A DNA stretch of 64,000 nt. It comes from Candidatus Doudnabacteria bacterium RIFCSPHIGHO2_02_FULL_42_25. GTDB taxonomy: Bacteria; Patescibacteriota; Doudnabacteria; UBA920; O2-02-FULL-48-8. How positions within the stretch are numbered: position 1 is the first letter of the stretch; every line of letters begins with the position of its first letter. Below, one piece after another: positions 1 through 64,000 of this stretch. The stretch is taken from positions 213,442 to 277,441 of the forward strand of contig MFEQ01000006.1 of assembly GCA_001777665.1 (NCBI GenBank). Reading direction: 5' to 3'. A program made the translations under genes and the position numbers. Under the pieces are notes generated by a model. That model had not been told where the DNA came from and did not search any database. It worked only from the letters and a program-made list of their open reading frames with translations.

Positions 1-43
1 TAATTTAGCCGATCGTCAAATTTAGTAAGTATTAACAAATAAA

Positions 44-2008
44 TTAATGGCGCATATTATCTATAATCCTACGGTTGGCAATATACGTGTCTGCTAAAGT
101 TTGCAACTCTTGACGGTTTAATTGGTACTCCACCCCATTGATCCAAACATAAGCTCCATAAGTAGATTCCCTACGACCTTGTGTTCCTCGGTCAGGACCT
201 GCGGTTCTTATGTTTCGCCCATTTGATCGAAACTCAAACCTGACTCTTCCGTGTTCAGGAATATTCGGTGGAGGCATATTGGCTGGTCGTCCACTCATGT
301 CGATATCAGTTCTAGCCACTCTGTTTAAAAGTGTTTGCAAAGCATCTCTATCACGATAAATGTTCATCAGATCGTAATCTCTGGTTCGTGACCTACCTAA
401 CATATTCCTCTCACTCATTAAAGTAGGGGTCATACGCATATAGCGATCAACGACAAAAGCCAAACCATCAACTCGTGCAGCTAACGGCATACTGGGATCA
501 AAATCGAGCTGAACTCTCTGACTTTCTTCGCGTTTGCGCCAATGTCTTGCTCCTCTGACAACTTGTTCGCTGTATTGCGCTTGTGTTTCATCAGTCCCTG
601 AATAGCCTTTGACTACATCGCGACTTGGACGAACCGGATCAAAATGATCTCGTCGAATATTTCTGCCGACACTTCGGGCTTGACCTCGAGTATCACGATC
701 TAAATCTCCTGTACTTGGCACAGGGCCAGGTGTAAATTCAGCATAGACCCCATGAGTATCTCTGTCGGGCAAAGGGATGCGGCCAAGCAAAAGCAACAGA
801 GCTGGCAAAGGTAGAATCAAAACATAACTGCGCTCGTCAGTGGTGATCGTTACAGCAACTTTACGTTTTTCGCCTATGATTTGGTCTAGATCTTTTTTGA
901 TTTCTTCTTGACTGATCGAACCTGCATTGTAGCGTTTAACTAATTCCAATAATCTTGGGTCTTCTGGGCCGTTAGGGCCAATTTTAATTTCAAAGGCATC
1001 ATTGAGAAGTTTATCACGTTCTTCTTTAGATAAATGTTCCTCACCTTTGCCTTGATATTTAATTTCAGATACATCAATCCCTTTATCTTTAAATACTTGC
1101 TGTAAAACATATGCAGCGTTTTCTGCTCGCATTTCTGATAAAGTTTGATTCCGGGGATCATTCGTATCAATGCCCTGGTCTGATTCCGGAGAAGCGAACC
1201 CATCAATTTTTACTTCACTAACTTCCACTGATCCTTGACGACCGATGTTTTTAACTTCATCTTTATGGAAAGATAAACCAATAACTCTGGGTAAAATCTT
1301 TTCTATTAAGGCTTTAGCTTTAATCTCCATATCCTCTTCCATTTTCTTCTGATCAACTGGGCTGGCTTTACTAAAGTCATGTGCGTATTCATAAGGAATA
1401 TCAGCCGCAAAGACAAAAGGTTCGTCTTCGGATCCACCTGTGACTATTCGAGTTGGCAGAGCATGCTCTTTGCCTAATCGAAACTTAATCCCAAATGAAA
1501 GGGGTTCAACAAACATTTTGCCAACATCAGCTAAAGATTCCGGTCGCTTTAGATTATGTTTGAGAAAAAAACCTAATTCGTCATCTTCCACAATGACATG
1601 ATCACCTTCAAACCGAAGAGTCATTGGCGCTGGAATATCTCCTTTTTCTCGAATCACCTTGTATTCTTTTTCCTGCGATTGAAATGCAGATTGAGCTGCC
1701 CCCGCTTCAGCGGTTAAAACCAAGGCTGCCAAACTACCCCTAATAGTAGCCGGCAGTTCTCGAATTCTATGCAATATTGAAGATTTGCTGGCACTAGTTT
1801 CAGCTACTAGTGCAACTTGATCAACTTCTTTAACAATATCCTCTGGCCGTTGCAAATCGGACGCAATTTCTGACTTCAACCCTAAGGACTGTTTTACTGC
1901 CCCAAGCAATTTCGGTACCCGATGCCTTTTACTGCTTTGATTTTCGATCAATGTTTCTGTCTCTTCTCGTGGAACAAACTCACCTTCTGGTATCTTTCGT
2001 CTTTCCAT
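44..2008 (-). CDS. hypothetical protein (654 aa) with an internal hydrophobic segment; bracketed by 32-bp direct repeats
   Basis: Long ORF with no competing frame. I recognise no domain. Nearly identical 32-mers lie at 1..32 and 2031..2062. Confidence 0.5.
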   Translation of the reverse strand: MERRKIPEGEFVPREETETLIENQSSKRHRVPKLLGAVKQSLGLKSEIASDLQRPEDIVKEVDQVALVAETSASKSSILHRIRELPATIRGSLAALVLTAEAGAAQSAFQSQEKEYKVIREKGDIPAPMTLRFEGDHVIVEDDELGFFLKHNLKRPESLADVGKMFVEPLSFGIKFRLGKEHALPTRIVTGGSEDEPFVFAADIPYEYAHDFSKASPVDQKKMEEDMEIKAKALIEKILPRVIGLSFHKDEVKNIGRQGSVEVSEVKIDGFASPESDQGIDTNDPRNQTLSEMRAENAAYVLQQVFKDKGIDVSEIKYQGKGEEHLSKEERDKLLNDAFEIKIGPNGPEDPRLLELVKRYNAGSISQEEIKKDLDQIIGEKRKVAVTITTDERSYVLILPLPALLLLLGRIPLPDRDTHGVYAEFTPGPVPSTGDLDRDTRGQARSVGRNIRRDHFDPVRPSRDVVKGYSGTDETQAQYSEQVVRGARHWRKREESQRVQLDFDPSMPLAARVDGLAFVVDRYMRMTPTLMSERNMLGRSRTRDYDLMNIYRDRDALQTLLNRVARTDIDMSGRPANMPPPNIPEHGRVRFEFRSNGRNIRTAGPDRGTQGRRESTYGAYVWINGVEYQLNRQELQTLADTYIANRRIIDNMRH

Positions 2009-2064
2009 ATACTATTTTGATTAATATTACTAATTTAGCCGATCGTCAAATTTAGCAAGTATGA

Positions 2065-3735
2065 CTATTTAACTATTTCTTGCTTTTCTACTTTTTGATC
2101 TTTAGTCAGATCAAAGACGGAACTTGATAATTTCGAGTTTAGTGGGATGGTGAAGATAAAACTGGAACCCTTTCCTTCACCTTTTGATTCGACCCAAATT
2201 TTACCTTTATGTTGTGCGATAATAACTTTCGCGACATAAAGACCCAGGCCCAACCCTGTGGAATTTTTCGGTGCTCTGTTTCCTCGGTCATATTTCTCAA
2301 ACACATGACTCATCTGATCCTTGGAGACTCCCCGACCAGTATCAGTGACTTTCAGGGTAATTTCCTTATCGTTTTTCGATATCGAAACCGTGACCTTGCC
2401 AGCTGGGGTATATTTAATGGCATTATCAACTAAATTATTTATAACCTGCCGTAATTTTTCTTTATCAGCAGTGAGTTCAGGCATAGCTTCTTTAGGTTTT
2501 TCGTAGACTAATTCGATTTTCTTCATTTCAGCCTGGGGTAATAACTGATCCACAGTGATCTGGGTAATTTCAGCTAAGTTCGTAGGTTGAAATATAAATT
2601 CCAATTTTCCTCGTTCGATACGAGAGGCATTAAGTAAATCATCTATAAGGGCCACCATGGAATTATTCGTCATCATGGTTTTCCGTAACTGTTCATGAAC
2701 AGATGGATCCATCTTTCCATAATCACCATCGAGAATAGACGCCAGATACCACTTGATGGTTGCGGGTGGAGTTCGAAGTTGATGTGAAGCAATCGTAATA
2801 AAGTCCGCCCTCGCTTTATCCAAAATCTTCAACTTCTCATTCGCCGCCTCTAATTGTTTGTCCAAAATCTCAAGCTGTTGGCGCTGCTTAACTTCTCTAT
2901 TGACACCACGTACCAGAAGAATTCCGACTATCGAAGTTCCTATCAACACAAGAAAATTTGTTACATATTGCCCGACGGAAGTAGTGTTAACTAGTTGAAT
3001 AACGAGAATCAAATTCAACAAAATAACAGCCAGCTCAGCCAAGAGAGCTTTGATGTTTAATAATTTATGTCTAATCATTGCGTAAACTGTAAAAAGTACA
3101 AAAGGTAATGTATAAATATGGCCGAAATTAACATATTTGGTCTGATCGGTCACTACAGCAAGAATAAAATTAAAAGTTAATACAAGGACAAAGGTTAAAA
3201 ACAAACCTATTCCGATGAGCCTCCACTGAATTCGCTCTATCCCCTTTGCAAAATGCCAAGATTTAACTATATGAACAAAAGCTAAAATTATAAAAGTAAA
3301 TGCATAGATCCCGAACAGAGCCATTCCAATTCCTGCGATGGGTGTGATTATGCCATTTTTAACTTCCGTATGAGTAAATAAAAACGGCGATCTTGCTAGC
3401 AAAACAAAAATACCTACTAAAATAACTAAACTCCAAGAATAACTTCTACTGATTATATCTTTTTTATTCAAGAAAGAATGAATAAAAAGAAAAAATAGTA
3501 TTGGATGCGGTACCGCAGCGGCAATTGTCCATCGTGCCATACTTAGAATAGTATCCGGGTTACTACGTGCCGCAAAATAGTTAACCATTATCCAAATCGT
3601 CTGTGATAGTCCAAACAAAATAAATAATAACCTGCTTCGATCTTTCGGTGCATAACGGAACACAATCAATACCAAAGTAACATTGGCAATCAATGCTGTT
3701 ACAAATACAGGAAATTCTAATTCTACTAGATTCAT
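2065..3735 (-). CDS. sensor histidine kinase with N-terminal 7TM domain
   Basis: About seven N-terminal TM helices. HisKA H-box IASHQLRTPPATIKW. HATPase_c motifs NLVDNAIKYT, DTGRGV and GLGLGLYVAK. A 4-bp overlap with the upstream gene indicates an operon. Confidence 0.85.
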   Translation of the reverse strand: MNLVELEFPVFVTALIANVTLVLIVFRYAPKDRSRLLFILFGLSQTIWIMVNYFAARSNPDTILSMARWTIAAAVPHPILFFLFIHSFLNKKDIISRSYSWSLVILVGIFVLLARSPFLFTHTEVKNGIITPIAGIGMALFGIYAFTFIILAFVHIVKSWHFAKGIERIQWRLIGIGLFLTFVLVLTFNFILAVVTDQTKYVNFGHIYTLPFVLFTVYAMIRHKLLNIKALLAELAVILLNLILVIQLVNTTSVGQYVTNFLVLIGTSIVGILLVRGVNREVKQRQQLEILDKQLEAANEKLKILDKARADFITIASHQLRTPPATIKWYLASILDGDYGKMDPSVHEQLRKTMMTNNSMVALIDDLLNASRIERGKLEFIFQPTNLAEITQITVDQLLPQAEMKKIELVYEKPKEAMPELTADKEKLRQVINNLVDNAIKYTPAGKVTVSISKNDKEITLKVTDTGRGVSKDQMSHVFEKYDRGNRAPKNSTGLGLGLYVAKVIIAQHKGKIWVESKGEGKGSSFIFTIPLNSKLSSSVFDLTKDQKVEKQEIVK

Positions 3736-4793
3736 ATATTGCCGATTATTACTGGTGATCTTTTAATTGACCCGGCTGATGGTGGGTCAGCATAGCCAAG
3801 TCGAAAAATCATTATAGGGATCTCATCCGAAGACAGAGAAAAAATTTGACGAATCTTATTTTCGGCGTTTTTGATTAAATCCATCTGTTTGGGCAAAAAT
3901 TCGCTCGTATCTCCACCGTTTATTCGCTGGGCTAAAAATAAAATTGCCGCCACTGGCTGCATACTTAAACCAAGTCCAGTGCCAGTCAACCAAACTCTTT
4001 GAAAAAACCTACCAGCTAATATAAGCTGATCTTCACTAAGCCCAGCTGTTGCGATAATTCCGTAAGCCGGGGTAGATGCATAGAGCTTTGCAGAATCTTT
4101 GGAAACCATTTTTGACACGCCGAAATGATTCAAAAAATTAATTATTTGCCAATTTCTAAAAAGTTTAAAAGCCTTTTCTTGAAGTGGAGCTAATTCTAGA
4201 GTCTTAATATACATTCCATTTTTGGTTTTATCTTCATCTGTTTTTGACCATCGGATATATTTAAATAATCCATCATGAATTTTTTTATTTTCAAGTATAA
4301 GTCTCTCATTTAGATTTAGTGTACTACTTAACGCTTTTATTGCTACCGGGTCTTCCAAAATAAAATATTTTTTTATATTGTTTTCTCTCGGTACATTCAA
4401 TAAAATATTTAAATCCTCAGGCGGAATGGACTTACTTAGATATGGCTTCCGGTTGGTCACCCGTAGTGGAATTTGCTTTGCTTGGTTACTATCTCTTTTA
4501 TCACTAGGCAAGAACGTTACCTCGGCAATCAGTCCCGAAATGTTTTCTTCGGGGAATAATTTTATGGCAGTTTCAAAACCTGTAACGCCTGCTAAAATTT
4601 TAATATTTTCTATTAGTGCACCAATCCCTATATAAGAGCCTCTTTCTTCAAAGTTATAAAAGCTATCGTCAGCACCAAAAACGATATAGACAAAAACTCC
4701 ATTATCTTTCAATTTGAACTTCCATGGTTGAGAATTATCACCGGAAGGGGCCAACACAGCTTGATTTAATATTTGTTTTATAATTTCTCTCAT
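3732..4793 (-). CDS. nitroreductase-superfamily protein with duplicated domain (SagB/Acg-like)
   Basis: N-terminal APSGDNSQPW motif typical of nitroreductase/SagB-type FMN enzymes. The approx 350-aa length is consistent with a tandem nitroreductase fold. Confidence 0.65.
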   Translation of the reverse strand: MREIIKQILNQAVLAPSGDNSQPWKFKLKDNGVFVYIVFGADDSFYNFEERGSYIGIGALIENIKILAGVTGFETAIKLFPEENISGLIAEVTFLPSDKRDSNQAKQIPLRVTNRKPYLSKSIPPEDLNILLNVPRENNIKKYFILEDPVAIKALSSTLNLNERLILENKKIHDGLFKYIRWSKTDEDKTKNGMYIKTLELAPLQEKAFKLFRNWQIINFLNHFGVSKMVSKDSAKLYASTPAYGIIATAGLSEDQLILAGRFFQRVWLTGTGLGLSMQPVAAILFLAQRINGGDTSEFLPKQMDLIKNAENKIRQIFSLSSDEIPIMIFRLGYADPPSAGSIKRSPVIIGNI

Positions 4794-4794
4794 T

Positions 4795-6231
4795 TTATGT
4801 AAGAACCATCCTGGCTTTTTTGCCCTTCGTATTTAATAATCCAGCAATTTTTCCTGTTTCAGCTAATCTACCATATGGTTCTAGTTTTACTTGGGGTTGC
4901 GCCTTGGTACCGATTGCAGAATATAGTTTCCGATATTCGATACTTAATTCACTCAATTTTGAAGAAATAGTATCGACAATTAAATTTAACATTCTTGGAT
5001 TCGCTTTAGTTTTCTCTGCCAACTCCAGTTTTAGGTGGAGCTTTTGATTTTTTTGATTTTTTGAATTTTGATTATAAGCCAAATAATTACCAGTTAAATA
5101 TTTCGAAATCTTTCTATCTTCAAGACTTGTTTGTAAATTTTCAGGATAAACGTTTATTGCATAAAAAGTCACAGCGACATCAGTACGACCTTTTTTTACA
5201 AAAAAAGGCATCTTCCAAAATTGGAGGCCGTGTTCCTTGGCCTTATTAAGCAAACCTAGCTTTTTAAGTTTGTCTTGCATTTCATTATAAGGAATAATAG
5301 CCCCTTGATCATGAATATTGTATCTAATTAATGGGATGCTGGTTTTTGTTGTAATCAACAACTCATCATTCACTACTTCGAAATATGTAAGATATGGATC
5401 GTATTGCATCAAAGCCGGCTCGACTACTTCTTGCTCAAAAACTTGTTTATACAAAGCTGGGTTCTTCAGAGCTTCTTCACGGATATAAATACTGATTGGG
5501 GTTTCATGTCCTAACGCCCCGGTGTCCGCAGAACCATAGATACTTATAATATTTTTTTTAGAATTGATTCCGAGTAAATCAAGTAGACTCCGACGCCATT
5601 CTTCCGTAAATTTATCCCCCGCCGTAATGACAAAAGTATTTTTAGAAAACTTTATTTTTGCCTTCCTTGCATCATTGACTATGTCCATAACAAATGGAGG
5701 ATAACCTGCAATTACTATGTTTTTGAAATGAGGTCCGAGTATTCGCAAAGAATTAATTATATCGATTTTTTCAATTCCTGGTGTAATTGTGGATAAATTA
5801 AATCCTTTTCTAGAAAGATTTCTGCAACAAGCCAGAGTATAATTGCCTGCCACCCAAAGTCCCATAGCAAAACAAATAACTACCAAGGTCGAATCGTCTT
5901 TTTTTATCCTAAAAATATCAGTAAAAATCTTTTCATGAAATTTTCCCCCAATCTTCTCTTGATCATCACCACGGAACCAGAAAGTCGGCTTGCCGGATGA
6001 ACCTGAACTAGCGTAAATCATTGGAGCAATTTTATCTTTAGAAAAAAAACGATTAAAAGGATATTGATAAAGATAATTTTTCTTTTCCATTATCGGAACC
6101 TGCTCAAATTCTCTATGACTTTTCACCTTTGAGGGATTGAAATGATGGCGAGAAATAAAATCTTTGTAAGACGGTACCTCTTTGGCAGCATCTCTAAAAA
6201 TTCTTATTGCATTTTTTAATCCTTGTCTCAT
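4795..6231 (-). CDS. adenylate-forming enzyme, phenylacetate-CoA ligase (PaaK/CapK/F390 synthetase) family
   Basis: AMP-binding P-loop-like SSGSSGKPT. Length and overall architecture fit the PaaK family. Packed tightly between neighbours. Confidence 0.7.
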   Translation of the reverse strand: MRQGLKNAIRIFRDAAKEVPSYKDFISRHHFNPSKVKSHREFEQVPIMEKKNYLYQYPFNRFFSKDKIAPMIYASSGSSGKPTFWFRGDDQEKIGGKFHEKIFTDIFRIKKDDSTLVVICFAMGLWVAGNYTLACCRNLSRKGFNLSTITPGIEKIDIINSLRILGPHFKNIVIAGYPPFVMDIVNDARKAKIKFSKNTFVITAGDKFTEEWRRSLLDLLGINSKKNIISIYGSADTGALGHETPISIYIREEALKNPALYKQVFEQEVVEPALMQYDPYLTYFEVVNDELLITTKTSIPLIRYNIHDQGAIIPYNEMQDKLKKLGLLNKAKEHGLQFWKMPFFVKKGRTDVAVTFYAINVYPENLQTSLEDRKISKYLTGNYLAYNQNSKNQKNQKLHLKLELAEKTKANPRMLNLIVDTISSKLSELSIEYRKLYSAIGTKAQPQVKLEPYGRLAETGKIAGLLNTKGKKARMVLT

Positions 6232-6234
6232 TTG

Positions 6235-7323
6235 TTATTTAAATTGAGATCTGAATAGTTCTGTTTTTTGTTTCCTAACTTCTCGATTCTTTTCATTATT
6301 ATAATCTGGTATTAATTTCTCCTCGAGACTTATTTGATATCGCCCAGATGGCATGATTTGATGATTGGCAATCTTTCGTACGACGTATCCTACAGCAGCA
6401 CCTGCGACATTTGCGGTTGAACCAAGTTGCGGCACGGCCGAAATACTCTTACCTATTTCAGAAACAGATTCCTGCATACTCTCACTTAAAAATTCAGGAC
6501 CAACAATTTTAGTTGCTAGTTTCAACCATGAGTGAAAATCAAGTTTTGTTACCTGTTCTAGGGTAATATCCACCAAACCATGGAAGATCGGACGCTCGGG
6601 CTCCAAATCGAATCTTTCCACATCGAGTATAACACCGTCACCGTTATCCGTAGCCATAAGTACAGGAATTTTTCTATTTTTGCAATAAAACCGTGCCAAT
6701 ATCTTTAAATCGATGCTATCCATCTCATCAATAAAAACTTCAATTTTCGGATTACCTAGAAATTCTAGTAGGTTATCTTTGGTTAAACCCTTACTGTAAA
6801 CATTTAATTCTGCGAAAGGATCAAGTTCCCAAATCCAGTCTGCTGCGATTTCTGTTTTATTGCGCCCCAAATCAAGCAAATTTGAATTTATTCTGTTTAA
6901 ATTCGTAAATTCTAAATTATCATAATCAGCAATGCTCATGGTCTTTGGACCACCAGTCCTAACCAAGGCATTTATAATCGATGAGCCGACCGAAAGACCT
7001 GCAACACCAACTTTAATATTTCGAAAATTTGTCTGTTCCTCAGAAGTAATAACTAATTTATTTCGAGCAGTTCTTAACTGAAAATAATAGTCTTCAGGTA
7101 AAATGTGTATAGCTTTTTTATGATCGGAATAATACACCCAAATTCCCTGTATTTTATTCTCCGTTAAAAAATTATCTAAAGCGTCTTGGTATCCTGAATA
7201 GCTTTTTTTGTATTGAGGATTTTGAACAAAAAATAATTCTTCCAATCCAGATGAAAAAACATCGATTATTTCTGCATCTTTTGGAACTTCTGATCTACTA
7301 TTGTAAAATTTCGGTTGCCCCAT
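6235..7323 (-). CDS. ThiF/MoeB/HesA-family E1-like protein
   Basis: Rossmann motif VGVAGLSVGSSIINAL after an approx 100-aa N-terminal domain. E1-like size. Confidence 0.65.
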   Translation of the reverse strand: MGQPKFYNSRSEVPKDAEIIDVFSSGLEELFFVQNPQYKKSYSGYQDALDNFLTENKIQGIWVYYSDHKKAIHILPEDYYFQLRTARNKLVITSEEQTNFRNIKVGVAGLSVGSSIINALVRTGGPKTMSIADYDNLEFTNLNRINSNLLDLGRNKTEIAADWIWELDPFAELNVYSKGLTKDNLLEFLGNPKIEVFIDEMDSIDLKILARFYCKNRKIPVLMATDNGDGVILDVERFDLEPERPIFHGLVDITLEQVTKLDFHSWLKLATKIVGPEFLSESMQESVSEIGKSISAVPQLGSTANVAGAAVGYVVRKIANHQIMPSGRYQISLEEKLIPDYNNEKNREVRKQKTELFRSQFK

Positions 7324-7337
7324 CGGCCTTTTAGAAT

Positions 7338-8885
7338 TTATCCATTAGCGAAGCTTTTAAAATATTCAACCAACGCAGAAAGTTCTTTTGTTAGTGAACG
7401 GTCTTCGATAACTGTCGCTACTTTCTCGCGAACTTTATTGTACATTTCGTGCGTCGATTTCGCTAGCTTTTCTTGAAATTGCAAAAAATCAACTGCTTGA
7501 GCTAAAGTTACAGCTTCAATAGTAGTAACTATATAAGTGTTTTCCACTACTTTATCCAATATCAACGAGGCATCGGTACCCATGCTCACAACATCTTGAT
7601 TATCGGCGTTTGTCGGAATAGAATGAATGCTATGGGGAAAAGCATAGGACTGATTTTGGGCGGTAGTTGAAGTAGCGACAAATTGTAATCCTTGAAGTGC
7701 TAAGGTTAACCCAGGCTTATTTAGGTTAAGAAACGGCGGGAAAAATTTGTTTATGCTTTGGTTCATAAAGAAATTTATCCGTCTTTCGGAAAGAATCGAA
7801 AGTTTAACCAGAGACATTTTTATCTGATCAACGGTAACAGCTATGTAGTCCCCATGAAAATTCCCTCCATGTAAAAATTCTTTGTGCTCCCTGTCTAGAA
7901 CCGGATTATCCGTCACCGAATTGATTTCAATTTCTATAACTTGAAGGCTATTTGTAACTGTCTCCAAAATCGGACCAAGTATTTGGGGAGTACAACGGAA
8001 AGAGTAAACTTCTTGTACGAAATCAGAAATCTGGTGAACAGTATCAGTAATCTTATTATTCCTATTCAAACTGTCTCGTTTTCGTAAAAGCTGACTTGTT
8101 TCAAGTAGTTCTCGTAAACTTTTGGCTATCTCTATTTGTCCAGGGTGAGGACGAAGGTTATGCAATTCTTTCGAGATTCCGTCATTGTAAGCTTGTATCA
8201 ATTCTAAAGATAGTGCGCTGTTTTTAATTTCTATGTTTAACAAATTTTTTGCGTGCATCCATAGTATCGATGCGATTCCAGACATCACAGAGGTTCCATT
8301 GATTAAGGCCAGACCTTCTTTCGGTTTTAATTTATACGGCTCTATTCCTAATTCCTTAATCACATCTATAGCTTGTCGACGTTTACCTTTATAATCAACT
8401 TCCCCTTCTCCGATTATGGCTAATGCAATATGCGCCAATTGCACTAAGTCACCACTGGTGCCCACCGCGCCGTGAGTTGGAATAACTGGTGCAATTCTCT
8501 CATTTAAGTAAAGTACTAGTCTTTCGATTAATTCGACTGAAACGCAGGAATATCCCTTTGATAGAGTATTAAGTCGCACTAACATAGCGGCAAATACAAA
8601 ATCTTGTCTTAAAGGTTCACCCATTCCAGTAGCGTGGCTACGAATCAAATTTGTCTGTAAATCTATGAGCTGTTCCTTGCCGATTAAATATGAAGCCATT
8701 GGACCCAATCCAGTATTGACGCCGTAAATTACTGTGTCCCTCAGTTTACTAGCCAAAAACTCATAAGAACTTTTAATTGAAGCGAATACAGACTTCGATA
8801 GCTTAACTTTTACAGTACTGTCTGTCACAAATCTAAATATATCCACAGCTCGTAATCCCTCGCCGTTTATTTCAAGACTATTCAT
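7338..8885 (-). CDS. aromatic amino acid ammonia-lyase/aminomutase (HAL/PAL family, MIO-dependent)
   Basis: GVNTGLG and GTSGDL(V)QLAHIA motifs, with TSG in the position of the MIO-forming ASG triad. 515 aa. Confidence 0.8.
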   Translation of the reverse strand: MNSLEINGEGLRAVDIFRFVTDSTVKVKLSKSVFASIKSSYEFLASKLRDTVIYGVNTGLGPMASYLIGKEQLIDLQTNLIRSHATGMGEPLRQDFVFAAMLVRLNTLSKGYSCVSVELIERLVLYLNERIAPVIPTHGAVGTSGDLVQLAHIALAIIGEGEVDYKGKRRQAIDVIKELGIEPYKLKPKEGLALINGTSVMSGIASILWMHAKNLLNIEIKNSALSLELIQAYNDGISKELHNLRPHPGQIEIAKSLRELLETSQLLRKRDSLNRNNKITDTVHQISDFVQEVYSFRCTPQILGPILETVTNSLQVIEIEINSVTDNPVLDREHKEFLHGGNFHGDYIAVTVDQIKMSLVKLSILSERRINFFMNQSINKFFPPFLNLNKPGLTLALQGLQFVATSTTAQNQSYAFPHSIHSIPTNADNQDVVSMGTDASLILDKVVENTYIVTTIEAVTLAQAVDFLQFQEKLAKSTHEMYNKVREKVATVIEDRSLTKELSALVEYFKSFANG

Positions 8886-8937
8886 ATTTTACTTATTTAT
8901 ATTGAATTTACCTTCTTATTATACTGATTATCAATAA

Positions 8938-8982
8938 ATAAATCAAATTAAAACACCCTCCGAAAAATGATAACTGGAGGGT
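8938..8982 (-). terminator. rho-independent terminator after the RHS-immunity unit
   Basis: Stem ACCCTCC/GGAGGGT with a U-rich tract on the minus strand. Confidence 0.5.
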
Positions 8983-9088
8983 AAAAAACAATTAGGACTA
9001 CTAAATTTCTTAGCTTATTTTGAAAAATAATCCATAATTAATGCAACTAACATCCACGAAAATAAAATTGTACCCGTTGCTTTTTTGT

Positions 9089-9448
9089 TCATTTAATTCG
9101 CCAATAATAAAGTTTTGTTAGGTCTTCTGGATAGGAATCTCCATAATCTAATCCTGGTTTCTTAACTTCGAAATTATCACGTTCTGTGAGCTGTCTCCAA
9201 GTTGAATCCATTTTATATTTTTTTGGACTAGCCTTAAAGAGCAATCTCATTAGAATATTGTAAGTACTATATCCAATTCTAGCAAAGTTCTTCTGAGCTT
9301 GAATCAAGCTAACATTATTAGCGCCCAATGTGCTAGGAAATCTAAGTTGCCCTTCGTCATCTTCCCATCCACAAACTGAACAAGTGTCGTACGACCCTGG
9401 GGGATTATTGAAAGTTAAATAACCACACGCTGGACAAGTATATTGCAT
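9089..9448 (-). CDS. CPCC-family cysteine-rich protein
   Basis: N-terminal CPACGY...CSVCGWEDD motif characteristic of the Cys_rich_CPCC family. Confidence 0.55.
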   Translation of the reverse strand: MQYTCPACGYLTFNNPPGSYDTCSVCGWEDDEGQLRFPSTLGANNVSLIQAQKNFARIGYSTYNILMRLLFKASPKKYKMDSTWRQLTERDNFEVKKPGLDYGDSYPEDLTKLYYWRIK

Positions 9449-9464
9449 GTTTATTTTTTATTCG

Positions 9465-9887
9465 CTAGTCCAGAGACAAAGCTCTTGTCTCTCTAGACTT
9501 CTCTACCAAATAAGATCTCGATAAATAGATGGCAAATATTGCCCACCAAACTAAAATAAACGGATTTGGTACTTGTGAAATTTGATAAGCTTTATCCAAG
9601 GTTATTATTACTAAAGCAATAATCATTGCTGCTTTTTTACCTTTGAAGATAAAATACGCTAAAGGTAAATAAATAACCAAAGCCAAACCAGCTGTCATAA
9701 CATCTATCGAACCTCTTAGAAATCCTATCAATGTAATAATTAATGAAAGTATTAACAAGATAACCGAAATTCCTCTATAGGACTGCCTAAACTTCAGGTC
9801 ATTATACTTATCGACTTGGATTCTAATCTCATCTTCACTTAGCCTAAGCAATCCCACCTTGTTTTTCTTTTCTGTAATGTTGCTCAT
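9465..9887 (-). CDS. small integral membrane protein, hypothetical
   Basis: 140 aa with 3-4 predicted TM helices. Lies in the RHS downstream unit. Confidence 0.45.
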   Translation of the reverse strand: MSNITEKKNKVGLLRLSEDEIRIQVDKYNDLKFRQSYRGISVILLILSLIITLIGFLRGSIDVMTAGLALVIYLPLAYFIFKGKKAAMIIALVIITLDKAYQISQVPNPFILVWWAIFAIYLSRSYLVEKSRETRALSLD

Positions 9888-9898
9888 ATTGTTCTACC

Positions 9899-10228
9899 TC
9901 AGTTGCTTTGAATAAATAAATTTCTTAATTCATCAAGAAGTTTTTTTACATCCTCTTTTGAGACTCCGTCGTATAAAGCTTCAAAGTCTCCATTTTCGTA
10001 ATAGAGAAGTTCTAACGCATTTATCACAACTTCCAATTTTTTTATTGGGATACTACTATTATTTTTCTCAAAATCATTCAGAGCAGATCCGAATTCTTTT
10101 TCAGTTGCAACAAATTTAATTTTATTGGGTTTATATGGGTAACCCCGGGCATCGATCAAACTCTTAGCAATTATGTATGATTCATCCTTAGCAAAACCAA
10201 GTACTATATTATTTTTTAATTCAATCAT
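9899..10228 (-). CDS. hypothetical protein, candidate cognate immunity protein of the RHS toxin
   Basis: 109-aa ORF starting 5 bp after the RHS stop. This is the canonical position for an immunity gene (inference). Confidence 0.4.
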   Translation of the reverse strand: MIELKNNIVLGFAKDESYIIAKSLIDARGYPYKPNKIKFVATEKEFGSALNDFEKNNSSIPIKKLEVVINALELLYYENGDFEALYDGVSKEDVKKLLDELRNLFIQSN

Positions 10229-10232
10229 ATTA

Positions 10233-13200
10233 TTATCTGTTAATATCTTTCTTTATGGTATCTTTTAAATACTCCAATCCATTTTTCGGCTGAAATAATG
10301 TTGGTTGTTTCGGATTATTTATAAACAAGTTATTGTTCTTAGAATCATAATAATACTTCTTAATACCCTTAATATTAACCTTAATATCAAAGCTTTCGAA
10401 CGTTTTTTTAGCGATATTAGATATTTCTTGTTTAGACAGTCCTGGGTAATGATTTTTAATTATGGCATGCTCTGCTGCTCTATCGAATGCACTGGTTTTT
10501 GTAGTTGAACGTAAAGGAACAATTACAGAACTCTTACTCTTGGTATCAAGAACTTTATCTAAAGTTCTTATAAGATTATTTATTTCTTTAGCACGACCGG
10601 TTGTGGCAACCTTTGTTGCAGCAACTCCAGCACCCATAGTGTAAATAGTGCCTGCCGTCATCCCAATTTCTAGAGAGGTTGCAATAACGTTTGCAGTTGT
10701 TAATGTTGTGTCCTTTACTCCTCTACCGACTCGTCCCCAATCGCCGTCGAAAAGTCCTTCGGCTATATCATCAAATGATTCGCCGTACAAATAATGAACG
10801 GGATTATACTTATCCAGGAAATTAACGGCGTTAACCAAACTCCTCGGTAAATGACCGTCAGGATCTATGTAAGCAAGCGGGTTATTCCTCGCATAACTGT
10901 AGCTATTCAGTAGTTGTGGGTCACTCAAAACTTCAATCTGACCTGAACCTAGCCCTATAAATACTGGATCCTGGCTGATGAACCTACCAATACTACTATT
11001 GTAATACCTGGCGTTCATATATGACAACCCCGTATCCACGTCATACTCATGCCCAGCAAATTTTCGCTGCTCACTAAAGGTTCCCTGTTTCTGATCCAAT
11101 CTAATTCCACCGAATGGAAAATAATCCATTAACTCTTCTTGCAGACCGGTATTATTGGTCACAACATTTGATCCAGTTAAATGATCAGTATGTACAGAAT
11201 ATACTGAAGCACTGGCGCCAACTCCTTTGACGGTTGCAACTGTTTGAGTAGTCGGAGACACTATGTGTTTAGTAGGTACTGTGCCATCTGTGTTGTAAAA
11301 ACCGGTGGGATAATCAGTACTGATGCTACCATTCGATGATCTTACTCTTTGCCCCTCGTGGTCATAAGCATAATTTATGGTTGTTTGATTTGCATATGTA
11401 ACTTCAAGAACAGGATCGAAAGCAGTGCCGCTGTATTCAGAAGATCTTAGAGTCAACTGGTTGCCGCCTTTTCCACCAGTATAAGAACTGTTAATTACAT
11501 CGTGTCCTTCTCTTAGAGCTAGTAATGTATTACCAGTTTTCGAAATCCATCCCTTTCCCGTATTGTTCAAATTAAGCGTCAAGTAGGCGTTCGTACTGAC
11601 ATTAGTTATATCTTTGCGTTCTGAAGTATCTATGCCTTCAGTTGGATTAGTTATGGCTCCCGCGTTATCATAGTCATTTAAAACTAGACTAGTTGGGCTG
11701 GCTTGAGAGCCTTGCACTACCGTTACCCAATCATCACCATCGTTATCAGGATTGGTTTTACCATGCACATATACTTTCAATTTTGCATCGACTATGGAGG
11801 TGTTATCTGGTAAAGCAGAAGTATTGAAAGCCAGAAAGGCTCTTTCAATTCGATAAGTACTGTTATTTGTTTTTCCAGCCTGAACAGGCATGGTGGTGGA
11901 AGTATAACTTTGGCCTGAACCACTAGTAGCGTCATGAACACCACTCCAAGTGGAATAATTTTTATAAACATTACCATCACCCGATTGAACAGAAAATGTA
12001 GTCGTAGTGTTCGAACCGCCAGCTAACGATGCTTGGATCAAGCGGTTGTTATAATCGTAGACATAATTCTTATTACCTTCAGTTATCATATTCCCGTTGC
12101 TGTCATAACTAAAAGTTGTTGTGTTTGTTCCGTCACTAATACTTGTCACTGCATGGGGATTGGCATATCTGGAACCAGAGCTGCCATCATATGCATACGT
12201 ATAAATAGTTGTAGGATTAATTCCGATTGTTTCGGCACGAGTTAAAATATTACCAATGGCATCATAGGAGTACGTTTGACCATAAGTCGATTGGCCGGCC
12301 GCGACATTCGTTGCTGCGGTTGACATCAGTCGATTTAGATCATCATAAGTATAATCAACTGTCTTACTGGAGTTAGTATCAGAACCATCAACAATTCGGG
12401 TTATATTTCCATTAGGGTCATATGTATAACTAAGATTTTGCAACTTCAAACCATTAGCAGCTGTCGTGTTTTTATTAGTTAAACGATACAGTTTTGTAGA
12501 ATCATAAATGTTTGATGTAACTGGACCATTTGCGTAAGCTTGATAAGTAACTTGACCGTGTGGACCATAGTCCAGATCGCTCACTACATTTACAAACGAA
12601 CCGTCTGTAGCTTCTTTCCTTTTGATGGTTTCTAATTGGCCGCCTTGATTGTATGCATATTTTATTTTAGAATTATCTGGATTGGTAACTTCCAACAAAT
12701 TTCCTTGACGGTCATAGTTATAATCAGTTTGATAACTTGTTGAACTGATAGTTTTTGCTTCTTGTTTCAGTCCGCCCAAAGGATTATATAGATAATCAGT
12801 ATTTGCTCCCGAGGACTGCACTGAAGTTAGTCTACCAATTCCATCAATACCAGAATCGTAATTATACGTAACTTCTGTTCCTGCTTGGCCAATATAGTTT
12901 TCAGTTAGTCTTCGGTTGATATCGTCATATGTGTACTCGACTTGCTGATTGTTTGGGTTTGTACTTGAGATAAGATTGCTCGAATCATCGTAAATATAGC
13001 TCCATAGACCGAAGGTTGTGTCAGTAGGATTATGTAAATCTTCTGATCCTATGCGACGGCCTAACCCATCATAGCTAAAATTGCGAATGTTACCCGAAGC
13101 ATCAGTTATCTTGGTGAGGTTACCTAAATAATTATAATCATAATGAGTGGTATAAGTATTTCCGGAATTAAATTCTTCAACCTTTACCAAATTCCCGTAT

Positions 13201-16200
13201 GCATCTTTATACAGATTTTTGATCTTGCCTTTTGGATCAATTACGGTAAATTTCTGATCATTGTAAATATTACTTGAAGTACCTACCGCATTCGTAACAC
13301 TAACCACTCTTTGCATCGGATCATAGGTGTGCAGAGTTAAAAGGTTAGGGTTTGTATTAACTGATGTTTTACTAAACCCATTTGAAAAGTATGGCAAAGA
13401 TTGTTTATAAACCTGTCCGAGGTTGTTATAAACCGTATCAGCGACGGAGTAAACATTGTTATCTTCTGTCTCTTTCCTGATTTGCACAGGTCTATTCAAA
13501 CCATCATAGTAGGTATAAGTATCGACAGCGTTAGAATTGTCTAAATAATCAGTTTTCTTCGAACTCACGGCACCCGGAGTATCAGTATATACATACTCTG
13601 TTTTCACTACTATGGTTTGCGGATCAGTTAAATCCGGCTGTTTCTCGGCAATGACGCGATCCAGGCCATCATAAACAGATTGAAACACTCGAGAATTAAT
13701 ATCAGTAATCTGCTTGGGTTTGCCTAATGAGTAATCGTAGACATACGAGGTGCTTTGGTTTAAAGCATTCGTAACTGTTGCTGGATAAAGATTATTTGTA
13801 TCGTAAACATAACTGGTGGCTTTACCTCGCGGATCAATATCAGTAGTTATTAATCCAAATGTTGGATCATAATTTTTTTGAATACTTACATAACTCGAAC
13901 CTGCTTTCCAATTTTCCTGTTGAGTGAGATTCCCCCTAGAATCATAGCTGTACTTAGTTTCCTTGACCTTATTCGAACTTTGGTCAACTGTGGTTTCTTG
14001 ACTTGGGTACGCATAAATGTAGTACGTTGCATTAGCGACATAAGAAAAGTCCGTTGTAAATTTATCAGTTCCTGTATCGGTATATGCTCCATCATCGCTG
14101 CCAGTAACTTCTCCCCATTCTATCTTTTGACTCAGATTGCCAGTGGTGTTGCTGTAAGTATATTCTTCTGTCTTGTCTTTGTGATCCGCATCACCATCGT
14201 AAGTAAGTTCTGTGGTTCTTACAAGTTTAACAAAATTCCTACTATTACCAAGATCATATTTATCCCATTTGTTGACTGTTTTAAGATAAATATTACTGCT
14301 TCCGTCTTTCATTTCTGATCTGTATAGTTTACCAACTTTGGAGATGTGATCACTATATTCACCATTACTACTATCAGTAGTGTTACCTTGATGGTAATAC
14401 GTTTTAGTGACTTGACCAGCCGCATTAGTTTTATTGATTATATTAAATCCGGCAAATTGTCTATCAAATGAAGTGTTAAAGTAATAACTGCCGCTCTCAT
14501 AACTATATGAAGTTGTGTAAGTGGAATTTACTTTGTCGTCGTTAGTAAGTTGATAGACAGTGTCTAAATTAATTCTTGCACTCGGATTTAATAGAGTTGA
14601 GCCACTAACATACCTAGCACTGGCTTTGTAAATAACAGCTGTCGTTCCAGCACTTGGATATGTAATTTTATTTGTAAGGTCAGCTTTGTTTCTATTATTA
14701 AATCTCGTGCTGCTCACAACACCATTACTACTATAAGCGCGGATGAGATCAACCATCCCATCAGCGTTTATATCCACTGCTTGAGTGCCGGTCTCTCCGT
14801 TACTACTGGTGACAAATTCCTCAACAGCGCCCCAATTAGTTCCTGTTTGCGTCCATCCATAACCGTTGTTATAGTAGCTTACTGGCGTCCCACCGCCAAT
14901 AAATTTTGATAAATCTATCAATCCATCACCATTGAAATCAAATGGACGTACTCCTTCATCAACATTGCTTCTAAATACCATTGGTGGAGCCCAAGAAGTA
15001 TTATTTGAAGTCCAACCTGCACCATTACCCAGATACGCTTCTTTGTACTGAGTTTGTCCATTTTGCCATCCACGCAACAAATCGGCTAATCCATCATTAT
15101 TGATATCTATAATAAATACACCTAATTTCAAATCAACTGGCACTATCCAATTTACCGAAGTCCAACCTGCACCATTATTAAGATATACATCGTCAACAAT
15201 AGTGCCATTATTATCATAACCTCTAATTACATCCACTAGTCCGTCACCATTTAAATCAGCCAATTGTGACGTGTATGAATCACCCGAGGATGAAGGACCA
15301 AAGGGTATCGGTGAATACCAAGTGGAATTATCTGCTGACCAGCCACTTCCAGTATTTAAATATGCTTTATTGACACCAACTGTGGCCTGCAGAATATCAT
15401 TAAGTCCGTCTCCGTTCACGTCAGCTATTCGAACACCCTGGTCTACTCCTGAACTATCAAAAAACTGAATTGGAGGTTGATAACTAGCACTTGTTGTCCA
15501 AGTACCATCTTGGTCGTTTAGATAGGCTGTTTTTGTGCTCCCATATGAATGGAGAATATCAGGGTAGGCATCACCATTAACATCAGCAATATATACTTCA
15601 CTGAAAGGGACTGGATACGTCCAATTAGTATCGTTAGAGTTATAGTTAGAGCTCCCATTATTGTTTGTTATTTGGTAATCAAAATCTGTTACAGGGAGTG
15701 AAACCGTGTTTGAACTTTCGTCTTGACCAGTTTCTGTAATAGTATTTAAGACATATCTTCGTCCATTATCTGCTGCTGTATATGCTAAAGCCCATTTCCT
15801 GGCCCAAGTATCACTAATTTTTGCTTGAATCTCATAAATTCTGTAGCTAGTAGTCACACTAAACCCAGGCTTATAACTAATTGTTGAATCTGATCTAGAT
15901 TCTTTTAAAAATTCGATGACAAAGATACCATCAGTTGAACCATTTCCTGTATATGTAATCTTGTATGGATAAATCTGGCCAGCATCCTTTGTATATTCGT
16001 ATTTGATATAGTTTTCATTTCTATCTCTAACTTCTTGAAGCATCCATTTGTAGATATTACTTCCGCTATCTTGTCTTTCCGCAGCATTTGTTCCAAATTT
16101 ATATGCAGTTCCTTTCTTATCTTTTACTGTCCAAACATTGTCAGTTAAATCATAGGTTAAAAATTCACCATTATCGACTTTGGAACCCCAAGATGAACCA

Positions 16201-16802
16201 CTAATTAAATAAAGTTCTCCCGTAAATGATGAATTGAAATAATTATCTGTATATAGCTTATCAGCTCCTTTGCGATTAATTCGTTCGATATACGGAATAT
16301 TTACAGACCAACCATAAGAAAATACACTTCCTTCATCGTTAGACTGACTGCTGTATACCAATGCAACATCTGGTTGAAGCCCGTTTCGGCCAGGAGGAAT
16401 AGTTAATGGGTATTGATAATTTAATGAACCATTCACTTCACTAACTTGTGGGAGTTTTTGGCCTGCAACAGTGTTCTTACCTGAGTCAGGACCAGGACTC
16501 GAGGCCAAAAGATTAGTTGCTTCAGGATCGGAATCTTTGCCTTTATCCTTATCTTTGATAGGTTTGGGATCTTTATTATTTTCTGAAAAATCTTTCTCAT
16601 CCTTAAGCTGCTTATCCTCATTAGTTTCTGATTTTTTATTTTGTTCGGGTTCTGGTTCCGAAGATATCTCAGATGCGGATTGATCTACTTCCTTAATGGG
16701 TTCAATCGGCAACTCGGATTCTGCAGCGAAAACGGGAGTAAAGGGCGTAATGAGAATAAAGAATGCCACCACTATCGCAACCAGACTTTTGGAGTTAGTC
16801 AT
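10233..16802 (-). CDS. RHS/YD-repeat polymorphic toxin (2189 aa) with signal peptide, FG-GAP-like DxNGDG repeats, YD repeats, RHS core and a variable C-terminal toxin domain
   Basis: Signal peptide MTNSKSLVAIVVAFFILITPF. Repeats DVNGDGLNDIL and DLNGDGLVDVI. Many YxYDxxGN(L/I) YD repeats. RHS core ...GRFISQDPVF...NPLAYIDPDGH, followed by an approx 205-aa tail. Confidence 0.85.
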   Translation of the reverse strand: MTNSKSLVAIVVAFFILITPFTPVFAAESELPIEPIKEVDQSASEISSEPEPEQNKKSETNEDKQLKDEKDFSENNKDPKPIKDKDKGKDSDPEATNLLASSPGPDSGKNTVAGQKLPQVSEVNGSLNYQYPLTIPPGRNGLQPDVALVYSSQSNDEGSVFSYGWSVNIPYIERINRKGADKLYTDNYFNSSFTGELYLISGSSWGSKVDNGEFLTYDLTDNVWTVKDKKGTAYKFGTNAAERQDSGSNIYKWMLQEVRDRNENYIKYEYTKDAGQIYPYKITYTGNGSTDGIFVIEFLKESRSDSTISYKPGFSVTTSYRIYEIQAKISDTWARKWALAYTAADNGRRYVLNTITETGQDESSNTVSLPVTDFDYQITNNNGSSNYNSNDTNWTYPVPFSEVYIADVNGDAYPDILHSYGSTKTAYLNDQDGTWTTSASYQPPIQFFDSSGVDQGVRIADVNGDGLNDILQATVGVNKAYLNTGSGWSADNSTWYSPIPFGPSSSGDSYTSQLADLNGDGLVDVIRGYDNNGTIVDDVYLNNGAGWTSVNWIVPVDLKLGVFIIDINNDGLADLLRGWQNGQTQYKEAYLGNGAGWTSNNTSWAPPMVFRSNVDEGVRPFDFNGDGLIDLSKFIGGGTPVSYYNNGYGWTQTGTNWGAVEEFVTSSNGETGTQAVDINADGMVDLIRAYSSNGVVSSTRFNNRNKADLTNKITYPSAGTTAVIYKASARYVSGSTLLNPSARINLDTVYQLTNDDKVNSTYTTSYSYESGSYYFNTSFDRQFAGFNIINKTNAAGQVTKTYYHQGNTTDSSNGEYSDHISKVGKLYRSEMKDGSSNIYLKTVNKWDKYDLGNSRNFVKLVRTTELTYDGDADHKDKTEEYTYSNTTGNLSQKIEWGEVTGSDDGAYTDTGTDKFTTDFSYVANATYYIYAYPSQETTVDQSSNKVKETKYSYDSRGNLTQQENWKAGSSYVSIQKNYDPTFGLITTDIDPRGKATSYVYDTNNLYPATVTNALNQSTSYVYDYSLGKPKQITDINSRVFQSVYDGLDRVIAEKQPDLTDPQTIVVKTEYVYTDTPGAVSSKKTDYLDNSNAVDTYTYYDGLNRPVQIRKETEDNNVYSVADTVYNNLGQVYKQSLPYFSNGFSKTSVNTNPNLLTLHTYDPMQRVVSVTNAVGTSSNIYNDQKFTVIDPKGKIKNLYKDAYGNLVKVEEFNSGNTYTTHYDYNYLGNLTKITDASGNIRNFSYDGLGRRIGSEDLHNPTDTTFGLWSYIYDDSSNLISSTNPNNQQVEYTYDDINRRLTENYIGQAGTEVTYNYDSGIDGIGRLTSVQSSGANTDYLYNPLGGLKQEAKTISSTSYQTDYNYDRQGNLLEVTNPDNSKIKYAYNQGGQLETIKRKEATDGSFVNVVSDLDYGPHGQVTYQAYANGPVTSNIYDSTKLYRLTNKNTTAANGLKLQNLSYTYDPNGNITRIVDGSDTNSSKTVDYTYDDLNRLMSTAATNVAAGQSTYGQTYSYDAIGNILTRAETIGINPTTIYTYAYDGSSGSRYANPHAVTSISDGTNTTTFSYDSNGNMITEGNKNYVYDYNNRLIQASLAGGSNTTTTFSVQSGDGNVYKNYSTWSGVHDATSGSGQSYTSTTMPVQAGKTNNSTYRIERAFLAFNTSALPDNTSIVDAKLKVYVHGKTNPDNDGDDWVTVVQGSQASPTSLVLNDYDNAGAITNPTEGIDTSERKDITNVSTNAYLTLNLNNTGKGWISKTGNTLLALREGHDVINSSYTGGKGGNQLTLRSSEYSGTAFDPVLEVTYANQTTINYAYDHEGQRVRSSNGSISTDYPTGFYNTDGTVPTKHIVSPTTQTVATVKGVGASASVYSVHTDHLTGSNVVTNNTGLQEELMDYFPFGGIRLDQKQGTFSEQRKFAGHEYDVDTGLSYMNARYYNSSIGRFISQDPVFIGLGSGQIEVLSDPQLLNSYSYARNNPLAYIDPDGHLPRSLVNAVNFLDKYNPVHYLYGESFDDIAEGLFDGDWGRVGRGVKDTTLTTANVIATSLEIGMTAGTIYTMGAGVAATKVATTGRAKEINNLIRTLDKVLDTKSKSSVIVPLRSTTKTSAFDRAAEHAIIKNHYPGLSKQEISNIAKKTFESFDIKVNIKGIKKYYYDSKNNNLFINNPKQPTLFQPKNGLEYLKDTIKKDINR
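10236..10852 (-). other. variable C-terminal toxin tip of the RHS protein (after the DPDGH motif), unknown family, glycine-zipper-like segment
   Basis: Sequence downstream of the PLAYIDPDGH cleavage/demarcation motif. Contains GMTAGTIYTMGAGVAATKVATTG. AT-richer than the body of the gene. Confidence 0.5.
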
Positions 16803-16822
16803 AAATAAAATATTAATTATGC

Positions 16823-16863
16823 ACTAACGCTAGCATTGATAGGATTGTTGTCAATATTTGACA
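16823..16863 (-). promoter_or_regulatory. conserved promoter-like element (TTGACA-N17-TAGCGT on minus strand) upstream of the RHS gene; second copy at 26988..27027
   Basis: A roughly 40-bp block with about 75% identity to 26988..27027. Both copies lie 20-45 bp upstream of the start codon of a giant secreted-protein gene. Confidence 0.5.
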
Positions 16864-16890
16864 GTAAAATCTATATAGTATAGATTGAAG

Positions 16891-16938
16891 AAATGCTAGC
16901 ATTTTTAATACTGTTGGAGGTCTCCAACACTAGCATTT
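16891..16938 (+). promoter_or_regulatory. palindromic operator-like region upstream of the trmB-family gene
   Basis: AATGCTAGCATT 12-bp palindrome, TGTTGGAG-GT-CTCCAACA inverted repeat and a second CTAGCATTT copy, all ending at the start codon. Confidence 0.4.
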
Positions 16939-17745
16939 ATGAATATGACTGATACTTTACTCAAACAACTAAAAGCCGGAGGGTTGTCTGAAAAAGAGGC
17001 CAAAATCTACCTAGCCCTACTGGAACTTGAGGTTGCTACCGTGTTCGAAGTAGCTAAAACTTCAGGAGTTAATCGCAGTTCAGCTTACGTCGTACTCGAA
17101 GGACTAAAAAAGAAGGGTCTGGTGGGGATTTCTGATGACCAAAAAGTGCGCAAGTATATTGCAGCATCCCCCGATACTCTTCTTCATTCAGCCAAATCAG
17201 CTGCAAAAAAACAAGAGGATATAAAGTCAGGGATCGAATCCATAATCCCAGAACTTCGAGCATTACACAAAGCAACAAAAAGAAGACCTATCGTCAAAGT
17301 CTTTGAAGGTGAAAATGGTGCAAAAGAAGTATATTGGCAACTGTTCTCATCAACTGACAAAATACTAAGAACTTATGCCAATCCAATTAACATTTTTAAA
17401 CGTATTCCGGACTTTGAAATTCATGATAAAGAAAGGGCAAAAAGAGGCATTAAAATGTTTGCTATAAATCCAGCATCAAACGAAACTCTTAAATTCCTCA
17501 AAGATATACGGCCTCATAAACCTTACGAGCAAGCACTGATTCCAGAAAACAAATTTAGATTTACATCAGATATGGGAATATTCGGAGATAAAATTGCTTT
17601 AGTCTCTCCTGTAGATAATTTTGGGATTATTATTGAAAGTAAGGAAATTGCGGACATGCTTAAAAATAGTTTCGATTTGGCTTGGGAGGAAGCCAAACGA
17701 TTAGATAAAATAATACGAAAAAAATACAAAATACCTAAAGACTAA
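16939..17745 (+). CDS. TrmB-family transcriptional regulator
   Basis: N-terminal wHTH LSEKEAKIYLALLELEVATVFEVAKTSGVNRSSAYVVLEGLKKKGLV typical of TrmB. Approx 270 aa with a C-terminal effector domain. Confidence 0.65.
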   Translation: MNMTDTLLKQLKAGGLSEKEAKIYLALLELEVATVFEVAKTSGVNRSSAYVVLEGLKKKGLVGISDDQKVRKYIAASPDTLLHSAKSAAKKQEDIKSGIESIIPELRALHKATKRRPIVKVFEGENGAKEVYWQLFSSTDKILRTYANPINIFKRIPDFEIHDKERAKRGIKMFAINPASNETLKFLKDIRPHKPYEQALIPENKFRFTSDMGIFGDKIALVSPVDNFGIIIESKEIADMLKNSFDLAWEEAKRLDKIIRKKYKIPKD

Positions 17746-17746
17746 A

Positions 17747-18430
17747 TTATTCTATTAATTTTTCGAGTCGGTCGATTTCAGCTTGGTACAAGCTTTTTCT
17801 CAAAGGAAAAAGTTCAATTGCTTTTTGCCAATACCCTATCGCGTCCTTTAAATTACGAGTCTCTTCTAAAAATTGGGCGTAGCGAGTAACGATATCAATC
17901 TCAGTTTTATCGGGTACCGCTGCTAATGCGTCTTGAAAAATTTTATCGAGTTGCTCACTGTTAGCATTGAAATATTCTTTCATCAGAGTAATATACTTGA
18001 TCCAAATATCAGGAGTGCCGGCTCCTAACTCTAGTGCTTTCAAAATATGTTCTTTCGCTGATTCATAATCCTGCATTTCCAATTCCACCTGATACAGCAG
18101 AGTGTAAACTCCAGCTTGGTTTTCGACATTATATCTTTCTGCTTTTAGATAGTCCTCTTTGGCTTTGCCTAACTGCCCTAAGCCATATTTCTGATTACCA
18201 ATAACAATATATGCTTCGTATTTCTCAAGATCTGTATTGGCTTCTGTTAATTTTCTCTCGCCTTCTGCGAGTCGATCCAGATAGATTTTACGTTGCTCAT
18301 CTGTAAGCGTCCGGTTAACTTCATTTACGAAATTGGGTTTGTCGGCACGATCTTGAATCATTGTATAGGCAAAAAATCCGACGAATAGTAGAACCACCGC
18401 GATGATTCCTATTTTTACATTTCTTTCCAT
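17747..18430 (-). CDS. TPR-repeat protein with N-terminal membrane anchor
   Basis: N-terminal TM IGIIAVVLLFVGFFAYTMI followed by TPR-like helical repeats (AxxxYxxA patterns). Confidence 0.55.
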   Translation of the reverse strand: MERNVKIGIIAVVLLFVGFFAYTMIQDRADKPNFVNEVNRTLTDEQRKIYLDRLAEGERKLTEANTDLEKYEAYIVIGNQKYGLGQLGKAKEDYLKAERYNVENQAGVYTLLYQVELEMQDYESAKEHILKALELGAGTPDIWIKYITLMKEYFNANSEQLDKIFQDALAAVPDKTEIDIVTRYAQFLEETRNLKDAIGYWQKAIELFPLRKSLYQAEIDRLEKLIE

Positions 18431-18457
18431 ATTTTATAAATTAATTGCCAAATTATT

Positions 18458-18506
18458 TTATCAAATCAAAATCGTCCCGACAAGAGTCGGGACGATTTTG
18501 CTAGAA
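18458..18506 (-). terminator. rho-independent (bidirectional-type) terminator after the 1190-aa gene
   Basis: ATCGTCCCGAC-aaga-GTCGGGACGAT hairpin flanked by A- and T-tracts. Adjacent perfect 18-bp palindrome TAGCTTTCTAGAAAGCTA at 18515..18532. Confidence 0.6.
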
Positions 18507-18536
18507 TTTATAGCTTTCTAGAAAGCTAACCCACGA

Positions 18537-21500
18537 TTAAGGCTTTACTAGAGTCCAACTGTTAAGCGAGAGATTCTTAACTAAGAAGTCTCCTTGCCAG
18601 TCGGTCGTACCTGTATCGTGAGATAAGGCTGAAGCATCGCTCCAGACGAAGCTATGACCATCGCCTAATGTAGCATCTCCTGAGTTATCATTAGTCAGGA
18701 AAGCGGCAGAAGCTGCGTGAGTAGTGGTGTTCCTCTGAAGGTCAGCTAGGATGTTATCATTGGAAGCCAAAGTCCCACCGACAGTTGCTTTTACTTCATA
18801 GGTCCTAGCACCGCTTATTAGCTCTTCTACATCATCATCGGCTTTAGTTCCGATAGTGATCAATAAGTCACAAGCTGTATCTAGTTCCTCGCAGTTTGTA
18901 GCAGTATCTGTACCAGCACCGTCACCGTCAGCAGAGATAAATGTCTCAACTGCTGTGACCACTGCGCCAGTGTCAGCATTATGGATAGCAACGCTAGCCA
19001 AGGTCGGATCAGTACCAGCGCCATCAGCAGCGCCACCGGTCTTAGCTATCTCTATTAAGACTTCCTTCCAAGCTACTGCGCCGGTACCATTTGAAGATAC
19101 CGTAAACTTGGCAAGGGTCTGCGTGCCTCCGGTCAAAGTTCCAGTCGGCAATTCTACACGAGAGATCAACGGAACAGACTTGTAGGCATACATGGTATTT
19201 CCAGGTCTATCTGTACCATTAGTCGTTACTGCACCTGACGATACCGAAGTGTACTTAACACTATCCAAGGTAGCTGTGATATCGGAATCAGTTGTGCCAG
19301 CGTTTGGACCGATAGTAGCCATGACCAATTCGACGCCTAGGACGATACTACCGTTTGCCGGGACGTTCACTGAAAATCCAGTGAAGAGCATGGAAGTGGC
19401 AGCTGGCATCGTGGCCAATGTCGCTCCAGTTGACGCATTCTTCAAGACGACTTGAGAAACTGCTGTTGCGGTTGCAAGATTGACATCAACTTCGGTCAGG
19501 TTGACTGAATCATAAGTTGAAGCAACTTTGAACCTGGCAACTTCCACGGTCCCTGAATCATCAACCAACATAGAAGCTGCAGATGCAGCATCCAAGGAAG
19601 TGGCAAATGTACCAGCAACCTCGATAATTGTCTGACCATCTTTATCGGCTTCAGAATCAGCTATCCCTGACTGTACAGTTGTCCCTGTCGAAGTCAAGTC
19701 GGTTTTTACTGAATCGTTATCGGTAATGTTTGCAGCAGCACCAATGTCACCGTAAAGCTCAATAGTCAGAGAGCTATTCATCATCAAGGTGTAATTGACT
19801 GACCAATCATTATCAGCGGCGGTTGGAGTAGACTTGATAGAAGTCGTATTCGAACCGTACTTGAGATATAGGTTAGATAGATCAGATTCATTGAAGGTTG
19901 CACCAGTAACTTCATCAATGTCCAATGAGAAGGTGGTGATATTGATGTCTTCGGTTGCAGAGCCGGTTAAGGTCCAAGCACCGAGTTTGTAGTTGGTTTG
20001 AGGAGCGACTGTGGACTGGTTTGGATATGAGGCCAAAGAAGCCAAAGTCGAAGCACCCTCAGCAACTGTCAGTTGGTTTGCAGCAATGTCAGAACCTGTT
20101 GGGACATCGAATGAGCCCAATGATACTTGTCTGGTTGCGTTACTTCCATCGTTATCGATTACGTAAGCCTGAATGGTGTCAGTAGCAACCAATTCAGCGC
20201 CACCTGTCTCTTCATCATAGATATCAGAGTACAGTTCGACTGTTGCCGGTGTACCTGGATTGACGATGAAGTTGGTGGTGAAGTTGGCGGCAGTAGCAGC
20301 AGCGCCAGCGGCAACCAAGCCTTTGGTTGAGCCGACTTGTCCACCATTGACGAAGAGCTTACCGTTGCGGAGCGTATATTCGCTATCAGTACCCGAGGTG
20401 TCGATGGCGACATCGAGGTTTTCAACCTTAATTGGTTCACCATACGCGGTAAAGGTCCATTTGCCAAGTTTTACGGACGAGGCATTGTTGGTCACATTTC
20501 CTGCTGGTGAATCAGTGGTCTTGGTTACAGTCATAGTACCGTTGTTGATAGCAACACCGTCTGAATCAGCTGGGAAGGTTCCGGTTGCACCAACGTTGAC
20601 GAGGTATTGTGAATCCACGACATCAACATCGGCTTTGTTGCGGAGCGACATCTCGAGTGTTCGAGAGGAACCGCCAATAACATCAGCAATCACTTTGATA
20701 ACCGGCGAACCAGTCTTTAGTAATTTGCTGAAACCAGAGAAGGTCACATAACCGTTAGCATCAATGTTTTGAGTTGATGCAACTTGGACACCATCAACTA
20801 ACACTCGGAAGTTCTTTACGTCGCTGTTCACGATGTTGTTGATTTGGCGCAAAGCCAATCTGGACATTGTTACATCGCGGACTCCAACTGTGAAGGTTGA
20901 TTGCCAGACAGTAATGTCAGTGCCTGGATCAGAAGCACCAGCATCAGTAGGAGCGCCTACTGCTACTGTAGCTAATTCAGCAGCTGCAGAATTGTGGAGA
21001 TTACCAACGACTGGGAGTCCACCTACGGTACCCGATGAAAGGGCAACTGCAGTTAGATTAACTCCAAGTGTTTGACCTGAGTAAGATCCATCGTCAAGAT
21101 CAGCTCGAGCAGTAATGGTTCGAGAACCTGAGACTGTGAAGAGTCCAGATGGGTTAGCAAAGGTTAAATTGTTGGAAGAGAAGGTACCAGCATCAGTCAA
21201 TCGAGTCGCACCGTCAAAGAGATAGAGGTTTGAGACCATAGCATCAGTCGAAACACCAGTTCTCATCAAGGTGAGAGACGTAACTGTGCCTGAACCTGTA
21301 AACACGAAGTTAGCTAATGGAGCAATAGATTGTGAGTAATTACCCGCACCACCATCAGTTGAATCAATAATTAATGTTGATGAAGCAGGACCAGCTAAGG
21401 AAACATTAAGAGAACCTGAAACTGGAGGAGGAGTTGTTCCACCGCCGGTGCAGGCTGCGCGCATGGAAACTGCACCTTGATCGGCCATAGCCAAATCATA

Positions 21501-22109
21501 GGAGTTAGCTCCCACGACTTTTTCAAAACCAATACCGTAAGAAGTGAATACTGCGCCTGATGGGTAACCCATTCGGCCAGTAGCGGTCATGAGCCAAACG
21601 GCTCCGCCGGTGATAACTCGAGTTCCAGCTGGGTGAGCGATAGCGCTCGAATCAATGTTGGAACCGGTTGGAAGATCAGAGAAGGTGTTTACTGGAGCGA
21701 CTTGGATGTTTGAGAAACTGTATCCGAGTCCGGTAAAGACACTACCAGTTGTAAATCCTCTCTTTTGTCCGTTGGCTACGAGGTAGACCAAAGGATCGTT
21801 TGGACCCATTACGAGGGTGCCATCAGCGTAGGTCATAATTGGTCCTACTGGCAAAGCTACGTCTTCAGCTGTGGCTGCAACAACTTGTCCGAAGTTGTAA
21901 CCATGGCTCATAAAGACTTCAGCTGACGTGAATCCACGTCGTGTACCGCCGGTGATCATCCAGACGATACCGCCAGAGAGTACCAAACAACCATCGCTAT
22001 GAACAGCAGCGGAAGCGAGTTGTGGCAAGGCACCAGAGGCAGCCCAGAGTAAACTGGAAGCAGCCAAACCGGAAGCCACGGCTTTCCGTGCTTTTAAAGA
22101 TAATTGCAT
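18537..22109 (-). CDS. large secreted surface protein (1190 aa), Thr/Ser/Gly/Ala-rich with probable Ig-like/beta-rich repeats; triplicated approx 50-aa N-terminal repeat
   Basis: Signal peptide MQLSLKARKAVASGLAASSLLWAASGALPQLASA. Three repeats of the G..W..T.G.RRGF..S..VF...GY.F type. Low-complexity T/S/G/A-rich body. Confidence 0.6.
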   Translation of the reverse strand: MQLSLKARKAVASGLAASSLLWAASGALPQLASAAVHSDGCLVLSGGIVWMITGGTRRGFTSAEVFMSHGYNFGQVVAATAEDVALPVGPIMTYADGTLVMGPNDPLVYLVANGQKRGFTTGSVFTGLGYSFSNIQVAPVNTFSDLPTGSNIDSSAIAHPAGTRVITGGAVWLMTATGRMGYPSGAVFTSYGIGFEKVVGANSYDLAMADQGAVSMRAACTGGGTTPPPVSGSLNVSLAGPASSTLIIDSTDGGAGNYSQSIAPLANFVFTGSGTVTSLTLMRTGVSTDAMVSNLYLFDGATRLTDAGTFSSNNLTFANPSGLFTVSGSRTITARADLDDGSYSGQTLGVNLTAVALSSGTVGGLPVVGNLHNSAAAELATVAVGAPTDAGASDPGTDITVWQSTFTVGVRDVTMSRLALRQINNIVNSDVKNFRVLVDGVQVASTQNIDANGYVTFSGFSKLLKTGSPVIKVIADVIGGSSRTLEMSLRNKADVDVVDSQYLVNVGATGTFPADSDGVAINNGTMTVTKTTDSPAGNVTNNASSVKLGKWTFTAYGEPIKVENLDVAIDTSGTDSEYTLRNGKLFVNGGQVGSTKGLVAAGAAATAANFTTNFIVNPGTPATVELYSDIYDEETGGAELVATDTIQAYVIDNDGSNATRQVSLGSFDVPTGSDIAANQLTVAEGASTLASLASYPNQSTVAPQTNYKLGAWTLTGSATEDINITTFSLDIDEVTGATFNESDLSNLYLKYGSNTTSIKSTPTAADNDWSVNYTLMMNSSLTIELYGDIGAAANITDNDSVKTDLTSTGTTVQSGIADSEADKDGQTIIEVAGTFATSLDAASAASMLVDDSGTVEVARFKVASTYDSVNLTEVDVNLATATAVSQVVLKNASTGATLATMPAATSMLFTGFSVNVPANGSIVLGVELVMATIGPNAGTTDSDITATLDSVKYTSVSSGAVTTNGTDRPGNTMYAYKSVPLISRVELPTGTLTGGTQTLAKFTVSSNGTGAVAWKEVLIEIAKTGGAADGAGTDPTLASVAIHNADTGAVVTAVETFISADGDGAGTDTATNCEELDTACDLLITIGTKADDDVEELISGARTYEVKATVGGTLASNDNILADLQRNTTTHAASAAFLTNDNSGDATLGDGHSFVWSDASALSHDTGTTDWQGDFLVKNLSLNSWTLVKP

Positions 22110-22558
22110 TGTATTCTCCTGTTTATAGCAAAGCTTCGCGGAAAGGATTAATTATTCATATGAGACAATCAATCTTATTCCGGAACAATCCTATAAACAT
22201 TGTTTAATTTTTGGAACTAAGCATTAACAGACAAAAAAACTAAGATCGACCAGCAAAAAGCTCAAAGCTATTTGCCAAGACTTAATTCCAATTTATAAGA
22301 CGACCGCCTAATGGGTATGTTACAACCCATTAAACCCTCATTAAAATACTGTGGACGAATCAATAACAACCCCAAATTAAAACTCCCACAACTTAAGTTT
22401 TGTGGAGGTCACTAAGGATTAATAATTTCTTTGTTCACGAAGGATTTCATTGAGTAACAGCATTATGGAGTAACTTTATGTTTTTGTCAAGCTAAAAAAT
22501 AACTAATTTTATTGTATATAAACTTGAACCTGCTTATATAGTATGATATGATAGTTAT

Positions 22559-23323
22559 ATGACCAACAGCAATTTAAAACTTAAAGCAATAAATTTGAGG
22601 CAGGAAGGTTGGTCCTATAATATGATTTCTGAAAAAATAGGAGTAGCTAAAAGTACCCTTAGTAATTGGCTAGCGGAAATACCCTATAACCCCAGCGCAG
22701 AAGCAATCAAAAGAATTAAACAAGGACCTGCCAAATCTGCTGTTTTGAGACACAATATAAAGCTCCAAAACATAAAAGATATAAAAGCTCAGGCAGCTGC
22801 AGAATTAAAAAAAATTACTAAACGCGATCTTTGGATGATGGGGATTGGGTTATATATCGGTGAAGGATCTAAGGTTCATGAATATACAAGAATCGTGAAT
22901 TCTGATCCGAACATTGTTAAGCTTGCAATTAGATGGTTCCGGGAAATTTGTAAAGTACCATTAAAAAATTTTTTACTAACTGTCCATATTTATCCCAATA
23001 TTTCCGTATTGGAAGCAGTTGACTACTGGTCAACAACAACAGGTGTTCCTAAACACCAATTCGGGCAAACGCAAATCGACAAAAGGTTAAATAAAACAGC
23101 AAAAAAACAGAATCTGTTGCCTTTTGGCACAATTCATATTAGTATTAGAAGCTGTGGAGACCCTAATTTCGGTGTTGCTCTCCACAGAAAGATTATGGGC
23201 TGGATTGAAGCAGCTTATCAAGTGCGCGGGCATCGTATAGTGGCAATACCTCAGGTTTCCAACCTGATGCCGGGAGTTCGATTCTCCCTGCCCGCTCCAG
23301 AAAAGCAAAGAAGATTATTTTAA
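22559..23323 (+). CDS. HTH-domain protein with LAGLIDADG-like motif (putative homing-endonuclease-like); 3' end reads through tRNA-Gly
   Basis: N-terminal HTH GWSYNMISEKIGVAKSTLSNWL. The motif LWMMGIGLYIGEGSK resembles LAGLIDADG. The last approx 30 codons are the tRNA-Gly sequence. Confidence 0.4.
   Translation: MTNSNLKLKAINLRQEGWSYNMISEKIGVAKSTLSNWLAEIPYNPSAEAIKRIKQGPAKSAVLRHNIKLQNIKDIKAQAAAELKKITKRDLWMMGIGLYIGEGSKVHEYTRIVNSDPNIVKLAIRWFREICKVPLKNFLLTVHIYPNISVLEAVDYWSTTTGVPKHQFGQTQIDKRLNKTAKKQNLLPFGTIHISIRSCGDPNFGVALHRKIMGWIEAAYQVRGHRIVAIPQVSNLMPGVRFSLPAPEKQRRLF
23226..23299 (+). tRNA. tRNA-Gly (anticodon UCC)
   Basis: Manual fold: acceptor GCGGGCA/TGCCCGC, D-arm GTAT-AGTGGCA-ATAC, anticodon stem TCAGG/CCTGA with loop TTTCCAA, T-arm GGGAG-TTCGATT-CTCCC, discriminator U, CCA encoded. 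Confidence 0.85.
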
Positions 23324-23339
23324 AGCCCCTGAGGGCTTT

Positions 23340-23930
23340 TTAGTTACCCACAAGTTTTCCAGAGGCAAAAACTTCGATCAAAGCGGCGATGAAAAGTACT
23401 AATGCTATCGCCGGAAGACAAACGATCGCGCGAATTAAATTATTTTTCAGGACCTCTCCCCTATGGCCTTTTGATTCTTGCCGTAACCATTCGGTTCCGA
23501 ACCGAAGACCGAGGGCGGCGGCAATCAAAACCGCTGGCAACTCAAAAATTCCATGCGGAACTAACCCAGTGACGATAATCAGCACTCCGGAAAGAACATT
23601 TGTCAGGGAAAACATGGAAACAATCACAAAGCCAATCAAAAAACCATTCACAACCACTACCACGAATGGCCCCAAGCCCAAAATCAACCCCCCAAACAAA
23701 GCGATTAAAGACGCGATAATGTTTTGGGAAAATATTTGGAGAGCAAAAGCAAAATTCAAATCTGGATTCTCACCAAACCTATCAGCGAACTCCTTTAGTA
23801 TCACCTGCAATAAGTCGGGTTTGATAAAAAAAGTGATACCACCAAAAATCGCCGCTAATAAAAACCAGTTAGTAACTAGTTTCAACCAGTGGCGATTTTC
23901 GGAAAACAAATTGCGATAAAATTGTATCAT
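23340..23930 (-). CDS. SpoIIM/DUF95-family membrane protein
   Basis: Motif IFSQNIIASLIALFGGLILGLGPFVVVVVNGFLIG typical of the stage II sporulation protein M family. Multi-TM. Confidence 0.55.
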   Translation of the reverse strand: MIQFYRNLFSENRHWLKLVTNWFLLAAIFGGITFFIKPDLLQVILKEFADRFGENPDLNFAFALQIFSQNIIASLIALFGGLILGLGPFVVVVVNGFLIGFVIVSMFSLTNVLSGVLIIVTGLVPHGIFELPAVLIAAALGLRFGTEWLRQESKGHRGEVLKNNLIRAIVCLPAIALVLFIAALIEVFASGKLVGN

Positions 23931-23940
23931 TTATATTGCT

Positions 23941-24066
23941 AGCGAGGATTAAATTTTTGGACGCTTTGCGTATTTCTTCAGAAATCGCAACGCGAGTAAA
24001 AATCTACTTTCAAGTACATAACAAACTGCAGATTTTTAAGTTCACAAAAATTTCAATCCGAGCGTT
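23941..24066. repeat. approx 126-bp direct repeat copy A (about 90% identical to 32206..32331), immediately 3' of tRNA-Pro; contains imperfect palindrome TTGCGTATTTC-N3-GAAATCGCAA
   Basis: Long near-identical block, with a 60-bp core ggacgctttgcgtatttc...caaactgcagattttta that is identical in both copies. Confidence 0.8.
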
Positions 24067-24069
24067 TCC

Positions 24070-24143
24070 TGGTCGGGGTGCTGGGAATTGAACCCAGTCT
24101 ATCTGCTCCCAAAGCAGACGTACTACCGGTATACTACACCCCG
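24070..24143 (-). tRNA. tRNA-Pro (anticodon UGG)
   Basis: Manual fold of the reverse complement: acceptor CGGGGTG/CACCCCG, anticodon stem TCTGC/GCAGA with loop TTTGGGA (G37), T-arm CTGGG-TTCAATT-CCCAG, discriminator A, CCA encoded. Confidence 0.85.
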
Positions 24144-24225
24144 TCGTATAAATTCACTTTGGCATTATATTCGAATTTCACTTAGAACTCAAGTATCCAG
24201 TTCTGTCCATACTAAAAAATTAGTA

Positions 24226-24256
24226 AAAAATGTGTAATTACACATTTTTTACGACT
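24226..24256. repeat. palindrome AAAAATGTGTAATTACACATTTTT plus TACGACT; downstream copy of the 24-bp direct repeat flanking the PaaX_C-like gene (other copy 24948..24971)
   Basis: Perfect 24-bp palindrome. The 24-mer tgtaattacacattttttacgact is identical at both gene ends. Confidence 0.8.
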
Positions 24257-24932
24257 AGATAATACTCTTATCTTTGAAGAATTGGTTGAGCTTTTCTTCA
24301 TCATCAGCATCTAATTTGGCAGCTTCGGCTACTGTCACAAAGTTTTCGATTTCATAATACACTGCGACGAACTCAATCTGATCAGTTGGTTTATAGGGAT
24401 AAACCCAAACTGTCCTTTGCAGCGGATAAAAATTCATTAACTTAAGCTTTTCTCGAAATAAATCTGCCCGTCTCCGATAAGGATTTGAAGGAATATCAGC
24501 CAGTACAAACCACCAATGCTTGCGCAAACGCGAGGTTTGCGGGATAGTTAGATTTTCAAAATTTAATCGTCTTACTTTATCCTCTCCTTTTTTCGTAATC
24601 TTCATAACATAGTCCTCCCCTTCTCTCATCAATTGAATATAACCATATCTTTTCAAATAATAAAAAGACTTAACAATATCCTTTTGACGTTTTTCAAATC
24701 GCTGTTTCCTGTCATAGCCGCTATAACCATAACGTTGGATTTTTCCTAACGCACTTAGTAGATTAGGGGCGATGACTGCTATAGCTACTGTTCCGGCGAG
24801 AATACCTGTCGCGAGCACAACCTCTGCCGCAGTTTTCAACATCGCTACTTGCTGATCGCTAAGCTTGGGTTTCTTGGAGGCAGTGCTCTTTCGTATCAAC
24901 TGCGATATATTTATATCCTGCTTAATTCGCAT
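24255..24932 (-). CDS. membrane-anchored PaaX_C/Cas2-fold domain protein (paralog 1 of 3), putative regulator
   Basis: N-terminal TM helix, basic wHTH-like middle region, C-terminal RKHWWFVLADIPS...FREKL...FYPLQRTVWVYPY matching the PaaX C-terminal/Cas2-like signature. 60% identical to 56669..57346. Confidence 0.5.
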   Translation of the reverse strand: MRIKQDINISQLIRKSTASKKPKLSDQQVAMLKTAAEVVLATGILAGTVAIAVIAPNLLSALGKIQRYGYSGYDRKQRFEKRQKDIVKSFYYLKRYGYIQLMREGEDYVMKITKKGEDKVRRLNFENLTIPQTSRLRKHWWFVLADIPSNPYRRRADLFREKLKLMNFYPLQRTVWVYPYKPTDQIEFVAVYYEIENFVTVAEAAKLDADDEEKLNQFFKDKSII

Positions 24933-24947
24933 TATTCGTATCTTGGA

Positions 24948-24971
24948 TGTAATTACACATTTTTTACGACT
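24948..24971. repeat. upstream copy of the 24-bp repeat (TGTAATTACA core) flanking the PaaX_C-like gene
   Basis: Identical 24-mer to 24233..24256. Confidence 0.8.
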
Positions 24972-25001
24972 AAAAAGTTATTACTTGATAATTTATTTGA
25001 A

Positions 25002-25289
25002 CTACTTGTTCGTTCGGACTGCGTCTTTCAGGTTTTTGCCGGCGCGGAATTTTGGGACTCGAGTGGCAGGGATTTGGATTTTTTCTCCCGGATTTTGGGG
25101 ATTGACTCCCATGCGTGATGATCGATCCATCACGACGAAAGATCCAAACCCCGAAATATTGACCTCCTGGCCATTTTTCAATGATTCTGTGATGACATCA
25201 ACGAAACCATGCAGAATTTTTTCTGCTTCTTGTTTATTCGTTAAATTTAACTTTGCCGCCAGCGCATCTATTAGTTCTTGCTTGTTCAT
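25002..25289 (-). CDS. HU/IHF-family DNA-binding protein
   Basis: MNKQELIDALA...GFGSFVVMDRSSRMGVNPQNPGEKIQIPATRVPKFRAGKNLKD is the HU signature. RBS AAGGAG. The start codon overlaps the upstream stop as ATGA. Confidence 0.8.
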   Translation of the reverse strand: MNKQELIDALAAKLNLTNKQEAEKILHGFVDVITESLKNGQEVNISGFGSFVVMDRSSRMGVNPQNPGEKIQIPATRVPKFRAGKNLKDAVRTNK

Positions 25290-26983
25290 TTTAGCAACTC
25301 CTTTCGGTTCATTAATCTGATTAAAATATAGCAAATTATTGCACCTAAGACAAAACCCACGGCAAACCATGGCCAGATGGGATTTTGTTTGGTAATAACC
25401 AGAGGTGTTGGATTTGATTCCTGCACTGCTGCCACTATCCCACTACTGATCTCTGGTTGAGATTCTGTAATTTCTTCTTCTATTGCTGGAATATCCAAAT
25501 ACTCTTCTTCAGCAGCTTCTTCTTCCACCTCCACGATCTCGACTTTTTCAGCAATTTGATTGTCCTGACCTGGTGTCGCCATGATAGACCATTCAAACTC
25601 ATCATCTGTTCTGCTATATGATTGCGCTTTTGGCGCATCTTCGTATTTGACCAGATCCACTATTTCCCCGTTGGGATTGATCAGAGATACTTTCTCCTCG
25701 CCATAATTGTTGAGCGCGATTTTACTTTCAGACTTCAAGATAAAAATATATCCGTGCGGTAAAATTAAAAGTTCAGGCAATTTATATTTCCGGCTACTAT
25801 CCGCTATCACCCAATCTTTAAGAACGACTTCGGCATCGGAATCATTATGCAATTCGATAAACTCCTCTTCTCCCTTCGCAGGAGAAGGATATATTTCGCT
25901 GATTCGGATGTCTTCGCTATAAGTTTCTACAGGTTCTTCCTCGAGATTTAAACCCACGACTTGACCCTCACTAGCATCTGTATAATTAAACGAGTCAATC
26001 ATGATTCGATTAGAGTCAAACAATCGGATGGTTTCTTCACCACTGTTATTCAGAGCAAATTTGCCAGTCGGAATCAAAATCTGGACTGAAACTTGTGCGG
26101 CTAAAATTTGTGCTGGCAGTTTATAATGATTTTTCCCAATCTCGGTATCTATCTCACCATCATCCAAAATCGAATTCATCAGGTCAATCGTCTGGTTGGT
26201 GGTATTGGTTAACTCGACCCACTCGTATCCAGAATCAGATCCTTTTGGGTTTGGTAATGCCTGGGTAATTTTGATAGCACCTGGAACGATAATCACAGGC
26301 GATGCTACCGGTCCTCCTCCGCTCTGAGTCGGAGTTGGCGGAGGAGGTGAAGGTAGAGGTGTCGGCTCTGGATCAGGTTCTTCCACTGGCGGTGGTAGAG
26401 GTTGGGGTGGCGGAGTCGTACTCGGAACAGTTAGAGTATTGCGAGGATTAGGGGTACTAATTATAAAATCCGCAGCATTGTTATCAGTGTCTTCGTTGCG
26501 AATCAGAACTTCGCCCATAGCTGGATTGATCGGAAATACGGAACCTTCAACGAATGCATTCGAAGCCGATCCCCAACCCACACTATCAACAATTGTCCCG
26601 GTATCGTTGCTTCCCAGACGAAGCGCTATGCCATTATTATCCGCAATCGAGGCCGAAGTTGTCGCATCAGGAACTATTCCAATATCTACAAAATCTGCAT
26701 TCGCCCAAAGATAGTAGCCACCCGCGGGCACAATCGCAGATTCAGTCCAGGATTTGATAGATGTGTCCGAAGTTCCCGTCTCTGTGCGTTTGACCAGCCT
26801 CATACCCATCAAATCAATATCGCTCCCGGTGGGATTATGAATTTCGATAAAATCGTTAGTTGTTTTCCCCGCCCCACCTGTTGTTTGGACCTGACTGATC
26901 ACCAAATGGTCGACAGTGACAGCAGAAGCAGTTCTCGGAAACAAAAAAGTAAAAGCCCCGATCAATAAAATTATTTTTTTCAT
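25286..26983 (-). CDS. lamin-tail-domain (LTD) surface protein with signal peptide and C-terminal TM anchor
   Basis: Three LTD-like modules (NDFIEIHNPTGSDIDLMGMRL, YEWVELTNTTNQTIDL, EEFIELHNDSDAEVVLKDW). Pro-rich linker. C-terminal helix IWPWFAVGFVLGAIICYILI. Confidence 0.6.
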   Translation of the reverse strand: MKKIILLIGAFTFLFPRTASAVTVDHLVISQVQTTGGAGKTTNDFIEIHNPTGSDIDLMGMRLVKRTETGTSDTSIKSWTESAIVPAGGYYLWANADFVDIGIVPDATTSASIADNNGIALRLGSNDTGTIVDSVGWGSASNAFVEGSVFPINPAMGEVLIRNEDTDNNAADFIISTPNPRNTLTVPSTTPPPQPLPPPVEEPDPEPTPLPSPPPPTPTQSGGGPVASPVIIVPGAIKITQALPNPKGSDSGYEWVELTNTTNQTIDLMNSILDDGEIDTEIGKNHYKLPAQILAAQVSVQILIPTGKFALNNSGEETIRLFDSNRIMIDSFNYTDASEGQVVGLNLEEEPVETYSEDIRISEIYPSPAKGEEEFIELHNDSDAEVVLKDWVIADSSRKYKLPELLILPHGYIFILKSESKIALNNYGEEKVSLINPNGEIVDLVKYEDAPKAQSYSRTDDEFEWSIMATPGQDNQIAEKVEIVEVEEEAAEEEYLDIPAIEEEITESQPEISSGIVAAVQESNPTPLVITKQNPIWPWFAVGFVLGAIICYILIRLMNRKELLK

Positions 26984-26987
26984 GCCC

Positions 26988-27027
26988 TAACGCTAGCATT
27001 GGACAACTTGTTGTCAACATTAAACGC
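26988..27027 (-). promoter_or_regulatory. second copy of the conserved promoter-like element (TTGACA-N16/17-TAGCGT) upstream of the LTD protein gene
   Basis: ctaacgctagcattg...ttgttgtcaa block shared with 16823..16863. Confidence 0.5.
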
Positions 27028-27086
27028 ATAAAGACAAATTAAAAACAGCCGAAAATTTAAGGCTGTTATATCTAGCTGACAAAATT

Positions 27087-27578
27087 TTACTCTTTAGCCG
27101 CTGCTGGCTCTGTGGATTCTTTTTTTTCTTTTTCTTTCGCTTCACCGGCCAATTTTTCTTCTTCTGGAAGTTGTTTGTATAGGGTTCCTAAGACCCCGTT
27201 TACGAATTTACCACTACTCTCTCCCCCGAATGCCTTGCCTAACTCTACAGCCTCGTTGATTGCGACTTTGGGCGGCACTTCTTTGGCAAAAATTAGTTCA
27301 TAAATTCCGAGACGCAAAATATTTCGGTCTATGATCGTAATTTGATCCAGTGGCCACTCTGGCGCGTTTTTGACTATGATGTCATCAATCTCGGTAATAT
27401 TTTTCTCAACACCTTTGATCAGTTCAAAAATAAAAGCAGGATCATCTAATCCTGGCGCGAACTGCTGAACATTTCTTTCCGTAATAGTCAGTAGATTTCC
27501 GCGTTTGTCCGCGTCCTGGAAATCCCACTCGTAGAGGGACTGCATTGCGATGGTTCTGGAGAGATGCCTATTGGCCAT
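27087..27578 (-). CDS. nusB: transcription antitermination factor NusB
   Basis: [21 protein letters not shown]-terminus and overall NusB pattern. The ORF track's N-terminal extension was ignored, since the internal Met is the likely start. Confidence 0.75.
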
Positions 27579-27661
27579 GTAAAGAACGTTAATCGTTATT
27601 CGGCAGCGCATCGCGTATCGGTTAACGTCTGACGATACGCGCGGCGCCGACGTAAACCGCT

Positions 27662-27859
27662 TTACGCTTTCGCTTTAGTCTTAGCTTTTATCTTAAGAAC
27701 CTGGCGGCCTTTGTAGAATCCACAGTTGCTGCAGGCTTCGTGCGGAAGTGCTGGAAAACTGCAATTCTTACATACTGAAAGATTGCTTTGGGAGAGGAAA
27801 TCGTGAGCCCGTCTTTGATTTCGTCCTGATCTAGTTTTATGCTTTTTAGGTACTGCCAC
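27662..27859 (-). CDS. rpmF: 50S ribosomal protein L32
   Basis: [19 protein letters not shown]...[25 protein letters not shown] is the classic L32 zinc-ribbon. Confidence 0.85.
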
Positions 27860-27907
27860 GGCTTAGTATTCCTTAAATAATTAGTGCTACAAAACTTTAA
27901 CATAAAT

Positions 27908-27953
27908 TTTATAAAAAAACAAGAGGGTGGATGCGACTGCGTCGCACCCACCC
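27908..27953 (-). terminator. strong GC hairpin terminator at the left edge of the GC-rich block
   Basis: GGGTGGATGCGAC-tgc-GTCGCACCCACCC followed on the minus strand by a TCTTGTTTTTTTAT tract. Confidence 0.6.
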
Positions 27954-27970
27954 GGCAGATTTGTCTGTGA

Positions 27971-28318
27971 CTAGGTGTTCCCCAGCCCAAGACGATTCCC
28001 CCAAGATGTCACCGCTTTCCATGCGATGTACTCCCCGGCGATGATGATCAGAAACCCCAGCGCGTACCACTCCGAGGACCCACGCCAGTCACTCCCATAA
28101 GCGTAGGCGACTGTGCCGGAAGTGACCAGAGACTGTACCATCCAGGTACCGATCGCCCACCATCCGTTGCCGTTGGCATGAAGCCTCACGACAACGAGAA
28201 CCATGCCGAGCACCATGACCGCACCGAGCCAAACCATGACTCCTCCCTTCTTCACCTCATACCAGTTTCCGCAATTCCTTCCACAGTATCTGTTGGCGAA
28301 CAGGAGATCCATTATCAC
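27971..28318 (-). CDS. hypothetical membrane protein (GC-rich block)
   Basis: 115-aa ORF with hydrophobic helices. Codon usage matches the GC-rich block. Confidence 0.4.
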   Translation of the reverse strand: MIMDLLFANRYCGRNCGNWYEVKKGGVMVWLGAVMVLGMVLVVVRLHANGNGWWAIGTWMVQSLVTSGTVAYAYGSDWRGSSEWYALGFLIIIAGEYIAWKAVTSWGNRLGLGNT

Positions 28319-28509
28319 AGTAAAGCAATAATAGATTCGCCAACAGATAACGAGAAACGAATTTTCGGAACAAGGGCGAGAGTGGTTGTCGTAGACGGGC
28401 GTCTACTCACAAACCACTCATGCTTCTCTTGTCTGCATCAACCCTCCTAAGAGTTGTTGCTAGCGGGCCTGGGAGCTCGCCGAGGTGGGAACGTGAGTGA
28501 GGTGAGACT

Positions 28510-28704
28510 TTATTTAACGATCCGTTCGATGATCTGCTCTCCATAGAGAGCTACCGCGATTGCAGCCGCGACGCCGAGGGTCAGAACGACCCACTGGATG
28601 ATCTCTGAGACCGGGATACCGCGGATCTTACTCCTCGAGATCGGGATATGTCCGTCTTTCCCGGTGAAGACCATGGGCTGGCCGTACCATCTCACACGGA
28701 ACAT
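28510..28704 (-). CDS. small hypothetical membrane protein (GC-rich block)
   Basis: 64 aa with one TM helix, tightly followed by the next ORF. Confidence 0.3.
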   Translation of the reverse strand: MFRVRWYGQPMVFTGKDGHIPISRSKIRGIPVSEIIQWVVLTLGVAAAIAVALYGEQIIERIVK

Positions 28705-28706
28705 AA

Positions 28707-28889
28707 CTATCCTTTCGCTGCCGAGTTACGCCTGAGATATCTTACAGGATTTCCCCTGTAGATATCAACCCTGGTACCCTGCTGCCTTTTCCACGCATCG
28801 TATTGACGCGTGTGTCTGTGGCCGACCATGAACACCAGGAAAGCCACGGCGTTTACGATGACGAGCACAATCACGCCCCAAACGATCAT
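28707..28889 (-). CDS. small hypothetical membrane protein (GC-rich block)
   Basis: 60 aa with a TM helix, in a 3-bp spaced tandem with 28510..28704. Confidence 0.3.
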   Translation of the reverse strand: MIVWGVIVLVIVNAVAFLVFMVGHRHTRQYDAWKRQQGTRVDIYRGNPVRYLRRNSAAKG

Positions 28890-29013
28890 ATACCGCCTCT
28901 TTTCAAAAAACTTGCACCCCGCTACTAAATTCTAACTGTTAACTTACAACTGTCAACTTAAAACTCAGAAGCGGGGAGGAGAGGCAAGCGTTAGCATCAC
29001 CTCTCCGTTATCA

Positions 29014-29274
29014 CTACCTCTGCGCTGAGACCGAAAAATCTTCGTCGTAGGTCCCGGCAACAGCATTACGACAGAGGAAGCACTCCGACTCTGCCTCGTC
29101 ATGAACACAGGCCAGCTCGTACTTCACCGTGTCGTTGATGGCGCCAAGCATAGGCGCATCTTCGAAACGGAAATATAGACCGTCGAGTATGACATCACCG
29201 ACGACGCCGACTCGGCTGCCTAGTTCCTGGCGGAACTCTGTTTTCGCGATGACCCGATCCTTCGGATTCATCAC
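29014..29274 (-). CDS. hypothetical protein (GC-rich block)
   Basis: 86-aa ORF. Its 4-bp overlap with the upstream ORF suggests coupling. Confidence 0.35.
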   Translation of the reverse strand: MMNPKDRVIAKTEFRQELGSRVGVVGDVILDGLYFRFEDAPMLGAINDTVKYELACVHDEAESECFLCRNAVAGTYDEDFSVSAQR

Positions 29275-29606
29275 TCGCTCCTTGTGCTAAGGAGCAGTCC
29301 TGTGTCCTCGCCCTGATAGTGCTTCTTCACGCTCTTCCATACGGCACGCGTGTAGCGCTCGACGAGGAGCCGCAGAACAGGCCCGGATAGAAGATCCTTG
29401 TGGAGCGAGACGAATATTTCCTGGTCGGTCGGTTTGAAGTATGTCACCAGGTACATGTCGATGCGCTTTTCAAGATTATCGGCGATGCGCCGAGCCTCTT
29501 CGTTTCGAAAAAACGCAGCTTCCGCGGGTCCAATTGCCATTTCACTCCTCCTACCCTTCGGTGCCGATCGACTGATCGACTCCCTTCTGCTGAACTTTAT
29601 TCGCAA
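29271..29606 (-). CDS. hypothetical protein (GC-rich block); start possibly at the internal Met (MAIGPAEAAFF)
   Basis: 111-aa ORF. The competing plus-strand ORFs look like GC-frame artefacts. Confidence 0.35.
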   Translation of the reverse strand: MRIKFSRRESISRSAPKGRRSEMAIGPAEAAFFRNEEARRIADNLEKRIDMYLVTYFKPTDQEIFVSLHKDLLSGPVLRLLVERYTRAVWKSVKKHYQGEDTGLLLSTRSE

Positions 29607-29753
29607 TCCTGATGAAAATCAGGATCTCTATCTTGAGACCCTGAATCAATCCTGAATCGAGTTCAGGACAAGGTTCAGGGTTGCGATACTGTCCAAGAGA
29701 AGAGAGATGAGAGGTCGCACGTGGGCAACCTCTCTTCTCCAACGAACGTCCTC

Positions 29754-30116
29754 CTACTTCTGCGGGTACGTCTTGCTCGAATCCCAGTGGATATCCTCGG
29801 GCTCGAGCGGGACCGACTCCTCGATTGGCGGCTCGATCAGGTATTCATCATCGAAGCCCGTGATCGATTCGCGGTTGAGAACCAGTGACGGGTTGCTGAT
29901 GAATTCGCCGAGACGCTGTGCGCCGCACGAGAAATCGCAAGCCCCGCGATCCTCTTCACCCACCGGTTCCGCCCAGACGACTTGTCCGTCCTCGCAGACA
30001 ATCCTGGCCAGCGAATCCATATGGGCGACACCATCACACCCCCGTGAACGAAGGATTTGAGAACCGTCAGGCTCGGTCCGATCGACGGTTTCCGAGTAAA
30101 TCCGAAACCTTCTCAT
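29754..30116 (-). CDS. hypothetical protein (GC-rich block), acidic
   Basis: 120-aa ORF with plausible composition. Confidence 0.35.
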   Translation of the reverse strand: MRRFRIYSETVDRTEPDGSQILRSRGCDGVAHMDSLARIVCEDGQVVWAEPVGEEDRGACDFSCGAQRLGEFISNPSLVLNRESITGFDDEYLIEPPIEESVPLEPEDIHWDSSKTYPQK

Positions 30117-30503
30117 ATACTCACCTCACATGCGCCATACAGACGCAAAACGAAACCTAGCAACACTTTCGCTTCCATTCCAGGACGAGCCCAAAACAGA
30201 TGGTTCCACCGATGATCAAGCTCAATCCGGCGGCTGGCGAATAGAAAAAATTTGTAGCGGGTATCCCGGTCGAAAGACGAAGAACTACAAACCTCGGGAG
30301 ACACTCTCCCTTCTGAAACTTTCGAATTTTTTTCAAAAACTTTAGAAGAGAAGGATGTATTTGCCTGGGCACATCCTTCGAAGCCTGACGCAGTCTGTGT
30401 GAGGGCGCTGCGTGACCCTTTTGAGATTAACTCTCTAGTCCTCCTTGGACTCAACGGATTTCCGCCGCCGTCGGTTTTATTTGTTTGTGGGACTAATTTC
30501 GGC

Positions 30504-31118
30504 TTAATTTGCCTGGTCCGTCCCTTGACCACTAGCCTCTTTCGGCTCGGTTACCGGCATGCGGAAGATCTCACCGGGCTTGAGTCGGACCACCACAAGC
30601 TGGGTCCTGACCTTGCGCAACTGACTCGGTTCCAAAATCATGTCTCCTAGCAGGAGATGAAACCGCTCGTCCTCCGGATAAACGTCTGGCGCCAACTCCC
30701 GCAGTGAATGCAGATACTCGAGGCTGGTGATGACCGGCGCGAACCACTGCTGCTTGAGGAAATCCTGTTGCGAGACTGTAGCGATCATGTCGATCTTCTC
30801 GTCACAGTACAGATCGATCGCCTTGGAGAACACATCACCCCAAGAGGTCGATTCTCCTAGATCAGTCATTTCGGGGTTCGGATCTTCTCGACCTCGATAG
30901 ACGTCCATGCAGTAGTTGGCGCAGTCTCGATTGCCATCCCAACTGCCACCGCAGTTCGAACACGTATCGAGGCCGATGATTCGCCAGTTTTGCGGGTACT
31001 TCTGCTTCTTGATTTCCGCCTCTGCGGCCTTGTGTCCACTAACGTGGATCTGACGCTTCGTCACGCAATTCCAAGCGTAGACTGACTCGTCATTCCACCA
31101 ATCATTACTATAACGCAT
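30504..31118 (-). CDS. hypothetical Cys-rich protein (GC-rich block)
   Basis: 204 aa with Cys clusters (CSNCGGSWDGNRDCANYC). Preceded by an AT-rich promoter-like segment at 31140..31262. Confidence 0.4.
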   Translation of the reverse strand: MRYSNDWWNDESVYAWNCVTKRQIHVSGHKAAEAEIKKQKYPQNWRIIGLDTCSNCGGSWDGNRDCANYCMDVYRGREDPNPEMTDLGESTSWGDVFSKAIDLYCDEKIDMIATVSQQDFLKQQWFAPVITSLEYLHSLRELAPDVYPEDERFHLLLGDMILEPSQLRKVRTQLVVVRLKPGEIFRMPVTEPKEASGQGTDQAN

Positions 31119-31139
31119 CTCACACCTCCGCGCTTTGCG

Positions 31140-31262
31140 CTAGAGACCGAAGAACTTGATTGTTCCCGGAACTCTGAATACTTAGTGAACTTTACGGTCG
31201 TATAAATCAATCCGTGTTACAACAATTAAATATTCAGAATCCTGAAAACAATTTGGGAAAGG
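31140..31262. repeat. AT-rich promoter-like segment, paralogous to 32085..32197 (shared taaatattcagaatcctg[a/g]a[a/t]acaat and ctgaa[t/c]acttag blocks)
   Basis: Direct sequence similarity. Each segment sits upstream of a minus-strand ORF run inside the GC-rich block. Confidence 0.5.
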
Positions 31263-31447
31263 GCGCGAGGGATGAAGATATTCTATCACCCCTCGGCTTG
31301 TCGTTAGAAGCGGACGATGAATCGGATTCGCTTCTTGCGAAGATCCCGCTTACGCGGTTTCTTCTTCGCGGGTTTCAACTGGATGATCATGACTCCGAAG
31401 CGATCCTTGGCTTCGAGGTCCGCGGGCGTCTCGCGTCGCGTCGACAT

Positions 31448-31648
31448 CTAGTTCCGGCCGTACTTGTTGTCGAAGTTCATCGGCGACGAACCGTTGAGCT
31501 GTGTCGCGCTCGCCGGCAACACCATCGCGTTGATCATCGCATGAGTGCGCACGGCGGCCTGATGTTCGTTGGTCCGATCGATCAGGATTACCTCGCCGTT
31601 GAACTTGCCAATTGCGACGTGCTTCGAGTCTACTAATACCTGAACCAC
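31448..31648 (-). CDS. small hypothetical protein (GC-rich block)
   Basis: 66 aa. Its composition is more protein-like than the overlapping Arg-rich alternative frames. Confidence 0.25.
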   Translation of the reverse strand: MVQVLVDSKHVAIGKFNGEVILIDRTNEHQAAVRTHAMINAMVLPASATQLNGSSPMNFDNKYGRN

Positions 31649-31856
31649 TCTCGTACCCTCCTGTAAAGTAGGTGCGTGGCTGTTGATGTTGAGTTGGAAA
31701 GCGGCCTTGGGGTGACCGCAGGGTGGAAACTTTGGCAGGGGTGTATGTTTGTCTTTCCTCTGGATCCATTTTCACACGAGGTGTAATAGATCCAAGGGAG
31801 AGAGGGCAATCGCAGAGCGATCGCCCGGGGAAAGGAAGTTGTCGCGAACAGAACGT

Positions 31857-32042
31857 TCAGCGAGCGAGGACGTAGACGATGTGGTCCGGATCCTGGGGAT
31901 CCGTGTAGTTGCCGAGCACCGTCTGACGCTCTTCGTCGGTGAGGTTGTCACCGAAGCACCAGTCTCCAATAGCACGGAGCGCCGAAGCGATACGAGCAAT
32001 CAAGTTCCTCATCATACTCCTCCTGAGAAGTTGTGGAAACAA
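31857..32042 (-). CDS. small hypothetical protein (GC-rich block)
   Basis: 61 aa, downstream of the second AT-rich promoter-like segment at 32085..32197. Confidence 0.25.
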   Translation of the reverse strand: MFPQLLRRSMMRNLIARIASALRAIGDWCFGDNLTDEERQTVLGNYTDPQDPDHIVYVLAR

Positions 32043-32205
32043 CAGCGGTCGTCTTGCACCATGCGTTGAGGACTCTTATTTCCGCTGCAACAACGGTAGG
32101 ACCATTGCCTCCACAATTCTGAACACTTAGGTAAACTCTAGAGCAACTAAATTTCTCTGTATTACGGTCTAAATATTCAGAATCCTGGATACAATATTAT
32201 CTTTG

Positions 32206-32331
32206 AGCGAGGAACAAATTTTAGGACGCTTTGCGTATTTCATAAGAAATCGCAACGCGAGTAAAAATCTACTTTCAAGTACATAACAAACTGCAGATTT
32301 TTACGTTCACTAAAATTTCGTTCCGAGCGTT
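32206..32331. repeat. approx 126-bp direct repeat copy B (pair of 23941..24066)
   Basis: About 90% identity over approx 126 bp with copy A. Confidence 0.8.
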
Positions 32332-32345
32332 ACTTCCACAATTCT

Positions 32346-32434
32346 GGGTTTTATCTGATTGCTTTGAGGGCAAATGTTGATTTCCCTGCTTAATCAAGAT
32401 AAACCCGTCTCGACTCGGTCGAGCCGAGGCGGAC
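32346..32434. ncRNA. highly structured element: long nested hairpin (GGGTTTTATC...GATAAACCC) plus a second GC hairpin; candidate small RNA or structured DNA site
   Basis: Nested complementary arms seen directly. Flanked by the inverted repeats CCACAATTCTGGG and CCCAGAATTCTGG. Confidence 0.25.
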
Positions 32435-32647
32435 CCCCAGAATTCTGGAAACAAAAATAGCTCCGTTCTGGAGCTAGCTTAAAATTGGTACGTGTTACAT
32501 GTTACGTGCTACGTGACCATTTTTTGCCTCGTCTCCTGAACTTGGCACAAACATAGATTTTTAATGAACCGGTAAGTATACACCCAAACGCCTATTTTGT
32601 CAATAGCTAACGCCTGATTATTGGCTAATATAAGCCAAAAAGACATG

Positions 32648-32689
32648 AAAAAATCGAGCAAAAAACCACCCCGGACATTGATCCGGGGT
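32648..32689 (-). terminator. rho-independent terminator of the groESL operon
   Basis: ACCCCGGA-cattga-TCCGGGGT hairpin followed on the minus strand by TGGTTTTTTGCTCGATTTTTT. Confidence 0.7.
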
Positions 32690-32776
32690 CCATTTCCGTG
32701 GATCCCGGATCGCCCTTCGTGGCGTCCGGGATGGTTGCTTGTTCTTTGTTACCTGCCTGCCGGCAGGCAGGCGTGA

Positions 32777-34529
<1,753 letters not shown>

Positions 34530-34805
34530 CTACTCCACTATGCCGAGGACATCCTCGTCTTTAAGAAATTTATAATCGACTTTATCTATCTCGACTTCGT
34601 CACCTGAGTATTTACCGAACAAAACTTTATCGCCGACTTTCAGATTCAGCTTCTTGATTTTCTCGCCATCACCGATAGCCACAACTTCGCCTTGTTCTTT
34701 TTTCTCTTTCTCAGCGGTATCTGGTAAAACAATCCCGGATTTCGTGACCTCTTCCGAGGTTAAGGGTTTGACCAAAATCCGGTCACCCAATGGTTTGATT
34801 TGCAT
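34530..34805 (-). CDS. groES: co-chaperonin GroES
   Basis: MQIKPLGDRILVKP...VVAIGDGE...GDKVLFGKYSG. Confidence 0.95.
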   Translation of the reverse strand: MQIKPLGDRILVKPLTSEEVTKSGIVLPDTAEKEKKEQGEVVAIGDGEKIKKLNLKVGDKVLFGKYSGDEVEIDKVDYKFLKDEDVLGIVE

Positions 34806-34827
34806 ATGTTTCCTTTCTTCTTAGAAC

Positions 34828-34923
34828 TCCCCTCTCCTAGAGAGGAGAGGGGTTGGGGGTGAGGTTGATCTCTTCTTTCGAGGAATCTACCCCACCCTTA
34901 GTCCCTCCCCTTTCAAGGGGAGG
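34828..34923. repeat. pair of polypyrimidine/polypurine hairpins (CCCCTCTCCT-agag-AGGAGAGGGG and CCCTCCCCT-ttca-AGGGGAGGG); family member A
   Basis: Perfect 10-bp and 9-bp stems. Lies between a 3' gene end and the groES upstream region. Confidence 0.6.
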
Positions 34924-35011
34924 GAGACTCTAATTTGTTAAATCAATTGCTTTCTGCTTAAAAAAATCCCGGTTGGGATTTTTGTTTTTTTCCAGTGTTT
35001 ATTATAGCGAT

Positions 35012-35965
35012 CTATCTGAAGCTTTGCAAGAGGTCTTTGTGGGCATTGGCCACCTGGGCCCGGACGTCGTGAGCGTGGAGTTTGAGCATGGTGGCATTGG
35101 CCACGGTAGTCGAGGTTACCGCGTGGTTTTCCGCGAGTTTGAAGGTATGAGTAATATGAATGCGCCGTAACCAGGGTTCAGCTAGTTCAGCTGGGATATA
35201 GAGCAATATTTCCAAAATTAAACTTATGGTTCGTAAAAAAATATTGGTTTTCTTTAATGTAGCGTGCCGATTGATCGGCTCAAAGTTTGGGAACTTCGCG
35301 CGCAGCCATGAATTTTGCTGCATCAATTCCCAGTATTGTTGGCCGCCCACCACAGGACGCATGCTCGCCAACCAAAAATCCAGATAGGGATCGGCGGGCT
35401 TGATTTGCAAACTTTCCAAATTCAAATTATTTTGAGTGACAAAAAATCCAAAACAAAATTTGTCTTTGATTCGCTCTCGTGTTTTATAGACCCCGAGCAA
35501 GCGAAACAAAACAATGATCACCGATCGGACAAAGTATAGCCGACGGTTTTTGGTAACGACGAAAAAATCAATATCCGAATCTGCATCGGCTGTGCCCAAA
35601 CTCAAACTATTGATCACTGAAACTAGACGGACGAATGGCAAAACCGCCAACCATTTGTAATAGCTGTCAATTTTTTGCCATTTTTTCGAAATTTCAATTT
35701 GGCGGTCACGATAATCCGATGCTTGCCAGGGCTTCAGAGAATACAAATTTCCTGCTTGAAAAATTTTATTGTCCTCGACTAATTTACTTAAAATGTGCTG
35801 AACTTCTTCCAGTGTCGCTGATTGGTTCAGTAACTCGCGGATGCGTTGTAAATGTAGCGGCGAGTCATACAACGCAAAAAACGCCAGAGCCGAAAGCACT
35901 GATTCTTTCAGAGTTAATTTAGTTGAAGTTGGCTGCATCAATTTCTTCCCATTCTTCATCGTCAT
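35012..35965 (-). CDS. hypothetical protein with nucleotidyltransferase-like motif
   Basis: GTADADSDIDFFVV resembles the GS...D.D motif of Pol-beta-type nucleotidyltransferases. 317 aa. Confidence 0.4.
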   Translation of the reverse strand: MTMKNGKKLMQPTSTKLTLKESVLSALAFFALYDSPLHLQRIRELLNQSATLEEVQHILSKLVEDNKIFQAGNLYSLKPWQASDYRDRQIEISKKWQKIDSYYKWLAVLPFVRLVSVINSLSLGTADADSDIDFFVVTKNRRLYFVRSVIIVLFRLLGVYKTRERIKDKFCFGFFVTQNNLNLESLQIKPADPYLDFWLASMRPVVGGQQYWELMQQNSWLRAKFPNFEPINRHATLKKTNIFLRTISLILEILLYIPAELAEPWLRRIHITHTFKLAENHAVTSTTVANATMLKLHAHDVRAQVANAHKDLLQSFR

Positions 35966-36260
35966 TTAATTTGTATGCCTTGATTTTATAAGTCATTTCT
36001 GTATCTGAAAATTGATACTCGGTCCGGGCGGCTTGGCCGGCACGATGCGAATAAATAAATTTCTTGTCAGTAACCACTGGACGTGATTCGAAAGCGAGTT
36101 TGATTTTGCCCATCGGGGTTTCAGCCACCAAAAACTGGGCAGTGCCACTTTTGATGTCGCCATCAGCTGTGCCCACAGTCAAATCTTCCGATCCTTCTTC
36201 GAGAACCTGAAAGTTGTTTTTGATATTCTCTTTTACTTGTTCCCAGCGATCTAGGTCCAT
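35919..36260 (-). CDS. hypothetical protein
   Basis: 113-aa acidic ORF overlapping the 3' end of the upstream gene. Confidence 0.4.
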   Translation of the reverse strand: MDLDRWEQVKENIKNNFQVLEEGSEDLTVGTADGDIKSGTAQFLVAETPMGKIKLAFESRPVVTDKKFIYSHRAGQAARTEYQFSDTEMTYKIKAYKLNDDEEWEEIDAANFN

Positions 36261-36273
36261 ATGGTTTAGGATT

Positions 36274-36385
36274 CCTCCCCTTAATATAAGGGGAGGTTAG
36301 GAGGGGTTATATCCTTTAAGGATTAAGCTGCTGTTTAACGCTTGAGATCTAACTCCCCCTAACCCCCTCTTATTCTAAGAGGGGG
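36274..36385. repeat. pair of polypyrimidine/polypurine hairpins (CCTCCCCTTA-ata-TAAGGGGAGG and CCCCCTCTTA-ttc-TAAGAGGGGG); family member B
   Basis: Perfect 10-bp stems immediately after the fpg stop. Confidence 0.6.
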
Positions 36386-36394
36386 AACGAACTG

Positions 36395-37312
36395 CTACTT
36401 TTGTTCTCGGGGGCAAAAAGATCCAGTTCTACCATTAAATTTCAGGCTTTTAATTATACTACCACATTTTTTACATTTCTCCCCGGCACGGCCGTAAACT
36501 TTATGAAGTAGCCCGTATGTCCCCCAATCCCCTGATGGCCGGACGAAATCACCCACCGAAGAACCATAGTGATCCACAGCATTCTGCAAAATCTTTTTAA
36601 TGCCCTTAAATAGTAACTTCCGCTCTTCGATCTTCAAACTTCCGACTCTACGAGTGGGCTTAACTTTGGCACAATACAAAATTTCATCAGAATAAATATT
36701 GCCAATCCCGGCAATAATCGTCGGGTCCATAAGCCACGGTTTGATTTGAGCACTGCTTCGTCTTTTCAAAAGTTTTTCAAATTCTGAAAAAGTAAAATGC
36801 TTCTCAAGTGGCTCTGGCCCATACCCTTGGAGTTCTGGAACTTGCAGTAATTCTTTGTCTGTGACTAATTTCAAATATCCAAATTGGCGAAAATCATTGT
36901 AGAAAAGTTTCGAGCCATCGGTGAATTCAAAAATAACATGCGTAGACTTCGTCGGCAGATGTACTGGCTTGGAATTTTCAATGTTCAAAAGTCGGATCTG
37001 CTTATCTAATTCTTTTTTCCCGAAAAAAATCAGTTGGCCAGTCATTTTGAGATGAACTAAAATAGCATACTTGCCCGCGAGATCTATAATGATCATTTTG
37101 GCTCTTCTTTGAACATCACTAATTGTTAGGCCTTTCAAAGTTTTAGTAAATTCATCTGCAACTTTTTCACCAGGTTTTCGGAGGTTGCTCAAAGTCGCTG
37201 GTCCCATGGCGACCATTTTTGGTAACAAAATTCGGACTGCTTTGATTTTATTATTCTTTAGTTTCGGCCGCAGTTCATTGACCACAGTCTCAACCTCTGG
37301 TAACTCTGGCAT
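36395..37312 (-). CDS. mutM: formamidopyrimidine-DNA glycosylase
   Basis: MPELPEVETV N-terminus with catalytic Pro2. C-terminal zinc finger CKKCGSIIKSLKFNGRTGSFCPREQK. Confidence 0.85.
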   Translation of the reverse strand: MPELPEVETVVNELRPKLKNNKIKAVRILLPKMVAMGPATLSNLRKPGEKVADEFTKTLKGLTISDVQRRAKMIIIDLAGKYAILVHLKMTGQLIFFGKKELDKQIRLLNIENSKPVHLPTKSTHVIFEFTDGSKLFYNDFRQFGYLKLVTDKELLQVPELQGYGPEPLEKHFTFSEFEKLLKRRSSAQIKPWLMDPTIIAGIGNIYSDEILYCAKVKPTRRVGSLKIEERKLLFKGIKKILQNAVDHYGSSVGDFVRPSGDWGTYGLLHKVYGRAGEKCKKCGSIIKSLKFNGRTGSFCPREQK

Positions 37313-37461
37313 CTCTTATTTATCGTACTTCTCGACTCCGCTATCGCTCCGCTCGAAGAATATTTGATATTATTGTTCGAGCTTGTCGAGAACCACCTTA
37401 ATTAATTCCATTATAGCAAATTGGACAAAAAGAAAAGGACAGTAAACTGCCCTACGTGTCC

Positions 37462-37752
37462 CTACCTGGGAACTGAGTCTCTTGCCCTCGTCCGGACATC
37501 GGCGACGATGCCGTCCACGATTTTTTTCGCCATCTCATGAAAATCTTCGTGATCCGCCGTGATCATGGTGACCTCATGGACGCCTTCGTCCACTTTGTTG
37601 TCGAAGTTGGCTGCTCCCGCTATCAGTAGCTTATCCGGAAACCATTCATGGAATAGTTCCGCTTCTAGCGACGTCGAGAAACCGAACGCGCGGGTGTGAA
37701 AAATCCCTACGCCGGCAGCTGGAATCGTAAAGCTCAGCAAAACTACGTGCAT
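37462..37752 (-). CDS. hypothetical protein (small GC-rich insert)
   Basis: 96-aa ORF within a GC-rich 0.65-kb segment. Confidence 0.35.
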   Translation of the reverse strand: MHVVLLSFTIPAAGVGIFHTRAFGFSTSLEAELFHEWFPDKLLIAGAANFDNKVDEGVHEVTMITADHEDFHEMAKKIVDGIVADVRTRARDSVPR

Positions 37753-37767
37753 CTGCTCCTCCTTCGG

Positions 37768-38097
37768 TTAGCGACGATCTCTTAATAGTTCGTCGAGACT
37801 GCGTTCTTCCACGACACTATCTCCATTCGTCACCCGGATTTTTTCCCAACCGCCCTGCATGGCGTGTTCGAGTTTATCCAGAAACGCCATGGCTTTCCTG
37901 ATCACAGTCGCACCGCTTTGCGTGCCTGCCTTCTTCTTGAGTGCTTCGAATGCTGTTTCCGCTTCAGGTGTGAATTCCAACGCCAACTGAGGTCTTCGAG
38001 TAGACATAGCCACCTCCTGCATTATCGGTAGTTTATATAACGACCAGGCATAAGTCAAAAACAAAAACCGCCTTTCGGCGGCTGTGTGATTACTCAT
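37768..38097 (-). CDS. hypothetical protein, possible RHH/antitoxin-like (small GC-rich insert); likely start at internal Met MSTRRPQ
   Basis: GATVIRKAMAFLDKLEHA resembles ribbon-helix-helix regulators. Speculative. Confidence 0.3.
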   Translation of the reverse strand: MSNHTAAERRFLFLTYAWSLYKLPIMQEVAMSTRRPQLALEFTPEAETAFEALKKKAGTQSGATVIRKAMAFLDKLEHAMQGGWEKIRVTNGDSVVEERSLDELLRDRR

Positions 38098-38674
38098 CCA
38101 TTCTCTTATACTTGTGGATTTTCTTTTTCATATCCCAATGTTCGATTTCATGAGCGGCTTCTTCTGGGGTTTCAGAAGCGTGCGCTAAATTGTATATTGC
38201 TCGCTTATCTTTATTCGCAGCAGCAGCTGAATCAGCAGAGAAATCTCCAGTGATCGTTCCCATCTCTGACAGGACTGGTTGAGTGTTGCCCCGGATCTTG
38301 CGAACCATGTCTACTGCGTGGACTCCCTGGACAACAATTTTGACAATTGGACCAGAACTCATATAATCGATCAACCATCGCCGGACGTGAGGACCAATTT
38401 CTTCAGCTTTCGCTGTTCCCATTTCTTCTATAGGATCATAGCCGTATTTTTCATAAGTAGCTAAGCTTTTGTGTCCTAATCGAGTAATCCAAGCTTCTTC
38501 TTTCGGATAGTGTTTATCCATTTCTTCTTTCGTCGCTTGATACATTTCTATGGCCACAACTTTCAACCCAGCTCTTTCTACTCGGGTAATGATCTCGCCG
38601 ATTAATCCACGCTGAACACCGTCTGGTTTAATCATCAAAAATGTCATTTCTTCTTTTGGATGCGCTTTTCCCAT
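38090..38674 (-). CDS. ndk: nucleoside diphosphate kinase (long form)
   Basis: [33 protein letters not shown] and NLAHASE (catalytic His region). Confidence 0.8.
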   Translation of the reverse strand: [194 protein letters not shown]

Positions 38675-38675
38675 G

Positions 38676-39308
38676 TTATTCCTTTATAGTAATTTTATTA
38701 ATAGTAACTTTGGTCACTGGAACGTCCATGGCTCCTGTTTCAACAGCTCCAATTTTTTCAACGATATCCATGCCTTTGGTGACGTATCCGAATACCGTGT
38801 AGTTACCATCGAGAAATGGAATATCTTCTTCAACGATGTAAAATTGGCTACCAGATGATTCTTTGTTTGGATTGACTGCATCTGCTAACCGAGCTGTAGC
38901 AATAGCGCCTTTGGTATGCTTCAATCCAATTTCAGCAGGGATTGTATACCCAGGCCCACCGGTGCCATCACCTTTTGGGTCCCCTCCCTGGATCAAATGA
39001 AATCCAGTTTGTTTGACTATCCGATGAAAAGTTAACCCGTTATAAAATCCGTCTTTGGAAAGTTTAACAAAATTTGCGACGGTCTTTGGGGCCGCTTCGT
39101 TTTCCAATGTAACTTCAAATGCCCCTAAACTAGTTTCTATTGTTGCAACTGGTTTTACTTTCTCTTCCACCTTTGGCTGTTCTTCTGTATTTTGATTCAT
39201 AGATTGATTATTTTCATTGGTCGGGGCCTCGGTTTTATTTGAAGTAAAATAAAAGAAAGCTCCGGCACCCAAAATGATTATTACAACTGCTGCTAAATAT
39301 TTATTCAT
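38676..39308 (-). CDS. peptidyl-prolyl cis-trans isomerase, cyclophilin type, with N-terminal anchor/signal
   Basis: GFYNGLTFHRIV...IQGGDPKGDGTGGPGY...SQFYI cyclophilin motifs. N-terminal TM. Confidence 0.85.
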   Translation of the reverse strand: MNKYLAAVVIIILGAGAFFYFTSNKTEAPTNENNQSMNQNTEEQPKVEEKVKPVATIETSLGAFEVTLENEAAPKTVANFVKLSKDGFYNGLTFHRIVKQTGFHLIQGGDPKGDGTGGPGYTIPAEIGLKHTKGAIATARLADAVNPNKESSGSQFYIVEEDIPFLDGNYTVFGYVTKGMDIVEKIGAVETGAMDVPVTKVTINKITIKE

Positions 39309-39455
39309 CCCGTTAGAAATAATGATTAGTTAATTGTACTTGTCTAATTATAATTGTCCCGCCGAGTATAAAAGTTACAAACATAAACTCTGTAAAATTT
39401 CTAACGGGATTCATATCTCGTATAGTTTATCAAAAACTTCACTTTTTGTAAATAG

Positions 39456-39488
39456 TGACCTATTTAGTCCGATCGTACAAATAGGTAA
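39456..39488. repeat. 33-bp palindromic repeat TGACCTATTTAGTCCGATCGTACAAATAGGTAA (copy 1; copy 2 at 40049..40081) flanking PaaX_C-like gene paralog 2
   Basis: The two copies differ at one base. Internal inverted arms CCTATTT/AAATAGG surround a CGATCG core. Confidence 0.8.
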
Positions 39489-39490
39489 GA

Positions 39491-40042
39491 TCAGCCCAGA
39501 TTGAATTTTTTAACCAGGTCAGAAAAAATATCAATTTTTCCAGCTGTTATTACTCTAACGAACGGTCTGATCTCATAAATCTCTTTTAGAAAGTCAATTT
39601 CATCCTCGCAAGGATAAGGACAAACCCAGACGCTTTTTTGAATCATTTTAAAGCCAAGCTCAATTAATTTTTCTCTAAATACTTTTCTGTTTAGTTTAAA
39701 TTCTTCTGGAATATCAAAAACGACTATTCGCCATTGTTTATCCCAACGCTTGGGTTTTTGAATTTTCATTTCTTCTAAATTAAAACTAACTAACTTTTCT
39801 TTTCCTTCTTTTGTTAAAGTAAATTCAGTTTTGCCGTTTTTGTAGGCTACTCCGATATAACCTCTCTTCTTTAAATTACTAAATGATCTTTTTATTTGCT
39901 GGCGATTATAGGACTTTAATCGTTTATACTGACCAAGGGCGACAAAAAGACCCGGTGCTGTCGCTGCCACTACAAATATTCCCGCTACTCCTATAAAGGC
40001 TAAAATACTTTTCGCAATTATTGATTTGTTGCTCTTTTTCAT
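39491..40042 (-). CDS. membrane-anchored PaaX_C/Cas2-fold domain protein (paralog 2 of 3)
   Basis: N-terminal TM. C-terminal KQWRIVVFDIPEEFKLNRKVFREKLIELGFKMIQKSVWVCPY. Confidence 0.5.
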   Translation of the reverse strand: MKKSNKSIIAKSILAFIGVAGIFVVAATAPGLFVALGQYKRLKSYNRQQIKRSFSNLKKRGYIGVAYKNGKTEFTLTKEGKEKLVSFNLEEMKIQKPKRWDKQWRIVVFDIPEEFKLNRKVFREKLIELGFKMIQKSVWVCPYPCEDEIDFLKEIYEIRPFVRVITAGKIDIFSDLVKKFNLG

Positions 40043-40048
40043 AAATTT

Positions 40049-40081
40049 TGACCTATTTGGTCCGATCGTACAAATAGGTAA
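40049..40081. repeat. 33-bp palindromic repeat copy 2
   Basis: See 39456..39488. Confidence 0.8.
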
Positions 40082-40091
40082 ATGGTGTTAA

Positions 40092-41030
40092 TTATCTAAT
40101 AAGGCTTAAATTATAACCATCAGAAACAAATTCTACCGTGCCATCGAGATCAGTCCGCAAAACTTCGACGTGTGATGCGGCTAAGTTCCCGAGTGCTTCT
40201 TCTGTCGGATGGCCATAAGTATTGTCCTTCCCGACCTCGATGACTCCTATTTTGGGTGATACGGCTTCGATAAACTCTTTCGATGAAGAATATTTGGAGC
40301 CATGATGCCCGACTTTGAGAATATCCGCATCGAGATCAAACTGCCCTCGAATCGTATCTTCCACAATTCTGTCAATATCAGCAGTAAATAATATTTTTGT
40401 CTGGCCGAATGTTAATTTGCCGACTATTCCTGTGTTATTTGTAGACAGGCCTTGGTCCTCGACTCCAGCTGGGGGATAATAAACATCAAACACAGTGGAA
40501 TTATCCAACCAAACCCGCTGACCCGTTTGTGCATAAATTTTTTCTGATCCTTCTTCATCCAAAAGCTTTAGAAATTCTTGGTAGGTTGCTGTCGGGGCTG
40601 TAACTTTGGTTAGCATCATTGTCTTAACTTTATAGCGCTTCAAAATGTCTATAAATCCACTGGAGTGGTCAGCATCTGGATGAGTCAAAATCAGTAAATC
40701 AATTGACCTATCCCAAAAAGGCATTTGTTTCCCGAGTTCTGATAACACAGCGTCAGATGGTCCGCCATCGATAACGATTTGAGTACCTTGATAAGTTTGG
40801 ATAAAAATTGAATCACCCTGGCCAACATCCAGAAAATCGACCTCAAGCAAATGCTCTGACGAAGCTTTCACATTGGCCACAAAAACCACAGCGACTAAAA
40901 TAGACAGAGGTAAAATTACAAAGGTTGCGAGTTGTTTTGTTTTTGATTCCATAACCAAATTAATCCGATTAAAAGAATATAATAAACAGCACCCACATAC
41001 CAATTCGTCGAAAATGAAAACGAGGCCCAC
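40092..41030 (-). CDS. ComEC-type metallo-beta-lactamase domain protein (C-terminal part of ComEC; likely start at internal Met MESKTKQ)
   Basis: DFLDVGQGDSIFIQ, LILTHPDADHSSG and VGHHGSKYSSS MBL motifs, preceded by a TM helix. Confidence 0.7.
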   Translation of the reverse strand: MGLVFIFDELVCGCCLLYSFNRINLVMESKTKQLATFVILPLSILVAVVFVANVKASSEHLLEVDFLDVGQGDSIFIQTYQGTQIVIDGGPSDAVLSELGKQMPFWDRSIDLLILTHPDADHSSGFIDILKRYKVKTMMLTKVTAPTATYQEFLKLLDEEGSEKIYAQTGQRVWLDNSTVFDVYYPPAGVEDQGLSTNNTGIVGKLTFGQTKILFTADIDRIVEDTIRGQFDLDADILKVGHHGSKYSSSKEFIEAVSPKIGVIEVGKDNTYGHPTEEALGNLAASHVEVLRTDLDGTVEFVSDGYNLSLIR

Positions 41031-42340
41031 GGGATTTTACTCGCCCACTCCACCACAGTTAAAACGTAAGTTAAAACGCCCCAAGCCAGCCAAATAAATG
41101 GATACGGCAAGAATGCTGCTAGAAATCCAAACAACATGGCCAGTGGAATGAAATATAGAATCAAAACATTGACTGGGATCGCGACAGCTGATAATCGACT
41201 AAAGTAAATCAGGATAATGGGCAAAGTCGCGATGTAGGCTGCAGTCGATGGAACTAAATAAAAGTTGATAAATTTCGGAACTCGGCAAAAGTATTGTGTC
41301 AGGATAGGGCCAATAAAAACTAGTCCCATTAGGGCGGCAAAAGATAGTAAAAATCCCAAATCAAAATGCAAAATTTGCGGGTTGATCGCAACCATCACGG
41401 CGGCAGTTAGCGCGAGTGCATTGTTAATATTTTTTCTGCGTCCGATGTTCAGTGCGAGCATGCCCAAAATCCCCATAATACCCGCACGCACGGCCGAAGC
41501 AGACGCTCCGACCATGATCACAAACAGTACTATGGTAACTAACGCCAAAATAAAAGAAATGCGGCGGTTAAAAAAGAATATTAAGAACCAGTTGATGGCC
41601 GAAGCTATAATCGTGATGTTGAACCCAGAAATCGCGATGACATGGGTTGTCCCAGTTATGGACAAGCTGTCCAATAAATCTTGCGGGATGGTTTTACGCA
41701 TACCAACAAGAATCCCAGCCAAGAAGGAATTTTGCGGCTCCGGAAGCAAAATCTCTAACCGGTGCGTAAATTTTTTCTTTATTTGGATCAATAACGCTCG
41801 CACAGGATTACCAAAGCCCTCTTCGATTTCAAAAATCTTCGGATTATAAACCACAGCGTCGATGCCATACCGCGACAAATAATTTTTATACGAAAAATCC
41901 TCGAATTCTTTGGGTTCCAGAATTTTCCCCTCGAAATTTATCATTTGACCATACTCATATTCTGGAAATCGACTAACCCGCAGCAAAATTTTAGATTCTA
42001 ATTGCTGATTGTTAATAATTAGTTTCCCAACAGTCAAAAATGTTTTGTCTGAACGAACATCTGGTTCCTCGACTATCACTCCTTGCAATACCAGCTCTTG
42101 GTCATAAAACTGTTCTAAATCATTTTGTCGATAATCAGTCGCAAATCTTAAACTTCCAAGCAAGGCGATAATTCCGGCAATAGCCAAAATTAAAACTCTT
42201 TGATTGCGAAACGCAATTGTGCCGGCAATTATAAAAATCATGGCCAGAATAGCCATGATTTGATAATTTATGAATCGCCCGAAAAAGACACCGACAATGA
42301 ATGCTATACAGAAAATCAAAAAGATTTTCGATTTGGGCAT
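40916..42340 (-). CDS. ComEC/Rec2 competence membrane domain protein (N-terminal part)
   Basis: Multi-TM DUF4131 plus Competence-domain layout. Ends within the first codons of the MBL ORF in another frame. Confidence 0.7.
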   Translation of the reverse strand: MPKSKIFLIFCIAFIVGVFFGRFINYQIMAILAMIFIIAGTIAFRNQRVLILAIAGIIALLGSLRFATDYRQNDLEQFYDQELVLQGVIVEEPDVRSDKTFLTVGKLIINNQQLESKILLRVSRFPEYEYGQMINFEGKILEPKEFEDFSYKNYLSRYGIDAVVYNPKIFEIEEGFGNPVRALLIQIKKKFTHRLEILLPEPQNSFLAGILVGMRKTIPQDLLDSLSITGTTHVIAISGFNITIIASAINWFLIFFFNRRISFILALVTIVLFVIMVGASASAVRAGIMGILGMLALNIGRRKNINNALALTAAVMVAINPQILHFDLGFLLSFAALMGLVFIGPILTQYFCRVPKFINFYLVPSTAAYIATLPIILIYFSRLSAVAIPVNVLILYFIPLAMLFGFLAAFLPYPFIWLAWGVLTYVLTVVEWASKIPWASFSFSTNWYVGAVYYILLIGLIWLWNQKQNNSQPL

Positions 42341-43560
42341 TATTTCATCATTGATTTCACTTTGTTTATTAATTCACTTATGCTTACTGTAATTTGTTCT
42401 TTAGTTTGCAAATCTTTCAGATTGACTCGGTCAGATTTAGATTCTTCCAGGCCCATGATCACCGCAACCTTCACATTTTTACGTTCTGCGTATTTAAACT
42501 GTTTATCCAACTTCGCAGTATCGTAGTAAATTTCAGTATTGATTCCAGCGCTTCGGAGTTCTGAAGCAATTTTTAAATATTCTGGAATCAATTTTTCGTC
42601 GAGATTAAAAATTATAACTTCAGAGCTCGTTACTGAAGGTAATTTACCACTTTCTTCCAAAGCTGCAAATAGTCGATCAAGTCCGATTGAACCACCAACT
42701 GCTGATTCTTCTTTCCCAGAAATTTTTCCAATCAAATTATCATACCGACCACCAGCGGCAATACTGCCAAATTTGGGATTATCTTTCAGGACGAATTCAA
42801 AGATTGTCCCGGTATAATAATCTAAACCCCTCGCCAAGGTTGGTTCGAATACATAATTCTTCACACCAAAATTTTTTAAATAATTTTCGAATTCTGAAAT
42901 AAAGACTTGTCCTTTATCCTTCATTTGGGATCGATATTCATCCAAAGAAATTTTAATCCCTTGTTCTTTCAATAACTCAACCACATCGTCTTCACCCATT
43001 TTGTCCATCTTGTCAATCGTTCGTAAAAAAATTGTTTTATCTTCATCGCCCAAAACTTCGTCGATAATTTGACGGTTGTTGTATTTGACCACGACCTCAC
43101 CAATATCGAGCGTTTCAAAAGCCGAGGCAATGGTGGCCACGACTTCGGCATCAGCAACTAATGCTTTACTGCCGATAATATCAACATCACATTGCATAAA
43201 TTCTCGAAATCGGCCGCGTTGAGTATTTTCTGCCCGCCAGACATTTGCAATCTGATATCGTTTGAATGGTTTGATTAAATTTGGGTCAGACCCCACTACT
43301 CTAGTAAGTGATAGCGTTAAGTCATACCGTAGTGCTATTTCCCTATCACCTAAATCTTTAAATTTATAAATCAACTTCTCATCTTCGCCAATTTTGCCTT
43401 TCAGTAATTCGTATGGCTCGAGCGCTGGGGTGTCCATCGGGGCAAACCCAAAACGCTCAAAGACTGATTCAATCTTTGAGATAATATTTTTTCGCGCTAT
43501 CTGCGTGTCAGGCAAATAGTCCCGAAACCCTTTTAATACTTGCGGTATTTCTTTGGCCAT
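42340..43560 (-). CDS. hisS: histidine--tRNA ligase
   Basis: MAKEIPQVLKGFRDYLPD N-terminus and class II aaRS motifs. Confidence 0.9.
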   Translation of the reverse strand: MAKEIPQVLKGFRDYLPDTQIARKNIISKIESVFERFGFAPMDTPALEPYELLKGKIGEDEKLIYKFKDLGDREIALRYDLTLSLTRVVGSDPNLIKPFKRYQIANVWRAENTQRGRFREFMQCDVDIIGSKALVADAEVVATIASAFETLDIGEVVVKYNNRQIIDEVLGDEDKTIFLRTIDKMDKMGEDDVVELLKEQGIKISLDEYRSQMKDKGQVFISEFENYLKNFGVKNYVFEPTLARGLDYYTGTIFEFVLKDNPKFGSIAAGGRYDNLIGKISGKEESAVGGSIGLDRLFAALEESGKLPSVTSSEVIIFNLDEKLIPEYLKIASELRSAGINTEIYYDTAKLDKQFKYAERKNVKVAVIMGLEESKSDRVNLKDLQTKEQITVSISELINKVKSMMK

Positions 43561-43585
43561 ATGATAATTTTAGCAGTTTTTAAGC

Positions 43586-43628
43586 TTAAAAAAAAGGAGC
43601 CACGGACCTGGGGTGTGGTCGAGGCTCT
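43586..43628 (-). terminator. GC-rich hairpin plus U-tract terminator
   Basis: AAAAAAAA followed by GGAGCC...GGCTC hairpin on plus = hairpin plus T8 on minus. Imperfect stem. Confidence 0.4.
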
Positions 43629-44197
43629 CATTGAAGGAAACTAGATCGAACTGATCTGTTCACGGTCACGCCGCGTGCTTCCAAACGTTTCGCCGCTCGT
43701 TTGCTTCCGGTTCGAATCCACAGATCATAGAGTCGTAAAACACTTTGATCTGTTCGATCCGAAGAAAGATCCCGGACCTCACTGATTACGTCAACGAACG
43801 ACACGAACCTCTCGGCCAACTCTTGAAAGACGTCGCCGAGGGTGGGGTCAGCAGACCCTGCCAGTTGGCCGTAGGCTGTTTCGCCGAGCTGAACGTAATA
43901 TTCGGGGCTGACGAGAGATCGCTCTAACGATTCGGAAAAAAATCCCGTAACGAAGAGCGACATGTCGCCGACAAAACGCAGCTCGTGTCTGTGATGAGCG
44001 CCCTCCCCATGGAGAGAGTAGTAAAGTCTCGGCCCCAGGGCATCATCTTGAGTCTCTCTCATCCGGACAAAACCAGTGAGCAGATTGACCACGTAGAACG
44101 ACGTTAGCTCACTTGCCGCGACCTTCTGCTTCGCCATCGCAGATTCCACGAGTTCGCGGAAGTACTCTGTAGGCGACTGAGGACTGAAAGTAGGCAT
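43628..44197 (-). CDS. hypothetical protein (single-gene GC-rich insert)
   Basis: Start placed at the internal Met MPTFSPQ, which has a GGAGGAA RBS. GC-rich codon usage unlike its neighbours. Confidence 0.4.
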   Translation of the reverse strand: MPTFSPQSPTEYFRELVESAMAKQKVAASELTSFYVVNLLTGFVRMRETQDDALGPRLYYSLHGEGAHHRHELRFVGDMSLFVTGFFSESLERSLVSPEYYVQLGETAYGQLAGSADPTLGDVFQELAERFVSFVDVISEVRDLSSDRTDQSVLRLYDLWIRTGSKRAAKRLEARGVTVNRSVRSSFLQ

Positions 44198-44246
44198 CTC
44201 TTCCTCCGCGAAAATGTTATCCCAATTATATGCTAAAAATATGCAC

Positions 44247-44465
44247 TTACAAAATCTCAATCAGCTTATGTGTACTTTTGTGTCCGGAACGGATGCGGAT
44301 TCGCGACGGGGAAGTATTGAAATAATCAGCCAAAATCTCAATCACGGCATCATTGGCTTGATTGTCAGCAGGTATTGCTGTCGTCCAAATCTTGTACTCT
44401 TCTAATCCAGTTTCTTCGATGCGATCGCTGGACGCATGGGTTTGTACTTTGACTCGTATAACCAT
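44247..44465 (-). CDS. DUF167/YggU-family protein
   Basis: IPADNQANDAVIEILADYF...IRSGHKSTHKLIEI matches the YggU pattern. Confidence 0.5.
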   Translation of the reverse strand: MVIRVKVQTHASSDRIEETGLEEYKIWTTAIPADNQANDAVIEILADYFNTSPSRIRIRSGHKSTHKLIEIL

Positions 44466-44932
44466 ATTAGTTCATAAAGACCAAAGAATAATCCTACATA
44501 AAAAAGGTCGCCTAATAAAGTATATTTAAAAAATGGCAAGGCGTTGATGTAAGAAGTGATCTGGCCATCCAAAGTATGTGGGTACATTTTCGGCGGATAA
44601 ATCCAAACCAAATTTGTAATCAAATAAAACAAAGTTGAACCGATGAGAGTACCCCCTACAACCGTAAACACATTTTTATGATTGCGGATCCAAAGCCCAA
44701 TTAATCCAACTAGGAAAAAAGTCCCATAAACTGATAATCTGGATTGCCAGTTATCAAATCCCAAGAAAACATCGGAAACGATCATGGCAGACAGAGGTAA
44801 AATCAAAGCTAGACGCTTGTCTTTTACATACACAGCGCCAAATAATGCCAGTGCTGCAATCGGAGCAAAATTAGCAGGATGAGGAAGGATGCGTAGCACT
44901 GCACCCATAAGAATTAAGAAATATATTAGCAT
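44402..44932 (-). CDS. integral membrane protein, possible vitamin/ECF-type substrate-capture component
   Basis: 5-6 TM helices. LPHPANFAPIAALALFG motif. Sits beside DUF4430 and a B12 adenosyltransferase gene. Confidence 0.4.
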   Translation of the reverse strand: MLIYFLILMGAVLRILPHPANFAPIAALALFGAVYVKDKRLALILPLSAMIVSDVFLGFDNWQSRLSVYGTFFLVGLIGLWIRNHKNVFTVVGGTLIGSTLFYLITNLVWIYPPKMYPHTLDGQITSYINALPFFKYTLLGDLFYVGLFFGLYELIWLYESKYKPMRPAIASKKLD

Positions 44933-44964
44933 TGTTCTATTTACTGCTTACTGTTTACTAATTA

Positions 44965-45339
44965 CTAAAATTTTATTTCATCGATCTGCCATTTGATGTG
45001 GTCAGAATTTTTAGTGATGTATTGATCTGCACCGACTTGAGAAAAAGCACCGTTTACATACATTGCCCAAAAATGTTTATCGTCCGGCTTCACTCCATCG
45101 ATGGCTTCCACCATTTCGCCAAATGAAAAACTTTTTACTTCTACCTGATGCGTAGATTTCAAAATTTCCATAGCGTTCTTACCATCCAAACCTTGATATT
45201 CGACAGTGCTGACTGTTTGCTTCTGTTGGGTAGATTCAGTGATAGGTGATTTGACTGGCTGCTGTGTAAACGCATAGATAATCCCGACTATGGCGATGAT
45301 TACTACTATAATAAAAGTTTCGAAACGCTTAAAAGTCAT
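44965..45339 (-). CDS. DUF4430-like membrane-anchored protein
   Basis: N-terminal TM with a C-terminal approx 80-aa domain (HFWAMYVNGAFSQVGADQY) resembling DUF4430 (transcobalamin-like fold). Confidence 0.4.
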   Translation of the reverse strand: MTFKRFETFIIVVIIAIVGIIYAFTQQPVKSPITESTQQKQTVSTVEYQGLDGKNAMEILKSTHQVEVKSFSFGEMVEAIDGVKPDDKHFWAMYVNGAFSQVGADQYITKNSDHIKWQIDEIKF

Positions 45340-45438
45340 ATTATTCAGAATTAATTAGCTTGGGTTATATTACCAACTTCACTCTTGGTTGTAAATATGT
45401 TATTTTATATCGGTTCAACCCAAACGGAGGGTATACAA

Positions 45439-46398
45439 ATGTCGAGTCTGGAAAGCTTGGTGGTTCATAGGTATGTGGATCGAAATGGGGTTGAGCACGT
45501 ACTCGAGTACGAACCGTTCTCACGCCCACCGGATCCTTTACCGCCACCTCCTATTGTCTTCCGCAAGCTGGAAACGATCGAGATCCCGAAGCCACCAGAG
45601 AAGCAACACCTGTGGCAATGGCCAGATGGGAGTTTCACCTACCAGCACAACGGAGCAGACCGTTACCACTATTACGAGACACTGAAGATTCCCACACCTC
45701 AACCACCTGCTCCACTACCGCAGCAGCAATACGAGTATCTCGAAATCCCTGCACCCAAACCCCCATCCGAAATCGTGCCGCAGAAGCCTGTGTACCTGGA
45801 TGTCGATGTCGGGCCAACGCCAGTGCCTGGGCCACTGCCGGTTCAGCACTACGAATACCTCGAACCACATAAGCTGAAGGCTCCGTTTTTCGACTGGTCG
45901 GTGCTCAGTTCGAGACGGTTGGCACTGGACTACATCCATGAAATACCTAGTAGTTGGATGCCGGAGCGGTGGATTCAACCTCAGCTGTCAGTTGTGGTGG
46001 AGAACAAAACAGTCCATCTCTATGGACACCACGTTACAGTGCAGGCACAGGTAAGTAATCCCGGCGGGCCGATCTTGATTGGAAAAATCAAAATCCATGA
46101 CAGCTCCGCCCGAGCCAAAGAAAAGGTGTCACTTCGGCCCCTGAAGTTCTCCAAATTAGTGTGGGTCAACCCAACCAAGCATGATTACTACCTCGAGGTG
46201 GATGACATGCTGGTTCACATCTATTTGGTTCAGGAACCATACAAGTGCCTGGTGAAGGTCTACGACGCGGACGAAGTGCAAGTACACGAACGTAGTCGGA
46301 CACATTATTTTCCAAGCAAAATCGATCCTCGACCTTTCTCACGCGGCTTGCTGCGCGCCATCCGCAAGATGCGCGAATCTAAGCAGATCCGGCGTTGA
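45439..46398 (+). CDS. proline-rich repeat protein, hypothetical (single-gene GC-rich insert)
   Basis: Strong RBS GGAGGG 8 nt before the ATG. Repeated YEYLEIPAPKPP / YEYLEPHKLKAP units. Plus strand, unlike its neighbours. Confidence 0.45.
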   Translation: MSSLESLVVHRYVDRNGVEHVLEYEPFSRPPDPLPPPPIVFRKLETIEIPKPPEKQHLWQWPDGSFTYQHNGADRYHYYETLKIPTPQPPAPLPQQQYEYLEIPAPKPPSEIVPQKPVYLDVDVGPTPVPGPLPVQHYEYLEPHKLKAPFFDWSVLSSRRLALDYIHEIPSSWMPERWIQPQLSVVVENKTVHLYGHHVTVQAQVSNPGGPILIGKIKIHDSSARAKEKVSLRPLKFSKLVWVNPTKHDYYLEVDDMLVHIYLVQEPYKCLVKVYDADEVQVHERSRTHYFPSKIDPRPFSRGLLRAIRKMRESKQIRR

Positions 46399-46399
46399 C

Positions 46400-46432
46400 G
46401 ATCTTGGGACACAAGTCCCAAGATCTTTTTTT
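46400..46432 (+). terminator. rho-independent terminator
   Basis: GATCTTGGGAC-acaa-GTCCCAAGATC followed by TTTTTTT. Confidence 0.75.
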
Positions 46433-46441
46433 ATCAAAGAA

Positions 46442-46969
46442 CTAGTAATCTATTCCTCTTTGCGCTAGAATTCCTGAATAATACGGGTGCTTGATCATTT
46501 TCATTTCAGTCACCAGATCTGCTTTCTCTATAATTTTTTTAAATCTTTTGTGTCCGGTCATGCAGAGATGCACTTTCTCTGGCTTCGCCTCCATAATTTC
46601 CAAAACGTCTTCTTCAGTTAACAATTTCGATTCAATAGCTGACAAAGCTTCATCTAAAACCACTAAATTATATTCTTGGGACTGTAAATATTTAATCGCT
46701 TCGGCTTTTGCAACTTGCGCAGCTTTGATGTGCTCCTCAAGTGGTTTACGGTCCCCGAGTATTCCCACAAAACCCCTGCCCATCAATTTTACTTCTACGC
46801 CAAGTTTACCAAGTGATTCTCTTTCTCCCGATGGCCAATCTCCTTTGACAAATTGTAAATACAAAACCTTGAAGCCCGTACCCGCAGCTCTAGTTGCCAA
46901 CCCAGCTGCAGCCGAAGTCTTTCCCTTCCCATCGCCGATATAAACAATTATCAGTCCTTTTTTAGCCAT
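46442..46969 (-). CDS. cobO: cob(I)yrinic acid a,c-diamide (corrinoid) adenosyltransferase
   Basis: MAKKGLIIVYIGDGKGKTSAAAGLA...YLQFVKG matches the BtuR/CobO P-loop family. Confidence 0.8.
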   Translation of the reverse strand: MAKKGLIIVYIGDGKGKTSAAAGLATRAAGTGFKVLYLQFVKGDWPSGERESLGKLGVEVKLMGRGFVGILGDRKPLEEHIKAAQVAKAEAIKYLQSQEYNLVVLDEALSAIESKLLTEEDVLEIMEAKPEKVHLCMTGHKRFKKIIEKADLVTEMKMIKHPYYSGILAQRGIDY

Positions 46970-46971
46970 AC

Positions 46972-47508
46972 TTAAGCTGCTATAGAAGCGACAATTAAAA
47001 TCCCAATAAAATTAAAAATCAATGAGATCGGAATGACTAAATTTGTTTTCGAATTCGAAAATCCAAGAATCGCTATTCCCAATTCATCTGGAAATGGTGA
47101 GGCGATGATGATCCCGGCAATTGCGTATGCTAGCCAACGAAATCGCGGGATTCGAAAATAGCGCTGGTTCATGTCGATATGAAAAAGCGCATAAAAATCT
47201 TTGGCCAATCGATCCCGTAGAAGTTTGAACATCAGCAGGTCGCCGAGCAATGCTCCAAAGGATCCGACTACTGCCACGAGTATCGGGGATGAATCTTGAG
47301 CGATCTCACTTAAAATTACTATTGCTGGGGCCGTGGTGAAAATCGAAGTGAAAAATAACCCGGCCACGAAACTGCCGATAATTTCAAAATTTTTGAGTGC
47401 TGATAAAAATCTTTCAAACTCCGCAGACTCACCCAGCCAAATGGCGATGATGATGCTGAGCAATATGAACCCAAAATCAATCAGTAAATTCCTACTCGCT
47501 CTTTTCAC
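46972..47508 (-). CDS. hypothetical integral membrane protein
   Basis: 178 aa with 5 TM helices. Forms an operon with nrdJ upstream. Confidence 0.4.
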   Translation of the reverse strand: MKRASRNLLIDFGFILLSIIIAIWLGESAEFERFLSALKNFEIIGSFVAGLFFTSIFTTAPAIVILSEIAQDSSPILVAVVGSFGALLGDLLMFKLLRDRLAKDFYALFHIDMNQRYFRIPRFRWLAYAIAGIIIASPFPDELGIAILGFSNSKTNLVIPISLIFNFIGILIVASIAA

Positions 47509-50271
47509 TTAACATTTGCTCCAACCGCATGATTCGCATTTCTGGCAGCCTTCGGCCATGCGGAGCATGTTGCCGCACATCATACAGACTGGAGCGTGTC
47601 CCAAATCAGCCACTGAAGTTTTAGATTTAACAAACTCCAGCTTACCTGTATTCATTTCTTGGGTCACAGCTTGGAATATTGGTTCCTGAACTAACTTCGG
47701 AGTTTCTACTGGTTGTGGAATTTCCAGCTGCAGGGTTTGTTGGCCGCGCTTGAGGTGATTTTCCAAAACATTGGCGACGGCATCAGGTAAGCTCAAAATT
47801 CTTTCCCCATTGTGGAATACCGGATCTGGTCCTCGGATACCTTTGAGTTGGTCGATGACGTTTTGCAGACTAATTCCAGATCGCAAGGAAAGGGAGATCA
47901 TGCGACAAATGGCTTCAGTTTGAGCCCCGAAAAATCCACCGGCTTTACCGAGTTGTGAAAAGACTTCAAACGGCCCGTATTCGTCTTCATTAACCGTAAC
48001 GTAGAGGTTGCCATAAGCAGTCGCGACTTTGTAAGTCGAGCCTTGCATCACATCTGGGCGTTTGCGTGGAGAGACCTGGGCCAGCCCGCCAACGGCCTGA
48101 GCCGTAGGCGATGGCTGGCGGGTCATTTGTGGTGCTGCTGGAGTTTGTGGATGAGGTGCTGGCGCTGGCATCGGGGCAGGTGTTGGTTCGGGAGTTGGCA
48201 TCGGCGCTGGAGTTGGCTCTGGTGCTGGTTGTGGAATGGTTTGTGCCGAAGGCACTCCGACCGAAGCGTCGGAACGTTTCCCATTCTCCACCTGGTCTGA
48301 CGCATCTTTACCTAATTTCTTATGATCTATCGCAAGAATCTGTTCATCGCGTGATCCATCGCGGTAAATCGTCCCGCCTTTGCAGCCCAGATCATACATC
48401 ATCTCGTATAATTTTTTGGTTTGTTCGACTGTGTAATCTTCTGGGGCGTTGACGGTTTTCGAAATCGCCGAATCAGTCCAACGCTGCACCGCAGCTTGGA
48501 CTTTTACATGTTCTTCCGGAGCGAGCTCCATCGCGGTGACGAAATGTTCTGGTAATTCAGAGCCTGGGTGAGCAGCCAACCAATCTTGAGCGAGTTGGAT
48601 ATGTTCTTGATGGACTCCCAACCTTGATTTGCGGAAATAAGTCCAGGAAAAGAATGGTTCAATTCCAGTCGAAGTCCCGACCATGGTCCCAACAGTACCG
48701 GTTGGGGCTTGGGTCAAAATCGTAACATTGCGAATGCCGTACGATCGGACGAGGTGACGGATATATTCGGGCATGCGTTGCATAAATCCAGATTGAAGAA
48801 ATTTCTCAGCATCAAATTTACTAAACGCACCTTTTTCGCGAGCCAGATCAACGGAAGTTTCGTAAGCGGTGATCGAAATGAAGCGATAGAGTTTGTCGAT
48901 AAATTCCACAGCTGATTCGGAACCATAACGCAATTCCAATTTGATCAACATTTCAGCCAACCCGATCGTTCCCATCCCAACTCGTCGTTCACTCATTTGT
49001 TGCTGATAATTCTCATCAAAGAAATATGGAGTCGAATCGATAACATTGTCCTGGAACCGCACGGCATCCTGGACAGTTCGCTTTAATTTATTCCAATCCA
49101 CGTCTTTTCCGGCAGCTGGCGAATTATCATCCACGTGTTTGGCCAAATTGATGTGACCTAGGTTACAAACTCCCCATGCCGGAAGCGGCTGTTCGCCACA
49201 AGGATTGGTACAAGGCAAGTCCGCGTAATAGTAAGAATTAGAATAATAGTTGGCTCGATCAATGAAATACATGCCAGGTTCAGCGCTACCCCAGGCCGAA
49301 GTAATAATATTGTCCCAAATATCCTGGGCCCGAACTGTTTTGTGCTTGATAACTTTGCCGCCTATTTCTTTCCAGCGGTTGATATTTCCATCCCAAGCTT
49401 CTTTATAAAGCGGATCGGAAGTGTCTGGAAAAACCAAATCCCAACTCTTGTCTTCTTTTACCGCTTGCATGAAGTCATCCGTGATGCCCACTGAAATATT
49501 GGCATTGGTAATTTTACCCGCTTCTTTTTTTGAATTAATAAAATCGATGACATCTGGATGCCAGACATTGAGAATCAACATCAAAGCTCCGCGTCTGGAT
49601 CCGCCCTGTTCGATCAGGCCGGTGACAAATGAATAAAGGGAAGCCCAAGATACAGCACCAGATGACCGGCCATTAACGCCTTTGACATAAGCATAGCGAG
49701 GACGAAGCGTGGAAACGTTAATCCCAACTCCGCCACCGCGAGACATGATCTCGGCCATTTGACCCAAAGTTTCAAAAATTCCACCTCGCGAATCTTTCGG
49801 AGAAGGAATAACGTAGCAGTTATAGTAAGTTAAATGTTGCCCGGTACCAGCACCGGTAAAAATACGGCCAGCTGGAACGTATTTCCAATCATCCATCAAT
49901 TCTCGAAATCTTCCCTGCCATTCCGCTTGCAACTCTGGAGTCGCTTCGACAGAGGCAATATGCTGGGCGATGCGTTCGAACATCTGTTCTGGAACAGTTT
50001 CGAGTGGTTTGTCGATGTGTTCGATAGCGCGGGTTTCGATCGAGCCATCACGAAGCTTGACCGCAACTTGTTTCTCTTCTCGATCAATCCGTTCGACAGT
50101 GCCGATTTCGCGCTGCCCGGTTTTGAGGTTAACGCAAACAACGACTGTGTCGCCTACAGCCAATGTTTCTTTCTTCGCATCTTTAATCGCATATCGATCC
50201 AAAAATATTTTTTCGCCTAGCTCGGCTAGAGAGTTGACCTTTCGTTGTTGGAGATTTTCTTTCTGTTGCAT
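47509..50271 (-). CDS. nrdJ: adenosylcobalamin-dependent (class II) ribonucleotide reductase
   Basis: Active-site region TNPCGEQPLPAWGVCNLGHINL. 920 aa. C-terminal zinc ribbon CMMCGN...CQKCESCGWSKC. Pro/Ala/Thr-rich insertion. Confidence 0.85.
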   Translation of the reverse strand: MQQKENLQQRKVNSLAELGEKIFLDRYAIKDAKKETLAVGDTVVVCVNLKTGQREIGTVERIDREEKQVAVKLRDGSIETRAIEHIDKPLETVPEQMFERIAQHIASVEATPELQAEWQGRFRELMDDWKYVPAGRIFTGAGTGQHLTYYNCYVIPSPKDSRGGIFETLGQMAEIMSRGGGVGINVSTLRPRYAYVKGVNGRSSGAVSWASLYSFVTGLIEQGGSRRGALMLILNVWHPDVIDFINSKKEAGKITNANISVGITDDFMQAVKEDKSWDLVFPDTSDPLYKEAWDGNINRWKEIGGKVIKHKTVRAQDIWDNIITSAWGSAEPGMYFIDRANYYSNSYYYADLPCTNPCGEQPLPAWGVCNLGHINLAKHVDDNSPAAGKDVDWNKLKRTVQDAVRFQDNVIDSTPYFFDENYQQQMSERRVGMGTIGLAEMLIKLELRYGSESAVEFIDKLYRFISITAYETSVDLAREKGAFSKFDAEKFLQSGFMQRMPEYIRHLVRSYGIRNVTILTQAPTGTVGTMVGTSTGIEPFFSWTYFRKSRLGVHQEHIQLAQDWLAAHPGSELPEHFVTAMELAPEEHVKVQAAVQRWTDSAISKTVNAPEDYTVEQTKKLYEMMYDLGCKGGTIYRDGSRDEQILAIDHKKLGKDASDQVENGKRSDASVGVPSAQTIPQPAPEPTPAPMPTPEPTPAPMPAPAPHPQTPAAPQMTRQPSPTAQAVGGLAQVSPRKRPDVMQGSTYKVATAYGNLYVTVNEDEYGPFEVFSQLGKAGGFFGAQTEAICRMISLSLRSGISLQNVIDQLKGIRGPDPVFHNGERILSLPDAVANVLENHLKRGQQTLQLEIPQPVETPKLVQEPIFQAVTQEMNTGKLEFVKSKTSVADLGHAPVCMMCGNMLRMAEGCQKCESCGWSKC

Positions 50272-50329
50272 AAGTTGTTATAGGTCATATAAGTCTTATC
50301 AGACCTATCAGACCTATTAATTATTTTTA

Positions 50330-50773
50330 TTAAAGTTTTTTCGCCTCGCGCACGAATTCTTCGACATCGGCAAATTTTCTGTAAACGGAGGCAAATCGGA
50401 TGTAGGCGACTTGATCTTTGCCTTTGATTCGCTTCATGACGATGTTGCCAATATCTTTCGACATGATTTGGTCTTTACCACTCTTCTGAATATCTTGCTC
50501 GATACCGGTAACTAGGGAGTGGAAGTCGTCACGGGAGAGCGGGCGCTTCTCAAATGCCTTGCGAATCCCAGATTCTATTTTTTCACGCATATAGGGTTGC
50601 GTTCGGCCATCGCGTTTCATCACTGTCAGGTCCAAAATTTCCATTTCTTCGTGGGTGGAGAACCTCGCCCCGCATTTCACACACTCTCGACGCCTTCGAA
50701 TAGCCATCCCGTCGGATATCGGACGCGAGTCGAGAACTTTAGTATCTTCATTAGAGCAATTGGGGCAACGCAT
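50330..50773 (-). CDS. nrdR: transcriptional repressor NrdR
   Basis: MRCPNCSNEDTKVLDSRP...ECVKCGARFSTHE zinc ribbon plus ATP-cone. Confidence 0.9.
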   Translation of the reverse strand: MRCPNCSNEDTKVLDSRPISDGMAIRRRRECVKCGARFSTHEEMEILDLTVMKRDGRTQPYMREKIESGIRKAFEKRPLSRDDFHSLVTGIEQDIQKSGKDQIMSKDIGNIVMKRIKGKDQVAYIRFASVYRKFADVEEFVREAKKL

Positions 50774-50793
50774 ATGATTTTTACTATTTATTC

Positions 50794-50893
50794 TTCTCCC
50801 CTTGCGGGAGAAGATGTCCGACGAAGTTTTACGTAGTCGGACAGATGAGGGGTCACCCTCACCCCTGACCCCTCTCCCGTCAAGGGAGAGGGG
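50794..50893. repeat. pair of polypyrimidine/polypurine hairpins (TTCTCCC-cttgc-GGGAGAA and CCCCTCTCCC-gtcaa-GGGAGAGGGG); family member C
   Basis: Same style as 34828..34923 and 36274..36385. Also GTCCGAC...GTCGGAC between them. Confidence 0.6.
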
Positions 50894-51160
50894 AATTCTA
50901 ATTAGAATTAATAACTTTTACCCCACAAAAAATAAAAGAGAATTTCTCTCAAAAATTGTTAACAATGAACAATTTAGCTACTTTTTGTTTGCTTTTTGTC
51001 TCTGGCTAAGCCCTTAGCCTTGAGGAAACACAATATCTTGTGTTAACCATCCTTAATATATCGCTATATGTAGAAACCTGTCAAAACTCGATTTTAGCCA
51101 ATTTATTTCAATATTTTCTATATTTAGAAAAACTTATCAACAAAGAATACGTTTGAGAAT

Positions 51161-52690
51161 CTAATTTGTCAAATTCGGCTCTGTCACGTCTTTGGCGTCT
51201 TTTGGTTCTTCGATGTTTACTGTCTTATTGAAATCAGAAAGATTTATTTGCACACGAATACTCGCAGTAAACGGAATCCCTGCAAATTCATCGACTGGCC
51301 CGGTATTGCTTGGTGTAATAGTCTTGATTCCACTGGGTGAAGCCTCCATAACTCCGGCTTTGAATCCACCAGCGTCATTTCCCAGACAAAAAGTTAATTT
51401 ATATGAGTCATTTCCCACTTGCTGATAATTGTATTTGTTATTCTCAACCGTGCATGTACCATCTAGTGGTTCAGGAGATTGTGGATAGTTAGCTATATAA
51501 GAAGAGAATTTATACTTCCCACCATCAGTCGGGGTTGGTTGACCATTGGTGGCAGTGGGATAACGACCATTGTCGTTGAAGTGGAGTTCTAATGCTGTCT
51601 GAATTTGTCGGACATCAGCCAGTCGTCTCGCATCACGAGCTTTATTTCGTGCTTCATCCAATGATCCAGTGATACTATTTATAAAAGACGGGGCGTTGGA
51701 TTCAATCAAAGCTTGGTGCACCAAATGATCGGATTTCCCGACCCAGACCTCTAATTTCCTAAATTCCATTTTATCTAATAACGATTCAGCACTTTTCATC
51801 TCTTCATCCGAATATTCCAAAATTTTCGTTACTTCATTCAAATAATTCTTAAGCTCTTGTTTATCCAAGCTGGCTTCATAGTGCCAAGTGTTGACTCCGT
51901 CTACTTTCTCGCTATTTATTAACTTCGTAGGGGCCATAAACTTGCTTTTCTTAAATGCGTCCAAAAGTTGCGTTCTTTGGGAATCGATAAGAACTAGATC
52001 TTTATTTTGCCCTTCCTTAATATTCATTTTTATCCAATCAGATTTTCCTTCCTCTTCTTCGCCAAGTCCACCAAGTAAGCTAAGTAGGAAATTTCCATCT
52101 TTTTTGTAATATACGAAATCGCTGATTTTTTTACTCTGAAAATCAAAACTAATAGTAAACCCACTCAACTTTGTCTCCAGTTTAGACGTCATATCATAAT
52201 CAAAATCAGTCTCTTCTTTATTCAGAGACAACGCTCCGTTTGCGGTAATAGAAAAAGTAACCCCATCTCCAAAATAGTCTACTAACTCCTGCTCCTCTTC
52301 TTTCAATCCTTCAGGGACCGTATCTGTATACGAAGCTTCGAGACTGAATTTGGCGGTTTTGACATCCATCATATTTCCCTGGGTATCCGCCCAAATTTTC
52401 TCGGGATTGCTCATGAAATATGAATATGCCTTCCATCCGCCCAAACCTAAAAGCACCAGCACTAGTACAGCTGCTACTGGTTTCCGGTATTTCTTAAATT
52501 GGTTATGCGAATTACTTGCCGGGGTTAGTTCTACAGGTGAATTAGTAGGAACTATAGATGGGGCCAAGGCGTCCTCGATCGAAGGCAGATCCCACCCGGC
52601 TTGGATTAAATCAACCTTAATACTTTCATCTGTTTGGCCAGCTGCACGCGACGACTGGATAAACTCATCGAGTTGGGGATTATTGCTCAT
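51161..52690 (-). CDS. hypothetical membrane-anchored protein with C-terminal pilin-like globular domain
   Basis: TM at approx aa 70-90. C-terminal RDARRLADVRQIQTALELHFNDNGRYP resembles the type IV pilin/pseudopilin body. Confidence 0.4.
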   Translation of the reverse strand: MSNNPQLDEFIQSSRAAGQTDESIKVDLIQAGWDLPSIEDALAPSIVPTNSPVELTPASNSHNQFKKYRKPVAAVLVLVLLGLGGWKAYSYFMSNPEKIWADTQGNMMDVKTAKFSLEASYTDTVPEGLKEEEQELVDYFGDGVTFSITANGALSLNKEETDFDYDMTSKLETKLSGFTISFDFQSKKISDFVYYKKDGNFLLSLLGGLGEEEEGKSDWIKMNIKEGQNKDLVLIDSQRTQLLDAFKKSKFMAPTKLINSEKVDGVNTWHYEASLDKQELKNYLNEVTKILEYSDEEMKSAESLLDKMEFRKLEVWVGKSDHLVHQALIESNAPSFINSITGSLDEARNKARDARRLADVRQIQTALELHFNDNGRYPTATNGQPTPTDGGKYKFSSYIANYPQSPEPLDGTCTVENNKYNYQQVGNDSYKLTFCLGNDAGGFKAGVMEASPSGIKTITPSNTGPVDEFAGIPFTASIRVQINLSDFNKTVNIEEPKDAKDVTEPNLTN

Positions 52691-52736
52691 GCTTTAATTA
52701 TAGGATATTAAATTCAAAAACGCTATAATTTGATTT

Positions 52737-53891
52737 ATGAAGACTTGTCCTTATTGTGGGAACAACCCCATCCCCCATTTTACTCATAAATTGTATGAAT
52801 CATTCGATATTTTAGTCAGTCCGATTCGCAGATTTGTTTTTCAAACCCGATTCGGGAAACTGACCGACCATTTGGCGACATGGGTTGCGATAGGGTTTTT
52901 CTATCTGCTCAAACCGGTAGGTTTAGTTCAAATCAATCGCGACATCAATAAAATTATATACCCGCGAGCAAAAGTGCTCTGGGAAGAAGCGCAACGTCGA
53001 GGAATAGTTATCGAGGAGATTAAGCTTTTCAACCGCTCCATCGATTTATATCGTGCTTACCTACAGAATAAACCATTCTACTTCATGGGATTACCCAGGA
53101 TGGAAAAAGTTGCGAGTAGTAATTTGACTTGGGTCGATGATAAATATCTGCTCAAGAAAAAATTACTTAAGCATCATCTCCCTGTCGCTCCCGGTGGCTC
53201 GTTTACTTCGCTTAAAAATGCGTTAATGGCGCTTGAGACTCTGGAAAAACCAGTAATAGTCAAACCTCGAGCTGGTTCTAGAGGCCGCCACACCACCACT
53301 TTTGTTTATACGAAAGAAGATTTAATCCAAGCCTTTAAAATCGCGAAACAATTATGCTACTGGGTTATTGTCGAAGAACATTTATTCGGCGATGTCCAGC
53401 GAGGAACAGTGATTGGGGGTAAATTAGTCGGAGTCCTAGGTGGCTCACCTCCTAGAGTTACGGGTGACGGCAAAAGCACTATTGCTGAATTAATCAAAAT
53501 AAAAGATTTGAATCGACCAAGCGGTGTAAAAGAAACGGTAGTTAATCCATATTTCATGGAACGCTTGGGATTAGCCATGCAAACAATATTGCCAGAAGGA
53601 AAAACCGTAGATCTAAATGAGAAGGTGGGTGTGAACTACGGTGGGACTTCTTATGACTGCACTGATGAGACCCATCCTGATACGAAACAGATGTTGGAAG
53701 AAGCTGGAAAAGTTCTCGACTGTTCTATTCTCGGCTTTGATTTCATCGTGCCTGATATTACTAAATCATATAAAGAACAAAAAGCCGGGATTATCGAATG
53801 CAATGGCGCCCCGTTCATTCAACTCCACCACGATCCCCTGATCGGCAATTCCATAAACGCCGCAAAATACGTTTGGGATCTTGTGGAATAA
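52737..53891 (+). CDS. ATP-grasp domain protein (cyanophycin-synthetase N-terminal domain-like)
   Basis: VIVKPRAGSRGRHTT...VIVEEHLFGDVQRGTVIGGKLVGV...VTGDGKSTIAELI...ECNGAPFIQLHHDP pattern of the CphA-type ATP-grasp. Confidence 0.55.
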   Translation: MKTCPYCGNNPIPHFTHKLYESFDILVSPIRRFVFQTRFGKLTDHLATWVAIGFFYLLKPVGLVQINRDINKIIYPRAKVLWEEAQRRGIVIEEIKLFNRSIDLYRAYLQNKPFYFMGLPRMEKVASSNLTWVDDKYLLKKKLLKHHLPVAPGGSFTSLKNALMALETLEKPVIVKPRAGSRGRHTTTFVYTKEDLIQAFKIAKQLCYWVIVEEHLFGDVQRGTVIGGKLVGVLGGSPPRVTGDGKSTIAELIKIKDLNRPSGVKETVVNPYFMERLGLAMQTILPEGKTVDLNEKVGVNYGGTSYDCTDETHPDTKQMLEEAGKVLDCSILGFDFIVPDITKSYKEQKAGIIECNGAPFIQLHHDPLIGNSINAAKYVWDLVE

Positions 53892-53932
53892 AAAAGCGGC
53901 CGAACCCCTAACTCGGGGTCCAACCGCACAAG
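53891..53932. terminator. bidirectional terminator between convergent genes
   Basis: AAAAAA followed by GCGG..CCCC-taactc-GGGG..CCGC and then a T-tract on the opposite strand. Confidence 0.6.
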
Positions 53933-53939
53933 ACTTGTA

Positions 53940-54923
53940 TCAGCTAGCAGCGTAGGCCGGCTGTGTCAGTCGATGTTGAATTTTGCGACACCGACCGATG
54001 CAGTCCTGGAGAAGGTACTCCGGAACAACCCACGACGCCGCCAACTCACGATCTGCCTGTTTCTTTGGATCAAGTTTGCTGATGTCGACAATCTGCCGAC
54101 CAATAGAGGCCTTTTTGCCCGCATCGCGGACCGGCTGCTTGTCGTATCCCACCGGTGATTGCTTTTTCGCCTTCGCCAGTGCGTAGTCCGTCGTATCCCA
54201 GAACCGCGATGAGTCAGGAGTCAAAACTTCGTCGGCCAATACAGCACCGAATTCGAACTTGGTGTCGGCGATGATGATCCCCTGCGGCAAAGCGTACTCA
54301 TAAGCCATCCGATAATCCGCAAGAGACGCTTGCTGGATCCGCTTGAATTCAGTCTGGCCGATCATGGCGATGGCTTCGGCTTCCGAGATGTTTACGTCGT
54401 GACCGTCCTCGGATTTGGTTGACGGAGTAAAAATCGGCTCCGGCAATTTACTCCCATCGTGCAGACCCGCCGGCAACTCGATACCGCAAACGGCACCGGT
54501 TGCTTGATAGTCCTTCCACCCACTACCTGTAAGGTAGCCTCGTACGATCGCCTCGATTTTCCGCATTTCCTGTTTCTGTACCACGATCGCCCGTTGGTGA
54601 AGCTCGGCGTAGTTGCGGATGTGCTTCGGAAGAAACTCGTCGATGTCCTTACCGTGGGCGACCAGGTGGTTCGGCACATTCTTGAACAAGGTCGTGAGCC
54701 AGAAGACCACGAGCTTGGTCAAAACCTCTCCCTTGCCTTCGACTAACGCATCAAGGACGAAGTCGAAGATGCTGATCCGGTCGCTGGCAACAACCAGAAG
54801 ATGATCAGCGCTTCGCAGTTCGAATGTATCGCGCACTTTGCCCTGATGAGCACGGCGCACGCCAGCATGCAGCAGTTCGCGTGTGACTTCAGATTCGCGC
54901 ACGCGCTCTGGGATATACGGCAT
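53940..54923 (-). CDS. purC: phosphoribosylaminoimidazole-succinocarboxamide (SAICAR) synthase
   Basis: LLHAGKVRDTFEL...LVVASDRISIFDFVL pattern. Approx 320-aa long form. Confidence 0.75.
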   Translation of the reverse strand: MPYIPERVRESEVTRELLHAGVRRAHQGKVRDTFELRSADHLLVVASDRISIFDFVLDALVEGKGEVLTKLVVFWLTTLFKNVPNHLVAHGKDIDEFLPKHIRNYAELHQRAIVVQKQEMRKIEAIVRGYLTGSGWKDYQATGAVCGIELPAGLHDGSKLPEPIFTPSTKSEDGHDVNISEAEAIAMIGQTEFKRIQQASLADYRMAYEYALPQGIIIADTKFEFGAVLADEVLTPDSSRFWDTTDYALAKAKKQSPVGYDKQPVRDAGKKASIGRQIVDISKLDPKKQADRELAASWVVPEYLLQDCIGRCRKIQHRLTQPAYAAS

Positions 54924-55062
54924 CGCTAACTCCCCCTTGAAAGGGCCGGCAATGCCGGCGGAAATTTTTAAGTAACGTGTAACCTATATTACTCCTTTGC
55001 CCTTTTTTTGGCAATAAAAAAAGGTTAGCCGACCCGATGGGTCAACTAACCATAATCTCCCG

Positions 55063-56496
55063 CTAGACCGAAAGTTGGACTCGCTCTGAGTCTGCATCTT
55101 TCGGAAACTGTGCCAAGAGTTCCTCGGTAGCGCGGGCGAACTCTTCCGCCTGTTGTGGAGCAGCACCCACAAACTTCTGTGGATCGAGAATGTCATCGAG
55201 TTGATCGACTATCGGAGCGAAATACTTATCCGCCCGAATCCGACCAATCAAATCGATGCTCTCGCCTTCTCGTTGCCGAAGCAGCTCGGCGTGAGCATGC
55301 TGTCGCAGACGTTCATGAGCCTCTTGGCGGTCAGCGCCGGCCTGGAACATCCGCTCCATGATCAAAGCACTTGCCAAGAAAGGCAGCTCCGCCTTGAGGT
55401 TGCGCTCGATGACCTTGGGGTAGACCCGCAGATCCTGGAAGACATTGATCATGATTCGTGTGATCGAATCGGCCAGAAGGAACGACTCCGGGAGATATCG
55501 CCGCCGGCCTGCACTGTCGTCCAGAGTTCTTTCGAACAACTGCAAGGCCTGCGTGTTGAGGGCACTCGGAACCGCCCCCATGAGTTCACGAGCCAAACTA
55601 CATGCTCGTTCTGAACGCATCGGATTTCGCTTGTGAGGCATCCGGCTTGAGCCGACTTGCCCTTCCTCGAAGGGCTCTTCCATCTCGCCGAGTTCCTGGA
55701 GCTCTCGGATGTCAAACGCGATTTTGTGAATACTGGCGGCCATGCTGGCCAGAACGGACAAAACCTTCGTGTCGATCTTCCGCATGTAAGTCTGTCCAGT
55801 GATGGACAGAATGGTCTTGAAACCGAACTTTGCGGCGACATGATTTTCCATTCCCAAAACCGAGTCCCGATCTTTGACGAGTTCCAGAAGACTCGCCTGG
55901 GTGCCGGTCGCGTCTTTCAGACCGCGAAAAGGCAACCAGCTAATCAGATCTCGGACCTCCTCCAAGTCCATCATGATTTCCGTTGCCCACATCGCTGCCC
56001 GCTTACCCACTGTTGTCGGCTGTGCAGTCATCAAATGCGTCCGTCCGAGAGTTGCCAGGTTGGGATAGCGCTTGATGAACTCGTTGATCGCCGTCAGCAG
56101 GTTGGACAATCTGCGTCGAACAATCAGAAGCGAATCGCGGATTTGAATCAGTTCCGCGTTGTCCGTGATATCGCAGCTAGTACACCCGAGGTGAATAATC
56201 GGAGCGGCACTGGGAGCCACTAATCCGAAAGCCTTGTTGTGCGACACCACGTCATGCTTGAGTTTTCTCTCAAACTCAATGACCCTGTCGTAATTGATGT
56301 CGTCGACGTGGGCCTCCATCTCTGCGATCTGTTCACGACTGATGTTGGGTACTCGCCATCGGTATTGCGCTTTGGCAACCGCGACCCATATCCGTCGCCA
56401 CAGTCCGTACTTCGTGTCATCCGACCAGACTCTCTGCATCTCGACCGATGAGTAACGGCCACACAACGGCGACTCGTACAAATCGTGTTTTGCCAT
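55063..56496 (-). CDS. purB: adenylosuccinate lyase
   Basis: Fumarase/ASL signature GSSRMPHKRNPMRSE. 477 aa. Confidence 0.9.
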   Translation of the reverse strand: MAKHDLYESPLCGRYSSVEMQRVWSDDTKYGLWRRIWVAVAKAQYRWRVPNISREQIAEMEAHVDDINYDRVIEFERKLKHDVVSHNKAFGLVAPSAAPIIHLGCTSCDITDNAELIQIRDSLLIVRRRLSNLLTAINEFIKRYPNLATLGRTHLMTAQPTTVGKRAAMWATEIMMDLEEVRDLISWLPFRGLKDATGTQASLLELVKDRDSVLGMENHVAAKFGFKTILSITGQTYMRKIDTKVLSVLASMAASIHKIAFDIRELQELGEMEEPFEEGQVGSSRMPHKRNPMRSERACSLARELMGAVPSALNTQALQLFERTLDDSAGRRRYLPESFLLADSITRIMINVFQDLRVYPKVIERNLKAELPFLASALIMERMFQAGADRQEAHERLRQHAHAELLRQREGESIDLIGRIRADKYFAPIVDQLDDILDPQKFVGAAPQQAEEFARATEELLAQFPKDADSERVQLSV

Positions 56497-56611
56497 CTGT
56501 TTTCCTCCGATTTAAACTTTCGTGTACGTTGTCGATGTTGTATAAAAAAATCAAACTCGACACTATAGAATACCAAAGAATACAATTCTTGCAAAATAAC
56601 TAAAAAGCTGT

Positions 56612-56651
56612 TTGTCGCAAAAACAATGTAATTACATTAAAATTGCGACAA
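56612..56651. repeat. 40-bp nested palindrome TTGTCGCAAAAACAATGTAATTACATTAAAATTGCGACAA (downstream flank of PaaX_C-like paralog 3)
   Basis: Outer arms TTGTCGCAA/TTGCGACAA. Inner AATGTAATTACATT perfect palindrome. Shares the TGTAATTACA core with the 24.2-kb paralog flanks. Confidence 0.8.
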
Positions 56652-56668
56652 ACTTAAATTTAAACAAT

Positions 56669-57346
56669 TTAAATTAACTCTGCTGCTTTGAAAAATTTTG
56701 TTAATTTTTCTTCGTCGTCCGGATTTAATTTAGATATTTCCATCACGGTCACAAACTGCTCTATTCCATAATACACCGATATAAACTCAACTTGATCAAT
56801 TGGGTTATATGGATAAACCCAAACAGTTCTTTGCAGCGGATAAAAATTCATCGTTTGAAGTTTTTCCCGAAACAAATCCGCGTGATGCCGATACTCTTTC
56901 GATGGAATATCAGCCAAAACAACCCACCAATGCTTGCGCCACCGACTGTCGCGTGGGATTTCTAAATAATCAAAATTCATTCGCCAAATTTTTTCTTGCC
57001 CTTTTTTCGTTACAGTCATGACGTATTCATCTCCTTCTTTCATCAACTGAACGTAACCATAACGTTTAAGATAATAAAAAGATCTAACTAAAACCTTTTG
57101 ACGTTTCTGAAACCGTTCCTTTCGATCAATCCCATGGTAGGAATATTTTGCAATTTTACCTATGGCATTCAATAAATTTGGCGCGATAGCAGCTATGGTA
57201 ACAACTCCAGCAACTGCTGCCAAAGCCAAAATGGCTTCCCCTGCTGTTTTCAATACCGCAATTTGTTTGTCATTCAGAGTAGGTTTTTTGGATACAGTGC
57301 TATTTTTTATAACAGCCGCAAAAGCAATTTGGTCTTTTATCCTCAT
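56669..57346 (-). CDS. membrane-anchored PaaX_C/Cas2-fold domain protein (paralog 3 of 3)
   Basis: 60% identical to 24255..24932. AT-rich codon usage inside a GC-rich block. Confidence 0.5.
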   Translation of the reverse strand: MRIKDQIAFAAVIKNSTVSKKPTLNDKQIAVLKTAGEAILALAAVAGVVTIAAIAPNLLNAIGKIAKYSYHGIDRKERFQKRQKVLVRSFYYLKRYGYVQLMKEGDEYVMTVTKKGQEKIWRMNFDYLEIPRDSRWRKHWWVVLADIPSKEYRHHADLFREKLQTMNFYPLQRTVWVYPYNPIDQVEFISVYYGIEQFVTVMEISKLNPDDEEKLTKFFKAAELI

Positions 57347-57372
57347 AAATCAATCATATCAATTATTTACCT

Positions 57373-57411
57373 TTGTCGCAAAAATGATGTAATTACATTG
57401 TTTTTGCGACT
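57373..57411. repeat. approx 40-bp palindrome TTTGTCGCAAAAATGATGTAATTACATTGTTTTTGCGAC (upstream flank of paralog 3)
   Basis: Near-copy of 56612..56651 with the same orientation. Confidence 0.8.
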
Positions 57412-57420
57412 AATTTAAAA

Positions 57421-57462
57421 TAAAAAAAGACGGGGGCACGCACATGGTGCGCACCACCGTCG
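57421..57462 (-). terminator. GC-hairpin terminator after pyrC
   Basis: A7 run plus GACGGGGGCACGCACATGGTGCGCACCACCGTC on plus = hairpin plus T7 on minus. Confidence 0.6.
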
Positions 57463-57476
57463 TTGAAAATGTGAGG

Positions 57477-58511
57477 CTAAACAAAAGCCGCAGGCCACCA
57501 CTGGATCTTTTCACCAGCCATGTATGGCCGACAGCCGCCGATATCCATCGGTACGACCCATGGCTCTGTAACCAAAATGAGCTTTTCCGTATTGCGTGGC
57601 ACTTGGTAGAAGTCCGCCCCGTTCGCCCACATGAACCGCGAAAGTTCCTCAGTGCCCAGTCCGTTTTCCAGAAAGATCCGGGTCCATTCGGGCACCACGA
57701 CAGGAAGACTGAACACCCCTGAACGGATCTTGTTTGAACCCTTGAATTCGACCTCGTGAGGAGCAAAGTCGCTCCCGTGGATAACGTTCGGCAGTTGATC
57801 TACCAGGACCAGTTCCTGAATTGCTCGCTGATGCCGGAAGCCCTGGATTGGTGGCTTGCAAATCAGATGTGGGTCAGTCTCACCACCCATGACGTCGTTT
57901 CTGTTGTGCTTGAAATGGTGGAGTGTTACGGTCGCAGCAACACGCCGACGTTGGGTATGCATCTTTCGGATGAAGTCAACCGTTTCCGCGCGGCTGATGT
58001 GCTCGATGACGATACGTAGCCGCGGAAAATCCTTCACGGCTTGTTCGATCTCGAGGAGGCACACCACTTCGCGCATGTACATGTCGACGCTGAGGTCAGC
58101 AGATTCCATGTGGACGTCGAGCTGCATGTCCAGATCCTGCATAACCTCGAGGTGTGCGTACAGACGCTTCAACCCGATGATGCCGTCCTTCGAGCCAGTA
58201 GTGATCCCGAGATAAAGCTTCAAGACCCTATAACCCGCAAGGTGGAAAGCATGGATCATCCCCACCGGAGTATCTGGCGTCAGCTTCGGTGCAACGATTG
58301 TCGTGGTACCGAGCGGCTTCAGTGCTGCGTCACACTCGTCCTGGTACTCATCGGCTCTCTCGGGTGTCTCAATTGCTGGAACATTGCCCATAGCAACGAC
58401 GCGTTTGAATTGTCGAGCAACCCATTCGGCCATGGCTACCAAGATTGCTCCGAATCGTAAATGCCCGTGCCAATCATCCGGCGCTGGCATCTTAATCTCG
58501 CGACGCGACAT
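57477..58511 (-). CDS. pyrC: dihydroorotase (homodimeric class II type)
   Basis: PDDWHGHLR N-terminal motif and overall colinearity with E. coli PyrC (VMPNxxP, HxE..., FxGTDSAPH-like GSDFAPH). Confidence 0.85.
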   Translation of the reverse strand: MSRREIKMPAPDDWHGHLRFGAILVAMAEWVARQFKRVVAMGNVPAIETPERADEYQDECDAALKPLGTTTIVAPKLTPDTPVGMIHAFHLAGYRVLKLYLGITTGSKDGIIGLKRLYAHLEVMQDLDMQLDVHMESADLSVDMYMREVVCLLEIEQAVKDFPRLRIVIEHISRAETVDFIRKMHTQRRRVAATVTLHHFKHNRNDVMGGETDPHLICKPPIQGFRHQRAIQELVLVDQLPNVIHGSDFAPHEVEFKGSNKIRSGVFSLPVVVPEWTRIFLENGLGTEELSRFMWANGADFYQVPRNTEKLILVTEPWVVPMDIGGCRPYMAGEKIQWWPAAFV

Positions 58512-58598
58512 AATCTGCCTCTCTTCCTCTGTTATTCCTCTTTGCCCGAGTTAAAGAACTTCATAGCAGTATAAGCAAAAAAACTTTTATTGCCAAAT

Positions 58599-58636
58599 TA
58601 AAAAAAGCGGTGGAGCGTCGCAGGGACGCACCACCG
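58599..58636 (-). terminator. GC-hairpin terminator
   Basis: A7 plus CGGTGGAGCGTCGCAGGGACGCACCACCG. Confidence 0.6.
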
Positions 58637-58648
58637 TTTGGTTGTCGG

Positions 58649-60085
58649 CTAGAAGCCGCAGTATTCCAGCCGTGTCCCCAAGTACTCGGGAACAAGTTCG
58701 GCGGGAATGCCGAGTTCGAGAGAAAGCGTATCGAGCGCCAGACGCGGCATGATGCTTGATGTCTGGACGTACTCGCGTCGGCCACGGCGCACTTCTTCGC
58801 CGCGTTTGACCATGCCGACGACGAAGGTATCGGCAAGTTCCTCGATGTGCTCGCCGACCTGCCTGCTCAGGCTCAAGTGCGGATTCCAGAAGCAGCCGAT
58901 GTGTCCGCCCGGGTAAGACAGTTCGTCTTGCGGCAGGTTGTAGATATCCTTGTTCCTCGCGATCTGGACGTAGCGATAACCGCCGGGTCGCAGCGTGAAG
59001 TCCCACGCTCCAACGCCGCTCATGAACTGACAGAGACGGGTGGGGTTGTCTGGCCACCACTTCCGAAACGCTGCTTCGAGCATGTTGTAGTAGCTGATGC
59101 GACGATTGATTCCCGGTTTACCTTCCAGCGTACCAGTGATGAAGTGGAGAATGTGCTTGCGCAACGCCGGCAACGATTCCGGCGTCCAGCAGAGAGGGTC
59201 GGTACCGAACGACTGGGCTGGGAAAGCGTTAACGAGGCACCCAGGAACACACTCCTGAAGAGTGTCGAGGATGTCCTGTAGATGGTCGATGTTTCCCTTG
59301 TGCGTCACGACGTTGAAAAGATGCTTCACCGGCACCTTCATCTCTCGGAGGAGTTGGGATGCGTAGAGCGCTTCGTAGGCCTTTTGTCGCTGGCCATGAA
59401 GTTTGGGGATCTCTCTCCACCCCGCCTTGAGCTCGTCGAGGCTCATTCCAGAGAGACGCTTGATCTCGTCTGGATGCACATCGTCGAAGCTCATTGCCAG
59501 AATTTGCGGCGGGTCAGCCGCGATATCCTCGGCAAACTGTCGATCGATCATGAAGCGTCGACCCGGTGTCGTCAGATTGACGATGAGCCCGGCCGCCTTG
59601 GAGTCGCTGATGATGCCCGGACAATCGCGCAGCATCTCCGGCGATCCCCCGAAGCGGTTGCATTCGACCTTCATGTCCGGATGAGTGAGCTGGCTCTTGA
59701 TCGCCGCGGCCCACGCTGGAGGAACTTGGAACTCCTCGACGTACTTGTCGTAGTGGTCCACGAAAAACATGTCGCGCGCTACATACTGTGCCGCCGCGGC
59801 GTTCTTCGTCCACCCAACGATAGCTTCCCGCGGAGCAAACCCCTTCGCGCCTTTAGCGAAGATGAATGATGATTCACAGGTGTAGCCGCCGCCGGTCGAT
59901 TCGCCGTCAACCTCGGTCACGCAGGTATGATTACAGAGGCTATGATTGACATAACCTCCTCCCAGAACCGGCTGCCAGGTAACGCAATCATCCGGCTGGA
60001 GCCCCGCGAAGACGTTCGGGTTGATCATCCCAGTGCGAAGTAGGAATTCTCTTTCCGGGCCCGCCGAAACATTCGTAGAACTCAT
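58649..60085 (-). CDS. hypothetical protein (478 aa), Cys-containing, GC-rich block
   Basis: Long ORF with protein-like composition. I recognise no confident family. Confidence 0.4.
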   Translation of the reverse strand: MSSTNVSAGPEREFLLRTGMINPNVFAGLQPDDCVTWQPVLGGGYVNHSLCNHTCVTEVDGESTGGGYTCESSFIFAKGAKGFAPREAIVGWTKNAAAAQYVARDMFFVDHYDKYVEEFQVPPAWAAAIKSQLTHPDMKVECNRFGGSPEMLRDCPGIISDSKAAGLIVNLTTPGRRFMIDRQFAEDIAADPPQILAMSFDDVHPDEIKRLSGMSLDELKAGWREIPKLHGQRQKAYEALYASQLLREMKVPVKHLFNVVTHKGNIDHLQDILDTLQECVPGCLVNAFPAQSFGTDPLCWTPESLPALRKHILHFITGTLEGKPGINRRISYYNMLEAAFRKWWPDNPTRLCQFMSGVGAWDFTLRPGGYRYVQIARNKDIYNLPQDELSYPGGHIGCFWNPHLSLSRQVGEHIEELADTFVVGMVKRGEEVRRGRREYVQTSSIMPRLALDTLSLELGIPAELVPEYLGTRLEYCGF

Positions 60086-60171
60086 TGCCTCCGTCCTATT
60101 CTAAAGGTGCCATCAGCACCTTCTGTTTGGAATTCGTGGTAAGTGCTTTAGAGTACTATAGATGAATTCAA

Positions 60172-60203
60172 TAAATAAAAAAAGGGTGGTCCGAGGGGAC
60201 CAC
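60172..60203 (-). terminator. GC-hairpin terminator after upp
   Basis: A-run plus GGTGGTCC-gagg-GGACCACC. Confidence 0.6.
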
Positions 60204-60208
60204 CAGGT

Positions 60209-60871
60209 TTAGGCTGCAGCGCCGGTGCCGTTGAACCGATCGCCGTAATCGCCAAGTCCAGGAACGATGTACTTCTGATCGTTGAGCTCGGCATCGATCG
60301 CGAGGGTGACGATCTTGATCTGCGGCGTGTATTCGCAAACCTTGTTCAAACCCTCTTGTGAAGCGATGACGTTGGCAAAGAAAAAGTGCTCCGCTCCCGC
60401 CCCTTTGAGCTGATCGATCGCGTCGCAAACGCTCCCGCCAGTCGCCAGCATGGGATCCAGGAGGATTATAGTTTTCCCTCCGACAATCTGCGGCAGATCC
60501 TTCGGGTAGTACCGCTCGGGGAGCGCCGTCGATTCGTCGCGCCTGATACCGATGTGATAGATCTGAGCTCTCGGAAGCAGCAACCGAAACGGATCGAGCA
60601 GAGCCATCCCAGCGCGCAAAATCGGGACTAGAATGACTCGGTCGTCTAGAAGGATCCTGCCATCGGCAGTCCCCAGGGGGGTCACGACCTTGGTTGGTGA
60701 AGCTCTCACTTGAGACGTGACCTCGAGCGCGAGAATCAACGCCGCCAAGTTATTAGCTCTGACGAATTCGGTTCGCGATGAAGTAACGTCTCGAAGTATG
60801 GTCAGTGCAGCCTGGGCAACCGGATGAGTCAAAAGCTGGACGTTCTGTGAGACCTGCATCAAATCCTCCAT
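60209..60871 (-). CDS. upp: uracil phosphoribosyltransferase (start assigned to internal Met; ORF extends to 60967)
   Basis: VILVPILRAGMALLD, LLDPMLATGGS and YIVPGLGDYGDR motifs. Confidence 0.8.
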   Translation of the reverse strand: MEDLMQVSQNVQLLTHPVAQAALTILRDVTSSRTEFVRANNLAALILALEVTSQVRASPTKVVTPLGTADGRILLDDRVILVPILRAGMALLDPFRLLLPRAQIYHIGIRRDESTALPERYYPKDLPQIVGGKTIILLDPMLATGGSVCDAIDQLKGAGAEHFFFANVIASQEGLNKVCEYTPQIKIVTLAIDAELNDQKYIVPGLGDYGDRFNGTGAAA

Positions 60872-61038
60872 AAAGTCAGGCACGGCCCCTCCCAGGAATC
60901 GTGTGACCCTATAGTCTACCAAAGCAAGGCATTTTGAAGCAAATAAAAAAGACGCTTGCTTGCGCAAACGTCACGGTCGCTTGGCGTTGATCATTACGTC
61001 GGTCGCCTTACTGGACATACGGTCGACTCAATGCCGTG

Positions 61039-61527
61039 CTAGAAGCCAGTTTTGACCACACCTCTCACTTCGTCGACTGAAACGAGATAGGTGCCGGTAC
61101 TGTCAGCGAAGTGCAGGAACCAGTTGTCGCCCAAATCGGGATAGCCGAGATCCGTTCCCAGGCTGAATCCGTTGAGATAGGTACCGACGAGGCGTTCGGT
61201 TTCAAGCCTTCGCAGTCTCGTCGCGGCCTCGACCGAGCCTGACTTGTGAATCGCGATTGCCCTAGTGGTCTCGTCCTGTTCCATCACCCGTGGGTACCCA
61301 TAGTCGGACTCGTAGGCGCCCTTAGCAACAACGTGTGCTGAGAACCCATGCATGTCATCATCCGAAGCGTGCATCTGAGTGTTGGCGTCTTGAGCAATCG
61401 TTCGCTCTATCGTCAAATCACGACTTGTAGACCGCTGAAGGTCCAGAAGGTGCCGAAGTGTCGCCTTAAAAATGCGACCCTGTGGCCATTCTTGCGTTCG
61501 CCGTTGTACACGAGTTATCATCATCAT
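61039..61527 (-). CDS. hypothetical protein (GC-rich block)
   Basis: 162-aa ORF with no recognised domain. Confidence 0.35.
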   Translation of the reverse strand: MMMITRVQRRTQEWPQGRIFKATLRHLLDLQRSTSRDLTIERTIAQDANTQMHASDDDMHGFSAHVVAKGAYESDYGYPRVMEQDETTRAIAIHKSGSVEAATRLRRLETERLVGTYLNGFSLGTDLGYPDLGDNWFLHFADSTGTYLVSVDEVRGVVKTGF

Positions 61528-61569
61528 TCCTCCATGAGCGCCTTGCGGCTGTTGTAAGGAAAATTATAA

Positions 61570-61596
61570 CACAAAAAGACCCCGCTTTTGCGGGGC
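61570..61596 (-). terminator. rho-independent terminator downstream of ftsZ
   Basis: CCCCGC-tttt-GCGGGG followed on the minus strand by TCTTTTTGTGTT. Confidence 0.65.
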
Positions 61597-61629
61597 TTGT
61601 TCTTTGTTATGTGTTCTTTGTTACGTGAC

Positions 61630-62793
61630 CTATTTAATCTTCTTTCTTATAAATGCGGGAATTTCGAGTTCGTCTTGTTCTGGCGAAATTTCCAGTTCTT
61701 CTTCGATTGATGGTTTCGGGGAAAAAGTTGTTTTCTTCACTTCCACTGGCGCTGGTCCGCCAGCTGGCGGATGCGCTTGGACTGGTTTTGGTTCTTCTCG
61801 TTTCATCATGGGTTCAGGCCTGCGTAAGTTTTCATCAAACCCTGTAGCCACCACTGTAATTTTAACTTCTTCATCCATGTCTTCATCGATCACTGCCCCA
61901 AAAATAATTTTCGCATCTGGGTCTACAGATTTGGTGATAAGCTTAGCTGCTTCTTCGACTTCGTACATCCCGAGATCTTTGCTACCTGTGATGTTAAACA
62001 GCACGCCACGTGCTCCATCAATCGCCATATCGAGAAGTGGGGAATCGATAGCAGCTCTCGCAGCATCGACAGCTCGATTTTCACCAGTACCACGACCAAT
62101 ACCCATCAGAGCTGAGCCGGAATTTTGCATCACAGCTTTCACATCAGCAAAGTCGACATTGATCATGCCAGGTGTAGTAATTAAATCTGAAATTCCCGCG
62201 ACACCTTGGCGCAGGACATCATCCACTGTGCGGAAAGCATCGAGTAGTGAAGTTTTCTTATCTATAATTTGTAAAATTCGATCATTCGGGATCACTATAA
62301 TAGTGTCGACGTGTTGTTTGAGCAATTCCAAACCTTTGTCAGCCAGTTCTCGGCGCTTGGCACCTTCGAAGGCAAATGGCCTGGTCACGACGCCGACTGT
62401 CAGGATGCCGGTTTTCTTAGCAAGTTCAGCGACTACTGGAGCAGCCCCAGTTCCAGTTCCGCCTCCCATGCCGCAAGTAATAAAGACCATGTCAGCATTA
62501 TGGATGACATCTAGAATTTCTTGTTTGGATTCCTCTGCTGCGGCTCGTCCAATTTCCGGATTCATCCCAGCGCCAAGGCCTCGGGTCAAAGTTTTGCCGA
62601 TGTGGACTTTCTGATCAGCTTCGGAATTATGAAGAGCCTGAGCATCGGTATTGATGGCCACAAATTCTACACCTTTGATTCCAGTTTCCATCATCCGATG
62701 GATGGCATTGTGTCCGGAACCACCGACTCCGATAACTTTAATTCGAGCAAAAGTTTCTATTTTAGGCTTTACTTCATTTGATTTAAATCTCAT
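61630..62793 (-). CDS. ftsZ: cell division protein FtsZ
   Basis: [13 protein letters not shown] and [14 protein letters not shown] tubulin motifs. Confidence 0.95.
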
Positions 62794-62814
62794 AGGTTCT
62801 AAGGGCTAAAATTA

Positions 62815-62895
62815 TCTACGAACTACGAATTTTTACGAATATACGAAAAGGGTTAACCCAGTTCGTAATTTCGTATTGTTTCGTACTTTCGTAGA
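62815..62895. repeat. TACGAA/TTCGTA multi-stem palindromic element in the ftsA-ftsZ spacer (paralog of 34447..34529)
   Basis: tctacgaactacgaatttttacgaatatacgaaaag...ttcgtaatttcgtattgtttcgtactttcgtaga. Confidence 0.75.
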
Positions 62896-62915
62896 TAAAA
62901 AGTTTAATCATAAGC

Positions 62916-64000
62916 TTAAGGCAGGAAACTTTTAAACCATTTTCTTAATTTATCTACAGTATCATTTTCCAAAACTTTTTTCGCAAATTTATTGACAGTG
63001 CGGGTTTGTCCCAACAAAAATTCGTTCGCCCAGAGTACTAGTCCCACCGCAGTGGTAAATTGTGGATCATTGACCCGGTCTATAACCGTGGTCACCGTAC
63101 TAGGGATTCCGACGACTACTGGTAAACGCAGCTGCTTTTTCGCTAATTCTACCACTCCTGGTAATTTTGCGCCACCACCTGTCAAGACAATGCCTGCAGG
63201 CAACTGGCCATCCCGATTTATTTTCTTTAATTCTTTATTAATCAAATCAAATATCTCTTCCATCCGCGCTTCCACGATTTCCGCAATGTGTTTACTGGAT
63301 ACTCGGCCCTGCTCGGATTTATCAATCTTCGAGAGATCAACATCCACATCTTTTTTGACTTCGCGCATCTCGGCATGCCCATACTGGAGCTTGATTTTTT
63401 CCGCGGTATCCACAGAAGTCCGAAGACCAATCGCTAAATCATTGGTGATGTGCATCGCCCCGACTGGTAAAATAGTAGTCGAAACCAAATCGCCTTCTTC
63501 AAAAATAACCATGCCTGAAGTCCCACCACCGAGGTCGATCAAAGCCACACCCAACTCTTTCTGTTTTTTGGTAAGTGTGGCTTGAGCCGCTGCCAGTGGA
63601 GCCAAAACCAAATCGTCGATCTCGAGTCCGGCTTGCATGATGCACTTGGTAAGATTTTTTATAAAAGGAACTGAGGCTTGAATGATTTGACTATCAACTT
63701 CCAGCCGAATCCCAGACATACCCACTGGATCTTTGATCCCAGTCTGTCCGTCTACAGTAAAGTTTTTCGGGATGACGTGGAGAATTTCGCGATTAGCTGG
63801 AATAGAGATGGCTTGGGAAGCATCGACGACTCGGATCACATCAGATTCAGTAATTTCACCGTCAGCGCGAGCCACAGCCACCACTCCATGACTTTCTTGG
63901 GAACTAATTTGCGCGCCACCCACAGAAACTACGGCATGATCAATAGTTAGCCCAGTCATACGCTCGGCTTTTTCCAAAGCTTCAGAAATTGAAGACACAG
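62916..64000 (-). CDS. ftsA: cell division protein FtsA (partial; N-terminus beyond window end)
   Basis: Actin-like ATPase motifs (DLGGGT, GGGA) with a C-terminal amphipathic tail. The ORF runs off the window. Confidence 0.85.
   Translation of the reverse strand, partial: VSSISEALEKAERMTGLTIDHAVVSVGGAQISSQESHGVVAVARADGEITESDVIRVVDASQAISIPANREILHVIPKNFTVDGQTGIKDPVGMSGIRLEVDSQIIQASVPFIKNLTKCIMQAGLEIDDLVLAPLAAAQATLTKKQKELGVALIDLGGGTSGMVIFEEGDLVSTTILPVGAMHITNDLAIGLRTSVDTAEKIKLQYGHAEMREVKKDVDVDLSKIDKSEQGRVSSKHIAEIVEARMEEIFDLINKELKKINRDGQLPAGIVLTGGGAKLPGVVELAKKQLRLPVVVGIPSTVTTVIDRVNDPQFTTAVGLVLWANEFLLGQTRTVNKFAKKVLENDTVDKLRKWFKSFLP

Follow-up and report, generated by a model that had tools for sequence, protein, structure and literature searches.

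The window, by which we mean the whole stretch of 64 kb that was analysed, comes from a Doudnabacterium. At its left end lies a gene for a 654-aa hypothetical protein (44..2008, minus strand, as given in the ORF list). The upstream neighbour, also on the minus strand, encodes a 7TM histidine kinase (2065..3735). In the other direction, the 654-aa gene is located upstream of a pilB/pilC operon, with a convergent 101-aa ORF between them. The sequence to the left of the window was read in L001, a gene-oriented locus that extends 10 kb beyond the window's left edge, and no integrase was seen among its called genes. Residues 264-329 of the 654-aa protein show a weak resemblance to OmpA, and a hydrophobic segment is located in its centre. 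The protein had zero matches in the PADLOC defence and PHROGs phage libraries, and a comparison with hhalign found no hidden PaaX-like domain in it (probability 0.1%).

A direct repeat brackets the 654-aa gene

Near-identical 32-mers had been reported on both sides of the gene in the initial annotation, and our analysis confirmed them. Within the window, positions 1-32 and 2031-2062 both read TAATTTAGCCGATCGTCAAATTTAG(T/C)AAGTAT, with an identity of 31/32, where shuffles predict 0 matches. At full length, as read in L001, the repeat unit comprises 47 nt, ATACTT[G/A]CTAAATTTGACGATCGGCTAAATTAGTAATAT[T/C]AATCAAA, and the two copies agree at 45/47 positions. The upstream copy (A-up; 2016..2062, minus strand) contains the imperfect palindrome CTAAATTTGACGATCGGCTAAATTAG, with 33 nt between its centre and the ATG of the 654-aa gene. 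It adjoins the histidine kinase gene, starting 2 nt past its stop codon, and sits inside the 56-nt gap between this stop codon and the ATG. The downstream copy (A-down; 1..32 plus 15 nt to the left of the window, minus strand) is centred 32 nt past the stop codon of the 654-aa gene, and is directly followed by a terminator-like hairpin with a T7 run (L001 12024-12043, outside the window).

The two copies are in direct orientation, and their identity reaches 6 nt to the left and 15 nt to the right of the palindrome. The motif has the core CGA|TCG and the arms TTACTAA/TTAGTAA at positions 10-16. A-down is the better palindrome of the two, and its arms match 7/7. Upstream of the 654-aa gene, a weak TTGACG-N17-TATTAA is visible by eye, which was unflagged by the promoter scan.

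The gene order around the repeat is identical in 24 contigs from NCBI, ENA and Logan assemblies, all carrying the neighbouring kinase gene. Therefore, the repeat arrangement is not an assembly artefact. Among these contigs, there was no presence/absence polymorphism of the 654-aa gene. Homologues of this gene were found elsewhere at five loci, in unrelated contexts and without flanking repeats, two of them adjoining AbiEii genes. Accordingly, the repeat is not a property of the 654-aa gene family.

Several known types of repeat were ruled out. A HIP1-type cyanobacterial repeat does not fit, as the organism is a Doudnabacterium and GCGATCGC occurs just twice in the 64 kb. Neither does a CRISPR array, which would need at least three direct repeats of 23-50 nt around unique spacers of similar length, as there are two copies only, with a 2.0-kb gene between them and no array. 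No known RNA family in Rfam matches the repeat. Within the sequence covered, the motif is also not a common intergenic element, such as a dispersed repeat of the REP/MITE type with many copies across a genome would be. Besides the four copies that form the brackets at the left end and around 39.5 kb, no further ones were found in the 64 kb of the window and 16 kb of extra sequence, and a census in a genome collection from which the window's genome is absent gave one chance match, in a Planctomycete. In the window, the view that these four copies form one motif family, always paired around single minus-strand genes, holds.

A terminator-operator unit had been proposed as the function of the pair, and here the two halves of the proposal part ways. 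With only -4.6 kcal/mol (z about -0.5 to -1.4), the motif forms a weak RNA hairpin, and a T-run is absent, which rules out an intrinsic terminator for the motif itself; the terminator-like hairpin nearby is separate. The operator half is supported by the bipartite architecture of the mini-PaaX palindromes described below. An insulator or roadblock role for the repeat pair is hypothetical, yet possible.

Mini-PaaX genes and palindromes in the same contig

The second bracket of the motif family encloses a regulator gene for a 183-aa mini-PaaX protein (39491..40042, minus strand), with a hydrophobic N-terminal helix, a winged helix and a Cas2-like domain. This product had been described as PaaX_C-like, a label that has to be corrected, because its domain is instead PaaX_M, the Cas2-like middle domain. 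The CGATCG-core palindrome TTACCTATTTGTACGATCGGACCAAATAGGTCA is found on the minus strand at both ends of the gene. B-up (40036..40081) ends 9 nt before the ATG, and B-down (39443..39488) starts 2 nt past the stop codon. Two paralogues of 225 aa each are encoded on the minus strand of the window, one at 24255..24932, with TGTAATTACA-core palindromes at 24223-24257 and 24948-24972, and the other at 56669..57346, with GTCGCAAAAA..TGTAATTACA..TTTTTGCGAC palindromes at 56611-56667 and 57372-57428. The palindrome pairs in the window are isolated, 15-37 kb apart, and each has its own palindrome of ~26-46 bp.

The proposed link between the 1/2031 motif and the 33-mers at 39.5 kb stands in its substance, but not in its wording. 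The oriented 8-mer ACGATCGG (gene strand) occurs in both motifs, and their half-sites, TTACTAAWTTT in the 1/2031 motif and TKACCTATTT in the 39.5-kb motif, start at an equal distance from the core. The pattern that had been written for all four copies fails. With an obligatory N, ATTTAGNCCGATCGTNCAAAT matches 39462-39482 and 40055-40075 only, and the 1/2031 copies fit it only if the N is optional. Among ~100 family palindromes, the 39.5-kb pair is the closest to the 1/2031 motif, with local alignment scores of 17 and 15, compared with at most 13 (median 8) for the others. Between the arms of the repeat motif (TTACTAA) and those of the 183-aa protein's own sites (TTACCTA), there are two mismatches. 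P0009, the closest homologue of this protein, has the arms TTACTAA, as in the repeat motif.

Another paralogue, P0018, is encoded on the same contig, ~126 kb away, and has a 28-bp palindrome. A perfect copy of this palindrome is also present far from the P0018 gene, in the divergent intergenic region that separates the 101-aa ORF from pilB, ~540 nt beyond A-down, as would fit action at a distance. None of the four paralogues located on the contig was found to be bracketed by exactly the palindrome of the repeat.

Mini-PaaX proteins

Mini-PaaX proteins of CPR bacteria have 170-225 aa and start with a hydrophobic helix, followed by a DNA-binding winged helix and then a Cas2-like dimerisation domain. 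Judging from its sequence, the N-terminal helix probably inserts in the membrane. The three paralogues in the window match PF20803 (PaaX_M) with E = 3e-22, 8e-11 and 2e-12. No match to a PaaX_C domain was found in mini-PaaX proteins, which end after the Cas2-like domain, at 181-225 aa, and against TIGR02277 they reach 38 bits, with a cut-off of 264. A PDB sequence search with the family profile gave nothing significant, so that a fold search was required. With the AF2 model of the 183-aa protein (pLDDT 80) as query, Foldseek ranked E. coli PaaX 8a39 first among PDB structures (E = 6e-7), ahead of PadR and Cas2. Cas2 HMMs match mini-PaaX proteins with up to E = 5e-9, and the Cas2 sequence signatures are kept.

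Altogether, the mini-PaaX proteins look like small DNA-binding regulators of PaaX type, a family of CPR bacteria that has received little study. Their genes are in most cases enclosed by two matching palindromes, and the 654-aa gene is a non-regulator in such a bracket. Literature searches linking PaaX to Patescibacteria, to CPR or to Cas2-like domains returned no papers, and a viral collection held one family member only. Several mini-PaaX loci elsewhere adjoin pilus or type IV secretion genes. In GCA_016186915.1, another Doudnabacteria genome, the mini-PaaX gene P0058 is located directly upstream of pilB/pilC.

Proteins with an identical recognition helix have a common arm sequence, a correspondence that is confounded by phylogeny. 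For example, QIKRS is paired with ACCTA, NA[IV]GNLKRR with GATGTCA, and the QL.NA.Y group with TTAGTCA. Predicting the arm from the helix succeeded for P0020, and in part for P0009 (ACCAT, not ACCTA).

Palindromes bracketing mini-PaaX genes in CPR metagenomes

The sites flanking mini-PaaX genes are bipartite palindromes, typically of ~36 bp, in which an AT-rich spacer separates the core, of CGATCG or GCATATGC type, from the outer arms. Their pairing was examined at 61 non-redundant metagenomic mini-PaaX loci, with mismatched-locus pairs as the null. The upstream and downstream flanks share a segment beyond the null's 99th percentile in 44/61 loci, and beyond the null maximum in 30/61. Matching flanks are likewise present at L007, L009, L011, L013, L097, L098 and L099. 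The specificity of the bracket was assessed with 290 ORFs of at least 120 aa each, ~240 of which were controls. A bracket score of at least 15 was reached by 50/290 ORFs, and these are all mini-PaaX genes or antisense shadows, with the exception of the 654-aa gene, which scores highest (41).

The 47-nt repeat belongs to this palindrome class, although as a poor palindrome relative to the mini-PaaX family, with its arms 2 bp nearer the core than the family norm. In the family, the core (positions 1-4) and the arms (positions 12-18) are 80-95% symmetric and conserved between copies, while the spacer (positions 7-11) is 82-91% AT with a symmetry of only ~50-60%. A degenerate mid-stem together with a conserved symmetric centre is the opposite of what a hairpin requires. 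Between the two copies of a bracket, asymmetric positions are shared at 56% in the direct register versus 29% in the inverted register. Some mini-PaaX loci have 3-4 palindrome copies in operator-like arrays.

The upstream and the downstream copies differ in their surroundings. A -10-like hexamer follows 32/44 of the family upstream copies, at offsets that cluster at +32 to +36 from the centre, whereas the downstream copies show no -10 cluster. Unlike the family rule, no -10 hexamer is present at +32 to +36 from the centre of A-up. At the other end, the stop-to-centre distance of 32 nt at the 654-aa gene compares with a family median of ~38 nt. The next ORF is convergent in 12/33 bracketed loci, which, together with the missing -10 cluster, rules out as a general explanation that downstream copies serve to drive the gene that follows. 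Promoter-less downstream copies nevertheless persist, also ahead of convergent ORFs, and are therefore normally maintained.

A predicted operator pair and its alternatives

With slightly more confidence than doubt, we interpret the two repeats at the 654-aa gene as a predicted pair of PaaX-type operator sites. A mini-PaaX dimer would place its two winged helices on the outer arms of a palindrome, with the Cas2-like dimer lying across the palindrome centre, similar to E. coli PaaX on TGATTC-N27-GAATCA. At a mini-PaaX gene, one copy lies over the gene's own predicted promoter, its right arm doubling as the -35 box, and the second copy, just past the stop codon, is without promoter features. The gene for the 654-aa protein, a putative envelope protein, may have acquired a bracket of this type, and could in this way have come under the control of a mini-PaaX regulator. 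As A-up is within the 56-nt gap, binding of a regulator would keep RNA polymerase out or stop it at this point. A-down, between the stop codon and the terminator-like hairpin, could act as an auxiliary operator, either by closing a ~2-kb repression loop or as a roadblock. The most likely candidate for binding the repeat is the CGATCG-core mini-PaaX encoded at 39491-40042, or else an unseen paralogue.

The same arrangement could be the result of a recent local duplication, in which a 47-nt promoter-operator module was copied to the other side of the gene. Only the upstream copy would then be used, and the bracket would be accidental and undecayed. The identity of 45/47 exceeds the limits of the palindrome, and is equally compatible with a recent duplication with one functional copy. 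Furthermore, the 654-aa gene is the sole bracketed non-regulator among the ~240 control ORFs, and with a terminator-like hairpin and a convergent ORF following it, A-down has nothing to drive. Against a duplication, the spacing (centre-to-ATG 33 nt, stop-to-centre 32 nt) follows that of brackets in the family, and the better palindrome is the downstream copy. The persistence of family downstream copies that lack promoter features, including the 12/33 loci with a convergent next ORF, also speaks against it, and we consider a duplication rather unlikely. More unlikely is the suggestion of the initial annotation that the repeats are cassette boundaries of an unknown recombination system. A mobile gene would have been inserted at the palindrome by site-specific or Campbell-type recombination, leaving a direct repeat at each end, by analogy with integron attC, Xer/dif modules and att cores. 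Direct repeats do flank one gene tightly, the homologues of the 654-aa gene are in unrelated contexts, two of them beside AbiEii genes, the predominance of sharing in the direct register (56% vs 29%) is as descent by duplication predicts, and the Cas2-like domain retains Cas2 sequence signatures. However, the gene order is constant in 24/24 contigs, the homologues elsewhere have no flanking repeats, and no integrase is among the called genes of L001. As each paralogue has its own palindrome, there is no recombinase site common to all, and a conserved core with distant arms and a degenerate AT spacer is unlike the core sites of tyrosine recombinases. The arrays of 3-4 copies at several loci and the perfect orphan copy upstream of pilB are also difficult to reconcile with cassettes, and we consider this suggestion very unlikely.

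An element acting at the RNA level is another very improbable explanation. It would be a hairpin at the 5' and 3' ends of the transcript, involved in stability or processing, or a site on the mRNA for the Cas2-like (RRM-like) domain. Both copies are probably transcribed, A-up in the gap of a co-directional array and A-down ahead of the terminator-like hairpin, and many family palindromes are predicted to form stable RNA folds (mean -12 kcal/mol, z -4.5). The repeat motif itself, in contrast, folds weakly, and in the family both conservation and symmetry peak at the centre, with the mid-stem degenerate. T-runs follow just 5/44 of the family downstream copies, and the lack of an Rfam match adds to this. 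Finally, the bracket could be a relic. A mini-PaaX gene would once have been located between the palindromes, upstream of pilB, as P0058 is directly upstream of pilB/pilC in GCA_016186915.1, and would have been replaced by the 654-aa gene, which is now upstream of these genes, leaving the sites orphaned. With tblastn, no coding remnant of a mini-PaaX was found inside the bracket or near it (all E > 0.4). Orphaned sites would be expected to diverge, whereas these two still agree at 45/47 positions, and they are tightly spaced from the start and stop codons. A relic is thus extremely improbable.

Implications

The genomes of CPR/Patescibacteria are tiny, few regulators can be recognised in them, and genetic methods are lacking for most lineages. 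To our knowledge, almost nothing is known about their transcriptional control. If the predicted operator pair is true, truncated and membrane-anchored PaaX-like proteins would be widespread in these bacteria and could be paired with their binding sites by inspection, since the palindrome is present on both sides of the gene. This would open a route to regulon prediction in uncultured bacteria. In the genome studied here, control of the type IV pilus operon and of the gene for the 654-aa envelope protein would be predicted. An operator pair that encloses a gene would represent an unusual regulatory layout, which could insulate by looping or roadblock in compact, co-directional genomes.

Beyond the operator pair itself, mini-PaaX could be a CPR-wide system, in which a membrane-anchored dimer clamps matched ~36-bp palindromes at both gene ends into a closed insulating loop, perhaps tethered to the membrane, that encloses its own gene as well as envelope and pilus genes. 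In its boldest form, the Cas2-like domain would keep a DNA-handling activity, and the palindrome-gene-palindrome unit would be evolutionarily related to the repeat-bounded units of Cas1-Cas2. We put this forward as speculation, and regard it as quite unlikely.

Comparison with known systems

Integron cassettes form arrays beside intI, each cassette ending in a 57-141-bp attC with R and L boxes. The pdif sites have 28 bp, with two 11-bp arms around a 6-bp spacer, and flanking sites are inverted. Imperfect palindromes at both ends of single-gene units are common to attC, pdif and the brackets described here. In contrast to attC, the mini-PaaX palindromes (~26-46 bp) occur in isolated pairs, with no array and no site common to the units. 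In contrast to Xer/dif, they have a conserved centre with arms 12-18 bp off, rather than arms beside a free spacer, and the copies are direct. The bracket also differs from attC and pdif in showing no polymorphism in 24 contigs, and no recombinase among the called genes of L001.

Membrane-tethered one-component DNA-binding proteins of the ToxR/CadC type, and Noc as a membrane-associated DNA binder, resemble mini-PaaX in combining a DNA-binding domain and a membrane-associating hydrophobic segment in one small protein. Topology and fold differ, as mini-PaaX has an N-terminal helix, a winged helix and a Cas2-like domain, and no periplasmic sensor domain.

The PaaX regulators of E. coli and Pseudomonas, with the operators Px, Pa, Pz and pac, share with mini-PaaX the winged helix and the Cas2-like dimerisation domain, as well as, in the predicted operators of mini-PaaX, a long palindrome with short, widely spaced inverted half-sites. 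E. coli PaaX binds TGATTC-N27-GAATCA and autorepresses via steric hindrance (PMC9493321). Mini-PaaX proteins differ from PaaX in having an N-terminal hydrophobic helix and no PaaX_C effector domain, and therefore a response to phenylacetyl-CoA is not expected. There are also no paa genes nearby. Compared with PaaX operators, mini-PaaX sites have an extra conserved GC-containing core, and the predicted sites are paired and bracket the gene. We know of no description of such a gene-bracketing operator pair for PaaX.

The closing comparison is with the auxiliary-operator looping systems lac O1-O2, gal OE-OI and deo O1-O2-O3, in which, as proposed for the brackets, a promoter-less second operator copy hundreds of bp downstream is kept by selection. 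The brackets span ~0.6 kb around regulator genes, compared with 2.0 kb for the 654-aa gene, and for mini-PaaX both looping and oligomerisation are hypothetical. Unlike in lac, gal and deo, the second site is located just past the stop codon, so that the entire gene is enclosed.

A pair of direct repeats encloses the 654-aa gene

The hypothetical 654-aa gene (44-2008, minus strand) lies between two direct repeats, TAATTTAGCCGATCGTCAAATTTAG(T/C)AAGTAT, at 1-32 and 2031-2062. The copies are identical at 31 of 32 positions, with 0 such matches expected in shuffles. In gene orientation, as read in locus L001, which continues for 10 kb past the window's left end, the full unit is 47 nt long, ATACTT[G/A]CTAAATTTGACGATCGGCTAAATTAGTAATAT[T/C]AATCAAA, with an identity of 45/47, which bears out the near-identical flanking repeats described in the initial annotation. 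The upstream copy spans from 2 nt past the stop codon of a histidine-kinase gene to 7 nt short of the ATG of the 654-aa gene. The downstream copy starts 11 nt past the stop codon, and is directly followed by a terminator-like hairpin, GCATTAGCGAAAGCTAGTGT plus T7. Identical gene order was found in 24 independent contigs, therefore the repeat is not an assembly artefact.

In the 654-aa protein, only a weak OmpA-like stretch and, centrally, a hydrophobic segment stand out; it has no PaaX-like domain. Its homologues in other metagenomes (49-63% identity) stand in unrelated contexts and lack the flanking repeats. Some adjoin AbiEii-type toxin genes (L002 3450-3809, L005 695-1243), a hint that the family occupies variable, island-like surroundings. 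On the upstream side of the kinase gene, a co-directional cluster of lower G+C (3732-16802, minus strand; 0.31-0.38) encodes an aromatic amino-acid lyase, ThiF-like, nitroreductase-like and Cys-rich CPCC proteins, and an RHS-repeat protein of 2189 aa. Possibly this cluster is an island for peptide modification or toxin delivery.

The initial annotation had also joined this repeat with the palindromes at 39.5 kb into four copies of one motif family. Both share the oriented 8-mer ACGATCGG, and their half-sites, TTACTAAWTTT in the 654-aa repeat and TKACCTATTT in the 39.5-kb pair, start at equal distance from this common core. When the repeat was aligned to about 100 palindromes of the class, the 39.5-kb pair scored highest (17 and 15), and the remaining ones reached at most 13 (median 8). 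Therefore the four-copy family holds, but the pattern as originally written, with its obligatory N, matches the 39.5-kb copies only.

Brackets are a trait of the mini-PaaX family

The gene enclosed at 39.5 kb (39491-40042, minus strand) encodes a small PaaX-like protein, here mini-PaaX. Two 225-aa paralogues are encoded at 24255-24932 and 56669-57346, and all three genes have their own palindrome pair on either side. The three proteins carry a PaaX_M (Cas2-like) domain and not PaaX_C, which corrects the earlier description of the 39.5-kb gene as PaaX_C-like. They are 181-225 aa long, with a hydrophobic helix at the N-terminus. For an AlphaFold model (pLDDT 80) the best match is E. coli PaaX (8a39, E = 6e-7), followed by other PaaX-like proteins, PadR-type winged-helix regulators and Cas2; Cas2 HMMs match at E = 5e-9. 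Cas2 signatures are kept at residues ~104-143 of the 39491-40042 protein (WRIVVFDIPEE ... IQKSVWVCP), with an Asp invariant across the family alignment, and some family members are labelled Cas2 or VapD in databases.

The bracket is a trait of this family, and not of the 654-aa gene family. At every mini-PaaX locus examined, one palindrome precedes the gene and a related one is found at its stop codon or just past it. A metagenome scan yielded 80 loci, and 61 remained once redundant ones and those short of flank were set aside. Scored as the best ungapped match between upstream and downstream flanks, 44 of the 61 exceeded the 99th percentile of a null of mismatched-locus pairs, and 30 exceeded its maximum. 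As a control, the identical test was run on 290 ORFs of at least 120 aa from the window and all loci, the ORF calls in metagenomic loci being crude. Scores of at least 15 were reached by 50 ORFs, all of them mini-PaaX genes or their antisense shadows, with the sole exception of the 654-aa gene, whose score, 41, topped them all. It is therefore the one observed case of a bracket around a non-mini-PaaX gene.

Some mini-PaaX loci have three or four palindrome copies, for example L065 (1004-1308 and 2153-2188), L018 and L036, spaced 57-139 nt apart when on the same side of the gene. At L011 the two bracket palindromes (2940-2985 and 3551-3594; 44-46 nt) differ at several positions, but each is perfect, therefore the changes are mirrored on both arms.

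Palindrome anatomy and promoters

We aligned 44 bracket pairs on their palindrome centres. The core (positions 1-4) is typically GCAT|ATGC, CGA|TCG, GCAA|TTGC or CCAT|ATGG, with the outer arms at positions 12-18. In core and arms, symmetry is 80-95% and conservation from one copy to the other 80-100%, whereas the spacer (positions 7-11) is 82-91% A+T, only ~50-60% symmetric and less conserved. A hairpin requires a free centre and a continuous stem, the reverse of this pattern. A conserved core and arms around a degenerate spacer suggest instead a protein reading the arms and the centre. The 654-aa repeat, although a weaker palindrome than most and with its arms at positions 10-16, fits this scheme through its core CGA|TCG and arms TTACTAA/TTAGTAA.

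The family palindromes would fold as RNA, yet a T-run follows just 5 of the 44 downstream copies. A -10-like hexamer follows 32 of the 44 upstream copies, with offsets clustering at +32 to +36 from the centre; therefore the right arm, often TTGAC-, serves as the -35 box of upstream copies. Downstream copies of the 44 pairs show no such cluster, and the next ORF is convergent in 12 of the 33 bracketed loci where it could be called. Thus, the downstream copy is an operator-like site without a promoter.

Signs of action in trans

A fourth paralogue of the genome, P0018, lies on the same contig ~126 kb away and is bracketed by ACCTAGTTGCCCATATGGGCAACTAGGT. A perfect orphan copy of this 28-mer, identical to the palindrome upstream of P0018, was found at L001 12567-12594, ~560-590 nt left of window position 1 and ~540 nt beyond the downstream 654-aa repeat copy. 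It sits between a 101-aa ORF and the pilB/pilC/pilM operon, in the intergenic region from which the two diverge. Elsewhere, mini-PaaX genes adjoin pilB, type IV secretion pilins or VirB4/TraG-like genes. A consensus promoter for pilB, TTGACA-17-TATAAT, is present at L001 12710-12738. The 101-aa ORF (L001 12120-12425, minus strand), left of the window and convergent with the 654-aa gene, has a markedly higher G+C (~0.50 vs 0.43) and no match in NCBIfam, PADLOC or PHROGs. Possibly it was inserted from a foreign source between pilB and the 654-aa gene.

Protein groups with the same recognition helix have arm sequences in common, a co-variation confounded by phylogeny. The predicted pairing of a QIKRS-type helix with ACCTA arms was put to the test in two further mini-PaaX proteins: it holds in full for P0020, and in part for P0009, whose arms, ACCATTACTAA, include the TTACTAA of the 654-aa repeat.

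Other repeats in the window

A 126-nt direct repeat, 93% identical, occurs at 23941-24066 and 32206-32331, 8.3 kb apart, one copy abutting the 3' side of tRNA-Pro (24070-24143, minus strand). The pair may be the trace of an integrated element or of an old duplication. Just downstream of the 39.5-kb pair's downstream palindrome, the leader of a cyclophilin gene (38676-39308, minus strand) contains a perfect 12-bp inverted repeat, CCCGTTAGAAAT / ATTTCTAACGGG (39309-39320 and 39397-39408), with one arm abutting the start codon, a possible switch of the translation or attenuation type. A 60-nt segment (16799-16858 and 26962-27021; 72% identical) containing TTGACAACAA and CAATGCTAGCGTTAG recurs in the start regions of the 2189-aa RHS/FG-GAP gene and a 565-aa gene, which may therefore have a promoter or operator of another regulator in common. 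At 50280-50320, an intergenic palindrome, ATAGGTC-N15-GACCTAT, followed by a tandem CAGACCTAT CAGACCTAT, has the ACCTA/TAGGT words of mini-PaaX arms in everted order.

What the repeats are likely to be

The analysis shows that the 654-aa repeat belongs to the palindrome class, and that this class is associated with mini-PaaX genes. Both fit the operator reading of the initial annotation; binding, the regulator's identity and the role of the second copy are inferred. On balance, the repeats probably form a PaaX-type operator pair placing the 654-aa envelope-protein gene under a mini-PaaX regulator, the likeliest candidate being the CGATCG-core protein 39491-40042, or else an unseen paralogue. 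The 56-nt gap ahead of the ATG is taken up by the upstream copy, and a protein bound there would get in the way of initiation, or of transcription reading through from the kinase operon. Placed before the terminator-like hairpin, the downstream copy could act as an auxiliary operator, in either a loop or a roadblock.

A recent duplication with an idle second copy is unlikely. In its favour, repeat identity runs beyond the palindrome and there is nothing for the downstream copy to drive. However, the geometry is that of the family brackets, in which promoter-less downstream copies are the rule. Duplication does belong to the history of brackets: asymmetric positions are common to both copies in 56% in direct register vs 29% inverted, a comparison biased by pairs having been picked by direct matches, and therefore the two copies of a bracket descend from duplication. 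The same direct register would also suit cassette boundaries, another proposal of the initial annotation. This we consider improbable, since the 24 contigs show no polymorphism, brackets have no common site, tyrosine recombinases would call for another architecture, and copies also occur in arrays and as an orphan. About as improbable is an RNA element: it would fold weakly, conservation does not follow the pattern of a hairpin, and Rfam gave no match. The terminator suggested earlier falls likewise, because the hairpin of the repeat is negligible (-4.6 kcal/mol) and a separate terminator-like hairpin follows the downstream copy. That the repeats are a relic of a replaced mini-PaaX gene is the least probable, as no coding remnant of one is present.

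Comparison with known systems

Our literature search found no paper linking PaaX-like proteins with CPR bacteria or describing gene-enclosing brackets. A repressor with operators is an ordinary class of mechanism; the gene-enclosing layout is unusual, and the bacterial group poorly understood. In E. coli the published PaaX site reads TGATTC-N27-GAATCA, and the protein autorepresses through steric hindrance (PMC9493321). Mini-PaaX sites, with their half-sites far apart, therefore have a precedent in the parent family. Mini-PaaX proteins are truncated relatives that lack the PaaX effector domain and have gained a hydrophobic N-terminus, and therefore do not count as PaaX functionally. The likeness to the auxiliary operators of lac, gal and deo lies in the second, gene-distal operator.

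Follow-up and report, generated by a model that had tools for sequence, protein, structure and literature searches.

A five-gene operon from a Candidatus Doudnabacteria genome as a possible variant oxazolone pathway with a two-component sensor of its own

The five-gene operon described here, found in a tiny-genome CPR bacterium, Candidatus Doudnabacteria, reads with slightly better than even confidence as a variant of the oxazolone (azlactone) / N-acyl-dehydroamino-acid pathway that is joined to its own two-component sensor.

Organization of the operon

The five open reading frames lie on the minus strand and are closely spaced: the first four are separated by 14, 3, and 1 bp, and the last two overlap by 4 bp (Table 1), which bears out the tight packing reported in a preliminary description of this DNA. 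The leader upstream of the lyase gene contains no ORF, and its best sigma-70-like promoter match, which is also the top minus-strand match (10/12), is a candidate that is only suggestive, since the region holds no more matches of this kind than expected from shuffled sequence. The operon leaves no space for a precursor gene, YcaO and ThiS/MoaD-type genes are absent up to 10 kb from it, and no RRE-type gene was found in the operon, the 203-bp leader, or up to 10 kb away; the earlier statement that YcaO and a precursor peptide are missing thus holds over these ranges. Likewise, the neighborhood of the operon is devoid of hutU/hutI, paa, thi, and moa genes, and no receiver domain occurs in the window (the whole 64-kb stretch of DNA analyzed), in line with the lack of a response regulator reported there.

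Table 1. Coordinates of the operon genes and of the promoter candidate in the window
Feature	Position	Strand	Remark
MIO lyase	7338-8885	-	515 aa ORF
E1-like (ThiF-like) protein	6235-7323	-	362 aa ORF
PaaK-fold ligase	4795-6231	-	478 aa ORF
Nitroreductase / flavoenzyme	3732-4793	-	353 aa ORF
7TM sensor histidine kinase	2065-3735	-	556 aa ORF
Sigma-70-like promoter candidate TTGATT-17-TATAAT	8918-8946	-	best match, 203-bp leader 5' of lyase

The E1-like protein and the nitroreductase as a predicted split oxazolone synthetase

The E1-like protein carries a Pfam ThiF domain (E 2e-17) and matches the Rv1355c (TrzS) family model NF005901 (E 1e-85, 288 bits) over model positions 36-348 of 722, whereas it reaches at most 67 bits against any ThiF/MoeB/TcdA model (57 bits for ThiF, cut-off 159; 32 bits for MoeB, cut-off 266). 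The nitroreductase, of which Pfam recognizes the N-terminal motif only, scores 183 bits against the Rv1355c family at model positions 375-713 of 722, 202 bits against PRK14851 (positions 326-662 of 679), and 138 bits against the Acg family, and its best PDB match is Acg (2YMV). When compared with the Rv1355c-family fusion of Rhodococcus, the E1 shares 38% identity with the ThiF half (E 2e-61), its first 60 residues having no counterpart there, and the nitroreductase can be aligned over its whole length with the C-terminal half (E 4e-18) at only 20% identity, so that both are divergent from this known type. Both also score below the Rv1355c equivalog cut-off of 476 bits, as would be expected for halves of a fusion and also for divergent proteins. 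Judged from these alignments, the two proteins are the N- and C-terminal halves of a split TrzS(Rv1355c)/OxzB/TyzB-TyzC-type ThiF-cyclase/flavin-oxidase, and we propose that the nitroreductase is an Acg/FDO-type single-chain flavoenzyme acting as C-alpha/C-beta desaturase. Its former designation as a duplicated nitroreductase is not retained: BLASTP detects no internal duplication, and the label rests on the Acg-type single-chain family, not on this sequence.

Conservation extends to the catalytic residues of the ATP site in the E1 and to those of the FMN motif in the flavoenzyme. In the E1, no variation is seen in the nucleotide loop or at D133/D135, NLNR144, K156, and D199; in the nitroreductase, the positions conserved across 52 orthologues include S17, N20, Q22, P23, W24, R111, and R115. 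A point against the assignment is that no equivalent of TrzS Arg540 was mapped in the operon proteins or seen to be conserved. ThiF/flavin-enzyme pairs of this type are oxazolone synthetases that use free N-acyl amino acids as substrates (PMC12856293, PMC10404671, bioRxiv 10.1101/2020.06.11.147165): TrzS and the TyzB/TyzC pair cyclize and desaturate N-acyl Trp/Tyr (PMC12856293, PMC10404671), and OxzB performs the same cyclization and desaturation (de Rond preprint, bioRxiv 10.1101/2020.06.11.147165). Like the present operon, OxzAB (Pseudoalteromonas rubra), TyzACB, and TrzAS (Mycobacterium tuberculosis; TrzS is Rv1355c) combine a ThiF-like cyclase with an Acg/FDO-type desaturase, fused or adjacent and accompanied by an enzyme making the N-acyl amino acid, and the separate genes found here recall the TyzB/TyzC arrangement. 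The hosts differ, those of the oxazolone systems being Proteobacteria, Actinomycetota, and Planctomycetota and the present one belonging to the Patescibacteria.

The combination of E1-like and SagB-like proteins had been read as that of an azoline-forming RiPP system, in which the E1 would activate the C terminus of a peptide or protein, the nitroreductase would be SagB/McbC-like, and the ligase would add an aryl cap. Indeed, an E1-superfamily protein and a nitroreductase-superfamily flavoenzyme also occur together in TOMM/azoline RiPP clusters (SagB, the E1-like SagC, and the YcaO protein SagD), the E1 fold is common to MccB and PaaA, which act on peptides, the AlphaFold (AF2) model of the E1 (pLDDT 92, E1 fold) has AclA (9egb) as top structural match, and the 60 N-terminal residues unmatched in the actinobacterial fusion point the same way. 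However, the operon differs from TOMM clusters by the absence of YcaO and precursor peptide, no RRE-type or ThiS/MoaD-like gene accompanies it over the ranges given above, 80 related loci yielded no conserved family of small ORFs, and no Cys is conserved in E1 orthologues. Furthermore, the TrzS-family score of the E1 far exceeds that of the other E1 families and places it in a clade acting on free N-acyl amino acids, and not among RiPP partners, so that we regard this reading as very improbable. TcdA, which forms an oxazolone on tRNA, is among the nearest solved sequences to the E1.

A FlxA-like lyase and a distant PaaK-fold ligase

The lyase (Pfam Lyase_aromatic, PF00221, E 1e-156) has the FlxA TAL as best NCBIfam match (610 bits, cut-off 700), scores 456 bits against the HutH model (cut-off 539), and is 44% identical to a Persicobacter lyase lying within a flexirubin/aryl-polyene-like cluster and 33% identical to the Klebsiella HutH encoded beside hutU. 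The HAL motif NQEDH is aligned to DNQDV, the HAL-specific Glu being missing, and the MIO triad T-S-G is conserved among orthologues. On sequence grounds, this is an MIO aromatic amino-acid ammonia-lyase of the FlxA-like (tyrosine-type) and not of the HutH type, and we propose that it supplies an aryl-acrylic acid, probably 4-coumarate.

The ligase has no match in Pfam and scores 48 bits against TIGR02155 (PaaK; cut-off 646), 31 bits against F390 synthetase, and 19 bits against FlxY, the latter two also far under their cut-offs. Its AF2 model (pLDDT 83) finds BT_0428, PaaK1/2, NatL2, AjiA1, HCL, and McbA as top Foldseek matches, and its motifs SSGSSGKP, YGSAD, and GRTD are invariant in orthologues. 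The predicted structure confirms a distant adenylate-forming enzyme that is PaaK-like at the fold level only; the earlier PaaK-family label therefore stands for the fold and falls for the sequence family, and the ligase is not a housekeeping PaaK.

The pairing of a lyase closest to FlxA with a PaaK-fold ligase resembles the flexirubin/aryl-polyene starter system (FlxA TAL with the PaaK-like ligase FlxY), by analogy with which the ligase would activate 4-coumarate; an activated aryl-acrylic acid, as suggested previously, is the most plausible output of this front end. Both enzymes nevertheless fall under the FlxA/FlxY cut-offs, the MIO triad is TSG instead of ASG, type II PKS/FAS genes are absent, and the downstream chemistry would be that of the ThiF/flavoenzyme pair instead of polyene extension. 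In the benzoxazole enzymes NatL2/BomJ/AjiA1, the PaaK fold couples an aryl-acid adenylate to a second small molecule without CoA before heterocycle formation, a likeness that is at the fold level only (~16% identity); NatL2 forms an ester between two 3-hydroxyanthranilates and carries a Zn site and a C-terminal lock. The PaaK fold includes non-thioesterifying enzymes that couple small molecules, such as NatL2 (PMC7204872).

Conservation of the gene set and proposed replacement of the acyltransferase

The E1, the nitroreductase, and the kinase all accompany the ligase in 29 of 38 full-flank loci, and at least five arrangements of the same genes recur across dozens of genomes, a clustering far above chance; the locus counts given here all come from related genomes, which are not phylogenetically independent. 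Alternative enzymes that deaminate amino acids occupy the position adjacent to the ligase: of 80 loci, 27 have an MIO lyase there, 7 a Trp/Leu/Phe-type dehydrogenase, and 6 a class I/II aminotransferase; a recognizable deaminating enzyme is absent from 15 of the 38 full-flank loci (~40%). SAM methyltransferases are present in some related loci, as they are in stieleriacine clusters (PMC12479983).

This recurrence supports the small-molecule module of the preliminary description against ordinary catabolism or cofactor synthesis, according to which a HutH, PaaK degradation genes, and a ThiF/MoeB would merely be adjacent. The UniRef names (Histidine ammonia-lyase, Phenylacetate--CoA ligase, THIF-type) favor the latter, but it is effectively refuted, with a negligible residual probability, by the PaaK, ThiF, MoeB, and HutH equivalog cut-offs, all widely missed, the loss of the HAL-specific Glu, the neighborhood without hutU/hutI, paa, thi, or moa genes, and the co-conservation with the kinase.

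OxzAB, TyzACB, and TrzAS rely on a GNAT/NAS-type acyl-CoA/ACP-dependent acyltransferase, instead of which the operon has a PaaK-fold ligase and a deaminating enzyme. Neither the window nor any of 81 ligase-ascertained loci contains a TrzA-like or GNAT-like gene, and in an E1-first scan the ligase (37 loci) and a GNAT-like 228-aa protein (25 loci) were never found together (0 loci). From this gene content and mutually exclusive distribution, we propose that the ligase replaces the acyltransferase of the known oxazolone pathways. Since the ligase adjoins the E1 in nearly all loci and never occurs with the GNAT-like protein that partners this E1 family, it is hard to avoid that it feeds the E1, and the presence of a ligase and a deaminating enzyme instead of an acyltransferase means that the acyl group would probably be an aryl acid derived from an amino acid, not a fatty acid. 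A CoA-dependent ligase route with an unlinked acyltransferase may be an alternative second half of the front end.

A TAL together with a ligase is also known to lead to the PYP chromophore and to p-coumaroyl-HSL, and the ligase is too divergent for substrate prediction. An aryl-CoA or aryl-AMP could serve another acceptor (a PYP-like p-coumaroyl chromophore or an aryl-homoserine-lactone-like signal), with the E1 and flavoenzyme acting on an unrelated substrate; yet the kinase has no PAS/PYP domain, no LuxI-type gene lies nearby, and the association of the ligase with the E1 speaks against this improbable scheme.

The 7TM kinase and stand-alone receivers

The kinase (HisKA_7TM, HisKA, and HATPase_c domains) has conserved H-box His318 and N, G1, and G2 boxes and a variable TM region. 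It has no extracytoplasmic sensor domain but seven TM helices only, which fits a membrane-soluble ligand. A kinase gene neighbors that of the ligase in 62 of 80 loci, the two sharing a strand in 61 of those cases, and an independent E1-first scan found a 7TM histidine kinase beside the E1 in all 23 full-flank loci. This linkage, which persists across several gene orders and different flanking genes and sets the operon apart from the known oxazolone systems, upholds the kinase as an operon member and as the conserved last gene of the module, in keeping with a signaling role, product sensing being putative. A receiver protein is present in 19 of the 23 full-flank E1 loci, and the receivers of related loci are stand-alone domains without DNA-binding output, so that they are unlikely simply to control transcription of the operon. 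In a cultured Dyadobacter, an Rv1355c-family fusion (769 bits, cut-off 476) shares its operon with a 7TMR-DISM kinase, a hybrid kinase, and a receiver. PilB/PilC genes come after the kinase and receiver in six loci, the source contig included.

The autoinducer circuits AgrBDCA, LuxM/LuxN, and CqsA/CqsS follow a logic in which signal synthases are encoded with receptor kinases, and they share with the operon a polytopic kinase without a large periplasmic domain. They differ from it by their non-homologous synthases, by the stand-alone receiver of the operon family, and by product sensing, which is putative here.

A lesser but appreciable possibility is that an oxazolone-type metabolite is made to which the kinase is blind, the kinase and receiver responding to a cue from outside, such as host contact, an aromatic amino acid, or stress, and controlling production or a different output such as type IV pili. 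The metabolite would then serve as an antimicrobial, as a membrane lipid-like compound, or in protection against stress. The PilB/PilC genes are compatible with this, and N-acyl dehydrotyrosines are antimicrobial and oxazolone production is antibiotic-induced in proteobacteria (PMC12856293; de Rond preprint); the receivers without DNA-binding output and the kinase reduced to seven TM helices are less so.

Proposed pathway and implications

In the variant oxazolone pathway that we favor, the FlxA-like lyase would deaminate an aromatic amino acid, most likely tyrosine to 4-coumarate, as its family placement indicates. The ligase would adenylate the aryl acid and couple it, either directly, as NatL2 joins two small molecules without CoA, or via CoA, to the amine of a second amino acid, yielding an N-aroyl amino acid and substituting for the GNAT/NAS-type acyltransferase. 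By homology to TrzS, TyzB/TyzC, and OxzB, the ThiF-like enzyme would then adenylate the amino-acid carboxylate and cyclize the molecule to an oxazol-5(4H)-one, and the Acg-type flavoenzyme would add a C-alpha=C-beta double bond. The hydrophobic, hydrolysis-prone oxazolone, or the ring-opened N-acyl dehydroamino acid, would be linked to the co-transcribed 7TM kinase, most likely as its membrane-soluble ligand, as conserved linkage suggests, with the output presumably passing through the stand-alone receiver that is module-adjacent in many relatives and absent from the window. The known flavoenzymes of oxazolone pathways require O2 and CPR bacteria are usually regarded as anaerobic fermenters, which counts against the oxazolone reading.

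No paper describing the five-gene pathway was found in a literature search, and this route to an oxazolone-type molecule, most likely a variant of a known pathway, appears previously undescribed. If this reading is true, the operon would represent a chemical signaling system in bacteria thought to be nearly devoid of biosynthesis.

Organization of the operon and its surroundings

The window belongs to a Candidatus Doudnabacteria (Patescibacteria/CPR) genome assembled from a metagenome. The five minus-strand open reading frames reported in the preliminary description were recovered with exactly the same coordinates (see the table). They encode a MIO lyase, a ThiF-like E1 protein (E1), a PaaK-fold ligase, a nitroreductase-superfamily flavoenzyme (NTR) and a 7TM histidine kinase (HK), and are separated by gaps of 14, 3 and 1 bp, the final pair overlapping by 4 bp. 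All five products are recorded as 'hypothetical protein' at NCBI, and their UniRef names are generic (histidine ammonia-lyase, THIF-type, phenylacetate-CoA ligase, nitroreductase domain and histidine kinase). The lyase gene, first of the operon, is preceded by a 203-bp leader containing the top minus-strand sigma-70-like match of the region, where such matches are not enriched over shuffled sequences. Likewise, the terminator scan of the region gave nothing above chance.

Features of the window and of related loci discussed in the text
Feature	Coordinates	Strand	Size
654-aa protein	44-2008	minus	654 aa
7TM histidine kinase	2065-3735	minus	556 aa
Nitroreductase-superfamily flavoenzyme	3732-4793	minus	353 aa
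PaaK-fold ligase	4795-6231	minus	478 aa
E1, ThiF-like	6235-7323	minus	362 aa
MIO lyase	7338-8885	minus	515 aa
Top sigma-70-like match	8946-8918	minus	
Three small ORFs	9089-10228		109, 140 and 119 aa
Rhs/YD-repeat protein	10233-16802	minus	2189 aa
Module and Rhs region (low G+C)	2065-17745		
tRNA-Gly	23226-23299		
tRNA-Pro	24070-24143		
Type IV pilus genes, source contig	L001:17006-20119		
Family without Pfam match, upstream of ligase	L050:6112-7836		574 aa
Family without Pfam match, before kinase	L032:8453-9385		310 aa
Dyadobacter sp. CY356 operon (GCA_021440195.1)	L168:4701-11345		
Rv1355c-family fusion operon	L148:7929-14574		
L numbers designate related loci; all other coordinates are those of the window.

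Directly upstream of the module lies a gene for an Rhs/YD-repeat protein with SpvB, FG-GAP and RHS repeats and a C-terminal variable region, followed by three small ORFs, the 119-aa one being a Cys_rich_CPCC protein. This ensemble looks like a polymorphic toxin with its immunity/orphan genes, inserted between the module and its former upstream neighbour; in relatives, the position taken here by the Rhs region often holds a receiver gene. The G+C content is 36.6% in the module and Rhs region versus 45.6% in the rest of the window (18000-64000). The low-GC block, a few kb past which lie two tRNA genes, may be a laterally acquired island. On the other side, 56 bp downstream of the kinase gene and with no terminator-like site between them, is the gene of a 654-aa protein that has only a sub-threshold OmpA-like match and whose C-terminal half is Arg/Gly-rich. 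Since none of the 80 related loci analysed below has a counterpart, this protein probably lies outside the module, even if transcribed together with it.

E1 and the flavoenzyme resemble the two halves of oxazolone-forming enzymes

E1 matches the NCBIfam 'Rv1355c family protein' model (NF005901, E 1e-85) over positions 36-348 of 722, and the flavoenzyme, encoded one gene away in the same operon, matches positions 375-713 (E 6e-54). The E1 score of 288 bits, against a whole-protein cut-off of 476, is that of a half-protein. A Rhodococcus plasmid-borne fusion of the Rv1355c family is 38% identical to E1 (E 2e-61), and its C-terminal half aligns end to end with the flavoenzyme (20% identity, E 4e-18). 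Furthermore, the flavoenzyme matches over its full length the C-terminal half of each of the models PRK14851 and Rv1355c, as well as the Acg family; it retains the SxxNxQPW and RxxxR motifs and has Acg as its best PDB match. No equivalent of TrzS Arg540 could be mapped onto it, the Arg of the aligned 'IRW' being variable among orthologues, and the internal duplication mentioned in the preliminary description was not detected by BLASTP.

A GxxGxxG-type nucleotide-binding loop, D133/D135, NLNR, K156 and D199 are invariant in 24 E1 orthologues. D199, the Asp of the adenylation motif, is the same kind of residue as the one mutated in TrzS D217A. The AlphaFold model of E1 (pLDDT 92) displays the E1 fold. 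Among its nearest solved relatives by sequence is TcdA, which closes an oxazolone ring on tRNA t6A (PMC12596934). The closest one, in both structure and sequence, is AclA from Tenacibaculum discolor (PDB 9egb/9egc, a 2025 entry entitled 'AclA in complex with substrate'), and the nature of this substrate could bear on whether the E1 clade ever acts on peptides. A ThiF/MoeB sulfur-carrier role was rejected: E1 scores at most 67 bits against every ThiF, MoeB, TcdA and SAMP-E1 model, and at most 57 bits where the ThiF/MoeB cut-offs are at least 152. No Cys is conserved among E1 orthologues, the window protein itself having one, and no ThiS/MoaD-type partner gene is found near the module.

Rv1355c is TrzS, which turns N-acyl aromatic amino acids into oxazolones by cyclisation and desaturation (PMC12856293). 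The same conversion is performed on N-acyl-tyrosine by the split pair TyzB/TyzC (PMC10404671) and in Pseudoalteromonas by OxzB (bioRxiv 10.1101/2020.06.11.147165). These family placements make it very probable that E1 and the flavoenzyme constitute a TrzS-like cyclase/desaturase pair acting on an N-acyl amino acid. In contrast, the RiPP-like reading of the preliminary description was abandoned. Indeed, TOMM/azoline RiPP systems (SagBCD) use a YcaO cyclodehydratase and a precursor peptide, both of which are missing from the operon: no YcaO Pfam match occurs within 10 kb, the leader contains no plausible small ORF, the intergenic gaps are too short for one, and related loci have no conserved small ORF family. 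What we keep of that description is a small-molecule module, probably related to signalling.

The gene set is conserved across Patescibacteria

Searching with the ligase yielded 1303 matches; of the best 120, those that carry a name come almost exclusively from Patescibacteria (CPR). With one genome per species, this ligase-first scan provided 198 stretches, and 80 loci were analysed; they span Doudna-, Yanofsky-, Jorgensen-, Wildermuth-, Niyogi-, Nomura-, Magasanik-, Terry-, Andersen-, Lloyd-, Uhr- and Berkelbacteria, Saccharibacteria and a few bins labelled otherwise. The 38 full-flank loci, in which 5 kb or more flanks the ligase gene on each side, were scored by family HMMs within 7 kb of this gene. 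An E1 gene is present in 33 of the 38, a kinase gene in 32, a flavoenzyme gene in 29 and a stand-alone receiver gene in 14. E1, flavoenzyme and kinase occur all together in 29/38, and the co-conservation in relatives against which the preliminary description was to be judged is thereby established. Over the 80 loci, a kinase gene is found in 62, on the same strand as the ligase gene in all but one of these (61/62) and mostly with a near-zero gap. Gene orders include lyase-E1-ligase-NTR-HK, E1-ligase-lyase-NTR-HK, NTR-E1-(dehydrogenase)-ligase-HK and ligase-E1-NTR(reverse)-HK, among others. The flanks vary as well, the same five genes being located among ribosomal-protein and recA genes at locus L087. 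Co-occurrence across such varied gene orders and flanks indicates that the set is maintained as a unit. No consistent context was seen at ligase loci outside the CPR (Legionella, Saprospiraceae and Chloroflexia bins).

Two protein families without Pfam match also occur at some loci. One, of 574 aa with an N-terminal Rossmann-like GxGxxG, is encoded upstream of the ligase (L050, L060, L064 and L065); the other, of 310 aa and possibly methyltransferase-like, between the enzymes and the kinase (L032, L034, L041, L067, L078 and L081). Furthermore, a CPR subgroup (L037, L039, L042, L043, L045, L050, L053, L060, L066-L068, L075 and L081) is distinguished by a longer kinase (~720-780 aa), a longer E1 (~410-420 aa), a nitroreductase gene on the opposite strand, and the presence of an aminotransferase or a divergently transcribed lyase. 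This architecture may make a different product. SAM-dependent methyltransferases are encoded at a few loci; in stieleriacine clusters, methyltransferases occur together with ThiF and nitroreductase genes (PMC12479983).

A deaminating enzyme and a PaaK-fold ligase

The lyase is a full-length MIO enzyme (PF00221, E 1e-156) with a Thr-Ser-Gly MIO triad that is kept in orthologues. Of the curated families, it fits the flexirubin tyrosine ammonia-lyase FlxA best (610 bits), with HutH (456 bits, cut-off 539) and the aminomutases well behind. Its score is below the FlxA cut-off of 700 and its gene context is not that of an aryl polyene, so it was not assigned to FlxA itself. It shares 44% identity with a Persicobacter lyase sitting in a flexirubin/aryl-polyene-type cluster but only 33% with a Klebsiella HutH whose gene adjoins hutU. 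An insertion common to the window lyase and the FlxA-like protein is missing from HutH. The NQEDH of the hutU-linked HutH aligns to DNQDV in the window lyase; this motif carries the imidazole-binding Glu of HutH (E414 in P. putida HAL). HutH identity was rejected on the score below the equivalog cut-off, the missing Glu motif and the absence of hutU near the module. The 'Ser-His' selectivity pair is common to the window lyase, HutH, the tyrosine aminomutase SgTAM and the FlxA-like protein, and is thus non-discriminating. Our best call from these comparisons is a tyrosine-type (TAL-type) MIO ammonia-lyase, tyrosine being a putative substrate.

The lyase occurs in 27/80 loci and falls into two sequence classes, each retaining the MIO and Ser-His motifs. 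In 7 other loci the ligase gene is adjoined by a gene for an ELFV-family dehydrogenase, whose best match is the tryptophan dehydrogenase ScyB, and in 6 others by one for a class I/II aminotransferase. Each of these enzymes converts an amino acid into the corresponding acid without the alpha-amino group. Such an alternation of three deaminating enzymes is the pattern expected if this slot supplies the carboxylic-acid substrate of the ligase.

The ligase itself has no Pfam match and only weak ones to PaaK (TIGR02155, 48 bits for a cut-off of 646), F390 synthetase and FlxY; its match to the PaaK2 structure sequence has an E value of 2e-6. Its model (pLDDT 83) is clearly of the PaaK fold, the top Foldseek matches being BT_0428, PaaK1/2, NatL2, AjiA1 and 2-hydroxyisobutyryl-CoA ligase, followed by amide-bond synthetases. 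The adenylation motifs are unchanged throughout 78 homologues. NatL2 is an example of a PaaK-type enzyme that needs no CoA to join an aryl-adenylate to another small molecule (PMC7204872). A housekeeping PaaK was rejected, the score being far under the cut-off with no paa genes nearby and only the fold in common. Overall, the housekeeping identities (PaaK, HutH or ThiF/MoeB) that would have undone the preliminary description were not encountered, cut-offs, motifs and context all being against them.

A parallel module in Bacteroidota

To avoid ascertainment via the ligase, metagenome contigs were searched with an E1 alignment, which gave 80 loci. The E1 gene neighbours only a ligase gene in 37 of them, only the gene of a 228-241-aa protein family in 25, and neither in 18, mostly on short contigs; in none does it neighbour both, and the two partners are thus mutually exclusive. 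Neither the window nor any ligase-ascertained locus encodes a member of the 228-241-aa family. This family characterizes a second module type, found in Bacteroidota (Dyadobacter, Mucilaginibacter, Taibaiella and Flavobacteriales). In Dyadobacter sp. CY356, genes spaced by 0-7 bp encode, in this order, a ThiF-nitroreductase fusion (766 aa), a 228-aa protein, a 7TMR-DISMED2/7TMR-DISM histidine kinase, a receiver-kinase hybrid and a receiver. The same kind of fusion operon is present at L148 and about 23 more loci among L124-L166. The orthologous fusion at L148 clears the Rv1355c-family equivalog cut-off (769 bits vs 476). In the L134 subgroup, where E1 stands alone, no flavoenzyme was found, and the 382-aa protein encoded upstream has no detectable relationship to nitroreductases.

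For the 228-aa protein, neither Pfam nor NCBIfam gave a match, even at E 5, nor did BLASTP against the Rhodococcus TrzA-like protein. The only two matches of its profile to PDB sequences, both non-significant, are GNAT acetyltransferases at the acetyl-CoA loop (motif A), and one UniRef entry names a family member GNAT. These hints make it a plausible, though weakly inferred, acyltransferase partner of the Bacteroidota modules.

Linkage to histidine kinases

The window kinase combines seven TM helices (HisKA_7TM, plus a weak match to 7TMR-DISM_7TM) with HisKA (E 3e-8) and HATPase_c (E 2e-29) domains. The H-box His and the N, G1 and G2 boxes of two-component sensor kinases are all present, with H318, N434/N438, D465-G469 and G494-G498 conserved. 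Neither tblastn nor a custom HMM detected a receiver domain in the whole 64-kb window; only relatives have one, as a stand-alone receiver gene adjoining the module in 25/80 ligase-first loci and 19/23 full-flank E1-first loci. In these 23 E1-first loci, a histidine kinase gene lies beside the E1 gene without exception. The linkage holds in two phyla.

In six loci (L001, the source contig just past the left end of the window, L007, L008, L010, L011 and L052), the kinase gene, or the kinase and receiver genes, are followed by type IV pilus genes encoding PilB with its MshEN domain and PilC. One possibility is that the stand-alone receiver influences the pili; this arrangement could also be synteny inherited within one subclade.

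A proposed variant of the oxazolone pathway

The known oxazolone synthetase pathways (OxzAB, TyzACB and TrzAS), whose product is a 4-arylidene-oxazol-5(4H)-one, combine three elements. Two are found here: a ThiF-like cyclase of the TrzS/OxzB/TyzB clade with an intact adenylation site, and an Acg/FDO-type flavoenzyme, fused or adjacent to the ThiF gene in these pathways and adjacent or near in our loci. The third, an adjacent GNAT/AHL-synthase-like acyltransferase using acyl-CoA/ACP, is missing, the five operon genes all being otherwise assigned; phmmer, a low-sensitivity test, found no TrzA-like match in the window or the 80 loci. Conversely, the operon adds a front end made of a deaminase and a PaaK-type ligase, as well as the kinase. 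For these reasons, we class it as a variant of the oxazolone pathway and not as a member.

In the proposed mechanism, the ligase would make the N-acyl amino acid, functionally replacing OxzA/TyzA/TrzA, with an amino-acid-derived aryl acid as acyl group, presumably 4-coumarate in this operon. E1 and the flavoenzyme would then form an oxazolone or a dehydro-N-acyl amino acid, like their characterized homologues. That known FDOs need O2 is a caveat for a CPR organism. Taken as a whole, we lean slightly towards this mechanism. Least certain is its last step, in which the 7TM kinase would sense the membrane-soluble, labile product, and we put it forward only tentatively. Alternatively, the kinase might answer to some other cue and regulate the pathway or a different output; the receivers associated with the module, however, have no DNA-binding domain.

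A full-text literature search found no published description of the module. The primary oxazolone papers mention neither kinases, two-component systems, ligases nor Patescibacteria (PMC12856293, PMC10404671, bioRxiv 10.1101/2020.06.11.147165), nor the linkage of oxazolone-synthetase-type enzymes to two-component systems seen in the Bacteroidota fusions. In the TrzS paper, the physiological role of oxazolones is called 'a major unresolved question', and signalling is only speculated, on the basis of chemical similarity and of c-di-GMP genes in the vicinity (PMC12856293).

The Patescibacteria represent a large share of bacterial diversity, with ~1-Mb genomes thought to lack most biosynthesis. 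One would not expect such bacteria to make a conserved five-gene investment in a specialized metabolite linked to a sensor kinase. The apparent replacement of an acyl-CoA-dependent acyltransferase by a PaaK-fold ligase and a deaminase would add a new route to N-acyl amino acids and would probably yield new aryl-substituted oxazolones. It is conceivable, if rather doubtful, that oxazolone-type N-acyl amino-acid derivatives serve the Patescibacteria as signals of their own making, read by dedicated 7TM histidine kinases, with a parallel version in Bacteroidota such as Dyadobacter and Mucilaginibacter. Should this be the case, CPR bacteria would gain a first small-molecule system of autoinduction or host sensing, operating there through a CoA-independent, all-amino-acid route (deaminase and PaaK-type amide ligase); oxazolones would have their first receptor, and the question of what they are for would have an answer. 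The constant kinase linkage designates a concrete candidate receptor, both for the CPR ligase-type modules and for the Rv1355c-family enzymes of cultured Bacteroidota; as Dyadobacter and Mucilaginibacter are culturable, the receptor question is directly testable. For the Patescibacteria, the module suggests that they communicate chemically with their hosts or kin.

Follow-up and report, generated by a model that had tools for sequence, protein, structure and literature searches.

A secreted RHS polymorphic-toxin locus in Candidatus Doudnabacteria with a predicted colicin-D-like RNase tip and a candidate immunity gene

WapA of Bacillus subtilis is an RHS/YD-repeat protein that is exported by Sec, carries tRNase tips at its C-terminus and is countered by the immunity protein WapI. 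The locus described here, from a groundwater CPR bacterium (Candidatus Doudnabacteria) and lying within a 64,000-nucleotide stretch of DNA (hereafter 'the window'), resembles WapA in having a putative signal peptide rather than T6SS, PAAR or VgrG delivery domains, an RHS shell, a swappable tip predicted to be a nuclease, and an adjacent immunity gene. B. subtilis and the window organism are also both expected to lack an outer membrane. The two systems differ in that the N-terminal half of the window protein consists of an SpvB domain and an FG-GAP propeller (and is thus TcB-like), with a DNRLRE insertion in the shell, in that no wall-binding repeats were detected in the window protein, and in the families to which tip and immunity protein belong.

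The same succession of SpvB domain, FG-GAP propeller, RHS shell, core and C-terminal hypervariable region forms the TcB-TcC cocoon of ABC (Tc) toxins. The window locus, however, has an immunity gene, its toxin family occurs in orphan arrays, and there is no TcA in the window; its tip has a predicted RNase-toxin fold, whereas the Tc hypervariable region is of the ADP-ribosyltransferase type. The closest solved structures to the YD shell by sequence are T6SS Rhs effectors (RhsP, 8h8b; Tse5, 8cp6; RhsA, 7q97; Tse15, 8uy4), which have in common with the window protein the logic of a toxin demarcated by the Rhs core. Unlike them, the window protein has no detectable PAAR, VgrG or prePAAR domain and instead begins with a putative Sec signal peptide, followed by an N-terminal part like that of TcB.

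The tip itself is, in its modelled topology, most like CdiA-CT of Escherichia coli O32:H37 P4 (8ey4) and colicin D (1tfk, 1v74), with which it would share a conserved His on the pre-alpha helix, an alpha helix and an antiparallel sheet of four strands. These, likewise, are warheads at the C-terminus of polymorphic toxins, and a small immunity gene comes right after each. One line of a table lists the E. coli O32:H37 P4 CdiA-CT as an RNase (PMC11630599); a literature search on 8EY4 found no paper. In contrast to both, the window domain belongs to an RHS protein of a CPR bacterium, shares only 13–17% identity with no profile-level sequence match, and has an additional C-terminal helix (residues 77–89), whereas the other two belong to CdiA and a colicin; its immunity protein is unrelated in sequence, and its activity and substrate are predictions.

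Our literature search found no paper describing RHS or polymorphic toxin loci in CPR, Patescibacteria or Saccharibacteria. The toxin domain and the immunity family are both uncatalogued, and they add a family pair to the repertoire of BECR RNases and polymorphic toxins. Systems of this kind are well known, and so only a host target would make the advance more than incremental. The locus indicates that ultra-small CPR bacteria with reduced genomes retain large RHS weapons, swappable predicted RNase tips and orphan toxin-immunity arrays, which implies that cells of these uncultivated lineages often touch other cells and are engaged in arms races driven by recombination. Additionally, a putatively Sec-exported, TcB-like body without TcA or T6SS elements offers a tractable case for studying RHS cocoon delivery in cells that presumably lack an outer membrane.

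Architecture of the locus and exchange of its tips

The RHS gene and three closely packed small ORFs, encoding proteins of 109, 140 and 119 aa, all lie on the minus strand (Table 1). The 109-aa ORF begins 4 nt after the stop codon of the RHS gene in the ORF list, and the co-directional 140-aa and 119-aa ORFs follow at 11 nt and 16 nt, respectively, from the ORF before them. Scans for promoters and terminators gave counts no higher than those in shuffled sequence. An initial sequence-only reading had reported this gene string (2189-aa RHS, 109-aa, four-TM and CPCC proteins), and we confirm it and its coordinates; the source is, as that reading also held, a reduced genome, that of a CPR bacterium.

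Table 1. Positions in the window of the genes of the RHS locus and of the regions of the RHS protein
Feature	Position (nt)	Strand	Basis or remark
RHS polymorphic toxin gene, 2189 aa	10233..16802 (stop included)	-	ORF list; Pfam/NCBIfam
Putative Sec-type signal peptide, ~residues 1-26 (ending …PVFA, before AE)	16725..16802	-	translation read by eye
SpvB/TcB-like N-terminal domain, residues 123-182	16257..16436	-	PF03534
FG-GAP beta-propeller region, ~residues 407-700	14703..15584	-	PF13517 and motifs
YD/RHS repeat shell, ~residues 701-1599	12006..14702	-	PF05593, TIGR01643, PDB matches
Lineage-specific ~210-aa shell insertion with DNRLRE domain, ~residues 1600-1808	11379..12005	-	blastp junctions, NF033679
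Rhs-associated core, residues 1894-1984, ending PLAYIDPDGH	10851..11123	-	TIGR03696
Variable pre-toxin linker, residues 1985-2099	10506..10850	-	unconserved among family members
Glycine-zipper-like stretch GMTAGTIYTMGAGVAATKVATTG, residues 2047-2069	10596..10664	-	within linker
Toxin domain, 90 aa, residues 2100-2189, predicted BECR colicin-like fold and RNase	10236..10505	-	
109-aa ORF, cognate immunity candidate	9899..10228	-	homolog 3' of toxin copies
140-aa four-TM protein	9465..9887	-	hydropathy
119-aa CPCC cysteine-rich protein	9089..9448	-	PF14206

The secreted-RHS architecture proposed from the letters alone is borne out by profile matches along the body. Reading the translation by eye, we recognise a signal-peptide-like segment at the N-terminus (MTNSKSLVAIVVAFFILITPFTPVFA, followed by AE), an acidic, Lys- and Pro-rich low-complexity stretch, and six DxNxDG motifs in the FG-GAP region. 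Pfam finds SpvB (PF03534, E 2.5e-10, 40.5 bits against a cutoff of 22), FG-GAP_3 (PF13517, five stretches, E 1.2e-16) and RHS_repeat (PF05593, six stretches, E 4.4e-33), and NCBIfam finds YD_repeat_2x (TIGR01643, E 8.4e-21) and Rhs_assc_core (TIGR03696, 75.4 bits against a cutoff of 32.5). The closest PDB sequence matches of the YD shell are the Rhs cocoons named above (E 1e-15 to 8e-21). The shell insertion is missing from three homologous loci (L012, L013 and L010), in which the junctions of the blastp HSPs are contiguous. Its DNRLRE_dom match (NF033679, E 8.3e-11, 42.2 bits against a cutoff of 34) is obtained when residues ~1575–1820 are scanned alone and is unlisted when the full-length protein is scanned with NCBIfam. 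A DPxG demarcation motif, the presumed self-cleavage site, closes the core and leaves a tip of exactly 205 residues. We conclude that a CPR bacterium here carries a genuine locus for a secreted RHS polymorphic toxin.

Homologous bodies in related genomes bear other tips, as expected of tip swapping. RHS bodies with 42–53% identity to that of the window protein (L012, 52%; L016, 53%; L013, 42%; from Saccharibacteria and Doudnabacteria MAGs) cease to align at about residue 1984–1995, which is the end of the core. The tip of L012 matches no known family, that of L013 is RNAse_A_bac (PF18431), and that of L016 is a barnase-type Ribonuclease (PF00545) followed by Barstar (PF01337). The same body architecture is found in Saccharibacteria, Paceibacterota and Doudnabacteria MAGs, and all carriers with an assigned organism are CPR/Patescibacteria MAGs.

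The C-terminal toxin domain and its immunity candidate

Conservation within the tip is confined to its last ~90 residues (~2100–2189). The family is rare, with 14 representatives among 1.8 billion proteins: a word-indexed homolog search with the 205-aa tip returned a single relative, and an exhaustive search returned the family. Wherever sequence upstream of a homolog is available, the homolog is the C-terminus of an RHS protein. The view that the tip fits no recognised toxin family stands, as neither the whole tip nor a profile of the domain gave a significant match in Pfam, NCBIfam or PDB sequences, the results being noise only. No named toxin family appeared in Pfam or NCBIfam up to E 10, the one exception being DUF3970 at E 0.49, and the same three resources gave no sequence-level tie to any characterised RNase family.

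The AF2 model of the domain (pLDDT 91, pTM 0.81) contains helices at 6–16 and 25–38, strands at 41–45, 49–54, 59–63 and 69–71, and an extra helix at 77–89. It thereby shows the colicin-like topology, in which a pre-alpha helix and an alpha helix are combined with an antiparallel sheet of four strands, as defined for BECR toxins, together with the pre-alpha helix His, in bioRxiv 10.64898/2026.08.28.747851. Foldseek searches with this model revealed a structural likeness to solved colicin-like BECR members: the best match is 8ey4_A (E 2.6e-3, probability 1.00, TM 0.61), followed by colicin D, HigB and RelE, and the best matches are all bacterial RNase toxins. In the family alignment, H13 of the domain (H2112 of the protein) is nearly invariant and K66 mostly conserved, and K49 is invariant; the model places H13 on the pre-alpha helix and K49 in the second strand. 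As modelled, the domain is soluble and alpha/beta, with a BECR colicin-D-like RNase fold. Fold prediction, which the sequence-only reading had proposed as a check, thus yields an RNase-toxin-like fold and not a non-toxic structural domain.

The 109-aa ORF, earlier assigned to the usual immunity position on its location, has homologs directly 3' of the toxin in all 13 independent copies for which downstream DNA is available, either overlapping the toxin or starting a few to 14 nt after it. Arrayed orphan fragments of the toxin (L004, L005 and L007) are among these copies, and orphan toxin-immunity arrays are found at L004, L005, L010 and L011. No homolog of the 109-aa ORF was found in the three loci in which homologous bodies carry other tips (L012, L013 and L016). 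The family of the 109-aa protein comprises 21 clusters, and the same pair of tip and immunity gene is present in a Komeilibacteria MAG. The protein has no Pfam or PDB sequence match, and its AF2 model (pLDDT 91.4) is soluble and mostly helical. The downstream ORF does co-vary with the tip across homologous loci. Toxin and immunity candidate are linked in presence and absence, and this is the level at which we claim the linkage, because a Mantel comparison of their divergence gave r = -0.04 (p = 0.54) for seven non-redundant pairs; fine-scale co-divergence was not detected in these pairs, and a first mirror-tree value of r = 0.52 was owed to a duplicate pair. The 109-aa ORF behaves like the cognate immunity gene of the tip, and its product is predicted to neutralise it.

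Proposed mechanism and alternative readings

We put at about 70% the probability that the locus encodes a Sec-exported RHS polymorphic toxin of a CPR bacterium together with its cognate immunity gene. The SpvB-like domain, the propeller and the YD-repeat shell would form a closed cocoon, and the Rhs core is expected to cut after the DPDG motif, so that the 205-residue tip would remain enclosed until delivery. The tip would comprise two modules, of which the first, the variable ~115-aa pre-toxin linker with its Gly/Ala-rich stretch, probably aids delivery or translocation rather than providing the toxic activity. In the second, the toxin domain, H2112 is placed where colicin D-type enzymes bear their catalytic His, on the pre-alpha helix; judging from the model, the domain is most likely an endoribonuclease that works in the cytoplasm of a target bacterium, where its substrate is probably tRNA. 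In the cell that makes the toxin, and in its kin, the soluble, helical 109-aa protein most likely binds and neutralises the toxin domain. The parts of this scheme that we infer are the self-cleavage, the RNase activity and what it cuts, the neutralisation, how the tip enters and which cell is attacked.

The glycine-zipper-like stretch had been taken as a hint of a membrane-active tip, a pore-forming or ionophoric module that would insert this Gly/Ala/Thr-rich segment into the target membrane, with the four-TM protein of the same gene string as its immunity protein. CDI systems do deploy ionophoric toxins (PMC11630599), and linkers are clearly hydrophobic and rich in small residues in seven of ten family members (19-residue hydropathy 2.0–2.3). 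In the window protein, however, the stretch lies in an unconserved linker and is not hydrophobic enough to form a membrane helix (best 19-residue hydropathy 1.03, against the usual transmembrane threshold of 1.6); one homolog has a wholly hydrophilic linker (0.33), and at least five mutually unrelated linker types are attached to the toxin domain. The tip contains no conserved hydrophobic glycine-zipper or transmembrane toxic module, and no match to PT-TG or any other Pfam family. It is the 90-aa domain, soluble and alpha/beta in its predicted fold, that is conserved and that the immunity gene tracks; the immunity-position gene encodes a protein modelled as soluble and helical; and the four-TM gene is missing from the other toxin-carrying loci that were fetched for comparison (L003–L011). 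The tip is probably not membrane-active, and we consider the pore-forming or ionophoric scheme as a whole highly improbable. There is also very little to recommend the idea of a C-terminal domain that is not toxic but serves structure or adhesion, next to a 109-aa protein that is a chaperone or an unrelated neighbour. The enzymatic activity of the domain is indeed a prediction from the model, and its sequence belongs to no known toxin family, but it occupies the exact RHS toxin site after the DPxG demarcation, a homologous body has a bona fide RNase with barstar in its place, orphan fragments of the domain each precede their own small gene, and its nearest structures are RNase toxins throughout.

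The target is a separate question. Patescibacteria have been described as host-dependent epibionts (PMC13622651), and the protein could be an effector directed at the host of an epibiotic CPR bacterium, or a component of a TcB-TcC-like ABC toxin, delivering its tip into a host bacterium or eukaryote instead of rival kin. In its N-terminal half the protein resembles TcB, and the L010 homolog additionally has TcdB_toxin_midN; the body recurs across the three CPR lineages listed above, and the tip-immunity pair in Komeilibacteria; and the DNRLRE insertion could serve as a surface-binding module. Against this, dedicated immunity genes and orphan toxin-immunity arrays, both present here, are hallmarks of interbacterial polymorphic toxin systems. 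Nor does the 64-kb window contain a TcA translocator: its next largest ORF, of 1190 aa and without a Pfam match, is not TcA-sized, and a TcA-dependent ABC toxin is among the readings that we rejected. We regard a host-directed or ABC-type role as possible but rather unlikely. Somewhat more doubtful is a specific scheme in which the locus is a tool of parasitism and not a weapon of kin competition: DNRLRE would bind the host bacterium, a hydrophobic linker would cross its membrane, a new colicin-D-like tRNase would arrest or lyse it for nutrients, and the immunity gene would serve self-protection only.

The four-TM and CPCC genes

The 140-aa protein has four hydrophobic segments (around residues 35–46, 54–64, 76–79 and 110; Kyte-Doolittle 19-residue windows above 1.6) and no family match in Pfam or NCBIfam. 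The 119-aa protein matches Cys_rich_CPCC (PF14206, E 6.4e-22, 77.6 bits against a cutoff of 24.5), a family whose name carries no assigned function. Literature searches for CPCC/PF14206 in toxin-immunity settings returned nothing relevant, and the two plasmid contexts of CPCC genes that we inspected showed no toxin link. The sequence-only reading had listed the three small genes together. Grouping them as one unit does not hold, since among the fetched loci L001–L017 the four-TM and CPCC genes are confined to the window and to the near-identical L001 and L002, and neither gene is present in the other toxin-immunity loci (L003–L011). A three-gene immunity cassette is rejected for the same reason, and the two genes lie outside the conserved toxin-immunity module; they are probably either passengers on the same transcript or orphan genes of the immunity type. 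The 2189-aa protein itself is recorded in identical form in two further Candidatus Doudnabacteria assemblies, the RIFCSP MAGs GCA_001780055.1 and GCA_001777775.1.

Architecture of the RHS locus

The sequence-only reading described a secreted RHS protein followed by three small genes, and this description proved accurate: the ORFs, domains, core motif and tip were all recovered (table below), with exactly 205 residues following the core. Proteins identical to those of the locus have been deposited from two MAGs; the record of the 109-aa protein bears the source name Candidatus Doudnabacteria, which places the window in a CPR/Patescibacteria genome. The nearest sequence relatives of the shell of the 2189-aa protein are solved T6SS Rhs cocoons, and its N-terminal half resembles TcB; unlike in Tc toxins, a TcA-sized partner was not found within the window. 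The protein shows the traits by which RHS polymorphic toxins are defined, and the system is a new member of this known kind. By analogy, it would work like WapA-type Sec-exported RHS toxins, with a warhead acting like the RNase tips of CdiA and colicins. Most of the remaining interest lies in the target, which may be competing kin or the host of an epibiotic CPR cell.

The shell insertion scores 42.2 bits against the NCBIfam DNRLRE domain (cutoff 34) and is missing in the homologous bodies of three comparison loci (L010, L012 and L013). It may have been added to the cocoon as a module for binding surfaces or carbohydrates.

Features of the RHS locus (nucleotide positions are those of the window)
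Feature	Position	Strand	Remark
RHS protein ORF, 2189 aa	16802..10233	minus	ORF call
Signal-peptide-like segment	N-terminus of RHS protein		read from sequence
Acidic low-complexity stretch	N-terminal part of RHS protein		read from sequence
SpvB domain	residues 123-182 of RHS protein
FG-GAP_3, five stretches	RHS protein		six DxNxDG motifs
RHS/YD repeats	RHS protein
Insertion of ~210 aa in YD shell	11379-12005	minus	RHS residues ~1600-1808, just upstream of core
Rhs-associated core	residues 1894-1984		C-terminal end PLAYIDPDGH
109-aa ORF	10228..9899	minus	start 4 nt past RHS stop codon
140-aa ORF	9887..9465	minus
119-aa ORF	9448..9089	minus

Conserved toxin domain and variable linkers

With the 205-aa tip as query, a word-indexed search returned one relative, and HMMER, run exhaustively against 1.8 billion representatives, returned 14 matches. 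Conservation among these relatives is confined to the last ~90 residues (2100-2189, the toxin domain), and all homologs that include upstream sequence are C-termini of RHS proteins. The preceding ~115 residues differ within the family, which has at least five linker types unrelated to one another; linker hydropathy exceeds 2.0 in seven of ten homologs and one linker is wholly hydrophilic. A glycine-zipper-like stretch (residues 2047-2069) had been read as a hint of a membrane-active tip. That hint was not borne out: the stretch lies inside the non-conserved linker and, because its 19-residue hydropathy peaks at only 1.03, is not a predicted membrane helix. We infer that the linker is a modular pre-toxin or delivery segment rather than the toxic activity, and the diversity of linker sequences suggests interchangeable entry or translocation modules. 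Among individual homologs, the linkers of P0001, P0002, P0003, P0006, P0009, P0013 and P0014 (unrelated, of at least five types) join the same toxin domain, and most have Gly/Ala-rich segments with a 19-residue hydropathy of 2.0-2.3, enough for a membrane helix.

The toxin domain profile has no sequence match in Pfam, NCBIfam or PDB. Its AlphaFold2 model, built from a 12-sequence alignment (pLDDT 91, pTM 0.81), runs helix, helix, four strands, helix; Foldseek ranks 8ey4_A, the CdiA-CT of E. coli O32:H37 P4, first (probability 1.00, TM 0.61), ahead of three colicin D entries, HigB and RelE. PMC11630599 lists this O32:H37 P4 toxin among the RNases. The model agrees with the definition of the colicin-like BECR group, in which a pre-alpha helix with a conserved His precedes an alpha helix and four strands (bioRxiv 10.64898/2026.08.28.747851). 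In domain numbering, the nearly invariant H13 (H2112) sits on the first helix; fully invariant residues include K49 and Y51, both on the model's second strand, and N64, P68 and F71. The best-supported predicted activity is that of a colicin-D-like endoribonuclease, probably a tRNase. The warhead falls in no named sequence family, and only its predicted structure places it in the BECR fold.

Candidate immunity gene and exchange of tips

The family of the 109-aa protein is small (21 clusters, all unnamed, one from a Komeilibacteria MAG), with no sequence match in Pfam or PDB. HMMs of this protein and of the toxin domain were built and run against all fetched loci. A homolog of the 109-aa protein, overlapping or at most 14 nt away, follows 13/13 distinct toxin copies with downstream DNA (the window; two each in L004 and L005; L007; L008/L009, counted as one copy; L010, L011, L020, L022, L023 and L024), upholding the proposed immunity position. 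Several of the 13 are orphan modules, each consisting of an RHS core-end fragment, linker and toxin with its own immunity gene, as is typical of polymorphic-toxin arrays.

A search for the RHS body, covering one genome per species, found homologs (38-53% identity) in Saccharibacteria, Paceibacterota and Doudnabacteria MAGs. Past the core, these bodies carry other tips: a barnase-family Ribonuclease domain with a Barstar gene after it (L016), a CdiA-type RNAse_A_bac domain (L013) and an unclassified tip (L012). The 109-aa family was not found at these three loci. Checks for a non-toxic structural tip and for a downstream ORF that fails to co-vary with the tip indicated neither.

Downstream of the toxin-immunity pair, L010 (8377-12596) and L011 (864-2517) hold additional orphan pieces of RHS protein, of 456 aa and 441 aa, that match the RHS/YD shell weakly. 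Small ORFs follow each of them, so CPR genomes carry multi-cassette toxin-immunity arrays. In a chimeric 135-aa ORF (P0012; L007 402-809), an unrelated immunity-like N-terminal part continues in frame into the final ~45 toxin-domain residues, and an immunity homolog comes after the ORF. The chimera resembles a scar left by recombination within an orphan array.

Neighbouring genes and composition

The 119-aa protein clearly belongs to the CPCC family; no family match was found for the 140-aa protein, which has four TM segments. Among L001-L017, the two genes occur only in L001 and L002, which are nearly identical to the window. Gaps of just 11 and 16 nt in front of these genes suggest co-transcription. 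The two CPCC neighbourhoods examined on annotated plasmids show no toxin association, and nothing in the loci compared ties either gene to the RHS toxin.

Directly downstream of the RHS locus, a co-directional string (2065-8885, minus strand) encodes an aromatic/histidine ammonia-lyase, an E1 enzyme of ThiF type, a 478-aa protein without a match, a protein whose N-terminus faintly matches the nitroreductase family and has no other match, and a 7TM histidine kinase; it may be a small-molecule or peptide-modification cluster. A 1190-aa secreted protein without a Pfam match (18537-22109, minus strand) is encoded at 47-48% GC, against ~36% in the flanks. Its N-terminal region, which contains ~60-aa repeat units, shares 30% identity (E 3e-30) with a 497-aa protein (L016 3882-5375) whose gene adjoins another Doudnabacteria RHS locus. 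An Rfam search of the window returned no rRNA and only two tRNAs (23226-23299 and 24070-24143). Blocks of 52-58% GC lie at 28001-32000, 54001-56000 and 58001-61000, against 33-47% elsewhere in the window.
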